Source of the DNA: Escherichia phage EC106
DNA length: 64,000 nt
Sequence record: ON210138.1
Direction: 5' to 3' (one strand)
The notes under the pieces: model-generated
Databases searched by the model: none
What the model was told of the DNA's origin: nothing
What the model saw: the letters and a program-made list of their open reading frames with translations, nothing else
Shown here: one piece after another, positions 1-64,000 of the stretch
Position numbering within the stretch: the stretch's first letter is position 1
How the letters are laid out: every line of letters begins with the position of its first letter
Program-made: the position numbers and the translations under genes

Positions 1-47
1 GGGGAGTAAGAGGGGGAGAGGGGTTGGTCTGGCTCTCTATAAAAACC

Positions 48-232
48 TACCTGCACGATTCTAAAATGATTTTTCTTGCCCGACCTGAGCGGGGTCTGCA
101 CGTTTTGAAAATGAAAAAGCTCTTTGGAGATTATCTGCACAGTTTGAAAATGAATTTTCTCTTTGGAGTTCAAAATTCTCTCTACAGATTTCTCTACAGA
201 ACTCTACCTGCACAATTCTGAAATGAAAAAGC
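48..232. repeat. array of four direct repeats, core CTGCAC-N2-TTYTRAAATGA, in ORF-poor left end
   Basis: copies at 51-69, 96-114, 135-153, 208-226; two copies followed by TCTTTGGAG; CTCTACAG duplicated at 182-200; G-rich tract at 1-37. Confidence 0.55.
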
Positions 233-299
233 CATCCTTACCTGAAAAATTTACCAGATAAGAAAGGCTTAGGCTATTGTGAATATCCTACAGAGTTTC

Positions 300-1085
300 T
301 TAGTTCTTTGCGTCTAAGAAGGTTACTTCCGGTGAAGAGAAAATTTCCTCAACATCCTCATCAGTTCTTGCATAGATATATGTATCTGCATCACTGCCAA
401 ATGTTACTGCAATCCTGTGATTGCTCTTCGACAGGTGGGTAACTAGAGCGTTACTTAGAGACATCTTTTCAACCGGAGGGTTACTTTGATGTATCTTACC
501 TTTTCTTCGTCTGAAGAGGGTAACTGCGTTATCTGTGAACACAACTACACCTGCAAAGTGTTCTGGTTCACAGTAGTTCTTCCAACCTGAGAGTAACTTG
601 TGGTACATCTCTCCTTCATAGACATATAGATAAACATCTACACTCTTCATCACCTGATTGATGATAACTGTGACGGCTTGAGGGTCAAGTCCACCGATAC
701 CTGCACCAATCATAGGTAAACCAACTTTCTTCAACTGATTGACTTCACAGTATCTGTTAAGCTGTTTCAAAGATGACTCTAAAGCACTGTATCGGGCATC
801 TTTACCAGTCTTAAGCTGAGTGTAAAGGTTAGCTATACGGCCTTGTTTTAAACGTGCTACAGAGAAATTGCCTAGTAAATTTTCACATGGTTTGTGGCCT
901 ATACCACCTGCATACAGATAGACTTCTGTATCGGTCTCATATGCTTTTGGGTAAAGTTTAGAAATCTTGTCAGCAATACCTGCACCCATTAAGTTCATAC
1001 AGTTACAACCGTGACCAATAATATCAAACTTACCCTTATCAAATGCGGAGAAGATATCCCCATTGATGATTTTTACAATACCCAT
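300..1085 (-). CDS. macro-domain (ADP-ribose binding/processing) protein with uncharacterised C-terminal extension
   Basis: N-terminal INGDIF, DIIGHGCNC, MGAGIA and later GLPMIGAGIGG motifs match macro-domain glycine-rich loops; C-terminal ~100 aa unassigned. Confidence 0.6.
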   Translation of the reverse strand: MGIVKIINGDIFSAFDKGKFDIIGHGCNCMNLMGAGIADKISKLYPKAYETDTEVYLYAGGIGHKPCENLLGNFSVARLKQGRIANLYTQLKTGKDARYSALESSLKQLNRYCEVNQLKKVGLPMIGAGIGGLDPQAVTVIINQVMKSVDVYLYVYEGEMYHKLLSGWKNYCEPEHFAGVVVFTDNAVTLFRRRKGKIHQSNPPVEKMSLSNALVTHLSKSNHRIAVTFGSDADTYIYARTDEDVEEIFSSPEVTFLDAKN

Positions 1086-1322
1086 TTAGCATCTCTCCCA
1101 AGATTCTTTATCTTCTGAAGGTTTTACACGTTGTCCTTCGTGGTCTACCCAGATACATCCACAACCTTCACAGATTACTGGCATTGCATAGCCAGCTTTA
1201 AAGTCATCTTCAGTGATAAGACCTTTTAAGTCACCTGTATCACGTCCGAACATTTCGATAGCACAATCTTTGCAGAAGTCAGCCATGAATAATTGCCTCT
1301 TGGATGATGATGCCTTTACCAC
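1086..1322 (-). CDS. hypothetical Cys-rich small protein (putative zinc binding)
   Basis: ORF with CKDC and CEGCGC motifs, co-oriented in operon. Confidence 0.35.
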   Translation of the reverse strand: MVKASSSKRQLFMADFCKDCAIEMFGRDTGDLKGLITEDDFKAGYAMPVICEGCGCIWVDHEGQRVKPSEDKESWERC

Positions 1323-1512
1323 AACGGCTTTTAAAATCTTCTAATGGTTCAGAGAAGAAGTCACGGAAATGGTTACTGCACTCACGTTTTATCACCTTCT
1401 TGTAAGTTAACACATCTTCTTCTGCAAACGGGATGACTTCATGCCTCCCTTTGAATACTGCTGACCTTACAATCTTACGTGTCTTTTTATCTCTGGCTAG
1501 TATTACTTTCAT
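1279..1512 (-). CDS. hypothetical protein
   Basis: ORF in operon context only. Confidence 0.3.
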   Translation of the reverse strand: MKVILARDKKTRKIVRSAVFKGRHEVIPFAEEDVLTYKKVIKRECSNHFRDFFSEPLEDFKSRCGKGIIIQEAIIHG

Positions 1513-1813
1513 AGTTTACCTTCTCAGTTAGCTCATACAAGTCAACATGCTCAATACTATCAATGTTGATACCAATCTTTTTGAAGCGTTCTATAACTTC
1601 GTTGTCAGTCATCCATATCAGACACCAATGATTGTGGATGGATTCTTCAAGAAGGTCAACACAATCTTTAAAAGTTTTTGTATCACTTCTTGTTCCAACT
1701 ACTGCGATTGTTCCATATAGCCACTTACCATTGCCATAAGACACTTGTGCTACGCCAACTTCTTTATCTTTCTCGTAGTAAACGGCTACAAAGTCTCTTC
1801 CATTAATCTGCAT
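1487..1813 (-). CDS. hypothetical protein
   Basis: ORF in operon context only. Confidence 0.35.
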   Translation of the reverse strand: MQINGRDFVAVYYEKDKEVGVAQVSYGNGKWLYGTIAVVGTRSDTKTFKDCVDLLEESIHNHWCLIWMTDNEVIERFKKIGINIDSIEHVDLYELTEKVNYESNTSQR

Positions 1814-1815
1814 AG

Positions 1816-2085
1816 TTACTTCCTCGTTTTGAGAACTGCTAAGATTTCTTTAGAGTCTGGTAAGAACCATGTGTAGTGATTCTCTTTGATTTCTGGATGA
1901 GTGTCAACCTTTATTTTGCACTCTTTACCAACATGCTTAAGCTGTGCTGTGACACCTTGCATAAAGATATGACACATCACATTATCCATAATGGTTGGTA
2001 AGAAATCAATTCGCATATAAGTTTCTTTTGGTCGTGGCAACAGTAAGTAACCTTCTACATAGAAAGTATCTTGATTCTCTGTCAT
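1816..2085 (-). CDS. hypothetical protein
   Basis: ORF in operon context only. Confidence 0.35.
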   Translation of the reverse strand: MTENQDTFYVEGYLLLPRPKETYMRIDFLPTIMDNVMCHIFMQGVTAQLKHVGKECKIKVDTHPEIKENHYTWFLPDSKEILAVLKTRK

Positions 2086-2351
2086 TGCTGCTTATTCCCT
2101 AATAAAATCATGTCAATAAGGTTATTAGCTTTGATTGTGCACTGGTAAAAGCCGTCACGATAGAACTCAAGGGCTGCTGCTACATCACTGCCTGTATTGC
2201 CTTTGATGATGTACCGTGATTCTTCTTGAGTGTACTTATCACTCTCACTTACTTGGGAGTTTTTGAATGTACTGCTCACTTTGTTCGTTGAACACCCTGA
2301 CATAGTTATCAGTAACACAAACATTATAAAACTCTGGCTTAGTTTTTTCAT
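2082..2351 (-). CDS. putative o-spanin (Rz1-like outer-membrane lipoprotein)
   Basis: signal peptide plus lipobox-like LITMSGC; gene start embedded out of frame in the 3' end of the upstream TM-protein gene. Confidence 0.5.
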   Translation of the reverse strand: MKKLSQSFIMFVLLITMSGCSTNKVSSTFKNSQVSESDKYTQEESRYIIKGNTGSDVAAALEFYRDGFYQCTIKANNLIDMILLGNKQQ

Positions 2352-2592
2352 ATGTTAGTACCTCTTTTGTATGCTTATTCTTAGCAAGCACATCTTTCAA
2401 ATCATTTTTGTAATTGGTGCTCAGTGTGACTAATCCTTCCTGATAAGCATCTTTAGCAACACTTATGAGCTTTTGATTATTTAGCTCAGTTTCAGCAACT
2501 TGATAGTCTCTGTAAGAGTATCCTCCCCAGACACCTGCCCCAACTAAGAAAACAATTATGAAAGTGGCTTGACAGAACTCTTTAAATGTCAT
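2245..2592 (-). CDS. putative i-spanin (Rz-like)
   Basis: N-terminal transmembrane helix then soluble domain; overlaps downstream lipoprotein ORF in another frame. Confidence 0.5.
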   Translation of the reverse strand: MTFKEFCQATFIIVFLVGAGVWGGYSYRDYQVAETELNNQKLISVAKDAYQEGLVTLSTNYKNDLKDVLAKNKHTKEVLTYEKTKPEFYNVCVTDNYVRVFNEQSEQYIQKLPSK

Positions 2593-2611
2593 TTAACAAT
2601 CTCCTAAAATG

Positions 2612-2632
2612 AAAAAGGCTCCCGAAGGAGCC
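2612..2632 (-). terminator. rho-independent terminator (GGCUCC-UUCG-GGAGCC + U5)
   Basis: perfect 6-bp stem, UUCG tetraloop on minus strand, followed by U-run. Confidence 0.75.
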
Positions 2633-2638
2633 TGTATA

Positions 2639-3451
2639 TTACTCTTGACTGTAATAGTTGACAAGTGAAATTGCTTGATTCATCAACAGCTTATCAGCCT
2701 GTGCTCCGCGACCAGCTTGTAATGCTAGTTGGTATACCTCTGTAACATATTTGTTAGACATACCTTCACAGTAATCGTTATAATCCTCCCAAAAGGAGAA
2801 TGCAGCATCACCATATAGGCGTAATGTGATTAGCATTGCTGCACGGATACCAGAAGAGTACTTGCGTTTTGCGTTTACTACACCTTTAAGCTGTACTTCA
2901 AGAGAATCAATTTGTTCCAACTCATTCTTAAAATCATTAAGGTATTTAACTGTTTCAGTGTTAGATACCTGTTGCACACCATAGTATGCAGCAACATACT
3001 TAATGGCAGTAGCCCAAGATGCTTTCATCAATTCTGATTCTGGATTGAAAGAAATCATCTTCATATTCCCGTAATAAACCTCTGAAGGTTTCTCTCTTGC
3101 TAATTCAGAGTCAAAATGAGTATACAAATCTGTGACATCCAATATAGAGTTCACATGGTATATAACTGCAATCAGGTTATCTGGTCGTGTCAGGTTACCA
3201 ACCTTCCATGCCTCTCGACGTGAGTGTCCATCAATAATAAACAGTGAACTGCCAAACTTAGCTACATGGACTACTGTTTGGTCTGGTGACACATCACCAT
3301 TAAGGTGCTTACTCTTCAGACGTTTCAGTGTATTTCTCTGACGAGGATTTTCTTTGTAGCGTTTCTCGTTAAGGAAATCCTCAACACTGATAATCTTAGT
3401 GTGCATTTTAACAACTTTACCGTTCAGTGCTACATTGATGCTATTTGACAT
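2639..3451 (-). CDS. ParB/Srx-like domain protein (paralog of 6418-7257)
   Basis: IDGHSRREAW motif resembling the DGHxR core of ParB-like nuclease/CTPase folds; clear similarity to 6418-7257. Confidence 0.45.
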   Translation of the reverse strand: MSNSINVALNGKVVKMHTKIISVEDFLNEKRYKENPRQRNTLKRLKSKHLNGDVSPDQTVVHVAKFGSSLFIIDGHSRREAWKVGNLTRPDNLIAVIYHVNSILDVTDLYTHFDSELAREKPSEVYYGNMKMISFNPESELMKASWATAIKYVAAYYGVQQVSNTETVKYLNDFKNELEQIDSLEVQLKGVVNAKRKYSSGIRAAMLITLRLYGDAAFSFWEDYNDYCEGMSNKYVTEVYQLALQAGRGAQADKLLMNQAISLVNYYSQE

Positions 3452-3462
3452 AACTTTATACC

Positions 3463-4347
3463 TTAGTTGTGGATAATTACTTCGTTAATACCTTTGCTTC
3501 TCTGTGCATGTATTGTGTATGAATGATTAACCTCTGTCAAGTGAAAATTTTCAGGAATTAGGTTTATCCATCCGTCCCACTGAGAGTTTGACATTAACAC
3601 CTTAGAGCCTAACTCCCCCCAATCAGACATATCTTTGCACAATTTCACAGACATTGAAACGTCGAACTTTGCGCCATATTTCTGGTTGGTGTTTATATAT
3701 GGTGGGTCACAGTAAATGACCGTCCCTTCTCCATGCTTTATGTCAACCATATCATAAGAGTGACTGCTGAGGACAACCCTCTCATCAGTGATGAAGTTAT
3801 AGAACTCCTTTAGTGCTTCTTCAGTCTTTGTAAAGAAAACTTCTTCTTCCATCAAATAGCCGCAAGGGGTTGCATAGTGCCCTTTCATCTCTTTAGTTGT
3901 CTGCCATACACCACCAAAACTTAGTTTCTGAAGGAAAAACTGTCTGGCATAGTATCTGTAGTCATAGACACCAGATTCACCAAGCGTGAGAAGCTCGTCT
4001 CTTACACTGTAGTACATCTTATAACGTAATCGGTTATGGCGTTGCCCCTTCATAGTGTACTCTTCCTGCATAGGTAATGCTAAGTACCTTTTTGCCAAGT
4101 ACCGAAACCCTTCCATGAATTTGTCATAATCATCCCTGAAGGTTATGTAAAGCTCTATGATATGCTTGTTTATCTCATTAATAAATATTTTTGCTTCTGG
4201 GTACTTATTGTAAGCCCAGATAGCTACTGAGCCACCACCTGAAAACAGGTCATAGAAGTTTTTACAGTTGTCTGGAAAGACACCTAAACGCTCATATTCT
4301 TTCAGTATTCTTGTTTTACCGCCAAGATACTTAAACATTGGTTTCAT
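3463..4347 (-). CDS. dam: Dam-family N6-adenine DNA methyltransferase
   Basis: KYLGGK N-terminus, FSGGGSV (motif I) and CDPPY (motif IV). Confidence 0.85.
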   Translation of the reverse strand: MKPMFKYLGGKTRILKEYERLGVFPDNCKNFYDLFSGGGSVAIWAYNKYPEAKIFINEINKHIIELYITFRDDYDKFMEGFRYLAKRYLALPMQEEYTMKGQRHNRLRYKMYYSVRDELLTLGESGVYDYRYYARQFFLQKLSFGGVWQTTKEMKGHYATPCGYLMEEEVFFTKTEEALKEFYNFITDERVVLSSHSYDMVDIKHGEGTVIYCDPPYINTNQKYGAKFDVSMSVKLCKDMSDWGELGSKVLMSNSQWDGWINLIPENFHLTEVNHSYTIHAQRSKGINEVIIHN

Positions 4348-4364
4348 TAGTACTCCTTGAATTT

Positions 4365-4385
4365 AAAAAGGCTCCCGAAGGAGCC
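4365..4385 (-). terminator. rho-independent terminator, same hairpin sequence as 2612-2632
   Basis: GGCUCC-UUCG-GGAGCC + U5 on minus strand. Confidence 0.75.
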
Positions 4386-4397
4386 TGTATCTTAACC

Positions 4398-4862
4398 TTA
4401 ACCGAGGACTTTAGCAAGGAAATTTGCAGCCATCGAAGAAGCTTTTGCAGCAGCAGCTACCCCAGCTTTGGCAGTGCTATCCTTGATAGCAGATACCGTT
4501 GCAGCATCAGTAAAGAGATAAGTAGTTGTTTTAGAACCACTTGTAAAGGAAAGCATGAGAGCAGTTTCCAGATTGAAAGAGCGATACGGAGCACCTTCTT
4601 TAACGATACCTACAGCACCTAATTCTGAAGCCATCCCCATATCATAGATGGTCATCAGGTTTTCTTTGTGTGCAGTCGTTGAACCAGCACCTTTGACGTG
4701 TTTCTTAACATTCAAAAGGGCACGATACTCCCGAATGTTACCGTCTGCTTTTACATTGACAGCACGGAAGATTTTACCCTCAAAGTTGCTCTTGATAATG
4801 TTACGAACTACTTCAGATTTGTTTGCCGTAACGTCAAGTGCTACCGTAATGATATTGTTCAT
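4398..4862 (-). CDS. hypothetical protein
   Basis: ORF with Ala/Ser/Thr-rich C-terminus; no recognisable motif. Confidence 0.4.
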   Translation of the reverse strand: MNNIITVALDVTANKSEVVRNIIKSNFEGKIFRAVNVKADGNIREYRALLNVKKHVKGAGSTTAHKENLMTIYDMGMASELGAVGIVKEGAPYRSFNLETALMLSFTSGSKTTTYLFTDAATVSAIKDSTAKAGVAAAAKASSMAANFLAKVLG

Positions 4863-4872
4863 AAGTTTTCTC

Positions 4873-6093
4873 TCAATGTTTAACTAACATGGTTTTAATG
4901 TGTGGAAGGATTCTGTTCACCTTCTGCACATTCTTCTCTGTGTCTTCTATAAAACATACTATATTAAAGTAAGGCAGGATGCAAGACTGAATCATCCTCA
5001 CTTTCAAACTTTCTGCACTTATAGAGTTAGTCCCAAAACCACGCATAAAAAGCATGTAGTCATGCTCTGTGTTATGCCTTAAAAACATCTCAGTAGGTAT
5101 TCTCTGAGATTCACCTCTCGCTGTCAAGAGGCCAATGGCAGCATGATTAGCAATTGCATCAATGATATTGAAAACATACGTTGGTTTTGCTCTTACAGAG
5201 TCAAGAAGATTGGTATACTGTGAAAATGAACCGTCTGTCAATTCCGTTGAGCAATCTTCGTGATTAAAATTTGTAAGAACACCATCAATATCTGCTAAGA
5301 TGAGATTCCCTTTTTCTACAAGGTCTTTATTGACTATGACTAAGCTATCACGACTCACACCTATAGTTTGTCCAGTCTCTTTATCAACAATGTTCACAAT
5401 TGGTTCTGATGTGTGGAACTCTTCAAGTGAACATATAACTTCTCTTGCAGTGTCTTCAAAATCCCTGCACTGTTCTGGAGTCCATACACAGGAATCAAGA
5501 CCTAACTCATGAGGATGTAAGTCATAAGCATGACACAGGACTTCATCAGACTTTTTAATTTTTTCATGGTTTACCTTAGAAATGTTTGTTGCAAATTCAC
5601 ATTGAGCAATAACTTTCATGTTGTTATAGACATCTTGAGAATACTTCTTAGCTTTAGGGATTCTGTACGAATACCCAGCATTATATGATGCTAAAACTTT
5701 TTGTAAAGTCTTCTTTGACTTTGGCTGACCATGCACCTTTGTCCAAAACTCAAGCTCTTTGTGAGTTTCCTTCGCAGCATAATCAAAGTCTCTTAAGAGT
5801 TTCTTTTTAGCCACATTAGGGCTAATTTTGTTACGCTTTACAACAGTCTTCAAGTGATTCTGGAAAATACCATAATCGTGTGTCTTTTTATTCTCTACCT
5901 TCAGACCTAACTCTGACTCTTGTAAGGCTATAGCAGCTAGAGTGATACCCCAACCTTTACCCATGTTATTCTCACCATACTGGTAAGCTTTTAACATGTT
6001 TACTTTTTGGCTAATTGATAGCTCTGGGCAGTCAACTGCATAAGATAAGTGTGCTGTAAACATTAAGCACAAACCTAGAATCAATTTCTTCAT
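4873..6093 (-). CDS. secreted lytic transglycosylase (SLT) domain protein with C-terminal HAD-like phosphatase-type domain
   Basis: signal peptide; SLT motifs QESE, GIFQ, SYNAGYS; C-terminal DIDGVLT (HAD motif I) and IEDTEKN. Confidence 0.55.
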   Translation of the reverse strand: MKKLILGLCLMFTAHLSYAVDCPELSISQKVNMLKAYQYGENNMGKGWGITLAAIALQESELGLKVENKKTHDYGIFQNHLKTVVKRNKISPNVAKKKLLRDFDYAAKETHKELEFWTKVHGQPKSKKTLQKVLASYNAGYSYRIPKAKKYSQDVYNNMKVIAQCEFATNISKVNHEKIKKSDEVLCHAYDLHPHELGLDSCVWTPEQCRDFEDTAREVICSLEEFHTSEPIVNIVDKETGQTIGVSRDSLVIVNKDLVEKGNLILADIDGVLTNFNHEDCSTELTDGSFSQYTNLLDSVRAKPTYVFNIIDAIANHAAIGLLTARGESQRIPTEMFLRHNTEHDYMLFMRGFGTNSISAESLKVRMIQSCILPYFNIVCFIEDTEKNVQKVNRILPHIKTMLVKH

Positions 6094-6154
6094 TGGTTCT
6101 CCTGTTTAGTTTATCGTGACAACAATTATACAGTACTCTGCACAAAATACAAAT

Positions 6155-6180
6155 AAAAAAGGCCGCCGAAGCAGCCTTTT
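6155..6180 (-). terminator. rho-independent terminator, possibly bidirectional
   Basis: GGCUGC-UUCG-GCGGCC hairpin flanked by A-run and T-run. Confidence 0.6.
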
Positions 6181-6182
6181 AG

Positions 6183-6443
6183 TTACATTACGTAGAGGTT
6201 CCCAAAACCTGTAGGTTTCCCATTACGAAAGTTACGACGCTTAACAGGTAACTTAGTGATAGTTTTCGTCTTCTCTAAGTCTATAAAGGTCTGTGTAAAA
6301 TCCGACGGGAGATATTTTTTACCAAACTTTGCAGAGAGGTACTCTGCTACTTCGTATTGTGTAGCTGCCCCCAGATACTTGAGAGCAACCCTGACCATCA
6401 TCTTTTTAACTTGCATATCAGTCCTTATAAGCTCTAAATGCAA
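6183..6443 (-). CDS. hypothetical protein
   Basis: ORF in operon context only. Confidence 0.35.
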   Translation of the reverse strand: MHLELIRTDMQVKKMMVRVALKYLGAATQYEVAEYLSAKFGKKYLPSDFTQTFIDLEKTKTITKLPVKRRNFRNGKPTGFGNLYVM

Positions 6444-7257
6444 CGTCAGCTTGTGACATTACATAACCTTGAAACACACCACCATTCTGGTCATACTGGG
6501 TCTTCATGGCATCTAAGAAGCTGCTTACAGACTCATCATCATCACGGTAGTCCAACCAGAACTTTGTAGCCTTTTCAGGGTTTTCTTTGAAGCTCTTAAG
6601 CATTGCTGCCATAATTGGAGCAGAGTACTTTTTACGCAGTTCACACTTCTGCTTAACACCGTTTACAGTCTTCTCTTTGTACTTATCCATCTCATCCTTA
6701 TTAATGCCAAGTGCATCAATAAGTTTAAGCTCTTCTTGATAGAGTACAAATGCTTCATCAAGGCATCCACGGAGACCTAATAAGGCCCACACACCAGCAC
6801 CAGTAAATTTCTTGGTGAACGCTGTCTGTGGCTTATAACCAGAGCGTAGTATTGCAGTTGTAACTTGGTCACCATTTGTGGCTCGTGAGTCCAGTGAGTT
6901 TTCTTGGTCGTAGAGGAAATCTACTTCTTCCTGTGAATTAACGGCAAACAGTGTCACATAGACAAGTCCGTTCTTGGGAGCACCTAACTTACCATTCTTC
7001 CAGTTCTCTACGCGCGCATGAGAATCAATGTTGATAACTTCTCCATTGAATAGTACACCCGTAACACGGGAACGTAAATCCACCTCACGAAGTTCTTCAT
7101 TAAGGTAGGGTTTAGCAATTCGTCGTTCAATGCTACGGTTTGCTGAGTAAGGCTTTGCACAGTTAGCCCAATCCATGTACCCCATGAAGAAGGAAGCTAC
7201 ACCACAAACGAAATCAATCTTGCAAGGTGTTTTGCTCTGGAACTCTTTGAATTTCAT
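6418..7257 (-). CDS. ParB/Srx-like domain protein (paralog of 2639-3451)
   Basis: IDSHARVENW motif and shared KYSxxxxAAML...FW C-terminal block with 2639-3451. Confidence 0.45.
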   Translation of the reverse strand: MKFKEFQSKTPCKIDFVCGVASFFMGYMDWANCAKPYSANRSIERRIAKPYLNEELREVDLRSRVTGVLFNGEVINIDSHARVENWKNGKLGAPKNGLVYVTLFAVNSQEEVDFLYDQENSLDSRATNGDQVTTAILRSGYKPQTAFTKKFTGAGVWALLGLRGCLDEAFVLYQEELKLIDALGINKDEMDKYKEKTVNGVKQKCELRKKYSAPIMAAMLKSFKENPEKATKFWLDYRDDDESVSSFLDAMKTQYDQNGGVFQGYVMSQADVAFRAYKD

Positions 7258-7262
7258 AGTTG

Positions 7263-7281
7263 CTCTCTCTCTCTCTCTCTC
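7263..7281. repeat. (CT)9 dinucleotide microsatellite
   Basis: ctctctctctctctctctc in intergenic spacer between methyltransferase and ParB-like genes. Confidence 0.9.
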
Positions 7282-7324
7282 ATCTACTAGGTTTGTTTAC
7301 AGGTATACTATATAAATTCTTTTA

Positions 7325-8224
7325 TTAATGCAAGTGTTTTTCTAAAGTATTTATAATTTCTTGTGAGTTGATAGAGCCTGCATAACTCAGTGCAAAACCA
7401 TCTCTCAAATCATTAAACCATTCTTGTTTGATTGCTGAGTAAAGTCCTTCTATGTGTGGTTCGATAAACTGTTTCACTGACACCTTGTCTTTATCTGGTT
7501 CAAAAGCCTTCACAGTACCAGCCTTGCGACCATGCGTGATAATCGTGAACAAGTCTTTGCCATCTAGTTTACCTAAAACACCAACTGGCTGCTCTTTACC
7601 ATCAATCTTGTGACATGGTGGTCTGTATAGTGTGAATTTCTCACGCTTATAGACTCTTACACCATCAACTATCACAGGGGCAATCTTACAAATTTTATCT
7701 GCCCGTTTTTGTCTCTTCCAGATTTGGAAGTTACAGCGTAGTGATGACTCTTTTGCTGAGTAGGCAACTCCATCAATCCTTTCAAAATGAAGGTTAGGTA
7801 GCTCTACTTCATCAATGCAGGTGTACTCTCTGCTAAGTCTGCTAAGATTCTTCTTCCCAAAGTTAATAGGAACTAGGAAGCAAATGTAGTCTGGATTCAT
7901 TGTAGCAGCCTTGTTAAAGAACTTTGTAGACAGACTGTTTGCCTTACCAAATGGAGGGTTGGTAACAATCGCAAAAGGCTTATCTGGAATTTCTAAGTCA
8001 TCTTTCAGGAAGTCTCTTGTGCTAACATCTTCAGAGTCTGGTTCGATGTCGTATAGCACAACATCTTGACAAACCCTCTTAAAAGAGTCTTTCCATCTTC
8101 CGTCACCTGCACAGGGGTCTATAATGCACGAAATAGAGCCTTTAAAGACCTTTTGTAGCTTCTCTTCACACACTCTTATTACTTCGTCTGGTGTGTAGTA
8201 TTTATCAAGTTCTGCTTTAGCCAT
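7325..8224 (-). CDS. gamma-class DNA methyltransferase (N6-adenine or N4-cytosine)
   Basis: YYTP, IDPCAGDG (motif I) and NPPF (motif IV) in gamma-class order. Confidence 0.7.
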   Translation of the reverse strand: MAKAELDKYYTPDEVIRVCEEKLQKVFKGSISCIIDPCAGDGRWKDSFKRVCQDVVLYDIEPDSEDVSTRDFLKDDLEIPDKPFAIVTNPPFGKANSLSTKFFNKAATMNPDYICFLVPINFGKKNLSRLSREYTCIDEVELPNLHFERIDGVAYSAKESSLRCNFQIWKRQKRADKICKIAPVIVDGVRVYKREKFTLYRPPCHKIDGKEQPVGVLGKLDGKDLFTIITHGRKAGTVKAFEPDKDKVSVKQFIEPHIEGLYSAIKQEWFNDLRDGFALSYAGSINSQEIINTLEKHLH

Positions 8225-8238
8225 TCATCCTCCCATAT

Positions 8239-8260
8239 AAAAAAGGCTACCGAAGTAGCC
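8239..8260 (-). terminator. rho-independent terminator (GGCUAC-UUCG-GUAGCC + U6)
   Basis: hairpin plus U-run on minus strand. Confidence 0.7.
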
Positions 8261-8272
8261 TATTGTAACCTA

Positions 8273-9379
8273 TTAAACGTGTGCTGTCTTGGAGATTAAC
8301 TCACCGTGAGAACCAATCACTACACGATACCCACCAGAGCCAGAGTGAGTCTTGATAACTTTACGGTTGCTGTCAACAATCGCAAAAGACTCATAAGCTG
8401 ATACACGCATCTTCATATCGTTGTAATCAGTCGGGACAGATACAACATCTCGTGGGTGGACACGAACTTTCAGGATGGTATCACCTCCAAAACATGATAC
8501 GTACTCCCATGCACCAACATGTAAACCCTGAGAGCAAGTGCGGTTAGGGTCACTGTCAACCATCCAACGAGGCATCTCAACTAGGTTACCCAAATCATTA
8601 GGCACTTTGTGGGTGTGGCTGTCTACCAGAGAACCATCAGCTTTGCTTTGTACCTTTTTCCAGCCGATAATGTAACCTTCTTCATCAATTTCAACATCAA
8701 GGTGAGATATGAAGCCCCAAAGTTGTTCTACAGAACCTTTAGATGGGTTTTCCATCAGTTTTTCGAAGAACATTACAAGTCGTTCAAAACCTTTATCACC
8801 AGTCTTCATCATGTGAAGAATACGGTCAACCAGAGTAGAACGCATCTCAACAGCACCGTAGAATAACTTGTCACCTTTGATTGTGATAGCGCCCTGAGTG
8901 AAGTTTTCGATAGACTTACGAATGTTCATCAGTTCAAAGGCTTTTTTGAACTCACCTTTCACAACATGAACTACAATCTCTTGATAGTTCGGATGAGTAG
9001 ACTCAACAATTTCAGATTCTGAACCATAAGTCATAATTACAGAGTCACCAGTAATCATGTACTCAATCTTGTCATCTTTCTGCATAGCTTCGTGCAGTTT
9101 ATTTACTGGAGCTTTCTGTACAGACTCTTTAACAACCTTTTCAACTGGTTTGCCAGCTTTCTTTTTAAAGGTCTTAGCAACTTGCTTCAAAGTCTTCGTA
9201 GCTGGTGTAGAAGTCACCTTCTTATTTCCTTTTAAGGTTGCTTCATGACGCTCTACAGCACGACCAACTGAACGGGTTGAAGTATTAAATTTCTGTGCAA
9301 TAGCTGTTTTAGTCAGCTTGCCCTCTTTAACCAGTTTGTAAATTTCTGCGTCAATCTGTGATTTAGTTTTAGTAGTCAT
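8273..9379 (-). CDS. rIIB: rIIB-like protein
   Basis: blocks recalled from T4 rIIB: LFY..E.RS.LVDRIL, NPS, CSQGLHVG, KVRVHPRDVVSVPTDYND.KMR. Confidence 0.8.
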   Translation of the reverse strand: MTTKTKSQIDAEIYKLVKEGKLTKTAIAQKFNTSTRSVGRAVERHEATLKGNKKVTSTPATKTLKQVAKTFKKKAGKPVEKVVKESVQKAPVNKLHEAMQKDDKIEYMITGDSVIMTYGSESEIVESTHPNYQEIVVHVVKGEFKKAFELMNIRKSIENFTQGAITIKGDKLFYGAVEMRSTLVDRILHMMKTGDKGFERLVMFFEKLMENPSKGSVEQLWGFISHLDVEIDEEGYIIGWKKVQSKADGSLVDSHTHKVPNDLGNLVEMPRWMVDSDPNRTCSQGLHVGAWEYVSCFGGDTILKVRVHPRDVVSVPTDYNDMKMRVSAYESFAIVDSNRKVIKTHSGSGGYRVVIGSHGELISKTAHV

Positions 9380-9458
9380 CTTATTACTCTCTCTTGTTAG
9401 TTAATAAATCATTTTGTGAGGATATTCTAAGGGGCTTTGAAGCCCCTTGTCAAACACT

Positions 9459-11825
9459 TTAATCGTAAATTGTAGTCCCTTCTGGAACACACTTCACATC
9501 AAAGCCCAAGAACTTACTCACTTCGATGGGTGACACTTTATTCCAATCTAAATGAGAAAGCAAGAAGTTTTCTTGTTTTCTTTTTGAGAAGTAGTTTGTC
9601 ACCTTAATAAACATACGGTCACCAGCTTTCTTAATTTTCTTGTAAAGCTTTGTATCCTTATCAAGACACCTTTTCAAATCTTGCAACACACTAATAGTGT
9701 AAGTGTATGCAAATTGTGCAGCAACGTATTGGATTTTACCGAACATTGCCTCAACAGCATCTTCATTACCTTCTAGGAAGATAGTTTTGTTTGTGTCCCG
9801 TGAATAGCAATAACCATCAGAAATCTTCCTGTTATTGAACGTAAAGTTTCTGGTAATAATCCAACAGCTTGTAAGGTTAAGGACACCACGCATACAGATA
9901 CGTGTCATATACCTGTTATGATTAATCCAATGAACATCAGTTAAGCTGTCGTTCAAGAGCTTCTCATCTACTTCAATCCAGTCTTCTGGTATCTTTTTCC
10001 AATTTGCTTTTCGGAAAACATAGACTGTCTTCCCTATAACATTAGCAACTGACTTAGCTACATCTTCTGGAGATGAGCAAAAACATTCGCCATCAACTGT
10101 GTCACCAACTGCCTTGATGTAAAGCTGAGGTTCTTCAATTGTGTCTAAGTCTTCTGACACCTCTGTGTATGAGGCTACACCTTCTGCTGGAACAGCTTTC
10201 CAGAGTTTTACAACACCCCTTACAGCTTCTTTGTGCTGATAGTGATGTTCCTTATCAGACATTTTCACAATCTTTAACAAGCTTTTATCAAGTTTGTGTA
10301 GGTTGATTAAGTCATCTAGCTCTTTTTCAGTCGAGAATACAAACACAATACCATTATATCTGTGAAACAGACTTGACTCACTGGCGTAATCTCGACATGC
10401 ACCACGCAGAATCTGATTGCGGCCTACAGTCTTCTCAGTACCGTTTTTATTGCGACGGTCGTTTATAACAAACAAAAACTGTTCAATTTGACTTTTACGC
10501 ATTGCGCCAAAGATATTGAACATACTTGCCTCTTGAGTGTAGGAAAGTGATGTTGCACGAATCTTACTCTCTAAAGAGTTGAACTTGACATAAGCAACTG
10601 GATTGTATAGGTAGTCCACTTTAGGAATGTTGTTTCCTTTACTGTCAACCTTAATATTACCTTTGCCGTCACGTTCATAGATGACTGAGCCGTCTTCTGC
10701 GTAGATAATTCCACGACGAATGTTTAACAATTCTTCTTCCAGAGAATCAAGCTTAATGCCTCCCCACTCTAGCTTTGGACACACAACATTAAACATCTCT
10801 CGTGAGTTCAAACGTAACTCAGCATAAGCCTGTGCAGCATCCATGAGTGTAGGTTGGCTGTTAACTTTCTTGATAACATCCTTTGTAATGGCTTCAGTTA
10901 TCTTTTTAGTAGCCTCAATGATAACATTTTTTGTCGTGTCATTCATCTGCAATGCTTCACGAGAAGCTGCAATAGCCACTGAACCAATAGGCATGTAGAT
11001 GTTTACAAGGTCTATGCTCCTACGGAAAAACTCTGGCAAGACTTTGAAGAAATCATCACCAAGTAATGCTTCCATGTTCACTGGGTAGGCAATATTACCC
11101 ATCACCACATTAAACTCTGTCCTGTTACCACTAGAACGCCAGCTTTGCTTATGAATCATGGCATCATAAACACCTTCTTCACGGGCAATGACATTCATAT
11201 CTGCTAACACATCGTCATACTCGATATTACTTTCTGGTTTTACAGCAAAGTATGAGTATACATTACCAGCCTCTTCAAAGAACTTTGAAATACGGTGGTC
11301 AGCAACTGCCACACGTACAGCTAAACCATTAGGTTCTTTTGTTGGGTTAGTGGTCAGCTTAGTTACTTGAGGGATACCATTCTCAAGATAAACAGAGTAC
11401 TTATTAACAACACCATCAACATAGCTAGACACTGTGAATGACTGAGCAATTGCAAATGGGGATTTTGAGCCGATACCCATTGCACCAATGTAATCATTAG
11501 AGTCATTCTTCGTAGAAGCCCCGTAGTTTAGGTACAAACTCATAACTTTATCATGAGTCAATCCAGTTCCAAAATCACGGACTTCAAAGTAAGGCTCAAA
11601 TCGAGTAGGTAAATGTACATGGAACGGGATGTTCTCTTTTCCAGCTTCTTTCTGAGCATCTACTGCATTACATGACAGTTCACGAATCACTGCCCTTTCT
11701 TTAAATGTGTATACACCAGAACTCAGAAGGCTGAACATTTCAGGTGTCATTGTAATCTGTGCTTGAGATGTCTCCAAAGAAGTTGAACTCTTAATCACTT
11801 CTGCGTGGTCATTTACCATGCGCAT
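9459..11825 (-). CDS. rIIA: rIIA-like protein (N-terminal GHKL-type ATPase fold)
   Basis: AVIRELSCNAVDA, RDFGTGL, NDYIGAMGIGSKSPF match the T4 rIIA N-terminal region; 788 aa. Confidence 0.85.
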   Translation of the reverse strand: MRMVNDHAEVIKSSTSLETSQAQITMTPEMFSLLSSGVYTFKERAVIRELSCNAVDAQKEAGKENIPFHVHLPTRFEPYFEVRDFGTGLTHDKVMSLYLNYGASTKNDSNDYIGAMGIGSKSPFAIAQSFTVSSYVDGVVNKYSVYLENGIPQVTKLTTNPTKEPNGLAVRVAVADHRISKFFEEAGNVYSYFAVKPESNIEYDDVLADMNVIAREEGVYDAMIHKQSWRSSGNRTEFNVVMGNIAYPVNMEALLGDDFFKVLPEFFRRSIDLVNIYMPIGSVAIAASREALQMNDTTKNVIIEATKKITEAITKDVIKKVNSQPTLMDAAQAYAELRLNSREMFNVVCPKLEWGGIKLDSLEEELLNIRRGIIYAEDGSVIYERDGKGNIKVDSKGNNIPKVDYLYNPVAYVKFNSLESKIRATSLSYTQEASMFNIFGAMRKSQIEQFLFVINDRRNKNGTEKTVGRNQILRGACRDYASESSLFHRYNGIVFVFSTEKELDDLINLHKLDKSLLKIVKMSDKEHHYQHKEAVRGVVKLWKAVPAEGVASYTEVSEDLDTIEEPQLYIKAVGDTVDGECFCSSPEDVAKSVANVIGKTVYVFRKANWKKIPEDWIEVDEKLLNDSLTDVHWINHNRYMTRICMRGVLNLTSCWIITRNFTFNNRKISDGYCYSRDTNKTIFLEGNEDAVEAMFGKIQYVAAQFAYTYTISVLQDLKRCLDKDTKLYKKIKKAGDRMFIKVTNYFSKRKQENFLLSHLDWNKVSPIEVSKFLGFDVKCVPEGTTIYD

Positions 11826-11853
11826 AATACTTTCCTCTTAGTTTACTGTTAAA

Positions 11854-12030
11854 TTACTTATTAAACATTTTACCAGAACCACCACACATAGGGCAACAAC
11901 CTGCTCCTGTATACCCTTCCCCATTGCAGTAATCACACTTCTTGTGCTCTGCATAGTACTTGCAAAGAAGGTAAACAAAGACTGCTACACTACCAAGTGA
12001 CAGTAAAATTTCTATCCAATACGCTTGCAT
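11854..12030 (-). CDS. small membrane-anchored zinc-ribbon protein (58 aa, below ORF-track cutoff)
   Basis: hand translation MQAYWIEILLSLGSVAVFVYLL...CDYCNGEGYTGAGCCPMCGGSG. Confidence 0.3.
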   Translation of the reverse strand: MQAYWIEILLSLGSVAVFVYLLCKYYAEHKKCDYCNGEGYTGAGCCPMCGGSGKMFNK

Positions 12031-12347
12031 GACTCACCTCTCATATTCTTGTAAAGGATAAAGCTTCTGTCATGGACGATACTTGTAGACACTGCAAAGT
12101 TACTTTCAAGCATCTGTTTGTTTGGATTGTAGAAGCTTTCTTTAAACTCGTCAAGTGCAAATTGGTGATGTTGCGGAAGACCTTTTACACAGACCTTTAT
12201 TGTGATTGCTGCTGCGACCTTGCCAGTCAGTTCTTCTTTAGCTGCTACCAAGATTTTGTTAAGGAACTTATGACCATCTTCAGGCTTCTTGATGTTCTCC
12301 CAACGTTCTTCTAAGACAATGTTGATGTTCATCTCTTTGATTTTCAT
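12012..12347 (-). CDS. hypothetical protein
   Basis: ORF in operon context only. Confidence 0.35.
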   Translation of the reverse strand: MKIKEMNINIVLEERWENIKKPEDGHKFLNKILVAAKEELTGKVAAAITIKVCVKGLPQHHQFALDEFKESFYNPNKQMLESNFAVSTSIVHDRSFILYKNMRGESCKRIG

Positions 12348-12364
12348 AGTTTTCTCCAGAAATT

Positions 12365-12385
12365 AAAAAGGCTCCCGTAGGAGCC
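12365..12385 (-). terminator. rho-independent terminator downstream of the NAMPT-like gene
   Basis: GGCUCC-UACG-GGAGCC + U5 on minus strand. Confidence 0.7.
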
Positions 12386-12400
12386 TCTTATCATATACTT

Positions 12401-14182
12401 TTAAAGCTGCTTGTCAATATTATTTCGAATATCACCAAGAGTTGTGTAGCCGAACTGCTCAGAGTCGCTAAAGACTAAACGTAAAGCACAAGCTGGATGT
12501 TCAAGTGCATCTGCAAAGCTCTGGAACCCATAGCCATCTACAGCTTTCAGATTCTCACCATCCCACATGGGTGCTACACCACCAAAAGCAGACTTCTTAA
12601 CACCACTATCTGTTTTAGGGTCTTTTGCAAGCATAATCTCTTTACCACCAATGCTTGCAAGAGTTGCTTTGACAGCAAATGCAAAGGTGTCACGAGTAAT
12701 GTACTGGTAAGTGTAAGAACCTACACCAAACACTACGTTAGAGCTTGCAAAACCCATTTCATACAAACGCTTCAGGATTTCGTTTGCACGTTCCAACGTG
12801 ATAGAGTCACCATAGATAAGTCCGATATGCTCATCCAGTACCTTAAAACCTTTAGAGTTGATAGTTCCCCCAAAGATGTTGTACAATGTCTTAATAGCTC
12901 CATCAATCTCAGCTACAGGACGTGTTACAACGTTTGCAGAACCAACCATATAAGCATTTTTCAACATCACTGTATCAGCAACTTCGAAGTCTTCTCTGTC
13001 AACAACCATCTCGTAGCCTTCTGACAGTAGCCATCCAGCAATACCATAGTTGATGTCTTCAAGCTTCATGTTTAGAACAGAGTTCAGCATTGTATCACTA
13101 GCTTCCAGCTTGCTAAGATGTTCGTAATAAGCCTTTTTAGCACACTCTAAGTGGATTGCTTTATAACCTGTGACAATATATACAGGGTCTCCAGAGTCAG
13201 GGCGAATTACCAGTTTGCCATCACGTTCCATAATTTCTTTACGGAGTGCTGGTAAGATTTCTGACACAGTTCTCCAGAAGTTATAAGTATCTGAAACAAC
13301 ACTTGCAATACCAGTTGGATAAGTTTCTGTTAAGAAACGACGGAAGGTTTGTAACTCACCTTTAAAGCGTCTTTCTTCTTCAATCAACTCATTACCACCT
13401 TCCCAAGCAATGTTTGCACACATTACAGAGTGCTCAGTGGCTGGTACAGAGCTACCAATATCAGAGATTGGGTAGGACTGTCCATAGATTCGTTTAGCTG
13501 TATATACAGCAGGGAAGCTATCAGTCCCTTTAAAGCTGGTTAAGTGGCCTACAGCGTTAAATGCGTCATCAGTAAAGCCGGACATACCACGCATAGCAAA
13601 GTCATGGCACTGATAAGGTAAATGCAAGTCGTTGTCACAAGTAAGGTCAGCCCACTTCTTACAGATACGTTTGTAGTGCAATGCAATAGTTGCAATGGTA
13701 CAAGCCTTCCAAATCTCAGCAGAGAAAGCATCTTCCAGATACCCCGCTACCCAATGGAAACCTGAAACAGTGTTCTGGAAGACAATCATTGGTACACGCA
13801 TAGGGACAACTGTGCCTTCTTCTACAGCGTATACTTCAACTGGTAGATAACCTAAGTCATGAAGTGCTTCCCAATGCTCTCGACCAATAGCACCTTTACC
13901 CAGAACACCGTTCATGACTTCTAAGATTTCGTCAATTGCTTCTTTTTTATCACGTTCAAAGAAGGTGGCATTCCAATGGTCTATCAAGTAATCTTTAACG
14001 AAACGTTGAATACCAAAAGCTACTACACCATCAATTGCTAAAGGGCTGTTAAACCATTTATCGCTACGTGGTGTCAGGTTCAGCATAAGGTACTGTGTGG
14101 CATCTGGATACTGATATATATGTGATGCCTTGTAAGCATCTGCGTTTAAACCTGCTGGTACTGCATAAAGTGATTTAGTCAT
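12401..14182 (-). CDS. nicotinamide phosphoribosyltransferase (NAMPT/NadV) family protein; candidate NARP1 Namat
   Basis: 593-aa protein read as NAMPT-like by overall resemblance; immediately downstream of the PRPP-synthetase-like gene. Confidence 0.75.
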   Translation of the reverse strand: MTKSLYAVPAGLNADAYKASHIYQYPDATQYLMLNLTPRSDKWFNSPLAIDGVVAFGIQRFVKDYLIDHWNATFFERDKKEAIDEILEVMNGVLGKGAIGREHWEALHDLGYLPVEVYAVEEGTVVPMRVPMIVFQNTVSGFHWVAGYLEDAFSAEIWKACTIATIALHYKRICKKWADLTCDNDLHLPYQCHDFAMRGMSGFTDDAFNAVGHLTSFKGTDSFPAVYTAKRIYGQSYPISDIGSSVPATEHSVMCANIAWEGGNELIEEERRFKGELQTFRRFLTETYPTGIASVVSDTYNFWRTVSEILPALRKEIMERDGKLVIRPDSGDPVYIVTGYKAIHLECAKKAYYEHLSKLEASDTMLNSVLNMKLEDINYGIAGWLLSEGYEMVVDREDFEVADTVMLKNAYMVGSANVVTRPVAEIDGAIKTLYNIFGGTINSKGFKVLDEHIGLIYGDSITLERANEILKRLYEMGFASSNVVFGVGSYTYQYITRDTFAFAVKATLASIGGKEIMLAKDPKTDSGVKKSAFGGVAPMWDGENLKAVDGYGFQSFADALEHPACALRLVFSDSEQFGYTTLGDIRNNIDKQL

Positions 14183-14227
14183 CTTTTAATCTCTCTCAAA
14201 ATGGGGCTTTCAAGCCCCTATAAACTT

Positions 14228-15127
14228 TCAATCAAGGTTTGCTACAGTAACTTGACTATAATGTGTTAAGCTACGGTCTTTAGCTTCCCCTAAAGAGTTT
14301 GTAGTGTAAATGTGGTCAATACCATTGTCAAGAAGGTTTTCAACACCTTTAGAGAAGACACCATGTGTTACATAGAGTTCCACACGTTTTGCACCTGCTT
14401 TACGAAGATGTTTAGCTGCTTCTATGAATGTTCGACCACCATCACAGATATCGTCGAGAATCATAACAGTTTTATCTGTCAAATCAACATCATCAAGGAT
14501 TCGCATACCAGTAATTTCACCAGTCTTAAGGTTACGCACTTTAGACATTGTGATATATGGTTTATCCACCTCTTTAGCAGTCTCTGCAATCTTCTTAGAA
14601 GCACCTGCATCTGGGGCTACTAAGTAATCAACCAGAGGGTCATTCGCATAGTGAACTGCGACTTCCTTTTGAGGAATGCTTTGGAAGCAGTTAAATAGGT
14701 TGTCTGGTACATAACTGTGAGGGTCAACTGCACAGACTGCACCAAACCCCATTGCATTAACCTGTTTAGCAAAAACCTTCAAAGCTGCTGCATCACCTTT
14801 AAACATGTGACGGTCATATCGTGCATTCGGTAAGTAGTAAAAAATGACAGTCTTTAAGGCATATTCATGAGGAACTAAATCATCAATTGCTTCTTTAGCA
14901 AGTGCCACAGCAAACAGTGTGTCTTTGTCATAACCCTTTACAATCATAACCACATTGTTAATAGATGATGCTGCATAAGCAGTGAAATCAACAAGCTCTT
15001 GTGAAAAGTGTCCACCAATCTCACCAGAAGGGAACTGGATGATGTTAAGCTCTTCTTCATGAGACCCTTTTGTCGGTGAATGAATTATAACACGGATAGA
15101 TGTTTTCATAGTTTTACTCTCAATCAA
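14228..15127 (-). CDS. ribose-phosphate pyrophosphokinase (PRPP synthetase) family protein; candidate NARP1 Adps
   Basis: VAPDAGA and ILDDICDGGRT phosphoribosyl-binding motifs, YVTHGVFS. Confidence 0.8.
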   Translation of the reverse strand: MIESKTMKTSIRVIIHSPTKGSHEEELNIIQFPSGEIGGHFSQELVDFTAYAASSINNVVMIVKGYDKDTLFAVALAKEAIDDLVPHEYALKTVIFYYLPNARYDRHMFKGDAAALKVFAKQVNAMGFGAVCAVDPHSYVPDNLFNCFQSIPQKEVAVHYANDPLVDYLVAPDAGASKKIAETAKEVDKPYITMSKVRNLKTGEITGMRILDDVDLTDKTVMILDDICDGGRTFIEAAKHLRKAGAKRVELYVTHGVFSKGVENLLDNGIDHIYTTNSLGEAKDRSLTHYSQVTVANLD

Positions 15128-15398
15128 AAGTTACGAATGTCACAGCCATAGCTGTTTTGCATTTTTGTGGATTCACAATGTGATAGATTACTGAACAGTT
15201 GCCTGTGCTATCTGGTACTGGTTTTGTCCAAGTGTGTTCAACATTTGGTTCACCTAGTTCTTTGTAGAATCCGTTTGTGTGATGGTCAATCATCTCAAGA
15301 GCTAATGGGTCTGGTATATGGCCACGAATCATATACATCTCACAACCATTTCCAGCATCACTTATTAGGTCTTTTATTTCCCAATCTGCTTTAGCCAT
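15120..15398 (-). CDS. hypothetical protein
   Basis: ORF in operon context only. Confidence 0.35.
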   Translation of the reverse strand: MAKADWEIKDLISDAGNGCEMYMIRGHIPDPLALEMIDHHTNGFYKELGEPNVEHTWTKPVPDSTGNCSVIYHIVNPQKCKTAMAVTFVTFD

Positions 15399-15906
15399 TG
15401 TAAGTTGCCCTATAAACTGTCTCGAACTTCAACAGGAGAGATATTGCCAAATCTGTATAGTTGTTGTCAAGCACATCTGGCATATTATTTTTGATATATT
15501 TCTCTTGCTCTTCATAGGTCATCTTAGAGGTGCTTAAAAGACTATCTCCTTGCTTCTGATTATCAAGTTTAGTCTGGATAAACCAGTTTGCACAGTGATG
15601 CTCACCACCCTTTGTAACAGGTTTGTGGTGGCCTAATGTGAAGGATTGACTACCTGTGTATCTGCAAAGTTTATTGAGTACTGTAATGGTGTTCTTCACA
15701 ACAAAACATTCATACAGGTTGTCTATGGTGTAGTATGGGTAATATCGGAATAATGCTCTTTCACGAGTACTCTCACGATTCCAGAGAATCATGTGATTGG
15801 AGTTGGAAGGGTCATATTGGTGGGAGTCAATGAACTCTTGACGTTCCTCAAAGCTGAGTCTTAGAACTGACATTGCAGCCGAACGTTTCAGGTTTGACAG
15901 GTACAT
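15391..15906 (-). CDS. hypothetical protein
   Basis: ORF in operon context only. Confidence 0.4.
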   Translation of the reverse strand: MYLSNLKRSAAMSVLRLSFEERQEFIDSHQYDPSNSNHMILWNRESTRERALFRYYPYYTIDNLYECFVVKNTITVLNKLCRYTGSQSFTLGHHKPVTKGGEHHCANWFIQTKLDNQKQGDSLLSTSKMTYEEQEKYIKNNMPDVLDNNYTDLAISLLLKFETVYRATYNG

Positions 15907-15960
15907 AGTATCTCCATAAAAATAAAAAGGGAACCTTTACAGTCCCCTTATAGTATCTGT

Positions 15961-16281
15961 TTACTGAGCTACTTTCAAGATGCTTGTGAATGAGATTTCA
16001 CTCTCATCCATAAACTCTTTTGCTTCTCCAGTAACTTTCACAAAGTTATCTAGGCAGATAATCTTCTTATCTTTCTTACTGTAGGTTAGCTTAACCTTTT
16101 CAATATCTTTCTTAGAGCTTTTCTCTTCATTGAAGAGTTTTACAGCCTCTTTGAATGGTAGATATGAGCCGTCATTATCACTAATGAATCCTGTACCACA
16201 ATAGTAGTAGTTATACTCTTTAGCCATAAACTGGCACAGTACGAAAATCTGTAATTTACGAGTGTTATAAACTTTGCTCAT
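15961..16281 (-). CDS. hypothetical protein
   Basis: ORF in operon context only. Confidence 0.35.
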   Translation of the reverse strand: MSKVYNTRKLQIFVLCQFMAKEYNYYYCGTGFISDNDGSYLPFKEAVKLFNEEKSSKKDIEKVKLTYSKKDKKIICLDNFVKVTGEAKEFMDESEISFTSILKVAQ

Positions 16282-16283
16282 GA

Positions 16284-16550
16284 TTATTTAGCCTTCTTGT
16301 TACGTTTACGGTTACTAGCTTTTTTAGCTGCACGTTTAATTGCTGCTGCACCAGTTGGTCGATGTGCTTGTTTTTTACCACCTTTACCACGTCCAACGTG
16401 GATGTAAGGCTGCTGTTCAATTTGGCTTGCAAGAACCTGTGCAATTGCTGAAGCATCTACACCAACCTGCTTCCCAGTCATAGCAATGATTGCTGCTGCT
16501 TTTGCCAGTGCCTTCAAAAAGCCAGCTTTCATATTACCTAAAATTCCCAT
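16284..16550 (-). CDS. small basic protein with Lys/Arg-rich tail (possible nucleic-acid binding)
   Basis: GRGKGGKK and KRAAKKASNRKRNKKAK C-terminus. Confidence 0.35.
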   Translation of the reverse strand: MGILGNMKAGFLKALAKAAAIIAMTGKQVGVDASAIAQVLASQIEQQPYIHVGRGKGGKKQAHRPTGAAAIKRAAKKASNRKRNKKAK

Positions 16551-16565
16551 TTTTAGTCTCTCTCA

Positions 16566-16922
16566 TTAAAGTTTAATACAGAACTTATGAAGTTCTTCTT
16601 CAGTGATACCGATTGGAGTTATACCTTCTCTGATGTTTTGAATCCTGTAGAAGTCTCCAAACTTATCTGACTCGTTTATGACAAAGGTAACGTTCTTCAC
16701 CATCGTTGCAAGAGCACATAATGAACGTTCACCAAATTTTTCTATTGTGTAAATCATCCAAGCATCTAACTTATTGATGTCGTAAATCCACTTGCCAGAA
16801 TAATCATTCTGCTCGCCATTGACAATCACCTTGCCATCCATACTCTTTTCTCCAGAGGTTTTGGTTATCAGAACCACGATATGGTTTAACTGTTGGTTTA
16901 GAAGAATCATACTTACCATCAA
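16566..16922 (-). CDS. hypothetical protein (true start probably at an internal Met)
   Basis: ORF overlaps the 3' end of nrdG; internal MDGK start would shorten overlap. Confidence 0.3.
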   Translation of the reverse strand: MMVSMILLNQQLNHIVVLITKTSGEKSMDGKVIVNGEQNDYSGKWIYDINKLDAWMIYTIEKFGERSLCALATMVKNVTFVINESDKFGDFYRIQNIREGITPIGITEEELHKFCIKL

Positions 16923-17289
16923 TCACCACGTCAACATATTTCATCACATCTAGGTGAATTTTTTCATGTAACTGAAAACCTGTCCAGAGCCAGATAGATT
17001 TTTCTGGGTAAATAGTTTTAATACGTTTACATATATTGGTAACCTCTTGAATATTTCTATCATCCAGAGGTTCTCCACCAAGTATTGACAAACCACTGAC
17101 AGCATTATCACCCATTAGTTGGATGATTCCATAGAGGTTTGCATAAGTAAACTCTTTACCAGCATTAAACTTCCAAGACTCCCTGTTAAAGCAGCCTTCA
17201 CAGTGATGCTTACAACCAGCTACGAAGAGGCTTACACGAACCCCTTCACCATTAGCTGTATCGAATGGTCTAATCTCCATGTAATTCAT
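16804..17289 (-). CDS. nrdG: anaerobic ribonucleotide reductase activating protein
   Basis: radical-SAM CKHHCEGC cluster; C-terminus DGKY...RGSDNQNLW as in T4 NrdG. Confidence 0.85.
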   Translation of the reverse strand: MNYMEIRPFDTANGEGVRVSLFVAGCKHHCEGCFNRESWKFNAGKEFTYANLYGIIQLMGDNAVSGLSILGGEPLDDRNIQEVTNICKRIKTIYPEKSIWLWTGFQLHEKIHLDVMKYVDVVIDGKYDSSKPTVKPYRGSDNQNLWRKEYGWQGDCQWRAE

Positions 17290-17353
17290 CTAGTTACCTC
17301 ACCAATAAAAAGGTGATGTAAGCCTATCAAGACCCACATCACCTTGTCAAGTT

Positions 17354-18220
17354 TTACATAGAAACCCTATCCTTAATTTCTGCCATCTTAGCGTCATTCA
17401 TTCGAGACTGACCTTTAATTTTTGTGAATGACAAGTACCCGCACACCCTGTTAATCACAGAGATATCGTGTGAATGGCAAACCTCACACTCTTCAACATC
17501 AGCCTTTGGTCTGTTACCACAATGTTCACAGATTGCTAAGTCAAAGTTAAGTCCCTGATAAAAACCTTTCAACATGCCTCTTGTAATGCAACTTTTAAGT
17601 GCTGGTAAGTTTTCTGGGTTAGCTACCCTTACATACTGGATTCTGCCACCTCTACAGATATGGAAGAATGGCTCTTCTAAGTCCTGCTTCTCAAATGGTG
17701 AGATGTCTGCTGCAACATTCATATGGAAACTGTTTGTAAAGTATTCCTTGTCAGAAACACCTTTGATAACACCAAACATTTCTCTGAACTGTTTTAGCTG
17801 AGTTCCACAAAGTGATTCTGCTGGAGTACCATAGACGGCATATAAGAAGCCATCTTCATTTTTAAACTCTTCAGTTTTCATGTTGATGTATGCCAGAACA
17901 TTGTATGCAAAACTACAGCTTCCAACTTCATGAAGTCGTTTACCTTCAGCAAGAACAGATAGCTCATCAAGCGCAGTAACACCAAAAGAAGCTGTGAAGG
18001 ACTTCACAATATCCCAACCAACCTTGTCAGTAGGCTTCTTAGTTCCTTTGTACAGACCACCTTGTGTAAACGCAAGAGGGTTAGAACTTGCTGGCATATT
18101 AGCAATCATTTCGTAACGTTTCTTGTGGAAGCTGCGAATCATCTCTAGGTACTTATCAAGTTCTTTCCAGAAATCTAAACCATTCTCTTTAGAATACTGG
18201 TAAATCATTGGTAAGTTCAA
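17354..18220 (-). CDS. nrdD: anaerobic ribonucleotide reductase, C-terminal exon
   Basis: glycyl-radical motif RVCGYLS and zinc ribbon CEHCG...CEVCH; frame stays open upstream of the annotated start to about 18322. Confidence 0.8.
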   Translation of the reverse strand: MNLPMIYQYSKENGLDFWKELDKYLEMIRSFHKKRYEMIANMPASSNPLAFTQGGLYKGTKKPTDKVGWDIVKSFTASFGVTALDELSVLAEGKRLHEVGSCSFAYNVLAYINMKTEEFKNEDGFLYAVYGTPAESLCGTQLKQFREMFGVIKGVSDKEYFTNSFHMNVAADISPFEKQDLEEPFFHICRGGRIQYVRVANPENLPALKSCITRGMLKGFYQGLNFDLAICEHCGNRPKADVEECEVCHSHDISVINRVCGYLSFTKIKGQSRMNDAKMAEIKDRVSM

Positions 18221-19041
18221 AGATACAGCACCAATGTTTGCACGACCTACATAAAACTCTTCACCATATTCGTTATAGTATGGTGATAAAAATGCTCTAC
18301 ACTTGTTGTTCAGGTAAGTTCGCTAAGCTTACCCCGCTTTATTCAAGCTGCTTACTGTCGCCAGTAAGTCCAGACTATATCTTCTACTTATTTCTAAGTA
18401 GCGTACCATTTCGAGTCGCTTGACCCTACACCGCTACATTCATCACGGTTAGTCGTTCGGCATTTAGATGTACTCAAACTTATATTCGAAGTTATTATGC
18501 TCTTTTACACCCTTCAATATTGAAGAGATGGTCTTGCGATTGTGTCCAAGTGTATTGGATAACTCTCGTATTGACTTAGCAACAATAACTTCCTTTGTCA
18601 CTTTGTGTGTGGCTTTCACGGCATATGAACGCTTGTGGAACTTGTAGCACCCGTTCTCAATAACCCTCTTTAGCATTCTCAGAATGAGTACCCCATTCTA
18701 AGTTAGATACGTGGTTATTTAGTTTGTTATCGTCCTTATGTTTTACAATTGGAAGATTGTTCGGGTTAGGTACATATTTCTCAGCAACTAACCTGTGGAC
18801 ATACATGTCACGATTCTTCTTACCGTAAAACCTCACTTTCATATACCCAGTGTTGGATTTCCACTGCGTAAGCTCTACACCATTTTCCCTAAAAACTTTT
18901 CCATCTTCAGTGACGTGATAGTTTGGCATGTAAGACTCCTATGTTGTATAGTTTCTTACATCGTACATCATTTAGCACAGGATTGTCTACATCTGTAGAG
19001 TTTCCCTGTTTAGGCACGTTTTAGATGAGCTATAGAGCTTG
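18221..19041 (-). mobile_element. putative group I intron interrupting nrdD, carrying an HNH homing-endonuclease gene (boundaries approximate)
   Basis: nrdD split into two co-linear ORFs; intervening HNH ORF plus structured non-coding flanks. Confidence 0.6.
18464..18929 (-). CDS. HNH homing endonuclease, apparently frameshifted (two overlapping ORFs)
   Basis: HKDDNKLNNHVSNLEWGTHSENAK HNH motif in 18657-18929; C-terminal segment in 18464-18676. Confidence 0.6.
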
Positions 19042-20241
19042 TTAACCCATCGGTGAAATTACCTTGCCAGAACGCTCAAAAGCTTCTGCTACAGCACCAT
19101 GACCAGATACACTTAAGAAATCTGGATACATTGCTTTAGAGCAACACTCTATAGCTTTACTGTACAGGTGGCCTTGACAGATATTCTCATTATGTCTCTT
19201 CTGGTCATAAATATAAACCAGTTTAGGGAATACAACAGGTTTCTTGCTCTTACCTTGTCCATTCATACGAACATCTAGGAGAGTACTTGCAATCATGTAT
19301 TGTAGTCGGTTATCTTCATTGGACATATCTGAGTCAAGTAACCCGAATGTCAAAGTTGTGAATGCAAAATCACCACGGCTGCAAGGTACAGTATTTAGTT
19401 TCATCTCTAGTGACTGGAAGCCTTGAGTTAATTCAATCTGTAGCTGCTCCATGACATAATTGTGGTAATGTTCTTTAGGAATACCATAAGATGCTGCTTT
19501 CTCAGCATGATAGCGTAGAGACTTCTTAGCATACGGTACAAGTACCTTATCAATCTCTGCTAAAGTAAAGCCACCAAATTGCTGTGCAGTTGCTGAAAGA
19601 ACTACGTCACCAATAACCTGTAAGGCTGACAGTACAGACTTTGGTTCACAATATTCAATGCCAGACATTTCAAAGCCACCTTTCAGCACTTTACCAATGT
19701 CAAACAGGCAACAGTTGATACCACCAAAAATTAGGTCTCTTAAATCATGGATATAGATAAACCCTTTTTCAATGGCTTCAAGTTCCTCTGGTGTTAAGTG
19801 GTACTGTTTAAAGATTTCTTTAGTCAGATAACCACGAATAATTGAGCCTTTTGTAGAAATTAAACTGCTGTCAAAATTAGCGTTTTCTCGGTCGCCTAAG
19901 AATAGTGTATCTTTGGTCTTCTGGTAGAGTTCATCCCAATTTTGAGCAACTTCTTTACGGTAATTTCTATATGTTGAGTAAGACTCATAAATCTCGTGAT
20001 TGACTTCTGCCAAAGCACCCTCAACAATACTGTGAATATCATTTACCGAAATTAGCAAATTATTCTGCTTAGTGGACTTTACCAGAATCCTCATAAATGC
20101 TGACTCAAGAGCTTGAGTAACATCTGGTGGAAGCTCTTTATAACCAACTCTGTTAGCTGACTTTGTGACTGCTGCTAAAACTTTTTTGATATCAGGTTCT
20201 TCAAGTGAGCCATTCTTTTTAATAATCTGTACTTTGTTCAT
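19042..20241 (-). CDS. nrdD: anaerobic ribonucleotide reductase, N-terminal exon
   Basis: 399-aa ORF co-linear with the C-terminal exon; ORF probably reads into intron before its stop. Confidence 0.75.
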   Translation of the reverse strand: MNKVQIIKKNGSLEEPDIKKVLAAVTKSANRVGYKELPPDVTQALESAFMRILVKSTKQNNLLISVNDIHSIVEGALAEVNHEIYESYSTYRNYRKEVAQNWDELYQKTKDTLFLGDRENANFDSSLISTKGSIIRGYLTKEIFKQYHLTPEELEAIEKGFIYIHDLRDLIFGGINCCLFDIGKVLKGGFEMSGIEYCEPKSVLSALQVIGDVVLSATAQQFGGFTLAEIDKVLVPYAKKSLRYHAEKAASYGIPKEHYHNYVMEQLQIELTQGFQSLEMKLNTVPCSRGDFAFTTLTFGLLDSDMSNEDNRLQYMIASTLLDVRMNGQGKSKKPVVFPKLVYIYDQKRHNENICQGHLYSKAIECCSKAMYPDFLSVSGHGAVAEAFERSGKVISPMG

Positions 20242-20260
20242 TATTGCCCCTTTACATGCT

Positions 20261-20281
20261 AAAAAGGTCTCCGAAGAGACC
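20261..20281 (-). terminator. rho-independent terminator (GGUCUC-UUCG-GAGACC + U5)
   Basis: hairpin plus U-run on minus strand. Confidence 0.7.
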
Positions 20282-20289
20282 CTTTCATT

Positions 20290-20496
20290 TTAAATCTTTT
20301 TAGAAAACTTCGCAAAGAGTTCTCTTAGTTTTTCAGTGATACCTAACTGTATCTCTAATATTTCGAAGATAACCCATAGTAACATGGCTACAAACAATGA
20401 ACCTTGTTCAAAGTCAGTAAATAGGTTAACAATAAGCATACCAATCACAATATCTGGTGCAGCAACAACCAAACCTTCCCAAAGGCGTTTAAGCAT
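20290..20496 (-). CDS. small hydrophobic membrane protein
   Basis: 68 aa with two predicted hydrophobic helices. Confidence 0.4.
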   Translation of the reverse strand: MLKRLWEGLVVAAPDIVIGMLIVNLFTDFEQGSLFVAMLLWVIFEILEIQLGITEKLRELFAKFSKKI

Positions 20497-20731
20497 TATT
20501 CACCTCTGCCATAAAATTCTGTAGCGTCCCAACAGGTTTTAGGTTTTGTCCATCAGTTTTCATGATGAATGGCATCTGACGAACTGGCATCTGTGCAATA
20601 TCCATTAGTTCTGATAGCTCATAATCCTGCCCTAACATCCTCACAACATGGTCAATACCACGAGCTTTTGCAAAATTCTTTGCAGTCTCACACTGAGGGC
20701 ATCCAGTTTTGGAGTAAATTACATAAGTCAT
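20489..20731 (-). CDS. glutaredoxin/NrdH-like redoxin
   Basis: CPQC active-site motif, 80 aa, immediately upstream of nrdB. Confidence 0.7.
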   Translation of the reverse strand: MTYVIYSKTGCPQCETAKNFAKARGIDHVVRMLGQDYELSELMDIAQMPVRQMPFIMKTDGQNLKPVGTLQNFMAEVNNA

Positions 20732-21864
20732 TAAGGAACCTCTAAAAATCCACTATTCAAATCATCTACAACAGTATTCAATAAATACGCACCGTTCTGT
20801 TGCTCCTGATTAGCATTCTGCTCTTTATCAATTTCCATCTTCTTAATCATGTACTTCAAAGGTGGTTCTTTAGGAGCTACAAAATCTCTGGGAATGCCAA
20901 ACATATCATACAGTGGGGCAGCATTATAGTAAACCCACTCATGAAGCAGCTTTGTATTTAAGCCAACTACAGCACGTCCTTCGGAGAAGATATAATACGA
21001 CCATTTCTCTTCACTTTCAACTACTTCATCTAAGATTACTTTAATCTCTGGAAGAATTTGTTGAAAAGCTTTCTGCCACTCATCATCTCTTAAAGTTTCT
21101 TTTAAAACTTCAATATCAATTTTAGTGTGAAGGGTTTCATCAAGCATAATTTTCTGGACAGCTTGAGCAATACCCTGAAATTTATCTTGAGCATCAAGTG
21201 CAAAAGTACATGCAAAGGATGCCATAAAAGATATACCTTCAAGTGCAGTCACTGCAAACAACCCTTTTAGAATCACTTTATGGAAGTGTAAAGGGTCTTT
21301 GTCCAGAAGTGAGTCCCGCACATAACTCAGACGATAGTTTATACCTTCATCCAGTAATTCTTCAAGAACACGATTCACAGTTTTTAATCGGTCTTGCACA
21401 GCAACATTCTGGTTAATCTCATCTAAGATTGTTTCAGGGTTTTTAATACATTGCCTTACAATCTCTGAGTAAGTCAAAGCATGAAGGTTCTCAATCTCAG
21501 ACTGCTTCATAATTGCAGTTGCATAGATGTCATCAGAGATAAAGGGTGCAAAGGCAAATGCCAAACTCTTAGCAACTTGAGTATCTGCTTCCCATTGCCA
21601 CTTGAGAATCTCAAGCATTACACCTGACATAGATGCTGGAACACTCTCAAAATCAAGACGTGATTGTTCAAAAGGGAACTCATCTTCTGACCAATCTTGT
21701 GCTTTTTGTTGCTTATATAGTTCAAAGATTTTTGGGTAGTGTTTATTAAGTGAGTCAAAAGTTTTTCTCTCACCACCTAAAAAGATTGGGTGCTGGTTAA
21801 TCATAATGTGATTTCTCCTTTCTTTATCATTTCTAAGGCTTGTTTTCTGTCTAAAACTTCCCAA
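20731..21864 (-). CDS. nrdB: ribonucleotide reductase small subunit
   Basis: 377-aa protein adjacent to nrdA; called from size, position and overall resemblance. Confidence 0.8.
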   Translation of the reverse strand: MGSFRQKTSLRNDKERRNHIMINQHPIFLGGERKTFDSLNKHYPKIFELYKQQKAQDWSEDEFPFEQSRLDFESVPASMSGVMLEILKWQWEADTQVAKSLAFAFAPFISDDIYATAIMKQSEIENLHALTYSEIVRQCIKNPETILDEINQNVAVQDRLKTVNRVLEELLDEGINYRLSYVRDSLLDKDPLHFHKVILKGLFAVTALEGISFMASFACTFALDAQDKFQGIAQAVQKIMLDETLHTKIDIEVLKETLRDDEWQKAFQQILPEIKVILDEVVESEEKWSYYIFSEGRAVVGLNTKLLHEWVYYNAAPLYDMFGIPRDFVAPKEPPLKYMIKKMEIDKEQNANQEQQNGAYLLNTVVDDLNSGFLEVP

Positions 21865-22142
21865 TTTTCTTTGTTAAACATCTCATAAGGTCTTGCGTAG
21901 ATTTTACAATCTGCTGTAGAGATGTAAGAGATACCAGCAACCCATGAGTCATCATTTTGTTTTATCATCATGTCTGTGCTACTCACATAGTACATCGTTT
22001 TCCGAGGCTTGTGGAGCAAGTATATAGGTCGCTTATGCTTTTCTATTAAATCTTTCATGGTCTCTCCAAAGTTATTTTTAGAGGGTCTTTTACGACCCTC
22101 ATAGTTGTTAAAACTAAACACCACAACCCTCGCAATAAGCAT
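21801..22142 (-). CDS. hypothetical protein (start uncertain)
   Basis: ORF between nrdA and nrdB overlapping both ends. Confidence 0.3.
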   Translation of the reverse strand: MLIARVVVFSFNNYEGRKRPSKNNFGETMKDLIEKHKRPIYLLHKPRKTMYYVSSTDMMIKQNDDSWVAGISYISTADCKIYARPYEMFNKENWEVLDRKQALEMIKKGEITL

Positions 22143-24348
22143 CTTGCAGTGCGGATTTACCTACACCAATGCGGCTGTTAAGGTAGTACATGGTTTTCAT
22201 ACCTACCGAGTTGGCATAAATCATGTACTTCAAAGCTTGAGCCAATGATACCTTCTTAGACTTTGCATAGTCAACATAGAAGTCTGAAGAGATAGCTTGA
22301 CCAGTGAACTTTTGAACAATTGCATAACAGTCAATCATATCAAAGGTGTCGATATCCCAAGCAATTTCATAGACATACTTCAACTCTTCATAATCTGGAA
22401 CAATAAACAGCACGTTACCAGTTGCAGACTTTTTAGTTAAAATAAAGTCACGAATTGGGTACAAGCCATTTGTCGTATTAGTTGCTAGTGAAGAACTCTC
22501 ATTAGGCATGTAAGCTTCTAATACAGAGTTTCGGATGCCACCGTTTTCTTTGATACGTTGTGCTAAGTCATCCCAATCATATCTTAGTTTTGCATCATGC
22601 TTCTCATCAATCTTCTTGTTAGCTGTCTTTGGAGGAACCCAGCCTTCAGGATACTTAGTGAACTTCATGTACTCTGGAACGCCACGCTCTTTAGCAAGTC
22701 TCAGAGAGGCTTCATGCAGATAGTAAGAGTGCATCTCTGCAAGTTCATGAAGTTTCGTTTTACCTGCTCGTGAAGAGTAGTTCACGTAGTTCTTCGCAAG
22801 GTAATGAGCAACATTTGTAAGGCCAATCCCAACAGAACGACGCTTCTGAACATGGTTACGCATCGACGGATACGGATAATCCATAAGGTCAATAACGGAG
22901 TCAACCATTGCAAGAGCATAATAAGCAACGTCAGCGTATTCATCTTCTGAAATTCTCCCTGCAACCAAACTAGCTAGGAAGCAAAGAGCCACCTCACCAT
23001 CCTCTTTCACAGCATCATCTCTGTAAAGGTCTGTCTCTTTCTCAAAACCATACACTGGCAATACAATTTCCATACAAAGATTTGACATCTTCAATGGTTC
23101 TTTAAATGGTGTATGTGTGTTTGCATTGTTAGTGAAGAATGGATACACACGACCTGTAGCATAACGCTGTTGAATAAACAGCTTAGCAATTTCACGAGCC
23201 TTGACTCGTCTGTGCTTAACTCCTGAATGTACTGCGTGACCAACCGCCATAGCAAACTCATCAGCAGATGCTGTGTAGAACATGTCATAGAGTTTTGGTG
23301 CATCTTTGTAAGAGAATAGCAACCAATCTGTATCATACTGAACACACTGCCAGAAATAATCGTTTGTGCCGAATGAGTAGTCCATCTCGTTAATACGTTT
23401 AGAAGGAACCGTTGTAGGGTGCTTCAAACGCAGTAAATCTTCAATCTGCGGGTCTAGAGCAGTATAGAAGTTATTAGCTGAACCACCACGACTCTTCTGT
23501 TTGTTTGCCTCTACAGATGAACGTACAAGCTTGTAATAAGGTAGCTTACCCATGTGCTCAATAGTATTTTGACGGATACCATCACCAATAGTGCGAGTCT
23601 CCATCAGCATACCAATACCAGCCTGCTTTGTAGTCATATCATAAGCAACCTTTGCAGCAATACCGAGTGATTCAGCAGTATCATTTGCCTTAATCAAACA
23701 GCATGACGCATAGCCTGATTTAGTTGCTCTTAAACCGTTTAAATAAGGCGTAGGAGCGTTAATCTTCAGGTCAGATAGGTAAGTGTACAGCTTGATAACA
23801 TCTTGCAGTCTACGGTGCTTTGGTTGCTTCTCAAAGGCTTTCATAGCCATACCCATAAACATAAATTGTGGTGACTCAAAAAGTCTTCCAGTTTTAATAT
23901 CACGGATACCATACTTGTCTCTGAACTGTTTCAATACTGCATAACCGTAAGAGATATCTTTTGAGTGTACGATGTAACCTTGCAGATATTCAAGCTCTTC
24001 CTGTGAATAATCCATCTTCTCCCAAAGTCCTGCTCTCTCCATATTTTTAACGAAGGTAATCAGCGTAGGAACCTTAGTAAAGCCTCCAAAGGCTTCTTTG
24101 TAGATAATACCCAAAAGCAGTCGTCCAGCCATATCTGAGTACTCTTGAGTTTGTTTATCAACACAAACATCAATCATGGCTTGGTGCATCTCTTTTGTAG
24201 TGCAACCCTCATAGACACGTTTCATAGCTTCCATAGTGACTTCTGACCAGATAATTCCACGTTTATCTGCCCATGATGCCCACTTATTCAGTCTTTCTGG
24301 GTCAAAGCTTACTACTGTACCGTTTGATTTTTTAATTGTCTTAATCAT
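22114..24348 (-). CDS. nrdA: ribonucleotide reductase large subunit
   Basis: 744 aa; NLCMEIVLP active-site region. Confidence 0.9.
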   Translation of the reverse strand: MIKTIKKSNGTVVSFDPERLNKWASWADKRGIIWSEVTMEAMKRVYEGCTTKEMHQAMIDVCVDKQTQEYSDMAGRLLLGIIYKEAFGGFTKVPTLITFVKNMERAGLWEKMDYSQEELEYLQGYIVHSKDISYGYAVLKQFRDKYGIRDIKTGRLFESPQFMFMGMAMKAFEKQPKHRRLQDVIKLYTYLSDLKINAPTPYLNGLRATKSGYASCCLIKANDTAESLGIAAKVAYDMTTKQAGIGMLMETRTIGDGIRQNTIEHMGKLPYYKLVRSSVEANKQKSRGGSANNFYTALDPQIEDLLRLKHPTTVPSKRINEMDYSFGTNDYFWQCVQYDTDWLLFSYKDAPKLYDMFYTASADEFAMAVGHAVHSGVKHRRVKAREIAKLFIQQRYATGRVYPFFTNNANTHTPFKEPLKMSNLCMEIVLPVYGFEKETDLYRDDAVKEDGEVALCFLASLVAGRISEDEYADVAYYALAMVDSVIDLMDYPYPSMRNHVQKRRSVGIGLTNVAHYLAKNYVNYSSRAGKTKLHELAEMHSYYLHEASLRLAKERGVPEYMKFTKYPEGWVPPKTANKKIDEKHDAKLRYDWDDLAQRIKENGGIRNSVLEAYMPNESSSLATNTTNGLYPIRDFILTKKSATGNVLFIVPDYEELKYVYEIAWDIDTFDMIDCYAIVQKFTGQAISSDFYVDYAKSKKVSLAQALKYMIYANSVGMKTMYYLNSRIGVGKSALQDAYCEGCGV

Positions 24349-24366
24349 TTTTGAGTCCTACAGATG

Positions 24367-24388
24367 AAAAGAGCCTCCGAAGAGGCTC
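24367..24388 (-). terminator. rho-independent terminator (GAGCCUC-UUCG-GAGGCUC + U4)
   Basis: 7-bp stem, UUCG loop, U-run on minus strand. Confidence 0.7.
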
Positions 24389-24394
24389 CCTAGT

Positions 24395-24733
24395 TTAAAT
24401 CTTGAAAATTTGCTCATTCTGCCACATATCGTAAAACTTATCACTCACTTTTGTGACTGAAGAAGTGTGCATACAATTCAGGGAGAACCATGATGGTGTA
24501 TTATCATACATAAGTGTTTCAAGTTTTTGTGTAACGTTCACATCCATGTCTGCAACAACGTAATTACCTCGCATCTTGCAAACAATTCTTCCAAACAAGA
24601 TTGCACTTCTGCCTCTTCGGTCATCACAGTACATAACTGTGTCTCCGTGCTTAACATCTTGTCCGATACTATCAACACCTAATTTAGCACCTGAGATAAT
24701 GTCATCATAAGATAGCTCTTTTGCTTTAGACAC
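24395..24733 (-). CDS. hypothetical protein
   Basis: ORF in operon context only. Confidence 0.35.
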   Translation of the reverse strand: MSKAKELSYDDIISGAKLGVDSIGQDVKHGDTVMYCDDRRGRSAILFGRIVCKMRGNYVVADMDVNVTQKLETLMYDNTPSWFSLNCMHTSSVTKVSDKFYDMWQNEQIFKI

Positions 24734-25058
24734 GGTATTTCTCCAAGTTTCTTTTTAGATACAACCAACCATCGTCAGTCCTTTCTACACCCATAAAGAG
24801 TGGAGCCATCACAACTTTCCCAAAAGTATTTCTGTGTTGGCAGATTTCAAAGGAATACTCTTTCTCAATGTCAATCCCGTATTTGTACAGAACTGCTTTT
24901 AAAACTTGTTCATTGTCCAGAAGTGTATCTGGAGTCTCACCATATTTTTCTAGTAACGGGTCATTCATGAACACCGTCATAGAAATATTGTAGTTTGAGA
25001 AGTGGCTCTTCTGAGCCACACCCTCTTTATTAATGTTCTGTGAATCCATTATAACCAA
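24726..25058 (-). CDS. hypothetical protein
   Basis: ORF in operon context only. Confidence 0.35.
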   Translation of the reverse strand: MVIMDSQNINKEGVAQKSHFSNYNISMTVFMNDPLLEKYGETPDTLLDNEQVLKAVLYKYGIDIEKEYSFEICQHRNTFGKVVMAPLFMGVERTDDGWLYLKRNLEKYRV

Positions 25059-25785
25059 CCCCTTTTAACCAGCACTTCAGGTTATTGACATCATAATTCA
25101 GTTTCGGGTATGAGGTTACATGGAACTGCTCACCATCATAATAGACAATATCTGCAATCCATAGTCCATTCTCTTTACAGAAGTCTTTATCTGCTTTAGA
25201 AGTAATTGGATTAACTTCTACAAAACCATCTACACCCAAATCCTTTAAGCTACCTACAATACCTTTGCAGATAACGCATGTCTCAGATACTACCACAAAA
25301 AGTTCTTGGCTTTCAAGTTCTACAATGTATTCACCAAGCTGTACTTTAGGGAGATTCGATTGCTTCATAATCTTCCCATCTGCTGCACGAACAATCGCAT
25401 ACCACTCTTTACCATCAACTACTGACATTCTGATAATACACTCTTGACCAGTACGCTTTTCAATGTCTGCAAGACGTTTTAAAGCTTCTTCATAGTCATC
25501 TGTGTACTTCAGGTCATTATTATGGCAAACAGCTTTCATAGCACCATTGTGGTCATGTTGTGACAGGTAAATCAAACCGTCAAGAACATATTGCAAATCT
25601 GCCTGAGCATCTAGTGTCTCAATGGGGTCTTTCTCTTCAATTGCTTTTACAAGCTCTTTTGCTTCTTCAAGCATACACAGAGATTGAGATTTTAAAGATT
25701 CCCAATACTCATTACTGTAAGGTTGCTTTTGAGTGTTTCCACAACGAAGGTTCCAGTTTTTTACTGATTCTCTTGAGTTAAACAT
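25030..25785 (-). CDS. hypothetical protein with possible N-terminal MazG-like NTP pyrophosphohydrolase domain
   Basis: LEEAKELVKAIEEKDPIETLDAQADLQYVLDGL resembles MazG EExxE...E..D helix pair. Confidence 0.4.
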   Translation of the reverse strand: MFNSRESVKNWNLRCGNTQKQPYSNEYWESLKSQSLCMLEEAKELVKAIEEKDPIETLDAQADLQYVLDGLIYLSQHDHNGAMKAVCHNNDLKYTDDYEEALKRLADIEKRTGQECIIRMSVVDGKEWYAIVRAADGKIMKQSNLPKVQLGEYIVELESQELFVVVSETCVICKGIVGSLKDLGVDGFVEVNPITSKADKDFCKENGLWIADIVYYDGEQFHVTSYPKLNYDVNNLKCWLKGVGYNGFTEH

Positions 25786-26009
25786 TCGGACTCCTTAAAA
25801 TATCTGTTAACTTTTAGCTCTCGTGTTTCAATATATTCTAGATGCTCACGTAGCTCTTGGCGTTTAAGCATTAGGTGCTGCATTTGTGATTCAACAGCTT
25901 CAACTTCTTTAATTATTGATTCTCTAGCATTTGCAAGAATGCGCTCAAGTTCTTCAATCTTACTGTCAACTTTTGCTACATGACTCACAGCTTTGCTTTT
26001 GTTAAACAT
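25761..26009 (-). CDS. hypothetical coiled-coil protein
   Basis: 82 aa, heptad-like charged sequence. Confidence 0.3.
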   Translation of the reverse strand: MFNKSKAVSHVAKVDSKIEELERILANARESIIKEVEAVESQMQHLMLKRQELREHLEYIETRELKVNRYFKESECLTQENQ

Positions 26010-26030
26010 TTTATTCTCTCTCAGTAGTTA

Positions 26031-26528
26031 TCAAGCACAATTTGCTTTCATGACCTTATGGATTCTTTTTTCAGCATCTTCATAAGTTTCTTTAGTAATA
26101 AACTTAATTGCTGCAATATTGGCATTGTAGAAGAGTCTGAGCTTCGAGTCAATCCTTTTTGTCATTACATCGAACTTGTGTTGAAGGTTTGCTTCACCAT
26201 AAACTAGACCACCTTTTGTGTAGTAGGTCTGAATAATGTAAAAGTCAAAAAATTCTTTTCCAAAGCTCTCAATATCTTTTTTAATATACTCAGAAGAAGT
26301 CTCATAAGTCATCCAATCACTTTCCTTAGTGACTACCTTCTTCCGAGTCTTACCAGCAACTTTTCGTTTGGTCACACTATTAAGTTGTTTTTTACCCAAA
26401 TAGTACTGTCCAGTCTTTTTGCAGTACACTAGGTAGACAAAACCAAAGTGCTTTGCTGGGTCAACTTCCCCACATAAAGATACCCAATGGCCATAGGTGG
26501 GACAATTGCCAAATCCTTTAATCTTCAT
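26031..26528 (-). CDS. putative GIY-YIG-like nuclease
   Basis: GFVYLVY...YYLGKK spacing resembles the GIY-(x10)-YIG motif; weak. Confidence 0.3.
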   Translation of the reverse strand: MKIKGFGNCPTYGHWVSLCGEVDPAKHFGFVYLVYCKKTGQYYLGKKQLNSVTKRKVAGKTRKKVVTKESDWMTYETSSEYIKKDIESFGKEFFDFYIIQTYYTKGGLVYGEANLQHKFDVMTKRIDSKLRLFYNANIAAIKFITKETYEDAEKRIHKVMKANCA

Positions 26529-27558
26529 TCATACAAGGCTCCCAATTATATTTCTTAAAAGTGAAATCGTCTTTCTTATTTCTTTCCTGATAAGCTAAGA
26601 AAAAGTGTTGCTGCATTAACTCTAAAGGTGTTCTGGTAATTGTTTGTCCATCCCACGAGACATAAGTGTATGACTCTTTCTTAGCGTAAAGCTCATAAAT
26701 TGCATCAAGACACTCTTTGTAAGTGGTTTTACCTTCAAGGGCTTTCATTATAGTAGCCTTACCAACACCCTTTAAACCAAAATAATTATCCGCATTATCA
26801 CCAGCCACAGCTTGGTAACAAAGGAATTTAAAACCTACCCCAACTGTCTTCTTAGCTTTTGGTGTCGATTTTATTGGGCAATCCCAAATTTCACCAACGT
26901 TGTTATCAGCAATGAAAATCAAAGGTGACTTTTCATAGGTCATATCAATACAGTAAGTCCCTTCAGCTTGGCGAAGGTCTTTATCAATACTCATTAAGGC
27001 AGCCTTTTTTCCCATCTTTTCAGCTTTAGCAATAACGATAGAGTCAGCTTCAAATCCATCAAGAATCAATTTGAACTCTGGTCTTGACAGAAGATACTCA
27101 CGACAAGCAACTAAGTGTGTTGGTGTGACAGCATCTTTACGGTTACCTTGATATTGGTGCTCAAGACCTTTAATGTCTTTATGTTTATGCACACCTTTCT
27201 CTGTTAAATAACCTACCCAAGTTCTCTCTTTACCAACAACCTTAAGCCATTCCTGAAGCACCTGTTGAGTAGCCATGATAGCTTCTTTTTCACTCTTAGC
27301 TTCTTTCCAAGTCTGTCTTTCCCATTCATCTTCATCAAATGTCAGGCCAAGTTCTTCCACAAGGATTCTCTGGTCTGCTAACCATCTTGCAGCATCTTTT
27401 GCATTATCAAATGGTTCAGATTCTTCTGCTGTGAGTTTATTGACGTATTTATATTTTGCTTTCTCAACTACACAAGCACCTTTATAGGCAATGCTGTCAG
27501 AGTCAATAAAAACATGTGTAACTGAATCGGGAAGTTTTGTTAATGTGTACTTCTCCAT
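26518..27558 (-). CDS. 5'-3' exonuclease (T7 gp6-like, FEN family)
   Basis: YQGNRK, LDGFEADSIV, SIDKD and AGDNADNYFGLKGVG blocks parallel T7 gene 6 exonuclease. Confidence 0.75.
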   Translation of the reverse strand: MEKYTLTKLPDSVTHVFIDSDSIAYKGACVVEKAKYKYVNKLTAEESEPFDNAKDAARWLADQRILVEELGLTFDEDEWERQTWKEAKSEKEAIMATQQVLQEWLKVVGKERTWVGYLTEKGVHKHKDIKGLEHQYQGNRKDAVTPTHLVACREYLLSRPEFKLILDGFEADSIVIAKAEKMGKKAALMSIDKDLRQAEGTYCIDMTYEKSPLIFIADNNVGEIWDCPIKSTPKAKKTVGVGFKFLCYQAVAGDNADNYFGLKGVGKATIMKALEGKTTYKECLDAIYELYAKKESYTYVSWDGQTITRTPLELMQQHFFLAYQERNKKDDFTFKKYNWEPCMNED

Positions 27559-27573
27559 TATGGCTCTCCATAT

Positions 27574-27601
27574 GAAAAAGCCCCATACTAAGTACAGGGC
27601 T
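27574..27601 (-). terminator. rho-independent terminator between SSB-like gene and exonuclease
   Basis: imperfect hairpin AGCCC..GGGCU flanked by A5 and T3. Confidence 0.5.
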
Positions 27602-27620
27602 TTAAAGTAACTTTTAGAGA

Positions 27621-28487
27621 TTAGTCTTCTGTATCGAAGTCTTCATCTTCTTCGTCATCTGGGTCTGGCAAATCTTCATCATCACCGTCATCAGAATCAT
27701 CAGAATCATTCGAAGGTTTGTGGTCTGTTGCGTCTTCTTCAGTGATTTCACCGTTATCTTCAACACCATCAAGACCAAGCATAGCCAGTTCATCTTCATC
27801 CAGTTCAGGTTCACCATTAGCACCGTTACCACCAGTGTAAGGTACAAGAGTATCAATGATAAACTGTTCCTGAATAGGTTTTGTCAGAACATTGTTCTCA
27901 AAAGTGTAGAAGTGAGTAGAAAGAATCACACTACCAAAAGAACCGTTACCAACTGCGATATCTGGATGAATTACATCATAGTCCTTATCATCTTCATGTT
28001 TATCAGATGCTTGAGCTTTGATTTTCTTCATCGGTTGTTTAACAGCTACACGCTTACCATTTACTTCTTCAATAAGCATAACAGGGAATGACTGTTTAGC
28101 TGTCCATACAGCACCATCTTTATAAGCTGCTGCACGACTTACTTTCAAGATGTAGTAAGTGTCTGCTTCAAAAGGTGGCTTACAACCAAACTTCTCTTCG
28201 AAGTCGTCTGCATCAACTGATTCAGTAGTGACTTTATCCCAGCCTTCTGGATTTTTCTTAGATTTAGTAAACTCTTTAAACAGTTTGTTACCGTCTTCTG
28301 CCAGAATTGATACGCTGTAGTTACAGTCTTTGCCTGGGAATTTCTTATCAATGGATTTACCTTTTCCCGGACGTGGTGAAGTGTTCAGGTAATAAAACCA
28401 GACATCTTTCAGCAGGTAACGCAGAGTTTGACGTTCAGTACCGTTGTACTTCTCTACCGGAGCTTTCATTTTAACAACTTTAGACAT
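27621..28487 (-). CDS. putative ssDNA-binding protein with long acidic C-terminal tail (T7 gp2.5-like architecture)
   Basis: position between exonuclease and primase-helicase; C-terminus DSDDSDDGDDEDLPDPDDEEDEDFDTED. Confidence 0.45.
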   Translation of the reverse strand: MSKVVKMKAPVEKYNGTERQTLRYLLKDVWFYYLNTSPRPGKGKSIDKKFPGKDCNYSVSILAEDGNKLFKEFTKSKKNPEGWDKVTTESVDADDFEEKFGCKPPFEADTYYILKVSRAAAYKDGAVWTAKQSFPVMLIEEVNGKRVAVKQPMKKIKAQASDKHEDDKDYDVIHPDIAVGNGSFGSVILSTHFYTFENNVLTKPIQEQFIIDTLVPYTGGNGANGEPELDEDELAMLGLDGVEDNGEITEEDATDHKPSNDSDDSDDGDDEDLPDPDDEEDEDFDTED

Positions 28488-28559
28488 TATTTAAACCTCT
28501 ATCTCAATTTATGAAGAGTACCAATTCTAGTTTATTGATACCCTATTGTCAAATACTAA

Positions 28560-28709
28560 TTACTGGAAGTTGTGCTTATCTTTAGAAGCTGCTTTACGTG
28601 CAGTTTTTCCAGTTCTTACACGTTTTTCTTCATAGTATTTTGCTGGTTTTCCAGCAGTGGCTTTTAAGGAATCCCCAAAAACTTTTTCAAATGCTTTAGA
28701 GTGTTTCAT
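28560..28709 (-). CDS. small Lys-rich protein (49 aa, below ORF-track cutoff)
   Basis: hand translation MKHSKAFEKVFGDSLKATAGKPAKYYEEKRVRTGKTARKAASKDKHNFQ. Confidence 0.3.
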   Translation of the reverse strand: MKHSKAFEKVFGDSLKATAGKPAKYYEEKRVRTGKTARKAASKDKHNFQ

Positions 28710-28961
28710 GATATTCTCCGATATACTTGATATTCAAACACATTTTCTTTCATTATAAACAGCCAACTAATGTTATACTGAGGCAGCGAAATGATGACTG
28801 TAATCATGCTTTGGTGGAAATCTTCTTTTATCTCAACTCCACCATTGCATTTCATGAGGAGCATTCTATAGAACCTATCAATCTTTGTCAAACACTCTTC
28901 CTGAAATTTATTTAAACTTTTTTCTTCAAAGAAGGGTGTGAACCCCTCTCTTTTATAGCTA

Positions 28962-30953
28962 TCACTCAGTTTCGAATGGGCAGTCATCTGCATCCTCACT
29001 TAATACAGGTGGAATCGTTGAGCTTTGACGCTGCTCTTCAGTATAGACTTCACCAGTCTCACGGTCAAACACTTCATCCTCATAATGTGGCAAAGAGTCA
29101 TCATAATGGTCTTCAGCTTCACCAATACCAAACTGTTGGCGAATATTTTCTGCTGCGCCATCAATGTCAACTCCACAACCAGATGCTTTGATGAGGCGTC
29201 CTGTATCTGGATTGTACCAAGTATGACCAGCAATACCCGTTGACTTACCGTGACGACGACACTTAGTTAACTTGATTTTTGTCAAGTTTTTCTTAACAGG
29301 GTCTGGGTCAACCTTGTTACGCATTAACAGAATGTTGTTCATAGAAATCTGGAAATACGCACCAGAACCTTTAATATCCTCTTCAGAGATATCTCCACCT
29401 TCGGAGTTAGCCTTCTGACCACCTGCACTTTTACGAACGTGACAGACGTTTACCTGTGCATACTGGTAGCGTTTACAACGACGCAATAGCTCAGACAAAA
29501 CTTCCTCTTCATCCGTATCTGAACGTGACAGAGCCAACGTAATAGGGTCAAGAATAATAATCTTACAGTCTAAACTGTTAACAAGATAGTCAACAAATTC
29601 CAGCAGGTTATCTTGGTCAATTGCACCTTGATGGTCAACGATGTGGATACGACGACCTTTAGACAGTTCTGCATGTGCTTCCTTCAATTCATCCCAATCA
29701 CGTTCGTCATAAGGAATCTCAGAAATCTGCTTGCTCAGGTGGATTGCACAGAGCATCTCCATCAACTCTTCATATGTATCTTCGACAGGAATTACACCAA
29801 TATTATAATCAGTTTCTTTCCAAGCAGTGTAAATCATTTCACGGGTATATGCTGATTTACCTACTGAAGATGGTGCTGCCAGAGTTGTAATCTCACCTAA
29901 ACCATAACCACCATAAGTCAGTCTGTTCAAATCTCCGAAAGATTCTGGGAAAGGAATCAATGGAATCTGACCACGATTCTTCATTGCCTCAAAACCATCT
30001 GCGAAGTTCTTGATACCAGCAGGACAGTAACGAGGTGCATTGTAGATACGCTGCTTAAATCCTTCCAGAACTGTATCTTTCTCTTTATAGAACTTTGTCC
30101 ACCACTCGTTAAGGTCTTTTACACCCTCTGGATACTGGAATAAACGAACCTTCTCGATAGGGAGAATGCCAGCAGCCTCTTTAGTGGCTTTAGCACCTGC
30201 TTCATCGTTATCAAAGCACAAGTAAATCTCATCAAATGATGTAATGTACTGATAGTTATCCTTGATAGACTTGATGTTTGCACCTAATGGAACAGATACG
30301 TGACAGTAATTTTTACGACGAGACTTGTCTTTAATCGCAAGAGAAGTCATATAGATTGCTGTCGCACATTCCATCTCACCTTCCCAGATGAATAGACGGT
30401 TACCACCTTCTGGAGCAATCCATGAACCGAACATCGCCAGTTCACCTTTAATGTCTCCAACACCACCTGAGAAGTCTTTTAGCTTACCTCGTAGGTGTTC
30501 TTTTGGATGGTCTTCTGGGTAACGGTGACGAACACGGTAGCCAACATGTTCTAGCTTGCCATCTTCATTGCGTTTGTAAGTTGGGTAGAAATGTGCGTCA
30601 ATTTCACCGTCACTGTCAATGTCAACCTTAATACCCAAACGCTCAAGAACTTTTGCAGGAATCTTCCTGTCCTTTAAGTCCATTGCTTCAAGGTTTTCTT
30701 TTACATCACCTAAATCCATTCCACGGAAAGTACGGTTTTTATTATCTGAACCAGTAGAATAAGTGCTCACGATTTGTCCTTTATCAAAATCCCACTCTGG
30801 GAAACCTTTGTTACAGCTAAAGCAAGTCATCGAATAAGAATCATCGTCATGGTGGTAGATTGAACCAGCATCTGATGAACCACAACGTGGACATGCACAA
30901 TGACCAATAAACTGACCAGCCTCTTTCAATTTACGACCTTTAGACATTAACAC
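28962..30953 (-). CDS. bifunctional DNA primase-helicase (T7 gp4-like)
   Basis: N-terminal zinc ribbon CPRCG...CFSCNKG, central primase region, DnaB-type Walker A APSSVGKSAYT. Confidence 0.85.
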   Translation of the reverse strand: MLMSKGRKLKEAGQFIGHCACPRCGSSDAGSIYHHDDDSYSMTCFSCNKGFPEWDFDKGQIVSTYSTGSDNKNRTFRGMDLGDVKENLEAMDLKDRKIPAKVLERLGIKVDIDSDGEIDAHFYPTYKRNEDGKLEHVGYRVRHRYPEDHPKEHLRGKLKDFSGGVGDIKGELAMFGSWIAPEGGNRLFIWEGEMECATAIYMTSLAIKDKSRRKNYCHVSVPLGANIKSIKDNYQYITSFDEIYLCFDNDEAGAKATKEAAGILPIEKVRLFQYPEGVKDLNEWWTKFYKEKDTVLEGFKQRIYNAPRYCPAGIKNFADGFEAMKNRGQIPLIPFPESFGDLNRLTYGGYGLGEITTLAAPSSVGKSAYTREMIYTAWKETDYNIGVIPVEDTYEELMEMLCAIHLSKQISEIPYDERDWDELKEAHAELSKGRRIHIVDHQGAIDQDNLLEFVDYLVNSLDCKIIILDPITLALSRSDTDEEEVLSELLRRCKRYQYAQVNVCHVRKSAGGQKANSEGGDISEEDIKGSGAYFQISMNNILLMRNKVDPDPVKKNLTKIKLTKCRRHGKSTGIAGHTWYNPDTGRLIKASGCGVDIDGAAENIRQQFGIGEAEDHYDDSLPHYEDEVFDRETGEVYTEEQRQSSTIPPVLSEDADDCPFETE

Positions 30954-31140
30954 CTCTTCGTTGTAGTTCTGCCTTCAATCCATTTTCAATCTTATCCAGT
31001 TCATGAATTTCATCTGCAATCTCTTTCCTTCGTGATTCAACTCTCTTAAGACGTTCAATCATTACCTCATTGGAAAGAGATGAGAGTTCCACTAAACGGT
31101 GGTCAATAACTTTAAAATTGTCTTTTACTCTCATCTTCAT
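30940..31140 (-). CDS. hypothetical coiled-coil protein
   Basis: 66 aa charged helical sequence. Confidence 0.3.
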   Translation of the reverse strand: MKMRVKDNFKVIDHRLVELSSLSNEVMIERLKRVESRRKEIADEIHELDKIENGLKAELQRRGVNV

Positions 31141-31148
31141 TCTCTCTT

Positions 31149-31892
31149 TTAAATCTTCAGGATAGCTCTTAGCTTACTTTCAAGGTCTGCAAGAGTACCA
31201 TTATTATGAATAATGTCACGCTCATATTTTGTAGAAATTCCATTCTCTGAAACATGTGATGAAACTTTGCCCACATTGTCTCTTTTTACTTCAATGGTTT
31301 GGTGTGCAAATCTACTCAGCCACTCAGCTTCAGAGTCAAATCTTAAATCACTGATTAAAACAACACCTTCTTGATTTCTAAGTGAGCAAACGTCAAAGAA
31401 ATTTACCATTCGTTTTTCGAGGTCTTTAGCCCAGAACTTGTCACCCATAACTTTACGGATAACTTCAGTGCCCCAAATCTGTTGAATTTGTCTTGATGAG
31501 AATTTATACTTATTGCTAAATCCCAGACGTGTTAATAGAGTCGGTTTAGCAACCTTCTTAAGCTCCATAATTAATCGTCCGGTTAGTTCTGAAATAAGCT
31601 TGAAATCCATATGGTAACGTTCGCCTTTGAAGGTAAACTCCATAGCTTCTGTAACTTTGAACATCAGTTCAGGATATGATAAGTCAAAAACCTGTGGAGT
31701 CTCTTTAGTTTCACCATACAGGTCATTCCAAGTTAGGTCAAATATCTTTGATGCAGATAGCTTAAGGTTGTCTGCATAAGCCATTACTGCAACATTGTAG
31801 CCGTACTCATCCTCTAAGATGTTCTTCACAATAGAACATGATGTGTCTTTTCCAGAACGTGCCTTTCCAGTAAATGCAATAATATTACTCAT
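31149..31892 (-). CDS. deoxynucleoside monophosphate kinase (T4 gp1-like)
   Basis: P-loop GKARSGKDT and C-terminal NGTLADLESKLRAIL parallel T4 dNMP kinase. Confidence 0.75.
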   Translation of the reverse strand: MSNIIAFTGKARSGKDTSCSIVKNILEDEYGYNVAVMAYADNLKLSASKIFDLTWNDLYGETKETPQVFDLSYPELMFKVTEAMEFTFKGERYHMDFKLISELTGRLIMELKKVAKPTLLTRLGFSNKYKFSSRQIQQIWGTEVIRKVMGDKFWAKDLEKRMVNFFDVCSLRNQEGVVLISDLRFDSEAEWLSRFAHQTIEVKRDNVGKVSSHVSENGISTKYERDIIHNNGTLADLESKLRAILKI

Positions 31893-31953
31893 TTTATCTC
31901 CCTTAATTACTAAAAAGCCCCCAACTAAGGAGGCTTGTAAGATTTATAAAGAC

Positions 31954-32754
31954 TTAGTGCAGTTGGTCAGCATACTCTTTTTCAGCCATAGCTGAGATTT
32001 GCTTCACAAAATCATCACCGAAGTTAATGCGTAGTTTCTCTTCAATGATTGAAGCACCAATGTTCACCAAAACATCATTGATTGCTTGCATACTGACGCC
32101 ACCAGTCATCTCTTCAATGAACTCAATACTCACACCCATCATCTGTGAAAGTTGGATTAGTGCAACAATATTCATCATCGTAGAGATAGCTGGAATCATC
32201 AGTGCAACTTTCACCTGAAGAGGTTCTATATCAGCTACAGAGTCATTTTCAACAGCTTCTTCCAAAGACTCTTTAGTTTGCTGGATAATCTCCTTGATTC
32301 GTGGGTTTAGTTCTTCTACGCCCCAATCAAGTTTTTCATATCGTGAAAGTTTCTCTTCCATACGCTTCTCAAGAGCAGCCATAACAGCACTTGTTGATGA
32401 GATAAGCGTATCAATAATGAAATCAGTGTCCTTAGTCAGCAACAGTTCCTTATCTTCATCTGACATTCTGATATAGTCATTCTTTTGCATTTCATAAAAA
32501 ATGAACTCAGCAAGTGCATCAACACCAACCGCAATAGATGCCAGAGCAAGTGTTTTGTCGCAAAGCATCATGTTGACCTGTTCTGCAAAAGCACCGTTAT
32601 CAGACTTGTCTTCAGGCAAGTTATAGCTTGCAGGCATAAACTGTTCTGTGTAGTTATTACCACGAAGAATCATAGCCATGCTTTCTACGGCATTGATTAA
32701 AAATGCTTCGTCAACACCTTTCTCTTCAAGCATCTTTTCTACATCGTTATTCAT
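31954..32754 (-). CDS. hypothetical acidic early protein
   Basis: 266 aa, strongly Asp/Glu-rich; second gene of leftward early operon. Confidence 0.4.
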   Translation of the reverse strand: MNNDVEKMLEEKGVDEAFLINAVESMAMILRGNNYTEQFMPASYNLPEDKSDNGAFAEQVNMMLCDKTLALASIAVGVDALAEFIFYEMQKNDYIRMSDEDKELLLTKDTDFIIDTLISSTSAVMAALEKRMEEKLSRYEKLDWGVEELNPRIKEIIQQTKESLEEAVENDSVADIEPLQVKVALMIPAISTMMNIVALIQLSQMMGVSIEFIEEMTGGVSMQAINDVLVNIGASIIEEKLRINFGDDFVKQISAMAEKEYADQLH

Positions 32755-32755
32755 A

Positions 32756-33178
32756 TTATTTCTCTCTCAGTTGGTTAAGTTTCTTTCTAGAACATTTTAA
32801 GTTTTCGGATGAAGAAAAGTCAAGTGTCTTTTCAGAACGTGGATAGTAGTGCCTATCCCAAGAAGTTTCAACATCGTTAATCAGTGACGCTAGATTACAC
32901 AGGTCTGTACCACTTTGCAACCTCTTTTTAAGAGAATCTAGTAAAGCAACTGTGTCTTTAGCTTTACGTCTCGCTGTAGCAACATCTTTCATATGCTCAA
33001 ATACAGAGCATTTTAAGTCATCTTCATAGTTTTCAGACAACTCTATTTCATGTTGTATATCAACCATTCTCCTGTGATGGTGAGCATATTCCCGTTGAGC
33101 AGCAATGTCAAGTTCTTCCAACTTCTGCAAAGCTCTAACAAAGTCAGCTATGTCTGGGTGAACAAACATTTTCTGCAT
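32756..33178 (-). CDS. hypothetical early protein
   Basis: first gene leftward of the divergent control region. Confidence 0.4.
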   Translation of the reverse strand: MQKMFVHPDIADFVRALQKLEELDIAAQREYAHHHRRMVDIQHEIELSENYEDDLKCSVFEHMKDVATARRKAKDTVALLDSLKKRLQSGTDLCNLASLINDVETSWDRHYYPRSEKTLDFSSSENLKCSRKKLNQLREK

Positions 33179-33435
33179 GTAAGCCTCTTTTAAGTAACTA
33201 TTAAGTTTTAATCTTTTATCTTAACGTATTCTATACGTTATACTTTAAAGCTTTTTAAAAGCTATTAAATAATCTTTTAAGAGTTTTAAAGTATCTGTAT
33301 AGTTAAACTGTTAAGTAACCTTTTAAGTAAAAACCCACTTCGCAAAGATTAACACCTTGTCAAGTACATTGTCAACTTGCTTTTTATAATTTTTTGCAGT
33401 AATGTATGAGGTTAATGATTTTAGAGGGAGTAAAA
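33179..33435. promoter_or_regulatory. AT-rich divergent control region with repeated CTTTTAAG motifs, palindromes and TATAAT element
   Basis: CTTTTAAG at 33187, 33274, 33321; palindrome AACGTATTCTATACGTT 33223-33239; TTGTCA x2 and TATAAT at 33385-33390; SD AGGGAG at 33424-33429. Confidence 0.5.
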
Positions 33436-35619
33436 ATGGAAAACGTAGATTTTAAAAACTTACATTTGGTTGGTGATACAGAAACTGATGGTTTACTCCT
33501 TGAGTTCACTAAAGTGCACGTAATGGCCTTTGCAGACTATAAATCTGACGATGAAGAGCCACCTGTATGGGTCTTTACAGATGAGCCTATCCTCGGTCAC
33601 AAGTACACCAAGTACATTAAGGGTGGTTTACGTGAAGGTGTTGAGTTTGCGTTAAAGGCAAAACGACTTTGCATCCATAACGGTCTTGGTTATGACTGGT
33701 GGGTTTTTAATCACATTGCACCTGATTTATGGAACTTTGATAATCCAAAGTGTAAGCCGTGGAGTAATTTCTTTCAGGATTCTCTTATCCAGTCTCGTGT
33801 TCAGTGGATGGATAGACCAACTCCAAAGGGTTATAAAGGTGCTCATGGCTTGGCTGCATGGGGTGCTCGTGTTGGTGTTCGTAAGCCAGAGATTGAGCAT
33901 TGGGGTGTGTGGAATGCAGAAATCTTCACTCGTGTTGTAGAAGATATTCGTATTAACGCCAAAACTAAACGGGCACTTGATAACGAGTATCTCAAGCTTA
34001 AGAAGTGTGGTATAGACACTTATGAAACCTACATGCGAGCTAAAGAAACATCTTTCTGGATGAGTCAACAGGCTATCAATGGTTGGAAAGCTGATAAAGA
34101 ACTTATGGAGTTCCATGTAAAGGAACTTGACAAGTTGACTAATGAGCTTGCTTCAGAGGTTGAACCACATCTACCTCCAACTATTAAGACCAAAGGTAAA
34201 GTCACTGGAGAAGAGTTTGCGAAAGCTTGGAATGAGTATGTTGAAACATTTGGTCATGCAGATGGACTGAAGAGAATTACCAAGTACCCTAAGACAAAGT
34301 ATCGTCAGCAGGTACGTAATGGTGAGATGCAGACATACGAAATCAAACCATTTGGTAAGCCAACTACAAAGATTTTTAACATTGGAAAGAGAAATTGCTA
34401 TACACCAACTAACTCCGTAACTGGTGAAGAGTACAAGGAAGGCTTTGTAGCAATGAAGGATGCTCGTGCAATTTGCAATGAGTTGAACGCAAAGATTGGT
34501 AAGAAATGCAAAGACTGGAAGCCAGTAAAAACAGTCAAAACTGTGAAGTACTATAACAGCCACGTTGTTAACCACTTTGAACTTGAGTCAAGTCGCTACA
34601 CAGGTTTGATTGATGCACCATATACACCAATTGAGTTTGAAGTTTCTCGTATGACTCAGGTAGCAGTTGTTAAAGATTACTTGAAATCAGTTGGTTGGAT
34701 TCCAGATGACTGGAATTACAAGAAAGACTCAGATGGTCGCCCTGTCAAAGTTTGTCGTTTCAAAGACAATAAAAAGATGATTACAAAGCATCCTAAGTGG
34801 CAGGAAATGGTTGAGCGGTGTGGTTTGAGCTATGTTGAGCATGAAGGTGTACAGTACATTGAGCATAACTGGTCTGTGAAGAAGTACACAGATTTGCTTG
34901 AGCCTTGTTTAATCCGTACTTCACCAAAACTTACTGAATCATCTTACGATACGATTGAAGGTGAACTTGGACAGAAGATTGCGAAGTACTATACTTTGAT
35001 GCACCGACGCAGAACTATTGAGAACTCAAAGGACGACGAAAAAGGCTGGTTGAACCAGATTCGTCCAGATGGTCGCCTTAGTGCTGGTGCAATGGTGTTT
35101 GGTACTTCAACTGGACGTATGACGCAATATGGTATTGTAAACGTACCGTCTGGTGCTGCTGTCTATGGAGCACCTATGAGGGAGGTGTGGATTTGTGAGG
35201 AAGGGACTAACGTTGTCTCTGTTGATATGAACTCAGCCCAGCTAGTTCTTCTTTGTAACTTTATGGGTGATAAAGAGTCCACTAAAGCGGTAACACAAGG
35301 TAAAGAAGAGGTTGAGTTCATTCGTCAAGAAGATGGACGCTATTACTGCAAACACTTTGATGAGTACCTCAACCCAGAGATTGATAAGTACCTTCGCTAT
35401 GACTCTGAGAATGACCTGTACGTTGTCTATTCAGGGACTGATGCACATACACTGAACAGTATCTACTTTAGCTTGAACGATGAGCAGGATATCTTGACTT
35501 GTCGAGCTACTCAGGATGAGAATCTTCTTCATGAGATTAGCAAAGGTCGTAAGAAAGCTAAGAATGGTATCTATGCGTCAGTGGCGCATGTAAAACGTTG
35601 TGAATTGCTGGAAGCCTAA
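33436..35619 (+). CDS. family A DNA polymerase, N-terminal part (exon 1); ORF-track start 33406, likely start 33436 after SD
   Basis: 3'-5' exonuclease motif HLVGDTETDG, motif A VDMNSAQLVLL, motif B RKKAKNGIY near the end. Confidence 0.85.
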   Translation: MENVDFKNLHLVGDTETDGLLLEFTKVHVMAFADYKSDDEEPPVWVFTDEPILGHKYTKYIKGGLREGVEFALKAKRLCIHNGLGYDWWVFNHIAPDLWNFDNPKCKPWSNFFQDSLIQSRVQWMDRPTPKGYKGAHGLAAWGARVGVRKPEIEHWGVWNAEIFTRVVEDIRINAKTKRALDNEYLKLKKCGIDTYETYMRAKETSFWMSQQAINGWKADKELMEFHVKELDKLTNELASEVEPHLPPTIKTKGKVTGEEFAKAWNEYVETFGHADGLKRITKYPKTKYRQQVRNGEMQTYEIKPFGKPTTKIFNIGKRNCYTPTNSVTGEEYKEGFVAMKDARAICNELNAKIGKKCKDWKPVKTVKTVKYYNSHVVNHFELESSRYTGLIDAPYTPIEFEVSRMTQVAVVKDYLKSVGWIPDDWNYKKDSDGRPVKVCRFKDNKKMITKHPKWQEMVERCGLSYVEHEGVQYIEHNWSVKKYTDLLEPCLIRTSPKLTESSYDTIEGELGQKIAKYYTLMHRRRTIENSKDDEKGWLNQIRPDGRLSAGAMVFGTSTGRMTQYGIVNVPSGAAVYGAPMREVWICEEGTNVVSVDMNSAQLVLLCNFMGDKESTKAVTQGKEEVEFIRQEDGRYYCKHFDEYLNPEIDKYLRYDSENDLYVVYSGTDAHTLNSIYFSLNDEQDILTCRATQDENLLHEISKGRKKAKNGIYASVAHVKRCELLEA

Positions 35620-35891
35620 GTCTGTAAAGATATGGTAATCAGCAGCGAAGTCTCTGTTAGGACTCCTAAAGCAAATAACATAACTATAGAGATTCCTAAC
35701 AGAGAAACGTTCAGAGACTATCGAAAAGCATACTTAATGTATGAACTGAGTAGAGTAGGGTGGTAAGCTAATGACCATTCCCAAGTGCAACGGTAGTATT
35801 ACTACTACGTGATATAGTCCGACACTCCGTAGAAATGCGGAGAAGTTCATAAGAGAACTGGTACACCTTGCGAGTGTATTGACCAGATGTA
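35575..35891 (+). other. putative ORF-less group I intron (or split-gene junction) in DNA polymerase gene; boundaries approximate
   Basis: polymerase motif B ends exon 1 and GAGDEK continuation starts 35892; about 270-310 nt of structured non-coding sequence between. Confidence 0.5.
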
Positions 35892-36446
35892 TTGTTCGGT
35901 GCAGGTGATGAGAAGTTTGCTAAGACGATTAAAGCTGCAACTACTCAGGAAGGTGCGCTGACTAAACAGACTTACTTTATACGTTTGCCTAAAATTAAGA
36001 AGCTGTTAGATGACTTGGAAGCTGACTACAAAGCAACTAAAAAGGCACTTGAAGAGGTGTTTGGTAAGACTGCTGCAATCTCTAAAGGGGGTTTTGTAAA
36101 GGTTGCTGGAGCTTGGTTGTGGTGTAAATCTCCACATAAGTTATTGAATTATTTGCTCATGGGTTCGGAAAGTCAGATTCAGAACGAGGCAATTAACCTT
36201 GCTTGCCGTCGTATGATTGACGAAGGTTTGATGAAGTTGAACGGTCGTAAACCAGCCATAGGTGCTCGTTTATTGTGCTCCTATCACGACGAGACAAGTT
36301 GGGAATGTCCAGAAAGTATGACGGCAGAGGTGAAGGCTGTCACTGATTGGTATTACGGACAAGCCTCTAAGAACTTAGGGCTAAAGAGTGAAACACTGGT
36401 AACTGGTACTGGTAAGGTTGGTAAAAGCTGGTATGAGGTACATTGA
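35892..36446 (+). CDS. family A DNA polymerase, C-terminal part (exon 2)
   Basis: LFGAGDEKFAKTI continues motif B; motif C SYHDE; C-terminal ...YEVH. Confidence 0.85.
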   Translation: MFGAGDEKFAKTIKAATTQEGALTKQTYFIRLPKIKKLLDDLEADYKATKKALEEVFGKTAAISKGGFVKVAGAWLWCKSPHKLLNYLLMGSESQIQNEAINLACRRMIDEGLMKLNGRKPAIGARLLCSYHDETSWECPESMTAEVKAVTDWYYGQASKNLGLKSETLVTGTGKVGKSWYEVH

Positions 36447-36958
36447 TGCGAGATTGTGGATTCACACATGAACAGTTAAAGTCTTGGTTAAACTATGACC
36501 CCGAAACAGGGGTCTTAACGTGGATTGGCAGACCTCCACATAGTAGTAGGGTGGTTATTGGGAGCCAAGCCGGAGCAATCAAGCGCACAAGGTCTGGTGT
36601 GTATATGCACACACAGATTTTAGGATACAGGACAGGCAATCACCGAATTGCTTGGTTCTGGATGACAGGTAAGTGGCCTGATAAACACATTGACCATAAA
36701 GATGGAGATGGTTTGAATAACGCTTGGGACAATCTAAGAGAGGCCACAAAAGAGCAGAACATGTCCAATAGGAGACAACCTAGAACATCAAAAAACTTAA
36801 AAGGTACAAGTAGAAGCAAGTCTGGTAAGTGGATAGCCCAGATTAACCATAATGGCAAGACTATACATATAGGGACATACACAACAGAAGAAGAAGCCCA
36901 TAAAGCTTACTGTGAAGCTGCTATTAAACTCCACGGAGAGTTTGCAAAACTAAGTTGA
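36443..36958 (+). CDS. HNH homing endonuclease with AP2-type DNA-binding domain
   Basis: HIDHKDGDGLNNAWDNL HNH motif; C-terminal GKWIAQI...YTTEEEAHKAY AP2-like; start overlaps polymerase stop. Confidence 0.75.
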   Translation: MMRDCGFTHEQLKSWLNYDPETGVLTWIGRPPHSSRVVIGSQAGAIKRTRSGVYMHTQILGYRTGNHRIAWFWMTGKWPDKHIDHKDGDGLNNAWDNLREATKEQNMSNRRQPRTSKNLKGTSRSKSGKWIAQINHNGKTIHIGTYTTEEEAHKAYCEAAIKLHGEFAKLS

Positions 36959-37009
36959 CAAGGTGCTCAGGGAAGAGTACCTTATACTATATCTTGTATA
37001 GGAGGGCTT

Positions 37010-37219
37010 ATGAGCCACCGTGGAAGAACCCATGCAGCGATGATGAAAGGTGCTTCAAAGGAAACTATCAAGAACCGTAAGCAGAAGTTGTTTGAGAGAA
37101 TGAACAGGCTAATTGACAATTCATCTCTTTCAGGTTCTGAGAAGGTTTTCTTGAAAGGTAATCTGAAAAGCATTGCACAAGAACTTATTGACATTGAGTA
37201 TTGGAGACATCAAAAATGA
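37010..37219 (+). CDS. hypothetical protein
   Basis: co-oriented small ORF. Confidence 0.35.
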   Translation: MSHRGRTHAAMMKGASKETIKNRKQKLFERMNRLIDNSSLSGSEKVFLKGNLKSIAQELIDIEYWRHQK

Positions 37220-37428
37220 CACTTGCAGACGTTATTCAGCAACTTCACGACAATTGCTATACTCCAGAGTTGATTCAGGAGATGTCCATTGTAGTGATGC
37301 CTAGTAAGTTCGTAAGAGCTTTTAATGGTGACTCTTTAAGGGCTGCACATATCCTTATTGTTGACGGCAAGATTGCAAGAGACCGTACAGGAGTCCTTAA
37401 GGGCGAACGTATTAATATTGACCTCTGA
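37201..37428 (+). CDS. hypothetical protein
   Basis: co-oriented small ORF. Confidence 0.35.
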   Translation: METSKMTLADVIQQLHDNCYTPELIQEMSIVVMPSKFVRAFNGDSLRAAHILIVDGKIARDRTGVLKGERINIDL

Positions 37429-37444
37429 GTATTGGTATACCAAA

Positions 37445-37600
37445 ATGAAACGCAAAGTAAAATTATTCAGTTTGTATGGAAGAGTCGGTAAAGGTTTTGA
37501 TTGGCAACTGCTACGTTCAGATGTTAAAAGCAACGAGTTAGCACAGCTTATTATAAACTATCGACGAACGTACAGAGAGGTAGAGCATCGTGAACAGTAA
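37445..37600 (+). CDS. hypothetical small protein (internal start of ORF 37358-37600)
   Basis: ATG at 37445 avoids overlap with upstream gene. Confidence 0.25.
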   Translation: MKRKVKLFSLYGRVGKGFDWQLLRSDVKSNELAQLIINYRRTYREVEHREQ

Positions 37601-37844
37601 AATTGAAAAGTCTGATGAAGTTATCAGAAGCAAAGATAAAGCTACAGCATTAGTAGCTGAAGCTTGGAGCAGGGGCTTGGACTACGAATGGTATCTTAGT
37701 ATATGCCAAGGGCTATCAGTTTCCCCTGTACAAAAAGAGATTTTTGATAAACTCTACGCAGTTTGTCAAGAGGGATACAATGAAGCCATGCTTCAAAACT
37801 GCATGAGTTTAATCAACCCAAAAGCATCTGATTTATTCTTTTGA
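37590..37844 (+). CDS. hypothetical protein
   Basis: co-oriented small ORF. Confidence 0.35.
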   Translation: MNSKIEKSDEVIRSKDKATALVAEAWSRGLDYEWYLSICQGLSVSPVQKEIFDKLYAVCQEGYNEAMLQNCMSLINPKASDLFF

Positions 37845-37853
37845 GGAAACACT

Positions 37854-38060
37854 ATGCAAGTTTTAGTAAACTATATCTACCGTTACGATGTTATTCATTC
37901 TACTACAACGGTATCTCAACGTAATCCAATTGTACCAAGAGAAGGTGAGTGGGTTCGTATTGAAGGTTGGACTTACACTGTAGAGAACATCATTCACAAG
38001 TTTGATGTGGCTGGTGATGTTCAGGTTATTGCTGTAGAAATTGGTGGTAAGAGAAAATGA
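37854..38060 (+). CDS. hypothetical protein
   Basis: co-oriented small ORF. Confidence 0.35.
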   Translation: MQVLVNYIYRYDVIHSTTTVSQRNPIVPREGEWVRIEGWTYTVENIIHKFDVAGDVQVIAVEIGGKRK

Positions 38061-38242
38061 AAACAGAACCTGTAAGAACTGAAGACGGAAACATTGAGAC
38101 GTTCATAATCACAGTAGCTGGTGGTGAGTTCTCTTGCAAATGTGGGTGTAATTGCTTTCATAAACCTGACAACACAAAATTAGGTTTATATGAATGTAAT
38201 AGCTGCGGTGCAAGATTCTTAGATAAGAGCAAGGAGATGTGA
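38057..38242 (+). CDS. small zinc-ribbon protein
   Basis: CKCGCNC...CNSCG motifs. Confidence 0.35.
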   Translation: MKTEPVRTEDGNIETFIITVAGGEFSCKCGCNCFHKPDNTKLGLYECNSCGARFLDKSKEM

Positions 38243-39342
38243 TGACAATTCTGTACAAACAAAATAAAGACGGTTCCTTCAACATCTGGTCATGCGGTGC
38301 TATAGGTAACAAAGTTATTACAACCTATGGTAAAGAAAACGGAAAGATGATGTTTGAAGAGTATACAGCAGAACCTAAAAACATCGGTAAAAAGAATGAG
38401 CGTAATGCTGAACAGCAAGCTCTCTTTGAAGTTGCTGCTAAGTATAAAAAGCAAGTTGACCGCAAAGGTTATGCTTACACAAAAGAGTCTGCACAGAATA
38501 CTGAGAAGGTAGGTGTACAGCTTGCTCATGATGCTGCAAAGGTTAGTCATGCAAAGTATCTGAAATTTCCTGCTGATGCTCAACCGAAACTGGATGGTGT
38601 TCGTTGTAGAATTTCAAGAGATGATGATTCAGTTAGTTTCACAGCCTATTCTCGTGAGAATACTGTTTACAACGTTCCAACAGAACTAATCCCAGATTTG
38701 CTTTTGTTGCTTAAATTACATCCACAAGTTGAAGACTTTGATGGAGAGATTTATGCTCATGGTTGGGACTTAGAAGATATTGTATCTATGATTAAGAATG
38801 CTGACAATCCAGACCGTCACCTTCTTAAGTTCTACTGGTATGATATCTGCGACAATTCAAAAACTTGGCCTGAGCGTCGTGAAGTTATTGATAACTCACC
38901 CATTGTTGAGCTTGGTGATACCTGTAGAGTGGTTCCTGTACAGACTATCCGTGTAAATTCTTGGGAAGAGTTTGATGAAGCCCATGATAAGTGGGTTGAA
39001 GCTAAGTTTGAAGGTGCAATGTACCGTTCAATCTCTGAAGACTCCTTCTACGAGTGTTGTCACCGTTCATACTTCTTGATTAAGCACAAGAAGATGCACA
39101 CTGAAGAGTTTAAAGTGACTGGTGTAAAGACCGATAAGCGTGGTCATGGTAAGTTCGTTGTAGAGACTCTTCCTAACGTCTTTGTAGATGTCTCATGGAA
39201 GACTACACACGAGAAGAAACAGTATCTTGCTGAACATCCTGAAGAGTTTATCGGGAAGCCTTTAACGGTTCAGTTCCAGAAGATGACTCGTAAGGGTTCT
39301 TTACAGTTCCCTGTTGGGCTAGTTATTAGGGATTACGAATAA
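38239..39342 (+). CDS. ATP-dependent DNA ligase
   Basis: adenylation motif I PKLDGVRCRI; 367 aa. Confidence 0.85.
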   Translation: MMTILYKQNKDGSFNIWSCGAIGNKVITTYGKENGKMMFEEYTAEPKNIGKKNERNAEQQALFEVAAKYKKQVDRKGYAYTKESAQNTEKVGVQLAHDAAKVSHAKYLKFPADAQPKLDGVRCRISRDDDSVSFTAYSRENTVYNVPTELIPDLLLLLKLHPQVEDFDGEIYAHGWDLEDIVSMIKNADNPDRHLLKFYWYDICDNSKTWPERREVIDNSPIVELGDTCRVVPVQTIRVNSWEEFDEAHDKWVEAKFEGAMYRSISEDSFYECCHRSYFLIKHKKMHTEEFKVTGVKTDKRGHGKFVVETLPNVFVDVSWKTTHEKKQYLAEHPEEFIGKPLTVQFQKMTRKGSLQFPVGLVIRDYE

Positions 39343-39349
39343 AAAGTTG

Positions 39350-39378
39350 TTGACATAGAAAATTTGGTGAGTATGCTG
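39350..39378 (+). promoter_or_regulatory. putative sigma70-like promoter (TTGACA-16-TATGCT)
   Basis: perfect -35 at 39350-39355; followed by nested palindrome GGTGAGTA...TACTCACC 39366-39405. Confidence 0.4.
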
Positions 39379-39551
39379 AGCAGCATAAACCAACGGGTAC
39401 TCACCAGCATCACTTAAGAGTCTTCTAAGAGGGTTTTAAGTAATGTATTACACGGTAAGGTGATGTGAAGTCTGGTCTGGCATGGTGTAGTCTGGTATGG
39501 AAGGGTGGCAGTAGCCTTATAAAAAATCTGCCAAATAAGCTATAAAATCTG

Positions 39552-39580
39552 TTGACAAGTCAGGTGTTATAGCTTATTTT
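39552..39580 (+). promoter_or_regulatory. putative sigma70-like promoter (TTGACA-17-TATTTT) flanked by 9-bp inverted repeat
   Basis: -35 at 39552-39557; inverted repeat AAGCTATAA / TTATAGCTT brackets the -35. Confidence 0.4.
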
Positions 39581-39624
39581 TATACTCAATGTAATACAAA
39601 ATTTAATATAACTTTGAGGTCATT

Positions 39625-40008
39625 ATGAAAAAGATTTTATTAGCTGCTGCAATGGTTATGGCAATGAATTTACCAGTCAATGCAACAGAACTTCCAAATG
39701 TGGACTTATCAGGTGTTCCAGAAGACACTTGCCAGATTGTAAAAGGTGTTGCTCTAGCTAAAGGTGAGCTACTTAAACCAATCTCTGAAGAATCTTTAAC
39801 AGAGATGACTGATAAGGTAACTGACTATCAATATCGTGTTCTTGCAGAGTATTTCCTGCAATCTGCAAACATTAAAGAGAAACACCATGATGATATTGAT
39901 GTACAGGCGATGCTCAACCACCGTATCCAGTTTAAAGAAGATTTGATGCAAAAAGCTATGTATGGTGTTGAGTATTTCTTAGAAAACAGAAGCTGCACAG
40001 GTATTTGA
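39625..40008 (+). CDS. secreted/periplasmic hypothetical protein
   Basis: N-terminal signal peptide MKKILLAAAMVMAMNLPVNA. Confidence 0.45.
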   Translation: MKKILLAAAMVMAMNLPVNATELPNVDLSGVPEDTCQIVKGVALAKGELLKPISEESLTEMTDKVTDYQYRVLAEYFLQSANIKEKHHDDIDVQAMLNHRIQFKEDLMQKAMYGVEYFLENRSCTGI

Positions 40009-40009
40009 T

Positions 40010-40222
40010 ATGGCTCTTAAAAAGTTACATCCCAGAAGCGGTTATGGTAAGATAATTGATGATACAGACGGCTTTACAGTCTTTACAGTTATCTGTCAAG
40101 ATGATTCACAGATTGAAAAGGCTCTTGATGATTATCTTAATGATGAACGTGAAAAGGTTAGGGCTACAAACATAGATTCATTGATTGACACTTCACGCAA
40201 ACGGAAGAAGAAAGATGAATGA
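40010..40222 (+). CDS. hypothetical protein
   Basis: co-oriented small ORF. Confidence 0.35.
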   Translation: MALKKLHPRSGYGKIIDDTDGFTVFTVICQDDSQIEKALDDYLNDEREKVRATNIDSLIDTSRKRKKKDE

Positions 40223-40514
40223 GGTTTTTGACCCTTATGCCCCACAAGATGATTGGGAGGCTGATAGAGAGGCTGAAATGGAGAGTTATATTTGTCCAAT
40301 GGATGTAGACGAAATGAGAGACTTCGTTGCACATCGTTTTAAGAGAGAGATTAAATCCAGAGGTCTTTCTCAAGAGCAAGTCGCTAAAATTTGTGGTATC
40401 TCTCAAGCTCGTGTATCCAACATAATCCACCTCACTGGGAATGTCTCTCTTGAGTATATGTTGGAAGTATGTGAAAAATTTGGTGTTAATTTTAATTTAA
40501 GGTTGGCAGACTAA
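40185..40514 (+). CDS. helix-turn-helix DNA-binding protein (XRE-like)
   Basis: LSQEQVAKICGISQARVSNI HTH. Confidence 0.45.
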   Translation: MTLHANGRRKMNEVFDPYAPQDDWEADREAEMESYICPMDVDEMRDFVAHRFKREIKSRGLSQEQVAKICGISQARVSNIIHLTGNVSLEYMLEVCEKFGVNFNLRLAD

Positions 40515-40515
40515 T

Positions 40516-40875
40516 ATGAAACGTGAAAACATTATCCACTCTGAAAATTTCGCATTAGGCTTTTATGGTGTACCTACTCACCTTGAAAAGTATTATGGTG
40601 TAAAGATTCTTTCCAATCTCATTATGGCTTACAAAGATGGTAAGATTAAGCATACTGAGAAGAAACGTGTCATGGGCTACATGGCTGTAGGTTCAGCAAT
40701 CTCAAACATCAAGCTGGAAACCACTAGTAGCCAGATTGTGAAAGACCACTTCATCAAAGAGCTTTACCAGAATCTTGATGGTGTAGATGTTCAGGCTGTT
40801 TGGTTGGATGTTGATGGTCACAACTACACAAGTTTTGTTTTCAAAAACGATGACATTAAGTGTCTGTTCCCATAA
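40516..40875 (+). CDS. hypothetical protein
   Basis: co-oriented ORF. Confidence 0.35.
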   Translation: MKRENIIHSENFALGFYGVPTHLEKYYGVKILSNLIMAYKDGKIKHTEKKRVMGYMAVGSAISNIKLETTSSQIVKDHFIKELYQNLDGVDVQAVWLDVDGHNYTSFVFKNDDIKCLFP

Positions 40876-40888
40876 TAGGTGATTAACT

Positions 40889-41404
40889 ATGATTGATGTC
40901 TACTTACAAGATGCTCATGCAGATTTCCTTAAAGAGATGCTTAAAAAGTTTATGGCTTCGCAGTATGAGAATGAAGCATCTTTTAAAATAGTTACATGTG
41001 GCGATGAAGCTGGTTTTGTTGAGATTGAGCATGAAGGTACTGGAAAGACTGTTTGTAAGCTACCTGATAGTATGTTCTCTAGCACATTCTTAACAAAGAC
41101 TAGTATAAATGTTAAGCTTGTGCCTCAGATTGAAACATACTCTGGTACAGATTATCCTAAAGGTTTTAAGTCACTGATGAAGTACTTCTTAGATGACTTT
41201 GTGAGTAATCTTCTGAGGGAGGTAAAAGAAAGTCGTACAGTGTTGACTGTAGAGAACATGGGAGGGACTATCAGGGTTACTTCTGACTATTTTGTTATGA
41301 GCCTCTTCGACTTCGTTCCTAAGAACTTTGATGGTATTCTGGATGAAGAAGATGACTGTGTAGACTTTATATTGGTTCTTGAGCCAGTTTTTGAGGTTAA
41401 GTAA
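40889..41404 (+). CDS. hypothetical protein
   Basis: co-oriented ORF. Confidence 0.4.
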   Translation: MIDVYLQDAHADFLKEMLKKFMASQYENEASFKIVTCGDEAGFVEIEHEGTGKTVCKLPDSMFSSTFLTKTSINVKLVPQIETYSGTDYPKGFKSLMKYFLDDFVSNLLREVKESRTVLTVENMGGTIRVTSDYFVMSLFDFVPKNFDGILDEEDDCVDFILVLEPVFEVK

Positions 41405-41665
41405 ATGAAAATTGAACACTGTTATGAGTCTGATGGAACACCTATCCGATGCCCACATTGTGGGTGTACAGACTTACAAGGTGAGGTAAGTGAAATAGTC
41501 AACGGTCATATCGCTGAAGAGAGTACAAGGTGTACAGGATGTAATGAAATCATTGCTTTCTGGGCTTATGGTTCATACCAACCCACACCACACTTAATCT
41601 ACCATAGCAATAAAGCTGTGAAGAATGTTATCAACTGGTTTATTAAGAAAGGATTTACAAAATGA
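41405..41665 (+). CDS. zinc-finger hypothetical protein
   Basis: CPHCGC...CTGCN motifs. Confidence 0.4.
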   Translation: MKIEHCYESDGTPIRCPHCGCTDLQGEVSEIVNGHIAEESTRCTGCNEIIAFWAYGSYQPTPHLIYHSNKAVKNVINWFIKKGFTK

Positions 41666-42207
41666 TTAAATTAATCTTCGCAAGTGGTGAAAATGGGGAG
41701 TTTGGTACTCCAACTGGTATGCCGTGGCCTCGACATAAACATGATATGCAAGAGTTTAAGAGACTTACTAAAGGTAACTTAGTAGTCATGGGTAATGAAA
41801 CTTTTAAGACTCTGGGTAGTAAACCATTACCAGAACGTACAAACCTCATCTTAACAAATTCTGTACCATACTTAGGCATAGACTTTGACAAAGACGATGT
41901 AATGTATGCTAAAGCTAGTAAAGAGTCTTTTGGAGCATTTTTGAAGTATCTTGATAGCTCTATTGATGAAGATGTCTTTGTAATTGGTGGTGCAGGTGTT
42001 CTTGTCAATGCTTTGCCGTATGCTGGTGTAGTTTTCCATACAGTTTTCCATAAAGTTACTGAAGAGGCCACTGTGTATTTACCTTTTGAAAACTTCTTTG
42101 AGAAGCTGTATGATAACCGTGTATTTACAAAGGTACAGTCAAAACCATCAGAGGATGGTAAAGCAACCTTTGAAATTTATGTTCCACAAGTAAAAGGACA
42201 CTTTTGA
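41662..42207 (+). CDS. folA: dihydrofolate reductase
   Basis: MIKLIFASGENGEFGTPTGMPWP N-terminus; upstream of thymidylate synthase. Confidence 0.8.
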   Translation: MIKLIFASGENGEFGTPTGMPWPRHKHDMQEFKRLTKGNLVVMGNETFKTLGSKPLPERTNLILTNSVPYLGIDFDKDDVMYAKASKESFGAFLKYLDSSIDEDVFVIGGAGVLVNALPYAGVVFHTVFHKVTEEATVYLPFENFFEKLYDNRVFTKVQSKPSEDGKATFEIYVPQVKGHF

Positions 42208-42208
42208 T

Positions 42209-43108
42209 ATGTCACAAGCAGATACAAGTTACAAAAATATCCTGAACCATGTTTTATCCGTTGGTGAACTGCGTACTACACGAACTGGAGATGTTATCTC
42301 TGCATTTGCTCCACCACAGTTTCGTTTTGATATGAGAACTGGTTTCCCACTCTTAACATCTAAACAGGTGTTTACACGGCAAGTTATTGGGGAAGCTCTA
42401 TGGTTCCTGAATGGTGAGAATAAACTTGGCGAACTCCGTTACCGTACTTGGGGTGAAAATGATGGGGAACGCTGGACTATCTGGTCAGATGATTTTAAAC
42501 GCTGGTTAAGCTCTAACTATTCTTCTGAACAAGACTGGTTAGAAGATGCAGGTGGGAGAATCTACGGAGTTCAGTGGAGAAACTTTGAAGGTCATAATGG
42601 TTGTGTTGTAGACCAGTTAGAGGCCTTAGTAACGAAGATGAAGGGTGATATTACAGACCGCTACATGCTTGTTAATGCTTGGAATGCAGCAGATATTGCA
42701 GCTAACTCGATGGCTTTAGCACCTTGCCATGTACTGTTTCAGATTTATATCACTAATGAGGGTGAAGTTGACTTGCAATGGTATCAGCGTTCTGTAGACA
42801 CCTTTTTAGGACTTCCATTTAACATTGCGTCTTACGGCTTCATCTTAGAAGTTCTTTGTAAGATGACTGGATACACTCCACGGTACTTGATAGGTGTCTT
42901 TGGAGATACTCAGATTTATCAGAACCATATGAAACAGGTTTATGAACTGATGAACAATGAAGAGTTCCATGCACCTACTTTTGAGATTGGTGTGCAGCTT
43001 AACACTCTAAGTGACCTTAAACATCTTACTGCAAGTGATTTTATTGGTGGCATTAACAACTACCAACATGCAGGGAAGATTGAAGCACCTTTATCAGTAG
43101 GCAAGTAA
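42209..43108 (+). CDS. thyA: thymidylate synthase
   Basis: active-site LAPCHVLFQ and conserved length. Confidence 0.9.
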   Translation: MSQADTSYKNILNHVLSVGELRTTRTGDVISAFAPPQFRFDMRTGFPLLTSKQVFTRQVIGEALWFLNGENKLGELRYRTWGENDGERWTIWSDDFKRWLSSNYSSEQDWLEDAGGRIYGVQWRNFEGHNGCVVDQLEALVTKMKGDITDRYMLVNAWNAADIAANSMALAPCHVLFQIYITNEGEVDLQWYQRSVDTFLGLPFNIASYGFILEVLCKMTGYTPRYLIGVFGDTQIYQNHMKQVYELMNNEEFHAPTFEIGVQLNTLSDLKHLTASDFIGGINNYQHAGKIEAPLSVGK

Positions 43109-43111
43109 AAC

Positions 43112-43144
43112 AAAAAAAAAAAAAGGCTCCCGTAAAAAGGAGCC
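43112..43144 (-). terminator. rho-independent terminator at convergence point (minus strand strong, plus strand weak)
   Basis: A13 run then GGCTCC-N8-GGAGCC hairpin. Confidence 0.65.
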
Positions 43145-43151
43145 TTAAACT

Positions 43152-43523
43152 TTATTTTTCAGTATTCTTTGTGTTCTTTTCAGTAATAGCTTGGAGGGCT
43201 GATACTGATTGAGCCAGATTGTTCACACTGTCAGAGAATTTATCAAGAGTTTTGGTAAGTTTTGCATTCTCACCCTTAACATTCTCTAACTGGACTTTCT
43301 GGTTCTCCATCCCTAACTGAAGCATTCTCATGTCAGACTGTAAGTCACGAATAGCTGAATAGTTACTTTTGGAATAATTATCTAGCTGCTGTAACTTTGT
43401 TGTGACAGACACTTCTTGCTTACCACTTGAAACTTGTATCGTGGTATACATCCCAATAACACTAAAAATACCAACAACAATTGCACCAATATTGTTTTTA
43501 AAAGCTTCCTCTAGCCACTTCAT
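43152..43523 (-). CDS. membrane-anchored coiled-coil protein (possible lysis or fibre-associated)
   Basis: N-terminal TM helix then heptad-rich soluble domain. Confidence 0.4.
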   Translation of the reverse strand: MKWLEEAFKNNIGAIVVGIFSVIGMYTTIQVSSGKQEVSVTTKLQQLDNYSKSNYSAIRDLQSDMRMLQLGMENQKVQLENVKGENAKLTKTLDKFSDSVNNLAQSVSALQAITEKNTKNTEK

Positions 43524-43717
43524 TTATTCTCCCCCTTAAAAGCTTTTTCTAAGTTATCTACGAACTCATCATCAATAGGTGTGTCTGTCTTACCCGCAAG
43601 GTATCTTGCAAGCTTAAAGAACACTTTCTCAATCATGTATTCACTTAGAAGGGATAAAATGAGTTTCCAGAAGAAGCTACCTAGATTTTTTAGAAGAATT
43701 GCTAGGATTGTAGGCAT
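43520..43717 (-). CDS. small membrane protein
   Basis: 65 aa, hydrophobic N-terminus. Confidence 0.35.
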   Translation of the reverse strand: MPTILAILLKNLGSFFWKLILSLLSEYMIEKVFFKLARYLAGKTDTPIDDEFVDNLEKAFKGENK

Positions 43718-43796
43718 TTAATCACCTCATCAGCCAAGATGGTGAGAATACCCATAAATAATATTAACACCATCTTAACAATCAGTCAATAAGGGA

Positions 43797-46154
43797 TTAA
43801 GCAGTTCTTACCCAAGCCATTAACTTGTAGAACTGGTTAGTAACACTAAATGCTGAACCAGAACCTGTACCACCAGTGTCACCACTAACCGTATGACTGT
43901 GAGCACCAATACCTACAGAGTGGGAATGGTCGCCAGCACCGCTAGTCCAAAAAGAGAAAGAATGACTGTGGTTCCCTGACGCATAAGTTTCATGACCACC
44001 AGACCTATATGCTACTGCATATGATGATGTTCTATTACCACCTACACCAGTACCGTTCCACGCCTCAATGTAGTGGGTGTGCTCACCATTTGTGCTAGTA
44101 GAACCACTACCATAGTGAGAATGACCACCAGTACTGTTAGTTCCCTTCGTACCATAATCAAAAGATGAAGTGGTAGCAGAGAAACTATGAGTGTGTGAAG
44201 GTAAATTACCAACAGCTAACGCCACAGAATCTGAACCACCAGTTGTAGCAACATCTGAACCATTTGCTGCTGCAATTCTAATAGTTCTGCCAACACCATT
44301 GTTCAGGTACGTCCAAGTTAGACCAGGAAGTGCTGTATTAGGGTCAACATTACTGTTAAACCACGTTACAATACCTACTGGATAGATTTTGTTAAGGTCT
44401 GTAGAGTCACTAATTGCCTGTGCAATCTTCTGGTCAGTTTCAGCTTTAGTATATGCGCCGATATCTGAAGGGGTTGGTTTAAAATCAGTTGTATAAAACT
44501 GTGCTTCTCCAGCGTATTCACCCTTGTCATCATAGGCATAGGTGAATGCTGCTAAGCCCAATGAGCCGTACAAAAAAGAGATGCCCCTTGAATGTGCAGC
44601 AGTCTTACTAGAGTGCGCAACATGAATTGCTAAATCTCTTAAGCCGTCAGTAACACCATTATTTCTGACAAAACCTGAGTACCCAATATTAAATGCTGAA
44701 TGGTCTTCAAGGTTATTTACAGTTACAGTCATTAAGGATTGGTCTAATAGCTTAGTCTTAACAAAATATCTATTATCTAAGTTAGCCCAATCTTGTGGTT
44801 GAACCTGCCCATTAATATACAGGTTCTTATTCATACTAACCAATGTTGGCTCTAGGGAAATTTGAGTGCCTGAAAAGCTGTTGCTCAAGGTTACCACGTT
44901 AGAATTAGCAGTTCCTACGCCCAGCCACCACCTAGATACATTCGCAGTATCAACACCACGGATATATTGTGGCTGTCCCTGTGTTAAGCTCCTTAATACC
45001 AAACCCTCGTTGTCAGACACAATAGTTTGCACATTTGTGAAAGTATTAGATACATTAAGTTTAGCAAGATTACTCAAAGTAGCTGCCGGAATGTATCTAG
45101 AGTCAATGTTAGTCCAATCAGAAGGTTGAACTTGACCAGTGATTCTTACATTCTTATTAAATGCTACGCCAGACGAGTTTAAGATAATAGAGGTATTGCC
45201 CTTGTAATCGTAAAATGTGATATCAGAGCTTGTATCACCTTTACCAATAAACCATAAATTATTGTACTCGCTATCTTTTGCTAGGATGAATAACTCCTCA
45301 CCTACATCTTTATTCTGTAACATGATAGCAGCTTTATTAACTTTTACGGAAATAGGTTTACCGAATGTATTTTCACCGCTAAAAGCATTATTAGCAGCTA
45401 ACTGTGCAAATCTCTGATTAGCTGCTGTCTGAGTAAAATATCTAGCATCTAAGTTAGAGAAGTCAGACGGCTGAACTTGACCAGTGATTGATAAAGACCT
45501 ATTAAAAGAAGCAACCGTGCCTAGAGTGAGGATGGAACCTTGTTTACTCTCGATTTGAACATCAAGATTACCCCTAATCAGGTTCCCAATAGCCCAAGTT
45601 TTTTCATTACTTGCGTCCCTACCTACAATAGCAGAGTATGCGCTATCCCCACTCACAGGAGATTTTAATGTTAACTGTTCCCCATTTGCGATGATAGTCT
45701 GTTTAGAATTGAATGAGTTTGTAACAGCAAGCCTTGCATACCTTGCATCATTCTCTTCATTAGCTCTCATCCCAAGTTCATTAGGGCTTGGTTTATTCAG
45801 AGTATGATAAACAGTTGCCGACCTTGAAGCATCTGCAATAGTTAGTTTAAGGCCATTTGCGTTGATTTTAAAAGTCTTTAAAACATCCCCAATAGTAATC
45901 TCAGAAGAGCCTGTTGGGTCAAAGACTGCCTTACCACCATAAAGTAACTTAACAATTCCTAAGTCACCCGTCATAGTGCTGCCAGCAATCTGAACAAATC
46001 TTTCTAGTTTAAAAGATGCTAAGAAGTCTTGATAGGTCATTCGACGGTCTTCATCACCCAGCATTTCAGGTCTCTTTTTAACTCTGACATGAAGAAGGTC
46101 ATCTGAACGGATTGTATCGATTGAGTTTAATTCACTCAACTTGTAATCTGCCAT
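43797..46154 (-). CDS. tail fibre protein with His-x-His repeat tip
   Basis: 785 aa; three [13 protein letters not shown] repeats; C-terminal HTHS/HSHS repeats ending ...WVRTA. Confidence 0.75.
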
Positions 46155-46170
46155 TATAAATTTTCCTCTA

Positions 46171-46190
46171 AAAAGGGGCTATAAAGCCCC
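46171..46190 (-). terminator. rho-independent terminator between the two tail fibre genes
   Basis: GGGGCU-AUAA-AGCCCC hairpin with U-run on minus strand. Confidence 0.6.
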
Positions 46191-46200
46191 TGTAAAGAAA

Positions 46201-47373
46201 TTAAGCTGTTCTCTGCCATACATACAGTACGAAGGATGGCTGCTCAATATTAACCGCCTGACCTCCACCAACACTATTCGTATTGCCACTATGTGTATGC
46301 TCAGAAGAAGAAATTGCCACAGTTCCACTATGTGTATGTGAACCAATACCAACTGTGTGGATGTGAGCACCAATACCAACTACGTGGCTGTGGTTACCAG
46401 ATGCACCAGATGTAACGCTAAAACTGTGTGAGTGTGCACCATCACTAGATGTCCTTGATGTTCTCCATGCACCACCACCATCAGAGTCAGCTACAGCATT
46501 ACCAGTACCATCATTTTCTCTAGGGTACACATCATGGTTGTGAGTGCCATCTGTACTTGTGTTACCTGATACGTTGTGTGTATGGTTACCAGTTGTATTA
46601 GTCTCTTTTGTTCCATAGTCGAAAGAGTTGGTAGCCTTAGTTCCATAGTCAAAAGCTGAAATTGACACAGTTGCATTATGAGTGTGACCACCACCACTAA
46701 GAGACACAGAGTGAGAGTGTTGAGGCATGTTATTAACTGACAAAGTGACAGTTGAAGAACCAAATACAGAACCTGCTGGTCTTGTGTCAGAGTCATAACC
46801 AACCAATGCTCTACCTTTTGAAACTAACTCCCAAGTACCTCCACAAATTAAATATGTAGAAGGGTTTGCAGAGTTCATGGAAAGATGGATAGTACCTACT
46901 GGATAGGAAGCCTGAACAGCCTTGTACAAGTTATTTACTGCTCTTGCTGTAGCGTACTTATCTGCATCTTCGTTATAAAGGTTAGATGCTGTCCAGTTCT
47001 GAACATTACTCAACCCTACCTGTGCCTTAGTTGTATTGTGTGGGTTACTCTTGTCTTTGATATGTTGTTGGACAAGATTATTAACCTCTTCTGAAGACAT
47101 AATCTGTAGATTTGCTCTTGCCTCAGCTACATTGACAATATCTGATAAGTTATTTGCAGCGACTAACTGAAGAGCGTTAATAACATTATCTAAACCAATT
47201 TGTGTTTTAGTAACACCATGAGGGTTATTTCTTAGGCTTGAGTGTGGAGCAAGTAATTGCTCAAGAGTACATCTCTTATCTTCAATACCCTGCTTAAGAT
47301 GGAAGATATCACTAAGGTCAATTGGTAAGGCTGCTTGAGGCAAGGCACTAATTTGAATTTCACCTACTGCCAT
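46201..47373 (-). CDS. tail fibre protein paralog with His-x-His repeat tip
   Basis: 390 aa; HSHS, GGHTHN, GNHTHN, AHSHS, GSHTHS repeats; C-terminus ...WQRTA similar to 43797-46154. Confidence 0.75.
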   Translation of the reverse strand: MAVGEIQISALPQAALPIDLSDIFHLKQGIEDKRCTLEQLLAPHSSLRNNPHGVTKTQIGLDNVINALQLVAANNLSDIVNVAEARANLQIMSSEEVNNLVQQHIKDKSNPHNTTKAQVGLSNVQNWTASNLYNEDADKYATARAVNNLYKAVQASYPVGTIHLSMNSANPSTYLICGGTWELVSKGRALVGYDSDTRPAGSVFGSSTVTLSVNNMPQHSHSVSLSGGGHTHNATVSISAFDYGTKATNSFDYGTKETNTTGNHTHNVSGNTSTDGTHNHDVYPRENDGTGNAVADSDGGGAWRTSRTSSDGAHSHSFSVTSGASGNHSHVVGIGAHIHTVGIGSHTHSGTVAISSSEHTHSGNTNSVGGGQAVNIEQPSFVLYVWQRTA

Positions 47374-47375
47374 TA

Positions 47376-55409
<8,034 letters not shown>

Positions 55410-55410
<1 letters not shown>

Positions 55411-55649
55411 TACATTTTTCCTGCTCTTCTAAGTTCGTTGTAAGCAATTTCCTCTTTATACGACCTCTGAATCTCAAGAAATTGTCTCAATGATAATAAA
55501 TCAGAGAATGTCATAGCAAAGAGTTGGTCAAGTGTTTCTTTACACCCTTCCATACCATAAATAGCAAGCACAAATTTCATCTCGTCTGCTTCTTCATAGG
55601 TTGCCTCTACAGCAGCATCAGTTAGTGGTGTCTGTAGAGTGTTACCCAT
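55410..55649 (-). CDS. tail assembly chaperone, -1 frame extension (putative frameshift product C-terminus)
   Basis: in -1 frame relative to 55652-56050; -1 frame open from slippery site at 55688-55694 into this ORF. Confidence 0.5.
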
Positions 55650-55651
55650 GT

Positions 55652-56050
55652 TTACTGAGAAGTTAGGCTTTTGAAAATGCTTGCTTCGAAAAAACTTCCG
55701 AAGTTTGCCTCCAGCGCAAACGCTAAGTAATCAATGAACTCACCATAGTTTGCTTGGAAGTACGTATCAATATTAAGCGGGAAGTCATCAACAGTTGCCC
55801 CTTGAAATAATAAGGTAGCCATCTCTTCAAGGTTAATTTCTTCAATTCTGTCAAAACAAGCTTCAACAAGTTCTTTAAATGGAACCATTGGAGCTTCTTT
55901 CTTACCCTTGTCAGTCAGACTTGATAGCATCTGTGCAAAAGTTGGAACAACAATTTTACCCAACTTCATAGACATCTTAATACCATCTCTTGCCCCAAGC
56001 AGAATGATATTCACCTTCTTACCATTAATTACTCTAGATTCTGTTTTCAT
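55652..56050 (-). CDS. tail assembly chaperone
   Basis: between tube and tape measure; slippery heptamer U UUU UUC about 40 nt before stop. Confidence 0.55.
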   Translation of the reverse strand: MKTESRVINGKKVNIILLGARDGIKMSMKLGKIVVPTFAQMLSSLTDKGKKEAPMVPFKELVEACFDRIEEINLEEMATLLFQGATVDDFPLNIDTYFQANYGEFIDYLAFALEANFGSFFEASIFKSLTSQ

Positions 56051-56080
56051 TGTGATTCCTTAATACTTTTAAAAGAAACA

Positions 56081-56110
56081 AAAAAGGGGAAGACCTTTTA
56101 AAGTCTCCCC
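56081..56110 (-). terminator. rho-independent terminator after sheath-tube genes
   Basis: GGGGAGAC...GUCUUCCCC hairpin with U-run on minus strand. Confidence 0.65.
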
Positions 56111-56123
56111 CTTATAGGATTTA

Positions 56124-56570
56124 TTAAACACTTGACGCTGGAATCGTAGAAGTGTAGTCTAGCTTCTCACAACCAAAAATCCAAGTTTTAGAGTTCTGGT
56201 CACGACCAAGTTCAATCTGTGGTAGTTCCTGCAACCAAGCATTAATACCAGTTGCCAGAACAGAGCCTGATGGGTCGTAGATTACGAAGTTAGAAGAGAT
56301 ATCTTCTTCAAGTTCCATATTGTCTTGTTTAGCTTGAATTGCAGAAAGCATCTGGTTAGAGAGAGAAGTCTGCATTAACTCAATCTCAATAGTACCTGTC
56401 TTGTCTGCATTTCTTGTCAGAGCAACTTGACCACCCGCACCTACAACTGGTGTCACAAGTGGTGATGTTCTCTGTAGACGTAAGAATGAGTCTGGGGCAA
56501 AGCCTTCAATGGCAATACCATTCCAGCTACACACAACGTCTTTAGGGGAATATTGCTGATACATAGCCAT
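56124..56570 (-). CDS. tail tube protein
   Basis: 148 aa directly downstream of sheath candidate. Confidence 0.55.
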   Translation of the reverse strand: MAMYQQYSPKDVVCSWNGIAIEGFAPDSFLRLQRTSPLVTPVVGAGGQVALTRNADKTGTIEIELMQTSLSNQMLSAIQAKQDNMELEEDISSNFVIYDPSGSVLATGINAWLQELPQIELGRDQNSKTWIFGCEKLDYTSTIPASSV

Positions 56571-56585
56571 TCCAATTTACCTCTA

Positions 56586-57938
56586 TTATTCGTAAGCCAC
56601 TGTACCTTTCAAGTCAACATCCAAGATAGCCCCTGCTAAGATACCTGAGAAGGTAACGTCTTTCAGGATACGCGCTTTCTTGTCTGCTAAAGCAACTTGA
56701 GAGGCTTTAGGAACATTAACTGTGTAAGATGACAGGAAGTTTCTGTTGACTGCTCTTTGCAGAGAGGTTTCAATGACTTGACGAATACGGGTAATACCAG
56801 TATCATCATAAGTAATCTTACCACCCTTCTGGTTAATTAGCAAGTCTCTCAGAGAAGTTTTCAGGTCTGATTCTAACCAGTCAACACCACGGATGATATC
56901 AATCCATTCCCCACCAGAAGTAATCCCTCTACGAACCACTGGAACACCACCATCGAGGTCAATAAAGTTACAGTGACGTGCATCTAAAGCTGACTTCTGA
57001 ATACTTGTCAGAGGTCTCTTATTAGTTGGCTGTAGAGAAGCAGCTACACCAGTTAGCTGAGCATTACCCCAAGCAATCGAGCCTGCATCATATGGAGCAC
57101 CATAAGCAATGTATGCCATTTCTGGATAGTCTTCTGCTGCCGTGTGATGCCACAAGCAAACTGTGCGAGTATACATACCCTTAGCAAGCTGTGCTGGAAC
57201 ATCATTTGCACTGGCTAATTCTGTGCCTTGTAGGGCTGTTACATTAGAGTTAGCTGTAAAGAAAATCTTCTTACGGGCTTGAATCTCAGAAGCCATTGCT
57301 AAGACAAACTGTTGAGTTCTATCTTCTGCTGCAATGAAATACCAGTCAGTAGAATAGGCTTCAATAGCTGCCAGAGCAGTTGATGCTGTATCGGCAGTTG
57401 TACTTGCAATATATACAGTCTTTGCTGTGGTTGTTACTTTCACAAAGTCATTATCACCAGCTTTGGTAATAATCATTGTGGCAGAGCCATTGCTACCAGT
57501 CACATTCACAGAAACCTTATCTTTGATTGTTGGGTCAGCTTCAATCTGTGTTTTAAACTGTTGCAAAACTTTCTCAGCAGTGTCTGATTTCAGTGCTGTG
57601 TACTGGTATGGTTGAGAAATTCCACCACCAACAGCAACAGTAATTGAGTAGTCTGTACTTTCGGTAACGGCATCAGGAATTGATACAGTGTACTGCATAG
57701 CACGTCTACCAATATAAAGCTGAGTTACTTTAGGAGTCTGACTCCAAAGTTGTTTAGCAGCCTTATATGCAGCAGACCTCTCATCGAAATCTTCAGCAAC
57801 TTCAGTTAAGGAAGTGTAGCCACGGACTCTTTCTTCAAAGTTGTCTGTTGAAGCTAAGAATAGTGGCAAGCCAAAACCTTCTCTTGTAGTTCCTGCGGTG
57901 TTCAATGTAATATCTACATTAACAATTGGATTCCACAT
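56586..57938 (-). CDS. tail sheath protein
   Basis: 450 aa; position between head-tail joining genes and tube. Confidence 0.55.
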   Translation of the reverse strand: MWNPIVNVDITLNTAGTTREGFGLPLFLASTDNFEERVRGYTSLTEVAEDFDERSAAYKAAKQLWSQTPKVTQLYIGRRAMQYTVSIPDAVTESTDYSITVAVGGGISQPYQYTALKSDTAEKVLQQFKTQIEADPTIKDKVSVNVTGSNGSATMIITKAGDNDFVKVTTTAKTVYIASTTADTASTALAAIEAYSTDWYFIAAEDRTQQFVLAMASEIQARKKIFFTANSNVTALQGTELASANDVPAQLAKGMYTRTVCLWHHTAAEDYPEMAYIAYGAPYDAGSIAWGNAQLTGVAASLQPTNKRPLTSIQKSALDARHCNFIDLDGGVPVVRRGITSGGEWIDIIRGVDWLESDLKTSLRDLLINQKGGKITYDDTGITRIRQVIETSLQRAVNRNFLSSYTVNVPKASQVALADKKARILKDVTFSGILAGAILDVDLKGTVAYE

Positions 57939-58538
57939 TTATTTTACCCCTTTGGAGTCTACATCTAGATGGATAGTATATTCTGGTGGCTCTTGTCCTT
58001 CTTCATAAACCAACTCACCATCAACAATGACACGCTCGATAATACTTCCACGTTCATCTTTCAGGACTGAGTTTTTTACAAGAGTTACAACAAGAGGTGC
58101 AGAATTTTCGAAATCTGTATTGAGATAAGTGTAATCATTTGGGATTGCTCCAGTGTCTAGCACTGTAGCCCCTGTTTCTTCAAGGATTAAATCTCTGACT
58201 GAACTCATCTCTAATCGTTGTTTAAGCTCAAGCATAATACTGTGAGCACCTTTACCATTTACCGTAATTAATACAGGAATCTGAAAAGCAATTCTGTAGC
58301 AAACTACATCACCCTCAACAAACTTATCAAGAACCCAACCATAAGGTGTTGCAGCATCTTGACAATATACGGTAATAAATGGCTGGTCAGGTTTTAAACC
58401 TTTGTCATTTGAGTTATCAGAAGGGTAAGCTCTAATTACATTTGGTCTATTATTCTTATCACGAGCTAGTCTGTGACCAATAACATCCACTAAGGTTCTA
58501 ACTAGACCTTTTTCAAGTTCTGCTGTTTCTAACTGCAT
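57939..58538 (-). CDS. head-tail joining/tail completion protein
   Basis: position. Confidence 0.35.
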   Translation of the reverse strand: MQLETAELEKGLVRTLVDVIGHRLARDKNNRPNVIRAYPSDNSNDKGLKPDQPFITVYCQDAATPYGWVLDKFVEGDVVCYRIAFQIPVLITVNGKGAHSIMLELKQRLEMSSVRDLILEETGATVLDTGAIPNDYTYLNTDFENSAPLVVTLVKNSVLKDERGSIIERVIVDGELVYEEGQEPPEYTIHLDVDSKGVK

Positions 58539-58914
58539 TCATTTTATCCCTTCTAATAATGATATATTCATAATGGGACGTATGGGCTAATTGCTGTGAC
58601 CAATCCATAGTCATAAATACTTCATACTCATGACCATCAATCATAACAATGTCAGACTCATTCCACTCTACATCATCTGAAGTTCTAAGCTTATATGTGG
58701 TATACAGGATTCTTGTATCGGTAAGACTAATACCTTCCGGTAAAGCAATCTGTGTACCATTCTTTACAGAACCTTTGATATATGGCTGAATATTACCTTT
58801 ACAGTTAACCTCTACAATATCTTGTGAAGCTACCCAATCACCATCATCATTATAATAACCGTCTTCAGAGACTTTACGCTTTACTACAAAGCTGTGTCTG
58901 TTTAAGAGTCTCAT
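58513..58914 (-). CDS. head-tail joining protein
   Basis: position. Confidence 0.35.
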   Translation of the reverse strand: MRLLNRHSFVVKRKVSEDGYYNDDGDWVASQDIVEVNCKGNIQPYIKGSVKNGTQIALPEGISLTDTRILYTTYKLRTSDDVEWNESDIVMIDGHEYEVFMTMDWSQQLAHTSHYEYIIIRRDKMNAVRNSRT

Positions 58915-59393
58915 TTCTTAATACCCTTCTTAGTAGAAATTTTATAAGCAAGGTTATCCCTTAAGTCACCTGTCTCAACAAGAGGTGCGTTAAAGCCTTT
59001 TTTCTTGACTGTGGAAGGTGCGTTAGGAGGGAGGATAGCAGAATTACCAAAACCCTTTTTAATTGCCTTCTGAGCATTCTTTGCAAATGCTTCTAAGGTA
59101 TTTGAGGGGTCTGTATTGAGACTGCTAAGTTGCTTATATAGATTCTTCTTAGTCTGCTCTAACAAGGTCTGTTTGTTTAGCATCATAGTGATTTCAAACA
59201 ACCTACGATATACTTTACCAGAAGCTGAAGGAACCCCAATAACTTCTTGTAAATACATTAAAGCAGGATAAGAAAAACCAGAGCTATGTTGACCTTGTTC
59301 TTGAAAATACCCAACTTGAGCATTAGCCGTTTGCAAGTTCTTCATAGCCCCGACTAATTTTGCTCTAGCGGGGTGAATAACCCTTTTAACCAT
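58911..59393 (-). CDS. head-tail connector protein
   Basis: position. Confidence 0.35.
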   Translation of the reverse strand: MVKRVIHPARAKLVGAMKNLQTANAQVGYFQEQGQHSSGFSYPALMYLQEVIGVPSASGKVYRRLFEITMMLNKQTLLEQTKKNLYKQLSSLNTDPSNTLEAFAKNAQKAIKKGFGNSAILPPNAPSTVKKKGFNAPLVETGDLRDNLAYKISTKKGIKK

Positions 59394-59842
59394 TATTCAT
59401 CTCGCTCGATAATAAATACGCCATTAACACGGTTGCAGTAATCTCTGCCTTCGTATCTGGCAGCATCACCATATTCTGTGTATTTCTTGACAGAGCAAGG
59501 ATTCTGACGACGCATATCAATATCACACTGATTAATACCACCTGCATAAGGTAGTCCTGAAACAGAGCTTTTAACAAGGTCGTCATAAACAGCTTTCAGA
59601 GATTTGAATCTGGAAGAGTTACGTAAATAAACACCACCAACCTTCTCATCTCCCATCTTGGCTACTTGAAAGAGTAAATATTTAAGAGCTTTGATGGCTG
59701 CTTTCTTTTCATCCTTTCCAGATTCTAGATAGAACCACTCTAGCACAGACTGCTCAATAAGAATTTCATCATTATTGGTGTCTGTGCAGAGGATTCTTAC
59801 TCTATCAAGAGGGTTATTGGCTGGGTCGCCTGTATAACACAT
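59393..59842 (-). CDS. head completion protein
   Basis: position immediately after capsid gene. Confidence 0.35.
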   Translation of the reverse strand: MCYTGDPANNPLDRVRILCTDTNNDEILIEQSVLEWFYLESGKDEKKAAIKALKYLLFQVAKMGDEKVGGVYLRNSSRFKSLKAVYDDLVKSSVSGLPYAGGINQCDIDMRRQNPCSVKKYTEYGDAARYEGRDYCNRVNGVFIIERDE

Positions 59843-59863
59843 TCATAACCCTCCTTAAGAATA

Positions 59864-60967
59864 TTAGCCTCTAGCGTCAGCGCGAACATCTACCAGCAAC
59901 TGAGGACGAGTGCAGTATGGCAGCATGTAAGAGTGAGCTTCGAAGTCAATACCTTCGTCACGGTCTTTTTCGTATTCAAATACGTACAGTTCCTGACCAA
60001 GTGTATTTGCATAACCCATCTTAGGACATGGGCCATATGCAACTTCGAAGATGTTGTTAGCTTCACCTAGCATAGATACGTCAGGGAAAGCATGACCAAC
60101 ACCAACAGTGTCTGCTACGCTGTCAATGCTCACCAGAGTATGAACCTTACCACGCTTGTCTTTGAACTTACCGTTGTACTGGACAAACTTAACACCACCG
60201 TAGTAGAAAGTATTCATGTGAGCCTGAACACCGTCAGAACCACCAGTTCTCAGAGAACCAGTAATCTGTTGCCAAGCCAGCGGAGTCTGCTGTGCAAGAT
60301 AAGCGTCACGAATCTTAGGATGCTTAACCAGTTTGCTGAAGAATACACGGTCAACAACTACGTGAATTTCTTCGCCGTTGATTACAGTGCCAGTCTTAGC
60401 TTCATCTTCCATGTGCATACGTAGTTCTTCGATAGAAGCATCGATGTCAGCATTAGGGTTGGCAAGGTCGAAGTAAACAGTCTTCTTCTCAACGTCGAAC
60501 TGCTTGTACAGGTCAGCGTACAGAGTACCACGAGCATCAACAACTTTACCCTTCAGAGCTTGCATAAACAGGAACTCACGAGTAATATCGAACTTGGTAC
60601 GAATCTTCATCAGCTTCTTAGCACGTACTACAGCTTCAGTAGTCAGTTCGTTTGCAGTGCCTGGCTGACGTACACCCTGAATCTCATCAGGAGTAATGCT
60701 TTCAACTTCTTTGAAGTACATCATTGGGAAGCTGATTTGACGAACACGCTCAGGTGCGCTAGTCTCTGCTTTACGGCTATCACGGTCTACCGCATCAAGC
60801 AAGCTAACATCCCAATCAGTCAAGTCCATAAGGAAAGTGGTTTGGGTGATTGGTGCTGAACGGAACAGACCTAAGTTGGAAATATACCCATAAGTATTTG
60901 GGATAGACTGGACTTCACCAGTCAGGTCAGCAAGGAAAAATCTGCTTTTTTCAGAATTAGTCAACAT
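59864..60967 (-). CDS. major capsid protein
   Basis: 367 aa following protease and decoration protein in lambda-like order. Confidence 0.65.
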   Translation of the reverse strand: MLTNSEKSRFFLADLTGEVQSIPNTYGYISNLGLFRSAPITQTTFLMDLTDWDVSLLDAVDRDSRKAETSAPERVRQISFPMMYFKEVESITPDEIQGVRQPGTANELTTEAVVRAKKLMKIRTKFDITREFLFMQALKGKVVDARGTLYADLYKQFDVEKKTVYFDLANPNADIDASIEELRMHMEDEAKTGTVINGEEIHVVVDRVFFSKLVKHPKIRDAYLAQQTPLAWQQITGSLRTGGSDGVQAHMNTFYYGGVKFVQYNGKFKDKRGKVHTLVSIDSVADTVGVGHAFPDVSMLGEANNIFEVAYGPCPKMGYANTLGQELYVFEYEKDRDEGIDFEAHSYMLPYCTRPQLLVDVRADARG

Positions 60968-61000
60968 TGTAAAATTCTCCAGAATGTCTTATTATTGTTA

Positions 61001-61378
61001 TTACAGGCCAGTTGGTACGAAATCAATACCTTTAGCAGCCAGAGCTTTCTTGACTTCAGCAGCATTAACGCTTGATTCAAGAGTCAGCAGGTCTTTTAGT
61101 TCTGCATCACGGTAAATACCAACAACTTTCAACTGACCATGATAAGACAGTTGCAGGTCTGCATAAAAGTTAACGATACATACTGAATCAGCCTGAGCTT
61201 CTTGCCCTGCTGTAACCTTAGTACCGTCTGCTTTCAGAACTTCACCTACACGATATTCTGTAGATGCCTGTGGAGTGTACTCTTTACGAGAGTGGCCTGT
61301 TGGGGTAACCTGTTCCCAAAGAATGATATCATTCAGAGGTTCTCTTTTACCTAGCTTAGTAAAACCTTGATATGCCAT
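61001..61378 (-). CDS. head decoration protein (putative)
   Basis: 125 aa between protease and capsid genes. Confidence 0.45.
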   Translation of the reverse strand: MAYQGFTKLGKREPLNDIILWEQVTPTGHSRKEYTPQASTEYRVGEVLKADGTKVTAGQEAQADSVCIVNFYADLQLSYHGQLKVVGIYRDAELKDLLTLESSVNAAEVKKALAAKGIDFVPTGL

Positions 61379-61389
61379 TATTGTGTTCC

Positions 61390-62736
61390 TTATTTGATAA
61401 GAGATTTTAGAGCATTCTGGAGAGCCAGTTTGCGTTGTTCAGCGGTGTCTTCGGAAGCATTCTTAGCTGGTTCTTTTTCTTCTTCAACCAAGTCAGCTTC
61501 GCCGTCATTACCCATTTCTTCCATAGCATTAGAATGTTCAAGAACAGCACCAGCAGTTTCTTTCAGCTTGGTAATTTCTGATTCTTTTTCTTCCATTGCA
61601 GAAGCATGGGACGCGATAGTTTCATTAAGTTTCTGGTTAGCACCTTCCATAGCATTCATAAACAGAACACTCAGAGGGTTATCAAGACCAGCACCTAAAA
61701 TAGTCGTTGCAGCTTCTTTTGCATCAAACCCAAAAGCTTCAGCAGAAGCAGAAATCTTATTAGTCAAATCTGACAAAGCAGCTTCCTGTTCTTTAGCTTT
61801 CATTTGAGCAACCTGAAGACGCAAAGCTTCTAGTTCTTGCTTTTCTTGTTCAGTCATTTCTTCACCTGAATTGTTAACGTTTAAACTTACAGGAGCCTCT
61901 TCAGAACCTTGTAAGTAATTTAAGAAATCATCTTGAGACATGATTGAGTTAATTAAACCAAGTTCAAGAGCTTCCTGAGCAGAATAAACATTCGCCTCAG
62001 TATTCTTTACAGCTTCTTCAGAGAGATTACGAGATTCGGCTACAAAACCTGTAAAGGTTGCGTAGGTATCATTAATTCTCTTTTGAAGTCTTTCTTTGCT
62101 TTCTTCTGAAAGTGCTTGGAATGGTGAACCCATACCTTTAAACTCACCAGCTTTGATGACGTTAATTGTTACGCCATTCTTTTCAAACGCCTTAGTTAAT
62201 TCCTGATGAACCATAATTACACCAATAGAACCAACATCTGCATCTGGTGATGCAATAATTTCTTCAGCAGAAGATGCAAGAGCGTATGCAGCGGAACAAG
62301 CGAACTCATCTACATAGGCAATAATTTTCTTTTGGCCTCTTGAAGCCATAATGTGACGTGCTAATTCAAAGCAACCTGAAGCTTCACCACCACCAGAATC
62401 AATATGCAGAACGATAGTCTTGATTGACTCATCTGCTAAAGCTTCGTCAAAGCCTCTACGTAAACCTTCATAAGAGCTTAAACCACCTGTACACATTGCA
62501 TCAATGAATGTCATACGATGAGTTAAACCACCCATAATAGGAATAATAGCAATGTCATCTCTTACTTTTAAAAGACTTCTTGCGTCACCTTTGGGTTTAT
62601 CAAAGTTTACTGCTGCTTGGACATCACCCAGCAATCTGTTATTCACATAAGTTGCTGCTGAGTGAGCTAATGATTCAGTGGCTAGTAAAGGTTGGTTGAA
62701 TAATCTATCAGCAAGTCTGAAGATATTCGAACTCAT
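61390..62736 (-). CDS. prohead protease (S49/ClpP-like) fused to scaffold-like coiled-coil C-terminus
   Basis: N-terminal peptidase-like region, C-terminal EQEKQELEALRLQVAQMKAKEQEAALSD coiled coil. Confidence 0.6.
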   Translation of the reverse strand: MSSNIFRLADRLFNQPLLATESLAHSAATYVNNRLLGDVQAAVNFDKPKGDARSLLKVRDDIAIIPIMGGLTHRMTFIDAMCTGGLSSYEGLRRGFDEALADESIKTIVLHIDSGGGEASGCFELARHIMASRGQKKIIAYVDEFACSAAYALASSAEEIIASPDADVGSIGVIMVHQELTKAFEKNGVTINVIKAGEFKGMGSPFQALSEESKERLQKRINDTYATFTGFVAESRNLSEEAVKNTEANVYSAQEALELGLINSIMSQDDFLNYLQGSEEAPVSLNVNNSGEEMTEQEKQELEALRLQVAQMKAKEQEAALSDLTNKISASAEAFGFDAKEAATTILGAGLDNPLSVLFMNAMEGANQKLNETIASHASAMEEKESEITKLKETAGAVLEHSNAMEEMGNDGEADLVEEEKEPAKNASEDTAEQRKLALQNALKSLIK

Positions 62737-62747
62737 TTTTACTCACC

Positions 62748-63080
62748 CTATTTGTTTAAATCTACAGAGACTGAAGAGATAACATAGATACCTTCTTCAG
62801 CAAAGAATTGAGGTTTACTAAGAGCACCAGTTGCCACGCATTTATCGTTAGCATCCCACAAGCTATAGTGTGAGACCGTTGCAGAAGCTGGGACAGTAAT
62901 GTTAACTGTGTCTTCTGAGGCAATTAAGCCATTATCCGGTTCAGAAAAATAAATAGCCACTGGCTGAGTAACCTTATTTGCTGTAGGGTCTGCCGTTGGG
63001 TCTACATTGTGTAAAATAATAGTCTTTGGGGTTAGCGTGGCGAGGATTTTATTCTTACCATCAATAGTTAATGTTCCCAT
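62748..63080 (-). CDS. hypothetical head protein
   Basis: position. Confidence 0.3.
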   Translation of the reverse strand: MGTLTIDGKNKILATLTPKTIILHNVDPTADPTANKVTQPVAIYFSEPDNGLIASEDTVNITVPASATVSHYSLWDANDKCVATGALSKPQFFAEEGIYVISSVSVDLNK

Positions 63081-63580
63081 TAATTAAACCTTACTTTTTG
63101 TTTAAGGACTGTTGAATGGTTACCAGATTCATCTACCACATTTACAATCATATCATATACTTTGCCTTTGACAAGTACTTTGTAATCATTTTGTGAAAAA
63201 ATGTATTCAAGTCTGTTTGTTTCTTTATCAACTGTCATTGGAGATTGAAATGCAGTGTCGAGGGTAATGAAAGCGGCTTCAATGCTATTAACATTGATAC
63301 GTTTATTCTCGCAGTTATATAACTTTACACCCAAAAGGCATGAACTGTCAAATGGAATTTTAACAATTTCACTACAATTTCCTGAAATAAACGGTTTTCC
63401 ACTCATTGGTGCATCAAGTAACCTACAAATAGTGAAAACGTCAGAGGTTCCACCGTCACTTACATAACCTGAAAGGCTGACCCTTGAGCCAGCCTCTACA
63501 GATAATTTGTCAGTAATGATAAGAACACCTCTATACGAATGCACTCGTGTAGCATTTGAAATAGAGATAACTTCAGCCAT
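63080..63580 (-). CDS. hypothetical head protein
   Basis: position. Confidence 0.3.
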   Translation of the reverse strand: MAEVISISNATRVHSYRGVLIITDKLSVEAGSRVSLSGYVSDGGTSDVFTICRLLDAPMSGKPFISGNCSEIVKIPFDSSCLLGVKLYNCENKRINVNSIEAAFITLDTAFQSPMTVDKETNRLEYIFSQNDYKVLVKGKVYDMIVNVVDESGNHSTVLKQKVRFN

Positions 63581-63963
63581 TATTTATTTGCCTTATTTGC
63601 TGTGCTTGGGTCTTTCGCTGAAGGTGTCTTTGCAGTACCTTCTCCAGCGGTCTTATAACCATCTCCTGAACGGCTTTGGCTATTTGGAGAAAGCTTTTCA
63701 GATACTGGCTGAGACTCATCAGCAGGAGGAAGACCAATATGCTCTCTAAGCTTGTTAGATAGCTCTTTGTCAACTTCCAAAGCACCTACTGCAACAGTCT
63801 TCTGGATATAAGAACCAATTGCTTCAAGGTCTGGAGTTTCGATATCATTATAAGTGATTTGTACATGTTCTTCATCGTCCCACATATTAAGAGCATAAGT
63901 CTGTGCAACTAAATCACGGTTAATTACGTTCTTGATTTGCTTCAGCAGAATATCTACTGACAT
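63580..63963 (-). CDS. hypothetical head-module protein (possibly C-terminal part of portal, may continue beyond window)
   Basis: ORF near window edge upstream of protease. Confidence 0.3.
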   Translation of the reverse strand: MSVDILLKQIKNVINRDLVAQTYALNMWDDEEHVQITYNDIETPDLEAIGSYIQKTVAVGALEVDKELSNKLREHIGLPPADESQPVSEKLSPNSQSRSGDGYKTAGEGTAKTPSAKDPSTANKANK

Positions 63964-64000
63964 TGCTAGTAAGCTTGTCTTAGAATCTGCAAGAGAGAAT

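Follow-up and report, generated by a model that had tools for sequence, protein, structure and literature searches.

The DNA analysed here, referred to throughout as the window, is a stretch of 64,000 nucleotides from Escherichia phage EC106 (sequence record ON210138.1), and all of the features described below are located on its minus strand. A megablast search with positions 17300-20300 recovered 321 phage records, almost all of which belong to myoviruses of the Felix O1 type (Ounavirinae, Felixounavirus); the top hit shows 97% identity with the query covered from end to end. This part of the genome carries a minus-strand cluster for nucleotide metabolism, comprising nrdB, a glutaredoxin gene, a gene for a small membrane protein, nrdD and nrdG, within which nrdD is interrupted. 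An earlier note on this DNA had placed two portions of nrdD at 19042-20241 and 17354-18220, with two HNH endonuclease frames between them at 18657-18929 and 18464-18676, and all four ORFs are indeed found at these positions with support from Pfam. The ORF at 19042-20241 matches an ATP-cone domain and positions 1-250 of the NRDD profile, and that at 17354-18220 matches NRDD positions 284-560 together with the Gly_radical domain.

The two ORFs leave a gap of approximately 33 positions in the NRDD profile, the codons for which lie upstream of the TTG at 18220, where the reading frame remains open and reads CRAFLSPYYNEYGEEFYVGRANIGAVSLNLP ahead of the listed start. The end of exon 1 is set by collinearity with the intron-less nrdD genes of phages Felix O1, JLBYU32 and VpaE1, and has the sequence ...TCA CCG ATG GGT (SPMG); exon 1 therefore occupies 19045-20241 (399 codons, by ORF and Pfam evidence encoding the ATP-cone along with the N-terminal half of NRDD). 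Exon 2 occupies 17354-18301 (315 codons and a stop), begins TGT AGA GCA (CRA...) and contains the glycyl-radical motif RVCGYLS. Many Felixounavirus genomes that lack the intron (Felix O1, JLBYU32, finno and VpaE1 among them) match, without a break, a 500-nt query spanning the predicted junction, and because this query is collinear with uninterrupted nrdD, the intron can be assigned to 18302-19044, a length of 743 nt. It starts with UAA, an in-frame stop, and has its terminal G at 18302; the TAA at 19042-19044, with which the apparent N-terminal ORF ends, is this same intron-initial triplet. The limits proposed earlier for the insertion (18221-19041, ~820 nt) thus have to be moved by 81 nt on the exon 2 side and by 3 nt on the exon 1 side.

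Joining the two exons gives ...SPMG|CRAF... within a 2145-nt ORF of 714 codons, which is the same length as the uninterrupted nrdD CDS of Felix O1, and the predicted ligated junction would read ...ATGGGT|TGTAGAGC..., that is, ...CCGATGGGT|TGTAGAGCA.... The insertion point separates the Gly codon from the Cys codon in the conserved finger-loop motif MG|CR, equivalent to G289|C290 of T4 NrdD, so that the first codon of exon 2 is that of the catalytic finger-loop cysteine. In T4 NrdD, the finger-loop tip carries the motif 288-MGCR-291, the cysteine of which becomes the thiyl radical (PMC4493059).

The ends of the intron can be paired with both exons in the manner characteristic of group I introns. 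The last seven nucleotides of exon 1, GAUGGGU (19045-19051), pair with GCUCAUC at intron positions 15-21 to form a P1 helix of 7 bp, two of the seven being G.U pairs, in which the final U (19045) lies opposite a G and so provides the U.G wobble at the 5' splice site. The internal guide sequence (19024-19038) consists of the P10 strand GCUCUAUA (19031-19038) followed directly by the P1 strand GCUCAUC (19024-19030), and the former, at intron positions 7-14, forms 8 bp with the eight nucleotides that open exon 2, UGUAGAGC (18294-18301). All the features expected of group I splice sites, namely P1 with its U.G pair, P10 and a G as the last intron base, are therefore present. The T4 td intron, which was included in the same data set, also begins UAA directly after ...GGGU.

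Between these ends lies a group I core, which is assembled from two halves separated by the endonuclease gene. The 5' half (18964-19018) is identified by a partial Rfam match to model positions 60-139, by the helix table and by covariation, and contains the P3 5' strand (19013-19018), P4 (19004-19009 with 18977-18982), the P5 hairpin (18986-18999) and the P6/P6a 5' strands (18964-18976). The 3' half (18351-18472), which is identified by a match to Rfam RF00028 at 18351-18531 and again by the helix table and covariation, contains the P6a and P6 3' strands (18460-18472), the P7 5' strand (18450-18454), P7.1 (18431-18448; CCGU...GCGG), P7.2 (18413-18426; GGGUC-AAGC-GACUC), the P3 3' strand (18402-18407), P8 (18384-18401), the P7 3' strand (18373-18377) and P9 (18351-18368). 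Both P7.1 and P7.2 align with their equivalents in the T4 td and nrdD introns. Beyond P9 there is a peripheral 3' hairpin of the P9.1/P9.2 type, GGUAAG-CUUAGCGAA-CUUACC (18313-18333), a structure that had been noticed earlier as GGTAAG...CTTACC and is real, although the position given for it (18312-18332) was one base off. Its homologue in T4 nrdD, GUAGAG-AAGUAGCGAA-CUCUAC, keeps the loop UAGCGAA with a compensatorily changed stem, and the hairpin of phage RPN213 differs by one change of G-C to G-U.

A covariance-model search, which had been proposed as a check for the P1-P9 core, recovers it in pieces. When Rfam RF00028 was run in E-value mode on the minus strand of 18100-19200, the segment 18351-18531 scored 34.5 bits (E 7e-7), with P7-P9 as its high-confidence part, and the segment 18894-19009 scored 16.2 bits and covered P4-P6. 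Each score is below the curated gathering score of RF00028, which is 50 bits, and a search of the whole window at the gathering threshold gave no match in nrdD. That search returned a single match, to a different intron at 35567-35842. The nrdD copy falls short of the gathering score and appears as two separate pieces because ~490 nt of HNH ORF are inserted in its P6a loop. Sister alleles from which the ORF is missing exceed the cut-off when scored against the same model, those of REP7 (316 nt) and RPN213 (292 nt) reaching 53.6 and 60.4 bits, respectively, and the window intron, once its ORF is deleted in silico, is 98-99% identical to such ORF-less sister alleles. The intron of phage allfine, in which the ORF is intact, does not differ from that of the window outside the ORF.

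Independent evidence for the fold comes from covariation among six introns, namely those of the window, RPN213, Vibrio phage F100 nrdD, T4 nrdD, T4 td and an Aeromonas terL gene. The count was made over the 35 pairs of P3, P4, P5, P6, P7, P7.1 and P9, with P6a, P7.2 and P8 being left out as they are of variable length and out of register in the alignment. Across these pairs, 98.6% of cells are paired and changes on both sides are seen in 13 of the 35; P3 alone occurs as five different sequences in the six introns, every one of them paired, and P7.1 shows a compensatory change of G-C to C-G. None of 500 shuffles matched the observed values, and sliding the partners by 1-3 columns reduced pairing to 30-42%. 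The window intron has P7.1 and P7.2 between P7 and the P3 3' strand and has no P2, an arrangement characteristic of subgroup IA2 introns (the T4 td / nrdB / nrdD type). The suggestion made earlier of an intron-like insertion can thus be sharpened to a group I intron, on the basis of its P1-P10 architecture, the covariation and the ORF-less alleles that score above the Rfam cut-off.

The endonuclease gene is housed in the loop of P6a, and its last two codons and stop (UAC AUC UAA) double as the P6a 3' strand and run into P6. Intact relatives (phages allfine and Si3 and ~60 other records) have an intron of 742 nt with a single 465-nt ORF of 154 aa, in which the nuclease is continuous with a C-terminal DNA-binding module. 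In the window this continuity is absent, the gene being divided into a 90-aa frame (18657-18929), which contains the N-terminal domain and the HNH motif and ends at a TGA produced by an extra T, and a 70-aa frame (18464-18676), which corresponds to a helical linker followed by the helix-turn-helix module for DNA binding at the C-terminus. The first of these matches Pfam HNH_3 over residues 43-86 with 42.8 bits (cut-off 24.8; E 4e-11), and the second gives weak matches to HTH and I-HmuI NUMOD-like profiles. Immediately upstream, a hairpin with arms AUGUAAGA...UCUUACAU (18928-18961) presents an AGGAG Shine-Dalgarno sequence (18936-18940) in its loop, and the AU of the start codon for HNH falls within its 3' arm; the fold of 18915-18975 has a free energy of -11.4 kcal/mol (z = -2.4). 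Hairpins that sequester the ribosome-binding site, and translational control, have been described for the T4 intron endonucleases (PMC2988022), which the hairpin in the window appears to resemble.

The disruption of the HNH frame, which had been recognized at the outset, can be traced to one extra T at 18659-18660 relative to the ~60 intact relatives, the alignment with allfine and Si3 showing GGTTATTGAG in the window and GGTTATGAG in the relatives. The additional base brings a TGA into frame right after the HNH motif and shifts the helical and helix-turn-helix part of the protein into another frame. As everything said about the state of this gene depends on one nucleotide, the first alternative to be weighed is that the intron is as described above and the extra T is an error of sequencing or assembly, in which case the phage would possess an intact 154-aa HNH protein and a fully mobile intron. 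The extra T is private to this sequence, being present in no record of the phage collection, where all 31 megablast matches to an 81-nt stretch around it have a one-base gap, and in no contig of IMG/VR, where three contigs contain the intact version; moreover, the in silico removal of one T is sufficient by itself to restore the full 154-aa ORF, which has no other defect. Against this, the sequence context changes from TTAT to TTATT and offers no long homopolymer, and the same HNH gene has been independently inactivated in sister phages. The surrounding sequence has also been compared with Si3 over a 9.2-kb block (17352-26535; 97.2% identity), in which there are only two gaps, the extra T and one at the block end. 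The extra T is the sole single-base indel inside a gene in this block, and the assembly is therefore not generally error-prone. On balance, we regard the frameshift as probably a genuine mutation, and an error as the less likely reading, albeit one that deserves to be taken seriously. The idea of a decaying homing gene, put forward in the earlier note, is plausible, with the reservation that it hangs on one nucleotide, which may have been misread in sequencing.

A quite different way to account for the two frames would be a programmed +1 ribosomal frameshift at UAU-UGA-G, by which a low level of full-length endonuclease would be made. Skipping one base at ...GGU UAU U GAG... does yield the GYEN reading of the intact relatives, and the in-frame UGA follows a Shine-Dalgarno-like GAGGG, an arrangement that superficially resembles the prfB frameshift site. 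However, the GAGGG belongs to the conserved codons K-E-G that are found in all of the intact relatives, and tRNA-Tyr cannot re-pair on slipping from UAU to AUU. As no other genome in the phage collection or in IMG/VR has the arrangement, there is no sign of selection for it, and we consider such a mechanism highly improbable.

The state of the element in other members of the genus is informative for both the endonuclease and the intron. In phage FG1m, an independent additional G in a run of G residues cuts the HNH ORF to 83 aa. In alleles of the REP7 type, 426 nt have been lost in frame, leaving a remainder that reads ATG CCA AAT AAC TTC ... TAA, and in RPN213 a different deletion within the ORF lies between two short (A/G)TGTAA(G/A)A repeats, the endpoints of both deletions having been read by eye from full-length and ORF-less introns. 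The inserts of REP7 and related phages and that of RPN213 occupy the same nrdD site as the intron in the window. In a rough census, in which RefSeq/GenBank duplicates inflate the counts, the spliced junction is matched by 237 records, 93 have the intron core and ~60 have the HNH protein at an amino-acid identity of at least 90%, and the distribution of the intron among the junction records is patchy. The 60 nt of exon 1 that adjoin the intron are almost invariant across alleles. In the first 55 nt of exon 2, mostly synonymous differences separate intron-containing from intron-less alleles, with allfine being a mosaic of the two, a pattern that is as would be expected from co-conversion during homing. 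Read as a series, the empty, intact, frameshifted and ORF-deleted copies found within this one genus illustrate the stages through which a homing element decays.

These alleles also bear on the reading of nrdD that prevails in the databases and the literature, in which the gene is genuinely split by a free-standing homing endonuclease gene and two polypeptides would assemble without splicing, as in nrdA of Aeromonas phage Aeh1 (the mobE type). GenBank entries for the relatives contain two nrdD CDSs, and these entries and two genome papers treat the gene as interrupted by an endonuclease, with no mention of an intron (PMC4837284). According to Bardina 2016, a homing endonuclease gene splits nrdD in Felix O1-like phages, an observation credited there to Moreno Switt 2013 (PMC4837284); the latter goes no further than reporting that homing endonucleases are inserted into conserved genes or between them (PMC3728262), and an intron in the phage genome goes unmentioned in both. 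A split gene would leave several observations unaccounted for, however: the ORF is surrounded by a group I core that is complete and covaries, P1 and P10 fit the exon ends exactly, and in the alleles that have lost the ORF, nrdD is still interrupted by 292-316 nt of non-coding RNA. Furthermore, inspection of the 5' end of exon 2 found no start codon and no Shine-Dalgarno sequence, and the annotated C-terminal CDS is devoid of the catalytic cysteine because it starts ~30 codons too late. We therefore attach very little credence to two separately made polypeptides. An intein, finally, is ruled out by the in-frame TAA right after exon 1 and by the HNH ORF having its own Shine-Dalgarno sequence and AUG.

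We are thus left, with considerable confidence, with a subgroup IA (T4-type) group I intron that interrupts Felixounavirus nrdD at MG|CR and whose P6a contains an I-HmuI-like HNH gene broken by a +1 T. Introns of this kind have been found elsewhere in phages, where genes for ribonucleotide reductases (RNRs) are recurrently interrupted by group I introns (PMC3653736), and the core of the window intron is 74% identical to that of T4 td, 75% to those of T4 nrdD and the Aeromonas terminase gene terL, and 77% to that of Vibrio phage F100. The introns of the window, T4, Aeromonas and Vibrio are all members of one widespread phage intron family.

The parallel with the T4 nrdD (sunY) intron that had been drawn in the earlier note is valid in a generic sense, as the two share a host gene and an intron family. 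Both are devoid of P2 and have P7.1 and P7.2, both start UAAC and place a GCUCAU guide against an exon end of AUGRGU, and both carry the homologous 3' hairpin with the loop UAGCGAA, with compensatory changes between the two cores in P3, P4, P5, P7.1, P8 and P9. The parallel fails in the particulars. The T4 intron is inserted at ...UAUGAGU|UAACGUAAG..., around codon 180 (AYE|YEVNTL) and ~110 codons upstream of the MG|CR site of the window, its splice sites being placed here from a published length of 1033 nt together with the U at -1 and the G that ends the intron. Its endonuclease is I-TevII, a member of the GIY-YIG family, in contrast to the HNH protein of the window, and is encoded at positions 236-1012 of 1033, near the 3' end of the intron, rather than in the P6a loop. 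Insertion site, endonuclease family and ORF position together exclude the window intron as an ortholog of the T4 nrdD intron, and its core is as similar to those of T4 td, Vibrio F100 and Aeromonas terL as to that of T4 nrdD.

A closer match is provided by Vibrio phage F100 (OZ195714), whose second nrdD intron occupies the same site (...SYMG|CRSLLSPW...), uses the same GCUCAU guide and has a homologous core. Its HNH gene also sits in the P6a loop, and the protein shows 40% identity from end to end with the intact relative of the window's protein (E 4e-36). It differs in belonging to an unrelated phage of 138 kb, in having an intact HNH ORF of 168 aa, and in that the F100 nrdD has another HNH-bearing insertion further upstream. 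Outside the genus, the F100 intron is the nearest true counterpart. For the endonuclease itself, residues 3-152 of the intact relative can be aligned with residues 12-169 of I-HmuI (PDB 1U3E; E 3.7e-9), from the group I intron in the DNA polymerase gene of Bacillus phage SPO1, and the two have the same order of domains: an N-terminal domain, the HNH motif, helices and a C-terminal helix-turn-helix. I-HmuI is an HNH nicking enzyme with a different host gene and target, and its counterpart in the window is split into two pieces beyond the HNH motif. An intron left with a damaged endonuclease gene also has a precedent in T4 nrdB, the intron of which splices though its HNH endonuclease, I-TevIII, is truncated by a large deletion, the intact version being found in phage RB3 (PMC2988022). 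The two cases have in common a group I intron in a phage RNR gene, an inactivated HNH gene and an intact copy in a relative, and differ in the lesion, a large deletion as against a single-base insertion, and in the gene and site occupied.

The T4 nrdD and window introns apply the same GCUCAU guide to two different nrdD sequences, AUGAGU and AUGGGU, which raises the question of how the lineage came to the catalytic-cysteine codon. It is conceivable, although we think it rather unlikely, that the intron moved there by reverse splicing between sites rather than by homing, with the HNH gene being acquired separately.

Building on the directly observed anatomy, homology, covariation, allele series and single-base difference, we infer the following course of events for the subgroup IA intron. 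Transcription of nrdD would run through the intron, and the UAA at its start would halt ribosomes on unspliced RNA. GAUGGGU at the end of exon 1 would pair with the guide GCUCAUC to form P1 as the P3-P9 core folds, following which free guanosine would cut after U19045, and exon 2, held by the 8-bp P10, would be ligated to exon 1 after the terminal G at 18302, restoring the 714-aa NrdD frame. In the sister phages, the intact 154-aa HNH protein, judged purely by its family membership for both activity and target site, would cut or nick an intron-less nrdD during co-infection, and repair would then copy the intron into it. In the window, the extra T would truncate the enzyme after the HNH motif and remove its DNA-binding half, so that the intron should still splice but would no longer promote its own spread.

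In a search of the literature we found no description of the Felix O1-like nrdD element as a group I intron and no experiment on its splicing. The element is a previously unannotated member of an ordinary and well-understood mobile kind and does not challenge current understanding. Its recognition nonetheless has practical consequences: the annotation of ~90 public Felixounavirus records divides nrdD into two genes and lists an HNH gene besides, and with the intron recognized the two nrdD genes would be replaced by one NrdD of 714 aa. It also adds one more mobile intron to those located in an RNR gene at the codon that is most conserved and essential for catalysis. Within one genus, the site can be seen empty, with an intact element, with two independent frameshifts and with two independent ORF deletions, which makes the series useful material for teaching and for population genetics; should the intron indeed have travelled by reverse splicing, the same alleles would offer a natural system in which to measure how fast each step in the homing cycle proceeds.

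A second group I intron, which carries no ORF, lies at 35567-35842 on the plus strand and is the sole match to Rfam at gathering threshold within the window (RF00028, 62.9 bits). It splits a family-A DNA polymerase gene within the motif-B region, where the residues around it read ...RKKAKNGIY / ..LFGAGDEKF..., and is flanked by ORFs at 33406-35619 and 35892-36446. The two polymerase CDSs are separated by ~270 nt here as against ~760 nt in the related phage Si3, and the polymerase insert is therefore variable among relatives. Sharing 4 nt with the 3' end of the second polymerase exon is a 171-aa plus-strand ORF (36443-36958) with an HNH-type motif (HIDHKDGDGLNNAWDNL), which looks like a free-standing homing endonuclease adjoining the ORF-less polymerase intron.

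A run of 13 A at 43113, where Si3 has 5, is a variable homopolymer tract, and three 1-base insertions relative to Si3 fall within 140 nt of one another, at 59829, 59855 and 59966.

A free-standing homing endonuclease gene of 558 nt, at a position equivalent to that of mobC in T4, separates nrdD from nrdG in Si3, Mushroom and several other relatives. Comparison of the window's nrdD-nrdG spacer (~17290-17353) with positions 3254-3811 of the comparison sequence L002 showed that this gene is absent from the window.

Three GenBank records labelled as Campylobacter phages, A132 (MG065664), A126 (MG065668) and A142 (MG065662), also match sequences from the window. A132 and A126 are 97% identical to its nrdD junction and contain the 316-nt ORF-less nrdD intron; the match to A142 is weak (73%) and confined to part of the window's nrdD intron core. 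We consider all three records to be probably mislabelled or mixed assemblies.

The annotation of the unrelated Vibrio phage F100 (OZ195714; comparison sequence L008, positions 1-3700) divides nrdD into four CDS pieces with two insertions, each bearing an HNH. The first, which follows ...LQFG, looks like another group I intron, while the second is a homologue of the window's nrdD intron, the two sharing the MG|C insertion site.

Follow-up and report, generated by a model that had tools for sequence, protein, structure and literature searches.

Candidate divergent promoters and a conserved short-repeat array between two DNA-replication operons of a Felix O1-like phage

Genes and composition of the locus

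The window analysed here is a stretch of 64,000 nucleotides from Escherichia phage EC106 (ON210138.1). It derives from a Felixounavirus, a Felix O1-like myovirus, and showed 95-97% identity to Felixounavirus genomes. The intergenic spacer under study (Table 1) separates two divergent operons. The leftward operon begins with a gene for a 140-aa protein (start codon 33178-33176) and is annotated to encode further a dNMP kinase, a primase/helicase, and an exonuclease, while the rightward operon is annotated to encode DNA polymerase, ligase, and DHFR. The replisome of this phage is T7-like, with a gp4-type primase-helicase and a family A polymerase. A preliminary description had placed the spacer between leftward early genes and rightward replication genes, but both flanks proved to be operons of replication or nucleotide metabolism. 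A polymerase ribosome-binding site is annotated in the related phage Mushroom, and one-base indels that relatives carry between the in-frame upstream ATGs at 33406 and 33415 and the codon at 33436 show the latter to be the true polymerase start.

The spacer corresponds to the intergenic region between Felix O1 genes 96 and 97 (Whichard et al. 2010, Viruses 2:710; PMC3185647), from which it differs at 1 position. Transcription of the replication genes was assumed in that study to start from divergent early promoters in this spacer, and a sigma-70-like sequence was not found there (PMC3185647). Both genes were detected by RT-PCR from early in infection onward, and no phage-encoded RNA polymerase was reported; the mechanism by which Felix O1 times its transcription without an RNA polymerase of its own was stated as not known, as was the mechanism of read-through in the two long operons, both of which hold multiple rho-independent terminators (PMC3185647). 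The repeat array, the palindrome, and the likeness to the gene 40/41 spacer are not described in that paper, to which the present comparative footprinting adds proposals for specific hexamers and for a leader module common to both spacers. A search of the accessible literature for transcription starts, transcriptomes, and origins of Felixounavirus, and for RNA polymerase or regulator binding at the spacer locus, yielded none. For phage Bas63, a PhageMaP preprint gives fitness at the level of genes only.

The 140-aa protein was considered as a regulator or initiator and set aside, as all searches were uninformative. It had no Pfam hit, belonged to a PHROG of unknown function, gave only 9 homologs, and was modelled by AlphaFold as a helical hairpin (pLDDT 71) with no PDB fold match at E <= 0.001. 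No intrinsic terminator was found in 33179-33435, the sole site in 32600-33700 being located at 32675-32691 inside coding sequence. A search of 32500-37200 against Rfam 15 (E-value <= 1) gave a group I intron (35567-35842) as its sole match and none in the spacer.

Table 1. Sequence features in and around the spacer; promoter elements are predictions from sequence comparison (A1, alignment A1).
Feature	Position	Strand	Remarks
Intergenic control region	33179..33435	both	Between leftward 140-aa gene and rightward DNA polymerase gene; from ORF layout and annotation of relatives
Two further array units (33198-33205, 33187-33194)	33187..33205	-	CCTCT invariant in A1
Long imperfect dyad, ~97 bp	33220..33316	both	Centred near 33267
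Palindrome TAACGTAT-TCT-ATACGTTA	33222..33240	both	8-bp arms; 7-bp core AACGTAT-TCT-ATACGTT at 33223-33239
Core array of CTTwAnAG-type units	33243..33327	-	In leftward leader
Dyad AGCTTTT-T-AAAAGCT	33249..33263	both	Includes palindrome AAAGCTTT (33247-33254)
Candidate P_L1 -10, TAATCT	33346..33351	-	TAATCT in Felixounavirus, Suspvirus, and ESh22; TAGTCT in Mooglevirus
Second TTGACA box (TTGACAAGG)	33358..33363	-	12 bp downstream of first box, inside P_L1 spacer; invariant in A1
Candidate P_L1 -35, TTGACA	33370..33375	-	Invariant in A1; best minus-strand sigma-70 PWM match in region
A/T tract (AAAAAATTATAAAAAGCAAG, minus strand)	33376..33395	-	Directly upstream of P_L1 -35; holds plus-strand TATAAT
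Candidate P_R -35, TTGCTT	33377..33382	+	Invariant in A1; back-to-back with P_L1 -35, 1 bp apart
TATAAT of the preliminary description	33385..33390	+	Felixounavirus-specific; within P_R spacer and A/T tract upstream of P_L1 -35
Candidate P_R -10, TAATGT	33400..33405	+	TAATGT or TAGGGT; T-12, A-11, and T-7 invariant
DNA polymerase RBS GAGGGAG (33424-33430) and ATG (33436)	33424..33438	+	AGAGGGAGT and ATG invariant in A1

The spacer had been described as an AT-rich region of about 250 bp, and this held with 257 bp at 25.7% GC, compared to 39.2% for the window; all motifs listed for it were also present. GC content reaches its minimum for the 64 kb at positions 33189-33288 (18%), and no other 100-bp duplex in the window is less stable (-105 versus -128 +/- 5 kcal/mol). 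Phased A-tracts and intrinsic curvature were rejected, with Fourier power at 10-12 bp not above that of shuffles (830 out of 2000 reached the observed value).

Among 9 Felixounavirus genomes, 11 of 257 spacer columns (4.3%) were variable, compared to 4.5%, 7.6%, 12.9%, and 18.9% in neighbouring coding sequences. The variable sites fell into the loop of the palindrome, the gap that separates the TTGACA boxes, and the 5' UTR of the polymerase gene. In more than 200 genomes, identity was 99% or higher for both the 140-aa protein and the N-terminus of the polymerase. Because the whole neighbourhood is a low-diversity core, conservation of the spacer within the genus is not exceptional. The reassignment of motifs is based on a comparison across four Ounavirinae lineages.

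Promoter motifs on the two strands

As the phage encodes no RNA polymerase, we assumed that the host sigma-70 RNA polymerase acts at this locus. The candidate leftward promoter P_L1 has the form TTGACA-N18-TAATCT, with 6/6 matches in the -35 hexamer and 3/6 in the -10 hexamer, where the three key positions are present (T-12, A-11, and T-7, invariant across the compared sequences). Its PWM score of 10.65 lies just over the 99.99th percentile of the window (9.94), and is weak evidence alone because ~100 other sites in the window score at least 9, many of them inside genes. The site homologous to P_L1 was the top minus-strand match in all seven relatives scanned (Suspvirus, Mooglevirus, ESh22, three Erwinia Kolesnikvirus phages, and Pectobacterium phage Arno162). 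Erwinia phages Hena2 and Ep030 have TTGACA and TACATT in common, separated by 17-bp spacers that are unrelated in sequence. Transcription from P_L1 is predicted to start near 33339.

A second TTGACA box is located inside the P_L1 spacer. Both boxes were invariant in alignment A1 while the 3-5 bp between them varied, and no usable -10 hexamer was found 16-18 bp downstream of the second box. These boxes account for the tandem TTGTCA elements noted previously: the elements exist (TTGTCAA at 33357 and 33369), but they are the plus-strand view of TTGACA -35 boxes of the putative leftward promoter. TTGTCAA was not enriched across the window (30 copies versus 22 expected), and a tandem TTGACAA at 14313-14343 lies inside coding sequence and is unrelated. 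Considering what is generally known of UP elements, the A/T tract upstream of the P_L1 -35 box may be UP-element-like; its proximal part AAAAAGCAAG was invariant in alignment A1.

For the rightward strand we propose a weak promoter P_R that is conserved in position, TTGCTT-N17-TAATGT, with a predicted start near 33412, ~24 nt before the polymerase ATG. Across three genera its spacer length was constant at 17 bp while the spacer sequence varied (alignment A1). The PWM score was 5.06 with 4/6 matches in each hexamer, which is no better than other AT-rich matches in the region, and conservation of the -35 hexamer is not independent evidence because it overlaps the conserved tract upstream of P_L1. 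The back-to-back layout of -35 boxes recurred in Hena2 (TGTCAA-G-TTGTAT) and, with 5 bp between the boxes, in Arno162.

A perfect TATAAT had been listed among the motifs of the spacer. The hexamer is indeed present, but a promoter role for it is not supported: it has no -35 partner, occurs at chance level, and is lost outside Felixounavirus. The hexamers 16-18 bp upstream are AAGTAC, CAAGTA, and AGTACA, none of them -35-like, and neither a consensus scan nor the top PWM matches included TATAAT. Suspvirus and Mooglevirus have GAAACT, GAAGAA/GAAGAT, or CATAAA in its place. One copy is about what composition predicts for such an AT-rich spacer, and genome-wide the hexamer is depleted (27 versus 44.6 expected). 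TATAAT at this position is therefore probably not the conserved -10 hexamer. That the spacer is a divergent control region from which both strands are transcribed, as already assumed for Felix O1, is supported by the gene layout and by comparative footprinting.

Repeat array, palindromes, and the gene-41 leader

Unit starts of the core array on the minus strand were 33327, 33315, 33302, 33291, and 33281 (spacings of 12, 13, 11, and 10 bp) as well as 33250, with weaker CTTwAnAG units near 33269 and 33260. The unit closest to the 140-aa gene, which is the first CTTTTAAG, overlaps the Shine-Dalgarno sequence of this gene (AAGAGG, 33189..33184). Eight units were found on the minus strand versus one on the plus strand, the latter being the palindromic copy. 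Both the strictly leftward orientation of these units and their location in transcribed leaders would be equally compatible with a role at the RNA level.

Three repeats had been noticed in the spacer before. These were confirmed as CTTTTAAG at 33187, 33274, and 33320, and they form part of an array of ~8-10 units. The window contained 15 copies of CTTTTAAG versus 5.0 expected, 3 of them within 141 bp here, and 3 of 6 window copies of TTAAGTAA were located in the spacer. The relaxed unit CTNTWAAG occurred at 6 sites in 150 bp versus ~0.17 expected, corresponding to a Poisson probability of ~3e-8 per window and ~1e-5 after scanning the window, and the clustering also held against the expectation from local composition. 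Tandem Repeats Finder reported only a weak 2-copy repeat of 21 bp (78%). The units occur as dyads (CTTTAAAG, CTTAAAAG-C-CTTTTAAG, and AGCTTTT-T-AAAAGCT). Arrays of CTTwAnAG-type units followed P_L1 in all compared lineages; homologous arrays are encoded just downstream of P_L1 in the Erwinia phages and in Arno162, there with six units of 12-13 bp.

The 17-bp palindrome of the preliminary description was recovered and its arms extend to 8 bp. Seven of its base pairs were 100% paired in 6 sequences, with two positions changed in a compensatory manner (AACGTAT, TACGTAT, TATGTAT), which 2 out of 500 shuffles matched. The loop, by contrast, varies freely (TCT, GTT, and an inverted AGA in phage SLAM_phiST56). 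No other copies with up to 1 mismatch, as might be expected for a regulon, were found in the window. The minus strand of the palindrome contains TAGAAT (33233..33228), which corresponds in position to the -10 hexamer of a second, proximal leftward promoter, P_L2, in Erwinia and Pectobacterium phages, where P_L2 reads TTAACA-N18-TAGAAT (Arno162) and TTGACT-N18-TAAGAT or TATGAT (Erwinia phages). A second palindrome noted earlier, AAAGCTTT, was likewise found in place. The dyad that includes it was kept in most relatives, and single uncompensated substitutions break pairs in EcSzw_1 and ESh22.

The long imperfect dyad was rejected as a hairpin or cruciform, with z-scores of ~-2 that are only marginally beyond shuffles. 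It was not predicted by RNAalifold on the minus-strand alignment, and many pairs form as G-U on the plus strand only, so that the mRNA of the leftward operon has A-C mismatches in their place. This dyad probably arises as a side effect of repeat units that are themselves nearly palindromic. The leftward leader as a whole folds weakly (z-score ~-2), as does the consensus of the mRNA-sense alignment, which reached -14.6 kcal/mol with little covariation. In the minimum-free-energy fold, the 5' end of the leader sequesters the Shine-Dalgarno sequence, an idea that was discarded since a comparison by eye showed the pairing not to be conserved in Mooglevirus. Nothing convincing was seen when checking by eye for IHF, Fis, and CRP sites.

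A promoter-plus-repeat leader paralogous to the spacer heads the gene-41 operon of structural genes in three lineages, which points to a shared regulatory element. The gene 40/41 spacer of Felix O1 resembles the present one in its tandem TTGACAA boxes 12 bp apart, in ACTTAnAAG units just downstream, in a palindrome with 7-bp arms, in a shared 14-mer ATCTTTTATCTTAA, and in a CTTTTAAGAGG Shine-Dalgarno context. It differs in that it heads a structural-gene operon, in the sequence of the palindrome (AGATATC-TTTCTG-GATATCT), and in the opposite orientation of the 14-mer. P41 as published combines the first TTGACA box with TATAGG at a spacing of 15 bp (PMC3185647), whereas the conserved fit was TTGACA-N17-TAGnnT. 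The tandem TTGACA pair at gene 41 is conserved with a variable inter-box spacer, and a TAAAAA(A)G tract precedes the promoter, matching the A/T tract upstream of P_L1. The gene-41 leader was nearly invariant across three genera.

Local alignment of the two Felix O1 leaders including their promoters scored 28 versus 12.6 +/- 2.1 for shuffles (0 out of 1000 reached this score), and leader-only alignments scored 20 in Felix O1 (0/1000), 28 in Arno162 (0/1000), and 16 in Hena2 (5/1000). The first 25 nt of the two leaders were nearly identical in Arno162, and in four lineages the unit vocabulary occupied an unchanged place close to the promoter, at two loci in each genome. Signs that the leaders evolved in concert were clear in Arno162 only; for Felix O1 and Hena2, cross-lineage scores were as high as those within the genome, and we therefore claim a shared motif vocabulary only. 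The anatomy, the conservation, and this paralogy are direct observations.

Possible functions of the spacer and known parallels

The spacer is an ordinary kind of control region, a divergent promoter/operator in a well-sampled phage genus. Back-to-back host-type promoters for two DNA-replication operons together with a conserved short-repeat array are the most likely content of this DNA. Promoter activity, start sites, and protein binding at the spacer are what we infer from its sequence. It probably serves, in our judgement, as the transcription control for two divergent operons of replication and nucleotide metabolism, with the array and the palindrome being the DNA sites of one trans-acting factor. 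P_L1 would fire leftward from TTGACA/TAATCT with the A/T tract upstream, and P_R would fire rightward weakly, the -35 boxes of both promoters nearly abutting. P_L1 would thereby transcribe a leader of ~160 nt in which ~8-10 CTTwAnAG units at 10-13 bp distance are interrupted by the palindrome and whose last element is the Shine-Dalgarno sequence of the first leftward gene. The order of elements in the gene-41 module is the same, i.e. tandem TTGACA promoter, ACTTAnAAG units, palindrome, more units, and Shine-Dalgarno sequence. One factor, either phage-encoded or from the host, could co-regulate the two long operons via the array and the palindrome, and given the compensated palindrome and the repeat array, putative operators in the spacer are plausible. 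The factor would sit at about +10 to +100 of P_L1, which is the position of a roadblock or repressor. The array sites might also represent the upstream region of the proximal promoter P_L2, which is clear in the Erwinia and Pectobacterium relatives and degenerate here. No candidate binding protein for the array was identified.

That the repeat array and the hairpin act instead in the nascent leftward and gene-41 RNA, where they would bind a factor or RNA polymerase, is in our view rather unlikely. Such an element might confer processive antitermination through internal terminators, like lambda nut or HK022 put, or might be an operator for translation or transcript stability, comparable to the AU-rich leader of T4 gene 32 or to an RNase III site. 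The units are strictly mRNA-sense apart from the palindromic plus-strand copy, both long operons have the arrays in their transcribed leaders in three lineages, the unit nearest the gene merges with its Shine-Dalgarno sequence, and compensatory changes keep the hairpin arms. Both operons also contain multiple rho-independent terminators (PMC3185647). However, the hairpin loop is not conserved (AGA, AAC, and an inverted UCU in SLAM_phiST56), which argues against loop-specific recognition of the boxB kind. The position in the leader and the conserved stem are as in a nut-type site, but the loop is not conserved and no boxA-like element was recognised. The weakness of the fold, the little covariation in the mRNA-sense consensus, and the lack of an Rfam match further speak against an RNA element, no N-like or Q-like protein was identified, and units with dyad symmetry make more sense on double-stranded DNA.

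The preliminary description had also considered the spacer as a possible origin. Under this explanation, to which we give still less credence than to the leader RNA, transcription that proceeds from P_L1 or P_L2 into the least stable duplex would either open the DNA or provide a primer for synthesis, and the repeats would serve as iteron-like or unwinding elements, resembling the T7 primary origin or T4 oriF/oriG. The minimum of GC content and duplex stability, the direct repeats and palindromes, and the location between the primase/helicase and polymerase operons are compatible with this, as is a local minimum of cumulative GC skew at the spacer. The skew, however, changes sign at 33 kb and again at 43 kb, precisely where gene orientation changes, and coding-strand GC skew was close to zero at four-fold degenerate sites (0.02, -0.06, and -0.08 in three gene blocks). 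The skew switch is therefore a coding effect, and we rejected it as origin evidence. A regular-expression search found no DnaA boxes at 32.5-34 kb, the units are 8-bp cores at 10-13-bp spacing rather than iterons of 17-22 bp, and no recognisable initiator protein adjoins the spacer; of the components of an iteron-type origin only the AT-rich element was present. The paralogous module heads a structural-gene operon, which fits gene regulation better, even if two promoter-linked origins would be conceivable.

The architecture is compatible with a promoter-primed origin of the T7 or T4 type. The primary origin of T7 consists of promoters 1.1A/1.1B and an AT-rich region; in the relatives of the present phage tandem leftward promoters likewise flank the AT-rich array, and the phage encodes T7-like replication proteins. 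Unlike in T7 or at T4 oriF/oriG, the promoters here are predicted to be of the host sigma-70 rather than of a phage RNA polymerase type, and the skew is unsupportive. Origin activity of the spacer is unsupported, with no positive evidence beyond AT-richness.

It is highly improbable that the promoters are the only functional elements and that repeats and palindromes are incidental in AT-rich DNA, or generic upstream or curved DNA that aids RNA polymerase or attracts H-NS or other nucleoid proteins, with no part for a sequence-specific factor: short A/T words recur easily at 18-25% GC, A-tract phasing was not significant, Tandem Repeats Finder found almost nothing, and the long dyad was only marginally better than shuffles, but the units cluster beyond the expectation from local composition and share one strand orientation, they recur at an unchanged place close to the promoter in four lineages, at two loci in each genome, the two Arno162 leaders are nearly identical over their first 25 nt, compensatory changes keep the palindrome, and the spacer varies no more than neighbouring coding DNA.

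Felix O1-like phages are widely used in typing of Salmonella and E. coli, in biocontrol, and in engineering, and the anatomy of the spacer is relevant to the insertion of payloads beside the polymerase gene. Beyond the Felix O1 genome paper, the comparison proposes hexamers for both divergent promoters, corrects the assignment of TATAAT, and reveals a repeat module common to the leaders of two long operons, and it gives 5'-end mapping, reporter fusions, and genome editing a defined target. A more far-reaching and rather doubtful proposal would be that the array and palindrome constitute a previously undescribed cis element of the Ounavirinae that heads both long operons and serves either as an antitermination or timing switch via a phage factor, or as the unwinding or priming zone of an origin primed by host RNA polymerase.

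The favoured arrangement of divergent promoters and operator array recalls pL/pR, OL/OR, and nutL/nutR of phage lambda. There, too, two operons have matching promoter-linked cis elements with common trans-acting factors, and the elements are located in the transcribed leaders of long, terminator-containing operons. The two systems differ in that there is no sequence similarity and no boxA/boxB, the hairpin loop being unconstrained here, and in that no repressor, N, or Q homolog was identified in this phage, which is virulent. They differ further in layout, as the two matching modules of the Felix O1-like phage are placed at two separate divergent spacers, one heading the leftward replication operon and the other the gene-41 operon.

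Phage identity and gene layout around the spacer

By its sequence the window belongs to Felixounavirus, a genus of Felix O1-like myoviruses that infect Salmonella, E. coli and Shigella. When 4 kb around the spacer served as query, 263 phage records matched, nearly all Felixounavirus, with 95-97% identity in the best database matches. The spacer at 33179-33435 separates two divergent gene blocks, and both flanks represent replication and nucleotide-metabolism operons, since dNMP kinase, primase/helicase and exonuclease are encoded to the left and polymerase, ligase and DHFR to the right. The Felix O1 counterpart lies between genes 96 and 97, where the Felix O1 genome paper assumed divergent promoters as transcription starts and did not find a host-like promoter sequence (PMC3185647). 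Felix O1 has no RNA polymerase gene of its own, and its transcription timing and passage through many terminators were stated to be unknown in the same paper (PMC3185647).

The 140-aa protein encoded first in the leftward operon was at least 99% identical across 202 phage records; its model showed a long helical hairpin (pLDDT 71), and fold and family searches of model and sequence gave no informative match. Many records, and PHROG 4251, label the 266-aa protein of this operon 'minor tail protein', which looks doubtful because the gene lies in the middle of a replication operon and the protein had no Pfam match. A group I intron at 35567-35842 on the plus strand (Rfam RF00028, 62.9 bits, E = 1e-14) interrupts the DNA polymerase gene, which in Felix O1 is uninterrupted. 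The N-terminal part of the polymerase is called as a 737-aa ORF when begun at an in-frame ATG further upstream (33406). In many relatives an additional ~490 bp, annotated as endonuclease VII, are inserted. At the end of the rightward block (43109-43151) an A-run is followed by the hairpin GGCTCCCGTAAAAAGGAGCC and TTAAACT, adjoining a minus-strand ORF (43152-43523); this arrangement matches the Felix O1 bidirectional terminator pair t79/t80 (listed in PMC3185647).

Features of the spacer and its surroundings, in window positions
Feature	Position	Strand	Remark
140-aa gene	32756-33178	-	first gene of leftward operon
266-aa gene	31954-32754	-	leftward operon
dNMP kinase, primase/helicase, exonuclease	further in leftward block	-	
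DNA polymerase	ATG at 33436	+	ligase and DHFR also in rightward block
P_L1 -35 box TTGACA	33375..33370	-	upstream box of tandem pair
P_L1 -10 hexamer TAATCT	33351..33346	-	18-bp spacer after -35 box
P_R -35 box TTGCTT	33377-33382	+	position-conserved candidate
P_R -10 hexamer TAATGT	33400-33405	+	17-bp spacer after TTGCTT
Leader unit starts	33327, 33315, 33302, 33291, 33281, 33250	-	
Two further unit starts	33205, 33194	-	beyond palindrome
Predicted sigma-70-like promoter	9424-9453	-	spacer is GC-rich hairpin GGGGCTTCAAAGCCCC, so terminator and promoter overlap
Predicted sigma-70-like promoters	17321-17350, 28524-28552, 28863-28891	-	
Polymerase N-terminal part	33436-35619	+	727-aa ORF from ATG 33436
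Polymerase C-terminal part	35892-36446	+	184-aa ORF, PF00476
HNH homing endonuclease gene	36443-36958	+	after polymerase C-terminal part

Proposed promoters of a probable divergent control region

By the best-supported reading the spacer is, quite probably, a divergent control region in which promoters of the host type lie back to back. The preliminary description had proposed divergent early promoters and operators, and possibly an origin, from motifs, all of which we recovered where it had placed them; its interpretation was partly right, but elements had been mis-assigned. On the minus strand the tandem TTGTCA elements read TTGACA, and the upstream one of the two would be the -35 box of the proposed leftward promoter P_L1. 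In a simple sigma-70 position-weight-matrix scan P_L1 was the top minus-strand match in the region, and its homologous site was the top match in every relative scanned.

We aligned the spacers of Felixounavirus, Suspvirus and Mooglevirus and also read homologous spacers from three Erwinia Kolesnikvirus phages and Pectobacterium phage Arno162. The P_L1 -10 hexamer is TAGTCT in Mooglevirus, with T-12, A-11 and T-7 invariant. Erwinia phages Hena2 and Ep030 encoded the hexamers TTGACA and TACATT with 17-bp spacers unrelated in sequence, and Arno162 TTGACA-N17-TAGGCT. Hexamers retained beside a drifting spacer are a hallmark of genuine promoters. The A/T tract AAAAAGCAAG directly upstream of the -35 box, which presumably resembles a proximal UP-element subsite, was invariant in the alignment. 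Among nine Felixounavirus genomes 4.3% of the columns of the whole intergenic spacer were variable, no more than in neighbouring coding sequences (4.5%, 7.6%, 12.9% and 18.9%). This conservation alone is not exceptional, because the entire neighbourhood is a low-diversity core. The few variable sites of the intergenic spacer fell in the palindrome loop, the gap between the two TTGTCAA boxes and the polymerase 5' UTR. Elsewhere in the leftward block, (A/G)TTGACAA...TAGAAT or TAGGCT form strong sigma-70-like predicted promoters.

The 'perfect TATAAT' of the preliminary description lies on the plus strand within the A/T tract upstream of the P_L1 -35 box. It is probably not the rightward -10 hexamer: no -35 partner was found at 16-18 bp, and other genera carry GAAACT, GAAGAA/GAAGAT or CATAAA instead. 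A lone TATAAT is the chance expectation in DNA as AT-rich as the spacer; across the window the hexamer is rarer than expected (27 versus 44.6 in dinucleotide shuffles, with codon or amino-acid effects possible). The proposed rightward promoter P_R varies in spacer sequence, but its spacer length and the three most important positions of its -10 hexamer are kept. Its -35 box is 1 bp away from the leftward one, and this back-to-back layout recurs in Hena2, again at a distance of 1 bp, and in Arno162, at 5 bp. However, its matrix score is no better than that of other AT-rich matches and its -35 box partly coincides with the conserved A/T tract ahead of P_L1, and we therefore rate P_R as plausible, not established.

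Repeat array and palindrome of the predicted leftward leader

A P_L1 start near 33339 would give a leader of ~160 nt. In mRNA sense it is built from repeat units such as CTTAAAAG, CTTAACAG, CTATACAG, CTTTAAAA, CTTAAAAG and CTTTAAAG, then the palindrome TAACGTAT-AGA-ATACGTTA and two further units, the last merging with AAGAGG, the Shine-Dalgarno sequence of the 140-aa gene. Members of the CTTTTAAG family cluster in the spacer far more than chance predicts (3 of 15 window copies), and the relaxed unit CTNTWAAG has 6 sites inside 150 bp against ~0.17 expected; genome-wide it is also commoner than expected (78 versus 30.7, codon or amino-acid effects being possible). Tandem Repeats Finder barely registered the repeat in the spacer, and A-tract helical phasing there was not significant. 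The palindrome occurs once in the window. Its arms pair fully in 6 of 6 distinct sequences; at two positions the change affects both arms (AACGTAT, TACGTAT, TATGTAT), and the loop is free (TCT or GTT). In Salmonella phage SLAM_phiST56 the equivalent of 33230-33232 is exactly inverted (AGA for TCT) between unchanged arms, as if the segment had flipped by way of a hairpin or cruciform.

In the Erwinia and Pectobacterium phages clear arrays of these same units lie directly downstream of P_L1, in Arno162 six units at 12-13-bp spacing. After the array these phages have a good predicted second leftward promoter, P_L2: the Erwinia phages carry TTGACT-N18-TAAGAT or TATGAT there, and Arno162 carries TTAACA-N18-TAGAAT. 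The P_L2 hexamer TAGAAT persists in the window, inside the palindrome, but no -35 box was evident for it.

The reading that we tentatively prefer for array and palindrome is that a single factor might bind them as DNA and would co-regulate the two long operons. In its favour, the units form dyads (CTTTAAAG, CTTAAAAG-C-CTTTTAAG and AGCTTTT-T-AAAAGCT), the palindrome tolerates loop inversion and takes the position of a -10 hexamer in relatives, and the array lies both where it could form a roadblock for P_L1 and in the region upstream of P_L2. The rightward operon encodes a helix-turn-helix protein of the Cro/C1 type (109 aa; 40185-40514, plus strand; PF01381, E = 6e-10), a candidate for recognising the palindrome. 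Action of the leader as RNA, by antitermination or translational control, appears unlikely: unit orientation (eight leftward, the sole plus-strand match being the palindromic copy) and operons rich in terminators would suit it, but the loop is unconstrained, folds are weak and no Rfam match was obtained.

A replication origin is somewhat less likely still. The spacer has 25.7% GC versus 39.2% for the window, 33189-33288 has the lowest GC content (18%) and the lowest duplex stability of any 100 bp in the entire 64 kb, and the location between T7-like replisome genes would be fitting. However, the switch in skew goes with gene strand and is lost at four-fold degenerate sites, and no DnaA boxes, iterons of usual size or recognisable initiator were found.

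A paralogous module at Felix O1 genes 40/41

The other divergent spacer of Felix O1, between genes 40 and 41 and outside the window (AF320576, 21437-21664), showed the same design as the leftward module on its structural-gene operon strand. It contains tandem TTGACAA boxes 12 bp apart with a TAGnnT -10 hexamer, ACTTAGAAGATA and ACTTAAAAGGTT units, ACAGATA, a palindrome with 7-bp arms, the 14-mer ATCTTTTATCTTAA, present as an inverted copy in the window, and a CTTTTAAGAGG Shine-Dalgarno context. Local alignment of the two modules, promoters included, scored 28 against 12.6 ± 2.1 for shuffles (0 of 1000 reached it). Leader-only scores were 20 in Felix O1 and 28 in Arno162 (0 of 1000 shuffles each) and 16 in Hena2 (5 of 1000); both Arno162 leaders are nearly identical over the first 25 nt. 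The gene-41 leader is nearly invariant over three genera and the gap between its two TTGACA boxes varies; TTGACA-N17-TAGnnT fits cross-genus conservation of P41 better than the published TTGACA-N15-TATAGG (PMC3185647).

One motif vocabulary recurs at two loci per genome, in the same position near the promoter, in three lineages, which speaks for a regulatory role with a shared trans-acting reader and against incidental AT-rich filler; that the spacer holds nothing beyond promoters is highly improbable. The locus has already been flagged in the literature, the genus is heavily sampled, and nothing but the repeat leader shared by the two loci is even mildly surprising. The locus would gain in interest only were the array shown to act in antitermination or as an origin primed from a promoter. 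The spacer is a better-defined example of a very familiar kind, the divergent promoter and operator spacer.

Follow-up and report, generated by a model that had tools for sequence, protein, structure and literature searches.

The DNA polymerase gene of Escherichia phage EC106, a Felix O1-like myovirus (Felixounavirus), appears to be an essential gene that accommodates two independent selfish elements, with a group I intron inserted in it and an HNH-AP2 endonuclease gene beside it; we place the probability of this reading at roughly 0.88. The family-A enzyme encoded by the gene is the sole replicative polymerase of the phage (PMC3185647). Judged from sequence, the insert is an ordinary group I intron, and the polymerase is split only in appearance. 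The features of the region are collected in Table 1, in coordinates of the window, by which we mean the whole 64,000-nt stretch of DNA that was analysed.

Table 1. Polymerase exons, intron elements and downstream endonuclease gene, in window coordinates
Feature	Coordinates	Strand	Evidence
Family-A DNA polymerase, exon 1	33415..35578	+	ORF; PF00476 (DNA_pol_A) on the spliced product; end from alignment to intronless alleles
Group I intron, 311 nt, without endonuclease ORF, terminal G 35889	35579..35889	+	Rfam RF00028; fold; variants
P1 hairpin	35572..35590	+	Covariance-model alignment; MFE fold
P3 5' strand (35596-35602), P4 (35606-35611/35639-35644), P5 (35614-35616/35634-35636 and 35620-35623/35628-35631)	35596..35644	+	Covariance-model alignment; folds
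In-frame TAA within the intron	35617..35619	+	ORF end
P6/P6a	35646..35709	+	Fold; alignment to the 780-805-nt introns
Catalytic core	35716..35819	+	Match to Rfam consensus AGACUA...GAUAUAGUC; helices in folds
P9 (35825-35842), P9.1 (35844-35859), P9.2 (35861-35879)	35825..35879	+	Covariance-model alignment; folds
DNA polymerase, exon 2 (TA TTG TTC GGT ... CAT TGA)	35890..36446	+	Remainder of motif B and motif C
Free-standing HNH_3 + AP2 homing endonuclease gene, 170 aa	36446..36958	+	Pfam; PHROG 99

The polymerase frame (33406..35619) runs past motif B after RKKAKNGIYA and then reaches the intronic TAA; it picks up again at 35883 with LFGAGDEK and closes with the TGA at 36444-36446. The start of exon 1 is uncertain, with candidate ATG codons at 33406, 33415 and 33436. 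Alignment to the intronless phage ASO1A and 23 further intronless loci gave an insert of exactly 311 nt, where the earlier estimate had been about 270-310 nt placed in a conserved helix. The intronless relatives used to fix the splice sites are 96-98% identical and read TAT GCA CTG CTG TTC GGT (O-helix site of the ASO1A type, ATCTATGCACTGCTGTTCGGTGCAGG), where the window reads TAT GCG T, the 311 nt, and TA TTG TTC GGT. The final base of exon 1 is therefore the T that opens a Leu codon inside motif B, and both the intronless and the spliced window alleles encode Y-A-L-L-F-G. Predicted splicing restores KNGIYALLFGAGDEK, the protein sequence found in the continuous 906-aa polymerase, with NGIYALLFGAGDEK as the predicted peptide across the exon junction.

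The insertion lies inside motif B (the O-helix), in the codon equivalent to F528 of T7 gp5 and approximately to L764 of E. coli Pol I. A phmmer search against the PDB aligned GRKKAKNGIYALLFGAGDEKFAK to T7 gp5 517-TRDNAKTFIYGFLYGAGDEKIGQ, and the spliced product aligns to residues 517-638 of that protein; exon 1 ends within motif B and exon 2 resumes with LFGAGDEK in a stretch that is continuous in T7, as the original prediction held. Its placement of the break between motifs B and C needs correction, given that motif B itself is interrupted and motif C (YHDE) is encoded by exon 2. The spliced product matches the Pfam profile PF00476 and has motif B (R-x3-K-x3-F/Y-x3-Y/F-G) and motif C (HDE) in one polypeptide, whereas unspliced mRNA would yield a truncated polymerase without motif C.

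The covariance-model search that had been suggested as a check matched the insert to RF00028 (Intron_gpI) with 62.9 bits, the gathering score being 50, across positions 35567-35842 and the full model (1-253); the E-value was 5.4e-15 in a local search and 1.4e-13 when the whole window was searched. It is the sole gathering-level Rfam match within the 64-kb window and, together with a U.G pair in P1, a terminal G and the restoration of a continuous polymerase, it bears out the earlier suggestion of a compact group I intron. In P1, 8 bp are formed between the internal guide GGCGCAUG and the 5' exon sequence UAUGCGU plus C, with U35578.G35584 as the wobble at the 5' splice site. The pre-mRNA would self-splice by the guanosine-initiated two-step reaction: the 5' exon would pair with the internal guide to form the U.G wobble, the intron would end at G35889, and GCG T would be joined to TA TTG, giving A-L-L as in the intronless orthologues and a continuous polymerase of about 906 aa.

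The exon end GCGT was found in all 10 intron-bearing alleles, and the same 10 have the intron flanked by GCGT on the 5' side and TATTG on the 3' side, a 9-mer that occurs in 0 of the 24 intronless alleles. The G at -2 and the U at -1 are both paired in P1, and the corresponding changes in the 5' exon (A to G at -2, C to U at -1) are the only two that it clearly needs. We also considered whether the changes in the 3' exon (TG CTG to TA TTG) had created a P10 helix and rejected this, as both versions pair equally well with CAGUG.

The helices of the conserved core (P3-P8, with the P3/P7 pseudoknot) are all present in the model. P6a contains a perfect 12-bp stem (35651-35662/35694-35705), and in P7 GACUA (35716-35720) pairs with UAGUC (35815-35819), enclosing P7.1 (35729-35743), P7.2 (35758-35782), the P3 3' strand (35786-35792) and P8 (35793-35808). 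An independent MFE fold returned P1, P3-P6a, P7.1, P7.2, P8, P9, P9.1 and P9.2, with a z-score of -3.57. Across 10 variants 99.8% of cells are paired, with only two compensatory U-A/C-G changes, one in P6a and one in P8, in an alignment of nearly invariant relatives (mean column identity 92%). The P7.1 and P7.2 hairpins lie between P7 and the P3 3' strand and are joined by a GUA-containing segment, and P2 is absent. Their presence in this position is the criterion for subgroup IA2 (PMC3428280), by which the modelled structure can be described as IA2-like.

The element had been described as ORF-less, and no ORF with a family match was found in the intron with the ORF list, Pfam and PHROG. NJ12 lists a hypothetical 44-aa ORF at 35632-35766, for which neither Pfam nor PHROG gave a match; we consider it spurious because, besides lacking a family match, it overlaps P5-P7.1 and is truncated to only 8 codons in a 268-nt form of the intron. 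An intein is not applicable, since the insert is a ribozyme and contains in-frame stops. Scans for sigma-70 promoters and terminators between 33200 and 37300 gave matches no more numerous than in shuffled sequence.

The original prediction had offered as its alternative a genuinely split polymerase, in which the two ORFs would be translated separately and assemble into a two-subunit enzyme, and records for NJ12, Mushroom, GEC_vB_B1 and others do annotate two polymerase CDSs ('DNA polymerase' and 'DNA polymerase subunit'). Against this, the segment between the ORFs is a complete group I ribozyme above the Rfam threshold whose P1 is formed by the exon flanks, the interruption comes midway along the O-helix and splits a codon after its first base, exon 2 offers TTG 35892 as its sole start, with no in-frame ATG and no Shine-Dalgarno sequence, and phages 96-98% identical encode a single continuous 906-aa protein (PMC3185647). 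Considering the ribozyme, the lack of an ATG in exon 2 and the continuous orthologues in near-identical phages, we rejected the split polymerase as scarcely credible. We regard as equally improbable a decayed intron or pseudogene, with splicing lost and a polymerase that would be non-functional or reliant on a co-infecting helper. In the homing cycle an intron loses its endonuclease ORF before it is itself lost, but the core helices are all intact, with the pairing and compensatory changes described above, several phages that form plaques and were isolated independently (Mushroom, GEC_vB_NS7, Tf and warpig) carry an identical intron, and the phage has no replicative polymerase besides this one.

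A group I intron in a Felix O1-like polymerase is of an already known kind: the gene is annotated as a joined CDS in some relatives, as in the record of phage Meda, and mis-annotated as two in others, and the Endo VII proteins of the Felix O1-like phages JH2, EC6 and FSL SP-010 are listed as intron-encoded (PMC6083498). The findings leave the current understanding of group I introns and homing endonucleases unchanged. Their main value lies in annotation: in GenBank, a single intron-containing gene is entered as two polymerase genes in many Felix O1-like phage records, including those of some phages used in Salmonella and E. coli biocontrol.

Besides the 311-nt form, the relatives carry a 268-nt form without an ORF and forms of 780-805 nt with an Endo VII-type homing endonuclease (PF02945, 6e-20) in the P6a loop. 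The long forms share with the window intron the insertion site, the flanking GCGT and TATTG, and a ribozyme that is 95-100% identical outside the P6a loop. They differ in carrying a 161-aa Endo VII ORF, of which the window intron keeps the last two codons and the stop (AGC AAA TAA, 35670-35678, in the P6a loop), and the polymerase backbone around the window intron is otherwise typical of intronless phages, unlike that of the long-form carriers. Because these two codons and the stop have been retained, the window intron probably arose from the 780-805-nt form by deletion; its sequence GACTCCTAAA followed directly by GCAAATAACATAAC is a hybrid of the two imperfect repeats found on either side of the Endo VII ORF in the long forms. 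The event could also have run in the opposite direction, by insertion of the ORF into a short form.

The window intron and that of GEC_vB_B1 are 99-100% identical, against only 64-90% for the flanking exons of that phage, and the window exons are 96-100% identical to those of intronless phages. Flanking conversion at its acquisition covered less than about 30 nt, and the receiving backbone already resembled the HNH-bearing intronless ASO1A. Lacking its ORF, it would no longer promote its own spread; it would still interrupt the homing site and, because that site is disrupted, should be immune to the Endo VII-type enzyme. With intronless alleles, an Endo VII intron and two apparent ORF-less derivatives, Felixounavirus offers a natural homing-cycle series.

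Phage family-A polymerase introns have been characterised at three sites, equivalent to residues 674, 676 and 881 of E. coli Pol I (PMC3428280). Those introns likewise lack P2 and contain P7.1 and P7.2, and they carry an endonuclease ORF in P6a, as do the Felixounavirus long forms. They differ in site, the window intron being at position ~764 in motif B, and in their enzymes, which are of the HNH type, whereas the Felixounavirus intronic enzyme is of the Endo VII type and is gone from the window copy. None of these three sites is the O-helix codon, and related Endo VII introns lie a few nucleotides away in other phages. One of them, in Yersinia phage Berlin (NC_008694, joined CDS), also interrupts polymerase motif B and shares a 3' domain with GAUAUAGUC and an identical P9.1, AGUUCAUAAGAGAAC, its Endo VII being 45% identical to the Felixounavirus enzyme. 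The Berlin intron differs in its position 11 nt upstream (T7 codon F524, phase 2, against codon 528, phase 1, in the window), in the retention of its ORF and in its Rfam score of only 26 bits.

The P9.1 sequence was also found, by a scan for the 3' motif, in at least 120 IMG/VR stretches. The 3' domain is common to introns in many unrelated genes, and only 2 of the 126 scan matches adjoin a polymerase motif B. Partial blastn matches of the intron (Staphylococcus phage 6ec-like genomes, Erwinia phage MIF8, a crAss-like phage and others) were rejected as relatives at this site: they lie in other genes (endolysin, RNAP2) and owe their similarity to the conserved group I core alone.

Directly downstream of the polymerase, an HNH-AP2 gene had been predicted at 36443-36958, overlapping the polymerase stop as ATGA. 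The overlap, the 3' end and both domains stand (HNH_3, PF13392, 1.3e-14, 53.9 bits against a cut-off of 24.8; AP2, PF00847, 1.9e-09, 38.1 bits against 33.3), and the gene, which is intact, matches the PHROG 99 HNH endonucleases at 5e-63, sharing with them a two-domain layout in which the HNH_3 nuclease is N-terminal and the DNA-binding AP2 domain C-terminal. The junction and the start codon have to be revised. Relatives annotate an ATG start, which gives 170 aa, and this ATG at 36446 shares its A with the polymerase TGA in the sequence TGATG; the TTG at 36443 is an alternative and would give TTGA. A Shine-Dalgarno sequence, GAGG, is located at 36436-36439.

The sample of 34 related loci comprised 24 intronless and 10 intron-bearing ones. 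At least 89% identical copies of the HNH gene occupy the same TGATG junction in 11 of the 34, six of these 11 being intronless, and the gene is missing from half (5/10) of the intron-bearing loci. Its boundaries are sharp: in one locus (L029) the polymerase is 52-88% identical per 50-nt bin, against 92-98% in the HNH block (36440-36940). Alleles without the gene place its insertion point between CACTAA and TTAGTATTGACAAGG, their junction reading GGCTTGAAGTACACTAATTAGTATTGACAAGG in the L010/L011 type. On this evidence, the HNH gene behaves as an independent free-standing homing cassette with mosaic boundaries of its own. Its enzyme probably cleaves or nicks HNH-less alleles near the polymerase 3' end and the intergenic junction, after which the gene would be copied in by repair, that is, by intronless homing.

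Collaborative, or trans, homing would instead have the HNH-AP2 enzyme cut the intronless polymerase at or near the insertion site, or within co-conversion distance of it, and so mobilise the ORF-less intron. The geometry fits, with the intron 557 nt upstream of the free-standing gene, and the concept is documented by the trans homing pairs of F-CphI with the psbA intron and of T4 MobE with the nrdB intron (PMC3984707, PMC2790892). Phage T3 has a similar arrangement, its gene 5.3, accompanied by the PhiI intron, encoding an HNH_3 protein directly after the polymerase gene; gp5.3, however, lacks AP2 and has no detectable homology to the window protein outside the HNH_3 domain. The distribution also argues against this mode of homing, with the intron present in 5 of 11 HNH-bearing and 5 of 23 HNH-less loci (Fisher p=0.23 over the 34 loci, their shared kinship being ignored). 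From -40 to +36, the insertion-site sequence of two HNH-bearing intronless loci (L006 and L009) is identical to that of an HNH-less one (L010), and therefore an HNH enzyme that cut there would cut its own genome. Tracts of high identity surround the HNH gene but extend at most about 250 nt upstream, never as far as the insertion site, and the short conversion tract of the window intron lies in a backbone already like that of an HNH-bearing intronless phage. Neither the 34-locus distribution nor the mosaic boundaries nor the insertion-site sequences gave evidence that the HNH gene mobilises the intron, and we consider trans homing unlikely here. Unlike the T3, F-CphI and MobE pairs, the HNH gene and the intron in the window are independent in distribution and in mosaic boundaries.

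The broader proposal, that the HNH-AP2 enzyme acts in trans on the intron, that its translation is coupled to the spliced polymerase message, or both, seems to us likewise unlikely. Coupling is conceivable because the start codon of the HNH gene overlaps the stop of exon 2, and endonuclease output would then depend on splicing; if the proposal were true, the intron would cooperate with the HNH gene as a single mobile unit, at a polymerase site that is new (O-helix, E. coli Pol I position ~764).

Several HNH-AP2 cassettes compete for the site after the polymerase stop in the genus. At least three other HNH-AP2 lineages, 39-49% identical, occupy it in other Felixounaviruses, and tblastn matches to the HNH-AP2 endonuclease in phage genomes number in the thousands.

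The polymerase gene of this Felixounavirus (a Felix O1-like myovirus) is interrupted by a group I intron of the ordinary kind, which carries no ORF. The segment 33400-37000 is matched by 263 phage records, nearly all from Felix O1-like phages of Salmonella, Escherichia and Shigella, with Salmonella phage NJ12 as the top full-length match (94.6%); the Felix O1 genome paper described a 906-aa polymerase and reported zero introns (PMC3185647). The Rfam model Intron_gpI aligned over its full length to 35567-35842 with 62.9 bits (E=5e-15; gathering score, 50), the sole gathering-level RNA family match within the 64-kb window. The parsed alignment gave the helices listed in the table, with P2 absent, and an independently run minimum-free-energy fold returned the same helices plus P7.1, P7.2, P9.1 and P9.2 (z = -3.57 against shuffles). 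Together, P7.1 and P7.2 are the hallmark for placing phage polymerase introns in subgroup IA2 (PMC3428280). Across 10 intron variants the ribozyme was near-invariant, with 99.8% of cells paired and compensatory U-A/C-G pairs found once in P6a and once in P8.

Features of the polymerase locus, elements of the intron and intron forms in related phages
Feature	Position or size	Strand	Details
ORF, N-terminal 80% of family-A DNA polymerase	33406-35619	+	
ORF, remainder of polymerase	frame open from 35883, end 36446	+	
ORF, HNH-AP2 gene	36446/36443-36958	+	170/171 aa
P1	U35578.G35584 (splice-site wobble)		last exon bases UAUGCGU paired with GGCGCAUG; model alignment
P3, P4, P5, P6/P6a, P8, P9			present; parsed model alignment
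P7 conserved strands	GACUA 35716-35720, UAGUC 35815-35819		parsed model alignment
Intron form 1	311 nt		ORF-less; window, NJ12; identical copies in Mushroom, GEC_vB_NS7, Tf, warpig
Intron form 2	268 nt		ORF-less, short P6; e.g. Meda
Intron form 3	780-805 nt		161-aa Endo VII-type ORF in P6a loop; e.g. GEC_vB_B1, EC6, VpaE1, Si3

The boundaries come from alignment with the continuous 906-aa polymerase gene of phage ASO1A, whose flanking exons are 97-98% identical to those of the window. The ASO1A sequence ...TAT GCA CTG CTG TTC GGT... corresponds to ...TAT GCG T[311 nt]TA TTG TTC GGT... in the window, placing the intron at 35579-35889, preceded by U and ending in G. The predicted spliced product (...KNGIYALLFGAGDEK...) has the protein sequence of the intronless enzyme and matches PF00476. 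In the unspliced mRNA, the TAA at 35617-35619 would end translation and yield a product lacking motif C (YHDE), which is encoded by exon 2; this exon lacks both an in-frame ATG and a Shine-Dalgarno sequence. The original prediction had offered a compact group I intron or a truly split polymerase and proposed a covariance-model search; the above-threshold Rfam match and the restored intronless protein confirm the former, and we reject the split gene.

The spliced polymerase aligns to T7 gp5 517-638, and the Leu codon split by the intron is equivalent to T7 F528, in the O-helix between Y526 and Y530; the intron therefore lies inside motif B. In E. coli Pol I numbering this is about L764, unlike the characterised phage polymerase intron sites at 674 (SPO1, SP82, Bastille, Pf-WMP3), 676 (phiL7) and 881 (PhiI, W31) (PMC3428280). 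Among 34 loci (the window, 4 from GenBank and 29 from IMG/VR), 10 carry the intron and 24 are intronless. The junction 9-mer GCGT/TATTG occurs in all 10 intron-bearing alleles and in 0 of the 24 intronless ones. Of its exon changes, the pair on the 5' side (A to G at -2 and C to U at -1) accounts for the P1 pairing, and the pair on the 3' side is neutral for P10. Two IMG/VR loci (L014 and L016, junction 5177) are intronless yet have intron-type 5' flanks, GCGT/TGCTG and GCGT/TACTG, which may have been left behind by intron loss or by partial co-conversion.

About 96 phage records contain the intron at 80% coverage or more, in three forms. The ORF of the long form matches PF02945 (6e-20) and is bracketed by imperfect direct repeats, GACTCCTAAAACAAA upstream and GACTACCTAAGCAAATAA at its end. 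The window intron carries a hybrid of these repeats, GACTCCTAAA joined to GCAAATAACATAAC, which keeps the last two Endo VII codons and stop (AGC AAA TAA, 35670-35678). On the simplest reading, the Endo VII gene would have been deleted via recombination between the flanking repeats; the opposite direction, ORF insertion into the short form, is conceivable. The window intron is 99-100% identical to the GEC_vB_B1/EC6 copy, whose flanking exons are only 64-90% identical per 50-nt bin, while the window exons are 96-100% identical to those of intronless ASO1A, L011 and L028 as far as the four junction bases. This pattern is the mark of a site-specific gain in which very little flanking sequence was co-converted; the intron has moved on its own.

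An HNH-AP2 endonuclease gene had also been predicted at the polymerase stop, and here both domains were found in the product of 36446-36958 (HNH_3, 1.3e-14; AP2, 1.9e-09), which is assigned to PHROG 99. The ATG of this gene overlaps the polymerase stop by a single base (TGATG), with GAGG 6 nt upstream. In 11 of the 34 loci the exact TGATG junction is occupied by a copy at least 89% identical; other HNH-AP2 lineages (39-49% identical) lie there in 11, and 12 have none, the empty site reading ...GTACACTAA/TTAGTATTGACAAGG.... The layout is like that of collaborative or trans homing pairs (PMC3984707, PMC2790892), in which case the HNH-AP2 enzyme would mobilise the ORF-less intron; we consider this very unlikely. 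The window-type gene accompanies the intron in 5 of its 11 loci and occurs without it in 6, and is missing from 5 of the 10 loci with the intron (Fisher's exact p = 0.23, 34 loci). The mosaic boundaries are likewise independent: in comparison locus L029, polymerase identity to the window rises from 52-88% to 92-98% exactly over 36440-36940, and in other loci the high-identity tract covers no more than about 250 nt of the polymerase 3' end, always stopping short of the intron site. HNH-bearing intronless phages share the insertion-site sequence from -40 to +36 with HNH-less phages, so that such an enzyme would cleave its own genome; this objection is not absolute, because some HNH nickases, such as I-HmuI, do so (PMC3428280). 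The likeness to T3 gp5.3 is limited to the HNH_3 domain. The evidence is thus against a functional link, and the HNH-AP2 gene is an independent free-standing homing endonuclease gene. The last five polymerase codons are TAT GAG GTA CAT TGA in HNH-bearing versus CTT GAA GTA CAC TAA in empty alleles, a pattern expected if the HNH-AP2 target were there.

The short interval that separates the polymerase stop from the following gene (window 36940-37010; L005-L033) is a hot spot: depending on the Felixounavirus, it holds no gene or one of at least four HNH-AP2 lineages, which are 39-49% identical to each other's type. The last 70 nt of the window HNH gene (36889-36958) are 97-100% identical in several unrelated alleles and mark a common recombination boundary beside a conserved TTGACAAGGTGCTCA element.

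For JH2, EC6 and FSL SP-010, Endo VII proteins were listed as intron-encoded in 2018 (PMC6083498), and two introns were mentioned among the ncRNAs of Felixounavirus SPJ41 in 2023 (PMC9951933); our literature search found no paper pairing 'Felixounavirus' with 'group I intron'. Most GenBank records of relatives annotate two polymerase CDSs, split as 'DNA polymerase' and 'DNA polymerase subunit' in those of Mushroom (identical intron, 2601-2911), L001 and L002 (GEC_vB_B1). Some of these records also list the spurious 44-aa ORF within the intron as a hypothetical protein; only a few records of relatives, that of Meda among them, have a joined CDS. The main use of our results is correct annotation; the Felixounavirus forms also make up a natural series in which to follow the homing cycle.

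Yersinia phage Berlin has a related intron in the same motif, 11 nt upstream, with a 45% identical Endo VII ORF. Related Endo VII-encoding group I introns lie in motif B in Berlin (L038, 2310-3000) and L117 (IMG/VR 3300045994_000147, 9810-10580). In these T7-like polymerases the sites, neighbouring but distinct, are T7 codon F524 phase 2 (Berlin) and Y526 phase 1 (L117); the Felixounavirus intron is at codon 528, phase 1. A single intron/endonuclease lineage appears to have moved along the part of the gene that encodes the O-helix. The 3' domain motif GATATAGTC-N(18-30)-AGTTCATAAGAGAAC, comprising the P7 3' strand, P9 and P9.1, was found in 120 or more stretches of viral contigs (IMG/VR L039-L158), adjoining polymerase motif B in only 2 of 126 among the matches listed. 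The motif thus indicates a very widespread phage intron lineage, resident in many different genes.

Elsewhere in the window, the anaerobic ribonucleotide reductase gene nrdD (17354-20241, minus strand) is split into an N-part of 399 aa (19042-20241) and a C-part of 284-288 aa (17354-18208/18220), described only as split by a homing endonuclease (PMC4837284). The gap of about 830 nt holds two sub-threshold group I matches (34.5 bits, E=1e-6, 18351-18531; 16.2 bits, 18894-19009) and an HNH_3 ORF in two pieces (18657-18929 and 18464-18676), and probably represents another group I intron, one whose endonuclease gene is decaying. DNA ligase, one 367-aa ORF in the window (38239-39342), is annotated as two overlapping CDSs in GEC_vB_B1 (6633-7095), probably because the record contains a frameshift or a sequencing error.

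Follow-up and report, generated by a model that had tools for sequence, protein, structure and literature searches.

An orphan vrRNA gene, identified by sequence analysis between the ligase and gp87-homolog genes of a Felix O1-like phage, has a guide matching the vipr effector gene of relatives

What is encoded in the gap that separates the DNA ligase gene from the homolog of Felix O1 gp87 in Escherichia phage EC106? We addressed this question within a 64,000-nt stretch of the phage DNA (sequence record ON210138.1), hereinafter the window, in which all positions are counted from the first letter. The host genome of the region is that of a Felix O1-like myovirus (Felixounavirus, Ounavirinae), with the 482 nt around the region displaying 99% identity to phiWec172 and 97.7% identity to Felix O1, and 275 phage records matching those 482 nt. 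The gap and the adjacent genes are arranged as follows:

38239-39342, ATP-dependent DNA ligase gene (Pfam DNA_ligase_A_M)
39343-39624, intergenic region of 282 nt between the DNA ligase gene and the gp87 homolog
39625-40008, homolog of Felix O1 gp87, 3' of the region
40185-40514, HTH_3 regulator gene (HTH_3 match, E = 6e-10), in the gp87-homolog operon

A credible annotated gene is present in the ligase-gp87 gap in none of the records, and the gap contains no open reading frame of at least 30 aa on the + strand. Likewise, no Rfam covariance model matched the region at the gathering score, with only a chance-level match to a plastid 3'UTR at E <= 10, a tRNA scan of the region detected none, and there is no second copy of the region within the 64-kb window. 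The flanking genes are conserved to the same degree as the region itself (about 96-98%), so that conservation of the region alone is no proof of its importance.

In many relatives, including SUSP1, dune, Moogle and others, the ligase-gp87 gap is much longer and accommodates two genes (588 and 441 bp; PHROG 4652 and 5926) together with repeated flanking modules, each consisting of a hairpin, a 45-80-nt tract of GGT triplets at 5-nt intervals, with two variable spacer bases between them, and a second hairpin with a conserved loop. Exactly one such module is found in the window, between two putative promoters, P1 and P2, both enclosed by the ligase/DHFR/thymidylate synthase gene block. The longer loci correspond to VIPR, a system of non-contiguous RNA-guided DNA recognition that was described in 2026 and proposed to predate CRISPR (10.64898/2026.04.26.720920, 10.64898/2026.04.26.720927). 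VIPR consists of the RAMP-like protein Vipr (about 20 kDa), the accessory protein Vap and ~100-nt vrRNAs, each built from 9-16 YNNGG repeats and an invariable ~40-nt 3' tail after them that is a pseudoknot in the SUSP1 clade; there is one Vipr protomer per GGY, double-stranded DNA is recognized by the NN dinucleotides, which pass over one base in every three, and binding represses transcription (10.64898/2026.04.26.720920). The representative VIPR locus of that preprint is the one of SUSP1 (L008 among our relatives), where small-RNA sequencing demonstrated ~100-nt RNAs and the vrRNA was shown to copurify with Vipr (10.64898/2026.04.26.720920); the 3' pseudoknot of the SUSP1 vrRNA is reported in both preprints (10.64898/2026.04.26.720920, 10.64898/2026.04.26.720927). 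Residues H17, E71, M72, R138, C173, D177, W178 and R179, which make contacts in the cryo-EM structure (10.64898/2026.04.26.720927), are all found at identical numbers in the 195-aa protein of dune, which shares 97.9% identity with its SUSP1 counterpart. A search that uses no protein sequence leads to the same loci: scanning IMG/VR with the pattern (GGTNN)x6+GGT, which specifies 21 bases and has a chance expectation far below 1, yielded at least 120 matching contigs, many with arrays of tracts with variable spacers, and a Vipr homolog is encoded beside the tracts in at least 30 of the 118 loci obtained by the DNA pattern only. At E <= 1, no Rfam match was found in the dune locus.

Judging from its sequence, the region is a solo, or 'orphan', vrRNA gene of a SUSP1-clade VIPR system, in which vipr and vap are absent. 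A preliminary description of this DNA had proposed a small structured RNA here, and this was essentially right: the module is homologous to the SUSP1 vrRNA genes and contains a 3' pseudoknot backed by covariation. In about half of the relatives, the locus holds vipr, vap and two to six vrRNAs, and vipr at 90% identity or higher was found in 118 Ounavirinae records, of about 258 with a gp87 homolog. The Felix O1-type gap is present at 95% identity or higher in about 74 records, and the span from the ligase gene to gp87 is too short for the cassette in all the matches listed. The best tblastn matches of Vipr and Vap in the window had E = 3.4 and E = 1.0, respectively, and those in the complete genome of phiWec172, the closest relative, had E = 0.37 and E = 0.8. 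A Vipr profile HMM built from 19 diverse homologs gave no match below E = 1 in either the window or phiWec172, compared with 2.6e-55 for the SUSP1 control. The SUSP1 clade had been assembled by BLAST with the SUSP1 Vipr protein (10.64898/2026.04.26.720920), so that vipr-less genomes such as that of Felix O1 would have escaped retrieval; the words 'orphan' and 'Felix' are both absent from the text of that preprint (10.64898/2026.04.26.720920).

The elements on the two sides of the repeat tract are the following:

39342-39377, + strand, putative promoter P1: A-tract, -35 TTGACA (39350-39355), 16-nt spacer, -10 TATGCT (39372-39377)
39365-39406, + strand, inverted repeat overlapping P1, outer arms TGGTGAGTA (39365-39373) and TACTCACCA (39398-39406)
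39372-39387, inner palindrome, arms TATGCTG (39372-39378) and CAGCATA (39381-39387)
39408-39445, + strand, 5' flanking hairpin CATCACTTAAGAG...TTTTAAGTAATG, the 3' arm of which enters the first guide units
39533-39584, + strand, AU-rich hairpin, arms 39533-39551 and 39561-39579, then UUUUUAUA; encloses P2
39552-39580, + strand, putative promoter P2: -35 TTGACA (39552-39557), 17-nt spacer, -10 TATTTT (39575-39580)

Both perfect TTGACA hexamers singled out in the preliminary description are indeed present. The window contains 75 TTGACA hexamers against 69 +/- 8 expected, there are 9 promoter-like sites within 38000-41000 against 8.0 expected, and the count of TGTTGACA is at chance as well; because the hexamers occur at chance level, the case for promoters is built on conservation in relatives and on context. 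P1, with a -10 element matching 10 of the 12 consensus positions, is conserved across all Felixounavirus, Suspvirus and Moogle loci, most of which have TATACT as the -10 element, and it heads the vrRNA1-vipr-vap operon of the relatives; transcription would start near 39384. An extended P1 motif, AGTTGTTGACAT-N15-TATRCT, also precedes genes in a large number of unrelated phage contigs. P2, also with a -10 element of 10/12, is conserved among relatives, is annotated as 'promoter' in phage AYO145A and, by its position, would serve the gp87-homolog operon (39625 onward). Thus, of the regulated middle/late promoters that had been suggested, the promoters are plausible, being conserved and of the sigma-70 type, whereas their regulation is unsupported, as is the middle/late timing, given that P1 and P2 are host-type consensus promoters within the ligase/DHFR/thymidylate synthase block. 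Literature searches for Felixounavirus transcriptomes, including those of Felix O1-like phages, yielded nothing usable.

The nested palindrome noted earlier at P1 corresponds to the arms at 39365-39406 (fold of -15.6 kcal/mol, z = -2.5), and its two parts differ in conservation. The inner part is perfect only with the -10 element TATGCT, as in the window, Felix O1 and one further locus (L013); the TATACT of most relatives introduces an A:C mismatch, so that the inner palindrome, which is not conserved, appears to arise as a side effect of the -10 element reading TATGCT. The outer stem, in contrast, is either invariant, as in Felixounavirus, or compensated: it is kept in the Mooglevirus phages Michonne (CCTGACGGG/CCCGTCAGG) and ESh22 (TAGTGGG/CCCACTA) through three double changes. 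With its left arm lying within the P1 spacer, this hairpin can form only in ligase read-through RNA or in DNA. It is kept by compensation even in Mooglevirus phages without any vrRNA. The 5' flanking hairpin (-11.4 kcal/mol, z = -3.6) contains G:U pairs that favor the + strand RNA and precedes every vrRNA of the SUSP1 clade; either this hairpin or the variant CCTTTTTAAAAGG...CTTTTAATGAGG is located 5' of each repeat tract in dune, humlepung, Moogle and SUSP1, and every solo variant has a mismatch in it. The 9-bp inverted repeat described around the second -35 element (AAGCTATAA / TTATAGCTT) turned out to be the core of a longer, 19-nt inverted repeat (39533-39551 / 39561-39579; 89% complementary). 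The resulting AU-rich hairpin (-17.8 kcal/mol, z = -4.6), which follows the last vrRNA in every locus, vipr-carrying or not, looks like a terminator of the vrRNA transcript, and was not flagged by a terminator scan because it has too few G-C pairs. Compared with shuffled sequences, the whole 282 nt has z = -2.8 on the + strand and -3.7 on the - strand.

The guide and the tail occupy the center of the region:

39444-39493, + strand, vrRNA guide of ten 5-nt units: TGTAT TACAC GGTAA GGTGA TGTGA AGTCT GGTCT GGCAT GGTGT AGTCT
39494-39498, + strand, conserved junction unit GGTAT
39494-39533, + strand, 3' tail including the junction unit, an H-type pseudoknot with stems S1 and S2 intact
39501-39504 and 39515-39518, pseudoknot stem S1, AAGG / CCTT
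39506-39511 and 39528-39533, pseudoknot stem S2, TGGCAG / CTGCCA

The short GTCTGG-type repeats, a minor detail in the preliminary description, are conserved among relatives and are the key feature of the region, a programmable guide. They are part of a 20-nt direct repeat (39465-39504) that itself belongs to a strict 5-nt register spanning 39444-39504; over 39444-39498, the ten variable units and the conserved GGTAT unit keep this register unbroken. The NN code of the guide reads AT AC AA GA GA CT CT AT GT CT. About 7 of the 11 units keep GGY, with 4-5 of the ten guide units lacking a full GGY (TGT, TAC, TGT, AGT, AGT), and the longest run of perfect GGY comprises three units (GGTCT GGCAT GGTGT), under the threshold of at least four used in the preprint; a regular expression for four or more consecutive GGYNN units accordingly has no match in the window or in phiWec172. 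The GGY fraction ranges from 0.33 to 0.92 in vipr-carrying loci and from 0.55 to 0.82 in the vrRNAs of SUSP1 itself, the function of which was demonstrated in the preprint, and frequent internal degeneracy of the repeats has been acknowledged (10.64898/2026.04.26.720920). The degeneracy of the window guide thus falls inside the range of vipr-carrying loci, and from its sequence the vrRNA looks intact. The repeat tract is no more structured than shuffled sequences (z = +0.7), as expected of a guide, whereas the flanking hairpins are strongly structured. In the tail, 89% of the cells are paired, compared with 25-45% when the partner strand is slid (14 distinct tails of 4 types), and both sides have changed in 9 of the 12 pairs, figures that pertain to four lineages only and to a structure derived from the same sequences on which it was later tested. 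The 3' element of the relatives comes in four stem versions, all of which stay complementary, and a second helix, formed by its 5' flank with the loop, turns it into an H-type pseudoknot.

Which DNA would such a guide recognize? Under the published 1-nt-skip rule, whereby each GGY is replaced by one wildcard base, the window guide matches codons 157-166 of vipr (ITKEELLMVL) at 20 of 20 positions in dune, AYO145A and other relatives. The matched codons are ATC ACC AAA GAG GAA CTT CTG ATG GTT CTG, and the skipped base is always the wobble position, so that vipr alleles differing at the wobble only still match at 20/20, with the remaining alleles at 17-19/20. An exact scan of IMG/VR with the 20-base gapped pattern produced four matches, all inside vipr genes of Felixounavirus contigs; an 18-base control pattern, with the junction AT as the ninth dinucleotide, produced one match in IMG/VR and 42 non-enterobacterial matches in GTDB representative genomes. 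Because the units are 5 nt long and codons 3 nt, the match cannot be a remnant of a vipr gene. No self-target of the guide was found in the window at up to three mismatches, and by the definition of a target as an NN match of at least 80% under the 1-nt-skip rule with no self-target, vipr is a target of the window guide. As a check of the method, the same scan gave 18/18 for two SUSP1-clade vrRNAs in recombinase genes of an island of E. coli 90-3040. This island carries, besides the recombinase genes, a solitary vrRNA gene equipped with a promoter and a terminator, for which no target was found among the sequences compared here; it was reached through two weak matches of module DNA in E. coli genomes, and a search of 5,426 E. 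coli genomes with vipr-vap DNA yielded no match.

The anti-vipr guide is not confined to the window. Five families of solo guides in vipr-less phages match five different sites in vipr (codon coordinates are those of the dune locus, L009):

Felix O1 / window guide, 20/20, vipr codons 157-166, sense
EC6-like guide, 18/18, vipr codons 14-22, antisense
JH2 guide, 18/20, vipr codons 2-11, antisense
ULIM9 guide, 20/22, vipr codons 120-130, sense, with the skip on codon position 1
FSL SP-010 / HMD-P8 / L017 guide, 15/18, vipr codons 34-42, sense

In a uniform test, in which the nine units before the junction were compared with 15 unique vipr-vap cassettes on both strands, 10 unique solo guides of vipr-less loci scored 15-18 of 18, whereas the 40 unique guides of vipr-carrying loci scored 11-14 of 18, none of them targeting vipr. 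The guides of Tf, SP2 and the vipr-less loci with two vrRNAs scored at background in the same test, with no target in the small database; SP2 has a mutated -35 element (TTAACA), and its register is interrupted by an extra unit. Variation in vipr itself coincides with the guides. Among the 15 unique vipr alleles, 8 of the 13 non-wobble polymorphic sites are located within the 38 nt that guides of the Felix O1 and EC6 types read; polymorphic sites at codon positions 1 and 2 thus make up 8/38 of the positions read and 5/354 elsewhere (Fisher p = 3.4e-6). Among the changes are a synonymous one that the guide can nonetheless see, Leu CTG to TTG, and the replacement of Lys AAA by AGA or CGA. Conversely, the 6-7 substitutions among six variants of the window guide are all in GGY slots and none in NN (p about 0.03-0.05). 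Given that the sequences are few and related, both the polymorphism and the substitution tests are suggestive only.

We favor, with moderate confidence, the reading that the solo vrRNA would act in trans as an anti-VIPR guide. Transcription from P1 would yield a ~200-nt RNA comprising the 5' hairpin, ten GGY/NN-type units and the pseudoknot tail and ending at the AU-rich P2 hairpin, and this transcript would be trimmed to a ~100-nt vrRNA, by analogy with SUSP1. Since the phage makes no Vipr, the orphan RNA is proposed to be inert in a single infection. During coinfection with a VIPR-carrying relative, the orphan RNA could associate with the Vipr of the rival and steer this protein to the rival's own vipr-vap-vrRNA operon, and it might also sequester Vipr protomers in competition with the rival's vrRNAs. 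Depending on the Vipr of the rival, such a guide could damp the rival system, but not abolish it. The analysis shows the homology and architecture of the element, the lack of Vipr and Vap, the exact match between guide and target and the recurrence of anti-vipr guides in further vipr-less relatives; we infer the transcription and processing in this phage, the loading by a foreign Vipr, the repression and any effect on fitness. More tentatively, and with a likelihood somewhat below even, the locus may reflect an ongoing arms race, in which an RNA-only counter-defense hijacks the rival's Vipr, the rivals escape at the positions read, and vipr-less lineages renew their guides. Several findings count against the favored reading. 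Some units lack GGY, and perturbation of GGY motifs abolished silencing in the preprint (10.64898/2026.04.26.720920); most of the targets of SUSP1-clade vrRNAs fall on a satellite phage (10.64898/2026.04.26.720920), not on Felix O1-like phages, and a vipr-less phage would have no obvious gain; and no anti-vipr guide was found in Tf, SP2 or the vipr-less loci with two vrRNAs.

The main rival, which we consider less likely, is that the region is an inert scar: a VIPR-carrying ancestor would have acquired a guide that hit its own vipr, the cassette, once silenced, would have become dispensable, and recombination between modules would have removed vipr, vap and the other vrRNAs. The window unit indeed joins the 5' context of a first vrRNA (P1 and the hairpin) to the tail type of a last vrRNA, as an intermodule deletion would, its GGY units are degenerate, and the mismatch in the 5' hairpin of each solo variant could be decay; the TTAACA and the broken register of SP2 imply that some orphans do decay, and the flanking genes are as well conserved as the region. 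The roles of P1 and P2 as promoters and terminator are compatible with an anti-VIPR guide and with an inert scar alike. What speaks against a scar is the recurrence: five guide families point at five vipr sites, all in solo loci, compared with 0 of 40 guides in vipr-carrying loci; self-targeting, from which a scar would have to originate, was not found in the preprint (10.64898/2026.04.26.720920); and repeated survival by chance of an anti-vipr guide out of two to six vrRNAs is unlikely. Furthermore, the substitutions avoid the NN positions, and the vipr alleles vary at the two guide-read sites that were examined, variation which suggests that the guides exert, or recently exerted, pressure.

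Two further explanations leave the guide out altogether. One holds that the promoters and hairpins end or process the upstream transcripts and restart transcription, with the repeats being functionless, much as in the PeSLs of T4-like phages, in which a stem-loop just 5' of a sigma-70-like promoter is followed by a Shine-Dalgarno (SD) sequence and a start codon, and which are repeated through hyperplastic regions (PMC4122927). In its favor, both promoters are conserved, the hairpin at P2 resembles a terminator, P1 with its hairpin lies directly 5' of gp87 without repeats in Michonne and ESh22, and, as with PeSLs, the cassette between the modules is found in some phages and missing in others; nevertheless, we regard control of transcription alone as quite improbable, because it leaves unexplained the strict 5-nt register, the covarying pseudoknot, the homology to experimentally detected vrRNAs and the 20/20 gapped match to vipr. 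The similarity to PeSLs (PMC4122927, PMC2839356) lies in the pairing of an intergenic stem-loop with a sigma-70-type early promoter at the border of a cassette that some close relatives have and others lack, and in the plausible deletion of the cassette by recombination between repeated copies; the differences are the lack of any sequence relation, the overlap of the stems with the promoters and the guide RNAs encoded by the modules. P2 reproduces the order of hairpin, promoter, SD sequence and ATG, but its stem encloses the -35 element, which amounts to resemblance rather than membership. An element acting at the DNA level, either a replication origin with iterons or an R-loop or else a packaging site, deserves hardly any credence, even though the locus, situated among replication genes, has direct repeats next to AT-rich DNA and to strong promoters, a G-rich + strand and a position at the physical midpoint of the terminal-repeat-bounded genome of Pr103Blw. 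The 5-bp period with variable NN is unlike iterons, and the assignment to VIPR accounts for every feature. The packaging site, or genome end, was rejected given the annotated 581-bp terminal repeats of Pr103Blw about 44 kb from the locus, and the replication origin given that the GC skew merely tracks gene orientation. As for an operator of the HTH_3 regulator, the compensatory changes in the stem argue against sequence-specific protein binding. Other candidates that we had entertained, namely a TRAP-like ring protein, two-tetrad G-quadruplexes, R-loop formation, a RecA-preferred GT-rich hotspot, a rut/anti-rut site and multiple SD-like standby sites, were superseded by the identification of VIPR.

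The window locus shares with SUSP1-clade VIPR the ligase-gp87 location, P1, the 5' hairpin, the 3' pseudoknot tail, GGY/NN units in strict register (10-11 here, 9-16 published) and a target that obeys the 1-nt-skip rule, with the skip on the codon wobble. It differs in having a single vrRNA without vipr and vap, in a GGY run of three, as opposed to the search threshold of at least four, and in a guide that specifies the vipr of relatives, whereas the targets in the preprint are mostly on a satellite phage. Virus-borne orphan mini-CRISPR arrays, solitary repeat units and RNA anti-CRISPRs are alike in being effector-less, guide-like viral RNAs that exploit the effector protein of another party when mobile elements compete, but involve another protein family and another RNA architecture. 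Compared with these, the window vrRNA would employ non-contiguous recognition and would repress the effector gene, instead of resulting in cleavage or dead complexes. The vrRNA as a kind of element is already known from the two 2026 preprints, and some vrRNAs of the P. fulva clade were reported to target other VIPR systems, with some satellites carrying vrRNAs of their own (10.64898/2026.04.26.720920); given these VIPR-targeting vrRNAs from Pseudomonas and the satellite-borne ones, the concept is partly anticipated. The window vrRNA stands alone like the one in the E. coli 90-3040 island, but it is carried by a lytic phage from the target's own family, its guide is the sole remaining VIPR component, and the effector gene itself is targeted. 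What appears to be new is the occurrence of effector-less solo guides in lytic Felix O1-like phages that are consistently specific for the effector gene; the variation of that gene matching where two of the solo guides read likewise appears to be new.

The locus suggests that the effector is missing from many Felix O1-like phages, the classical typing phage Felix O1 among them, which nonetheless carry a solo guide aimed at the effector gene of VIPR-carrying siblings. Should these guides act in trans, they would represent a protein-free anti-VIPR mechanism and a natural case of guide hijacking. In biocontrol cocktails of Felix O1-type phages against Salmonella and E. coli, VIPR-carrying and VIPR-less relatives may be mixed. 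With regard to annotation, several GenBank records place 'hypothetical proteins' over the guide RNAs of such loci.

The guides of vipr-less loci with a single vrRNA differ in how they match vipr. In phage ULIM9 (comparison locus L321), 10 consecutive dinucleotides of the solo guide match vipr of phage dune (L009, 2555-2586), with codon positions 2-3 being read and position 1 skipped, unlike the wobble skip that predominates among vrRNA targets according to the VIPR preprint (10.64898/2026.04.26.720920). The solo locus of Salmonella phage SP2 SHa-2019 (L326) looks like a decaying orphan. Its P1 promoter has TTAACA instead of TTGACA as the -35 hexamer, and its guide, which matches vipr at 13/18, a background level, is one unit longer than the SP-010 type, so that the register against vipr is broken. 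Other Felixounavirus loci lacking vipr (L007, L013, L019, L020, L023 and L032) form a second class, in which two vrRNAs are kept, both well formed, with GGY integrity of up to 0.9; their guides matched neither vipr nor vap, and no target was found among the sequences collected for comparison.

A vrRNA gene is also present on a bacterial chromosome:

L320, about 9925-10115: stand-alone vrRNA gene of Escherichia coli 90-3040 (NZ_CP027459.1), in a chromosomal island in the tonB-yciI interval

This gene has a TTGACG-17-TATAAT promoter in front of some 10 GGY/NN units, with a pseudoknot tail of the SUSP1 type and then a canonical terminator; the island contains no vipr. The recombinase genes of the island are matched 18/18 by vrRNAs from SUSP1 and one IMG/VR relative; for the island's own guide, no target was found among the sequences collected for comparison. 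Among the IMG/VR matches listed are unrelated viral contigs in which GGY/NN tracts occur in arrays of 5-10, with short conserved linkers such as aaggctaatg and aaggaatggtttaatgaatttaatt between them, and many of these arrays adjoin distant Vipr homologs (20-40% identity). Simple microsatellites, (GGTTA)n, (GGTCT)n and (GGTCG)n, fit the search pattern too and have to be removed from its output. Array-bearing contigs include L166, L176, L173, L252, L251 and L212.

Some vrRNA genes are overlaid by protein annotations, as in the following case:

L321 (ULIM9), 402-509: short CDS, labelled "hypothetical protein", that overlaps the guide or tail of the vrRNA

Such CDSs probably represent misannotation of a non-coding RNA gene. 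Short CDSs across the guide or tail are likewise annotated in the GenBank records of P219, LinBro and pSJ21.

A potential stem overlaps P1, the putative promoter of the window's solo vrRNA gene, and recurs in two other phages:

Window 39365-39406: stem over the P1 spacer and -10
L036 (Michonne), 2383-2428: the same stem
L037 (ESh22), about 2377-2418: the same stem

Michonne and ESh22 differ in this stem by three compensatory double changes and one G:U pair, which preserve the pairing. The P1 start lies downstream of the left arm, so the two arms can pair only in DNA or in read-through RNA. Both Michonne and ESh22, which belong to Mooglevirus, retain the stem yet lack any vrRNA.

Directly after the ligase stop, phage skuden has a 151-bp insert (L002, 1601-1751), absent at window position 39343, with a coding sequence for a hydrophobic peptide, about 49 aa long (MLSTIILFALVVFVLSYITSKLLNTSFAMGVLF...). 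The insert also occurs in Sl26, humlepung, Michonne and Moogle. The skuden record has no annotation for it, the Sl26 record has one on the opposite strand, and the Michonne record lists a hypothetical protein. The record of Pr103Blw (L035, MW481326.1; 88,421 bp) is bounded by direct terminal repeats, annotated as 581 bp long; position 44,210, the exact physical midpoint of this genome, falls within the ligase-gp87 gap (43,831-44,262), probably by coincidence. Upstream of the ligase gene, the + strand gene block of the window contains a group I catalytic intron (35567-35842, +; Rfam, 62.9 bits, E = 1.4e-13). The neighboring ORF (36443-36958) has an HNH-like motif, KHIDHKDGD, spotted by eye, and may encode a homing endonuclease.
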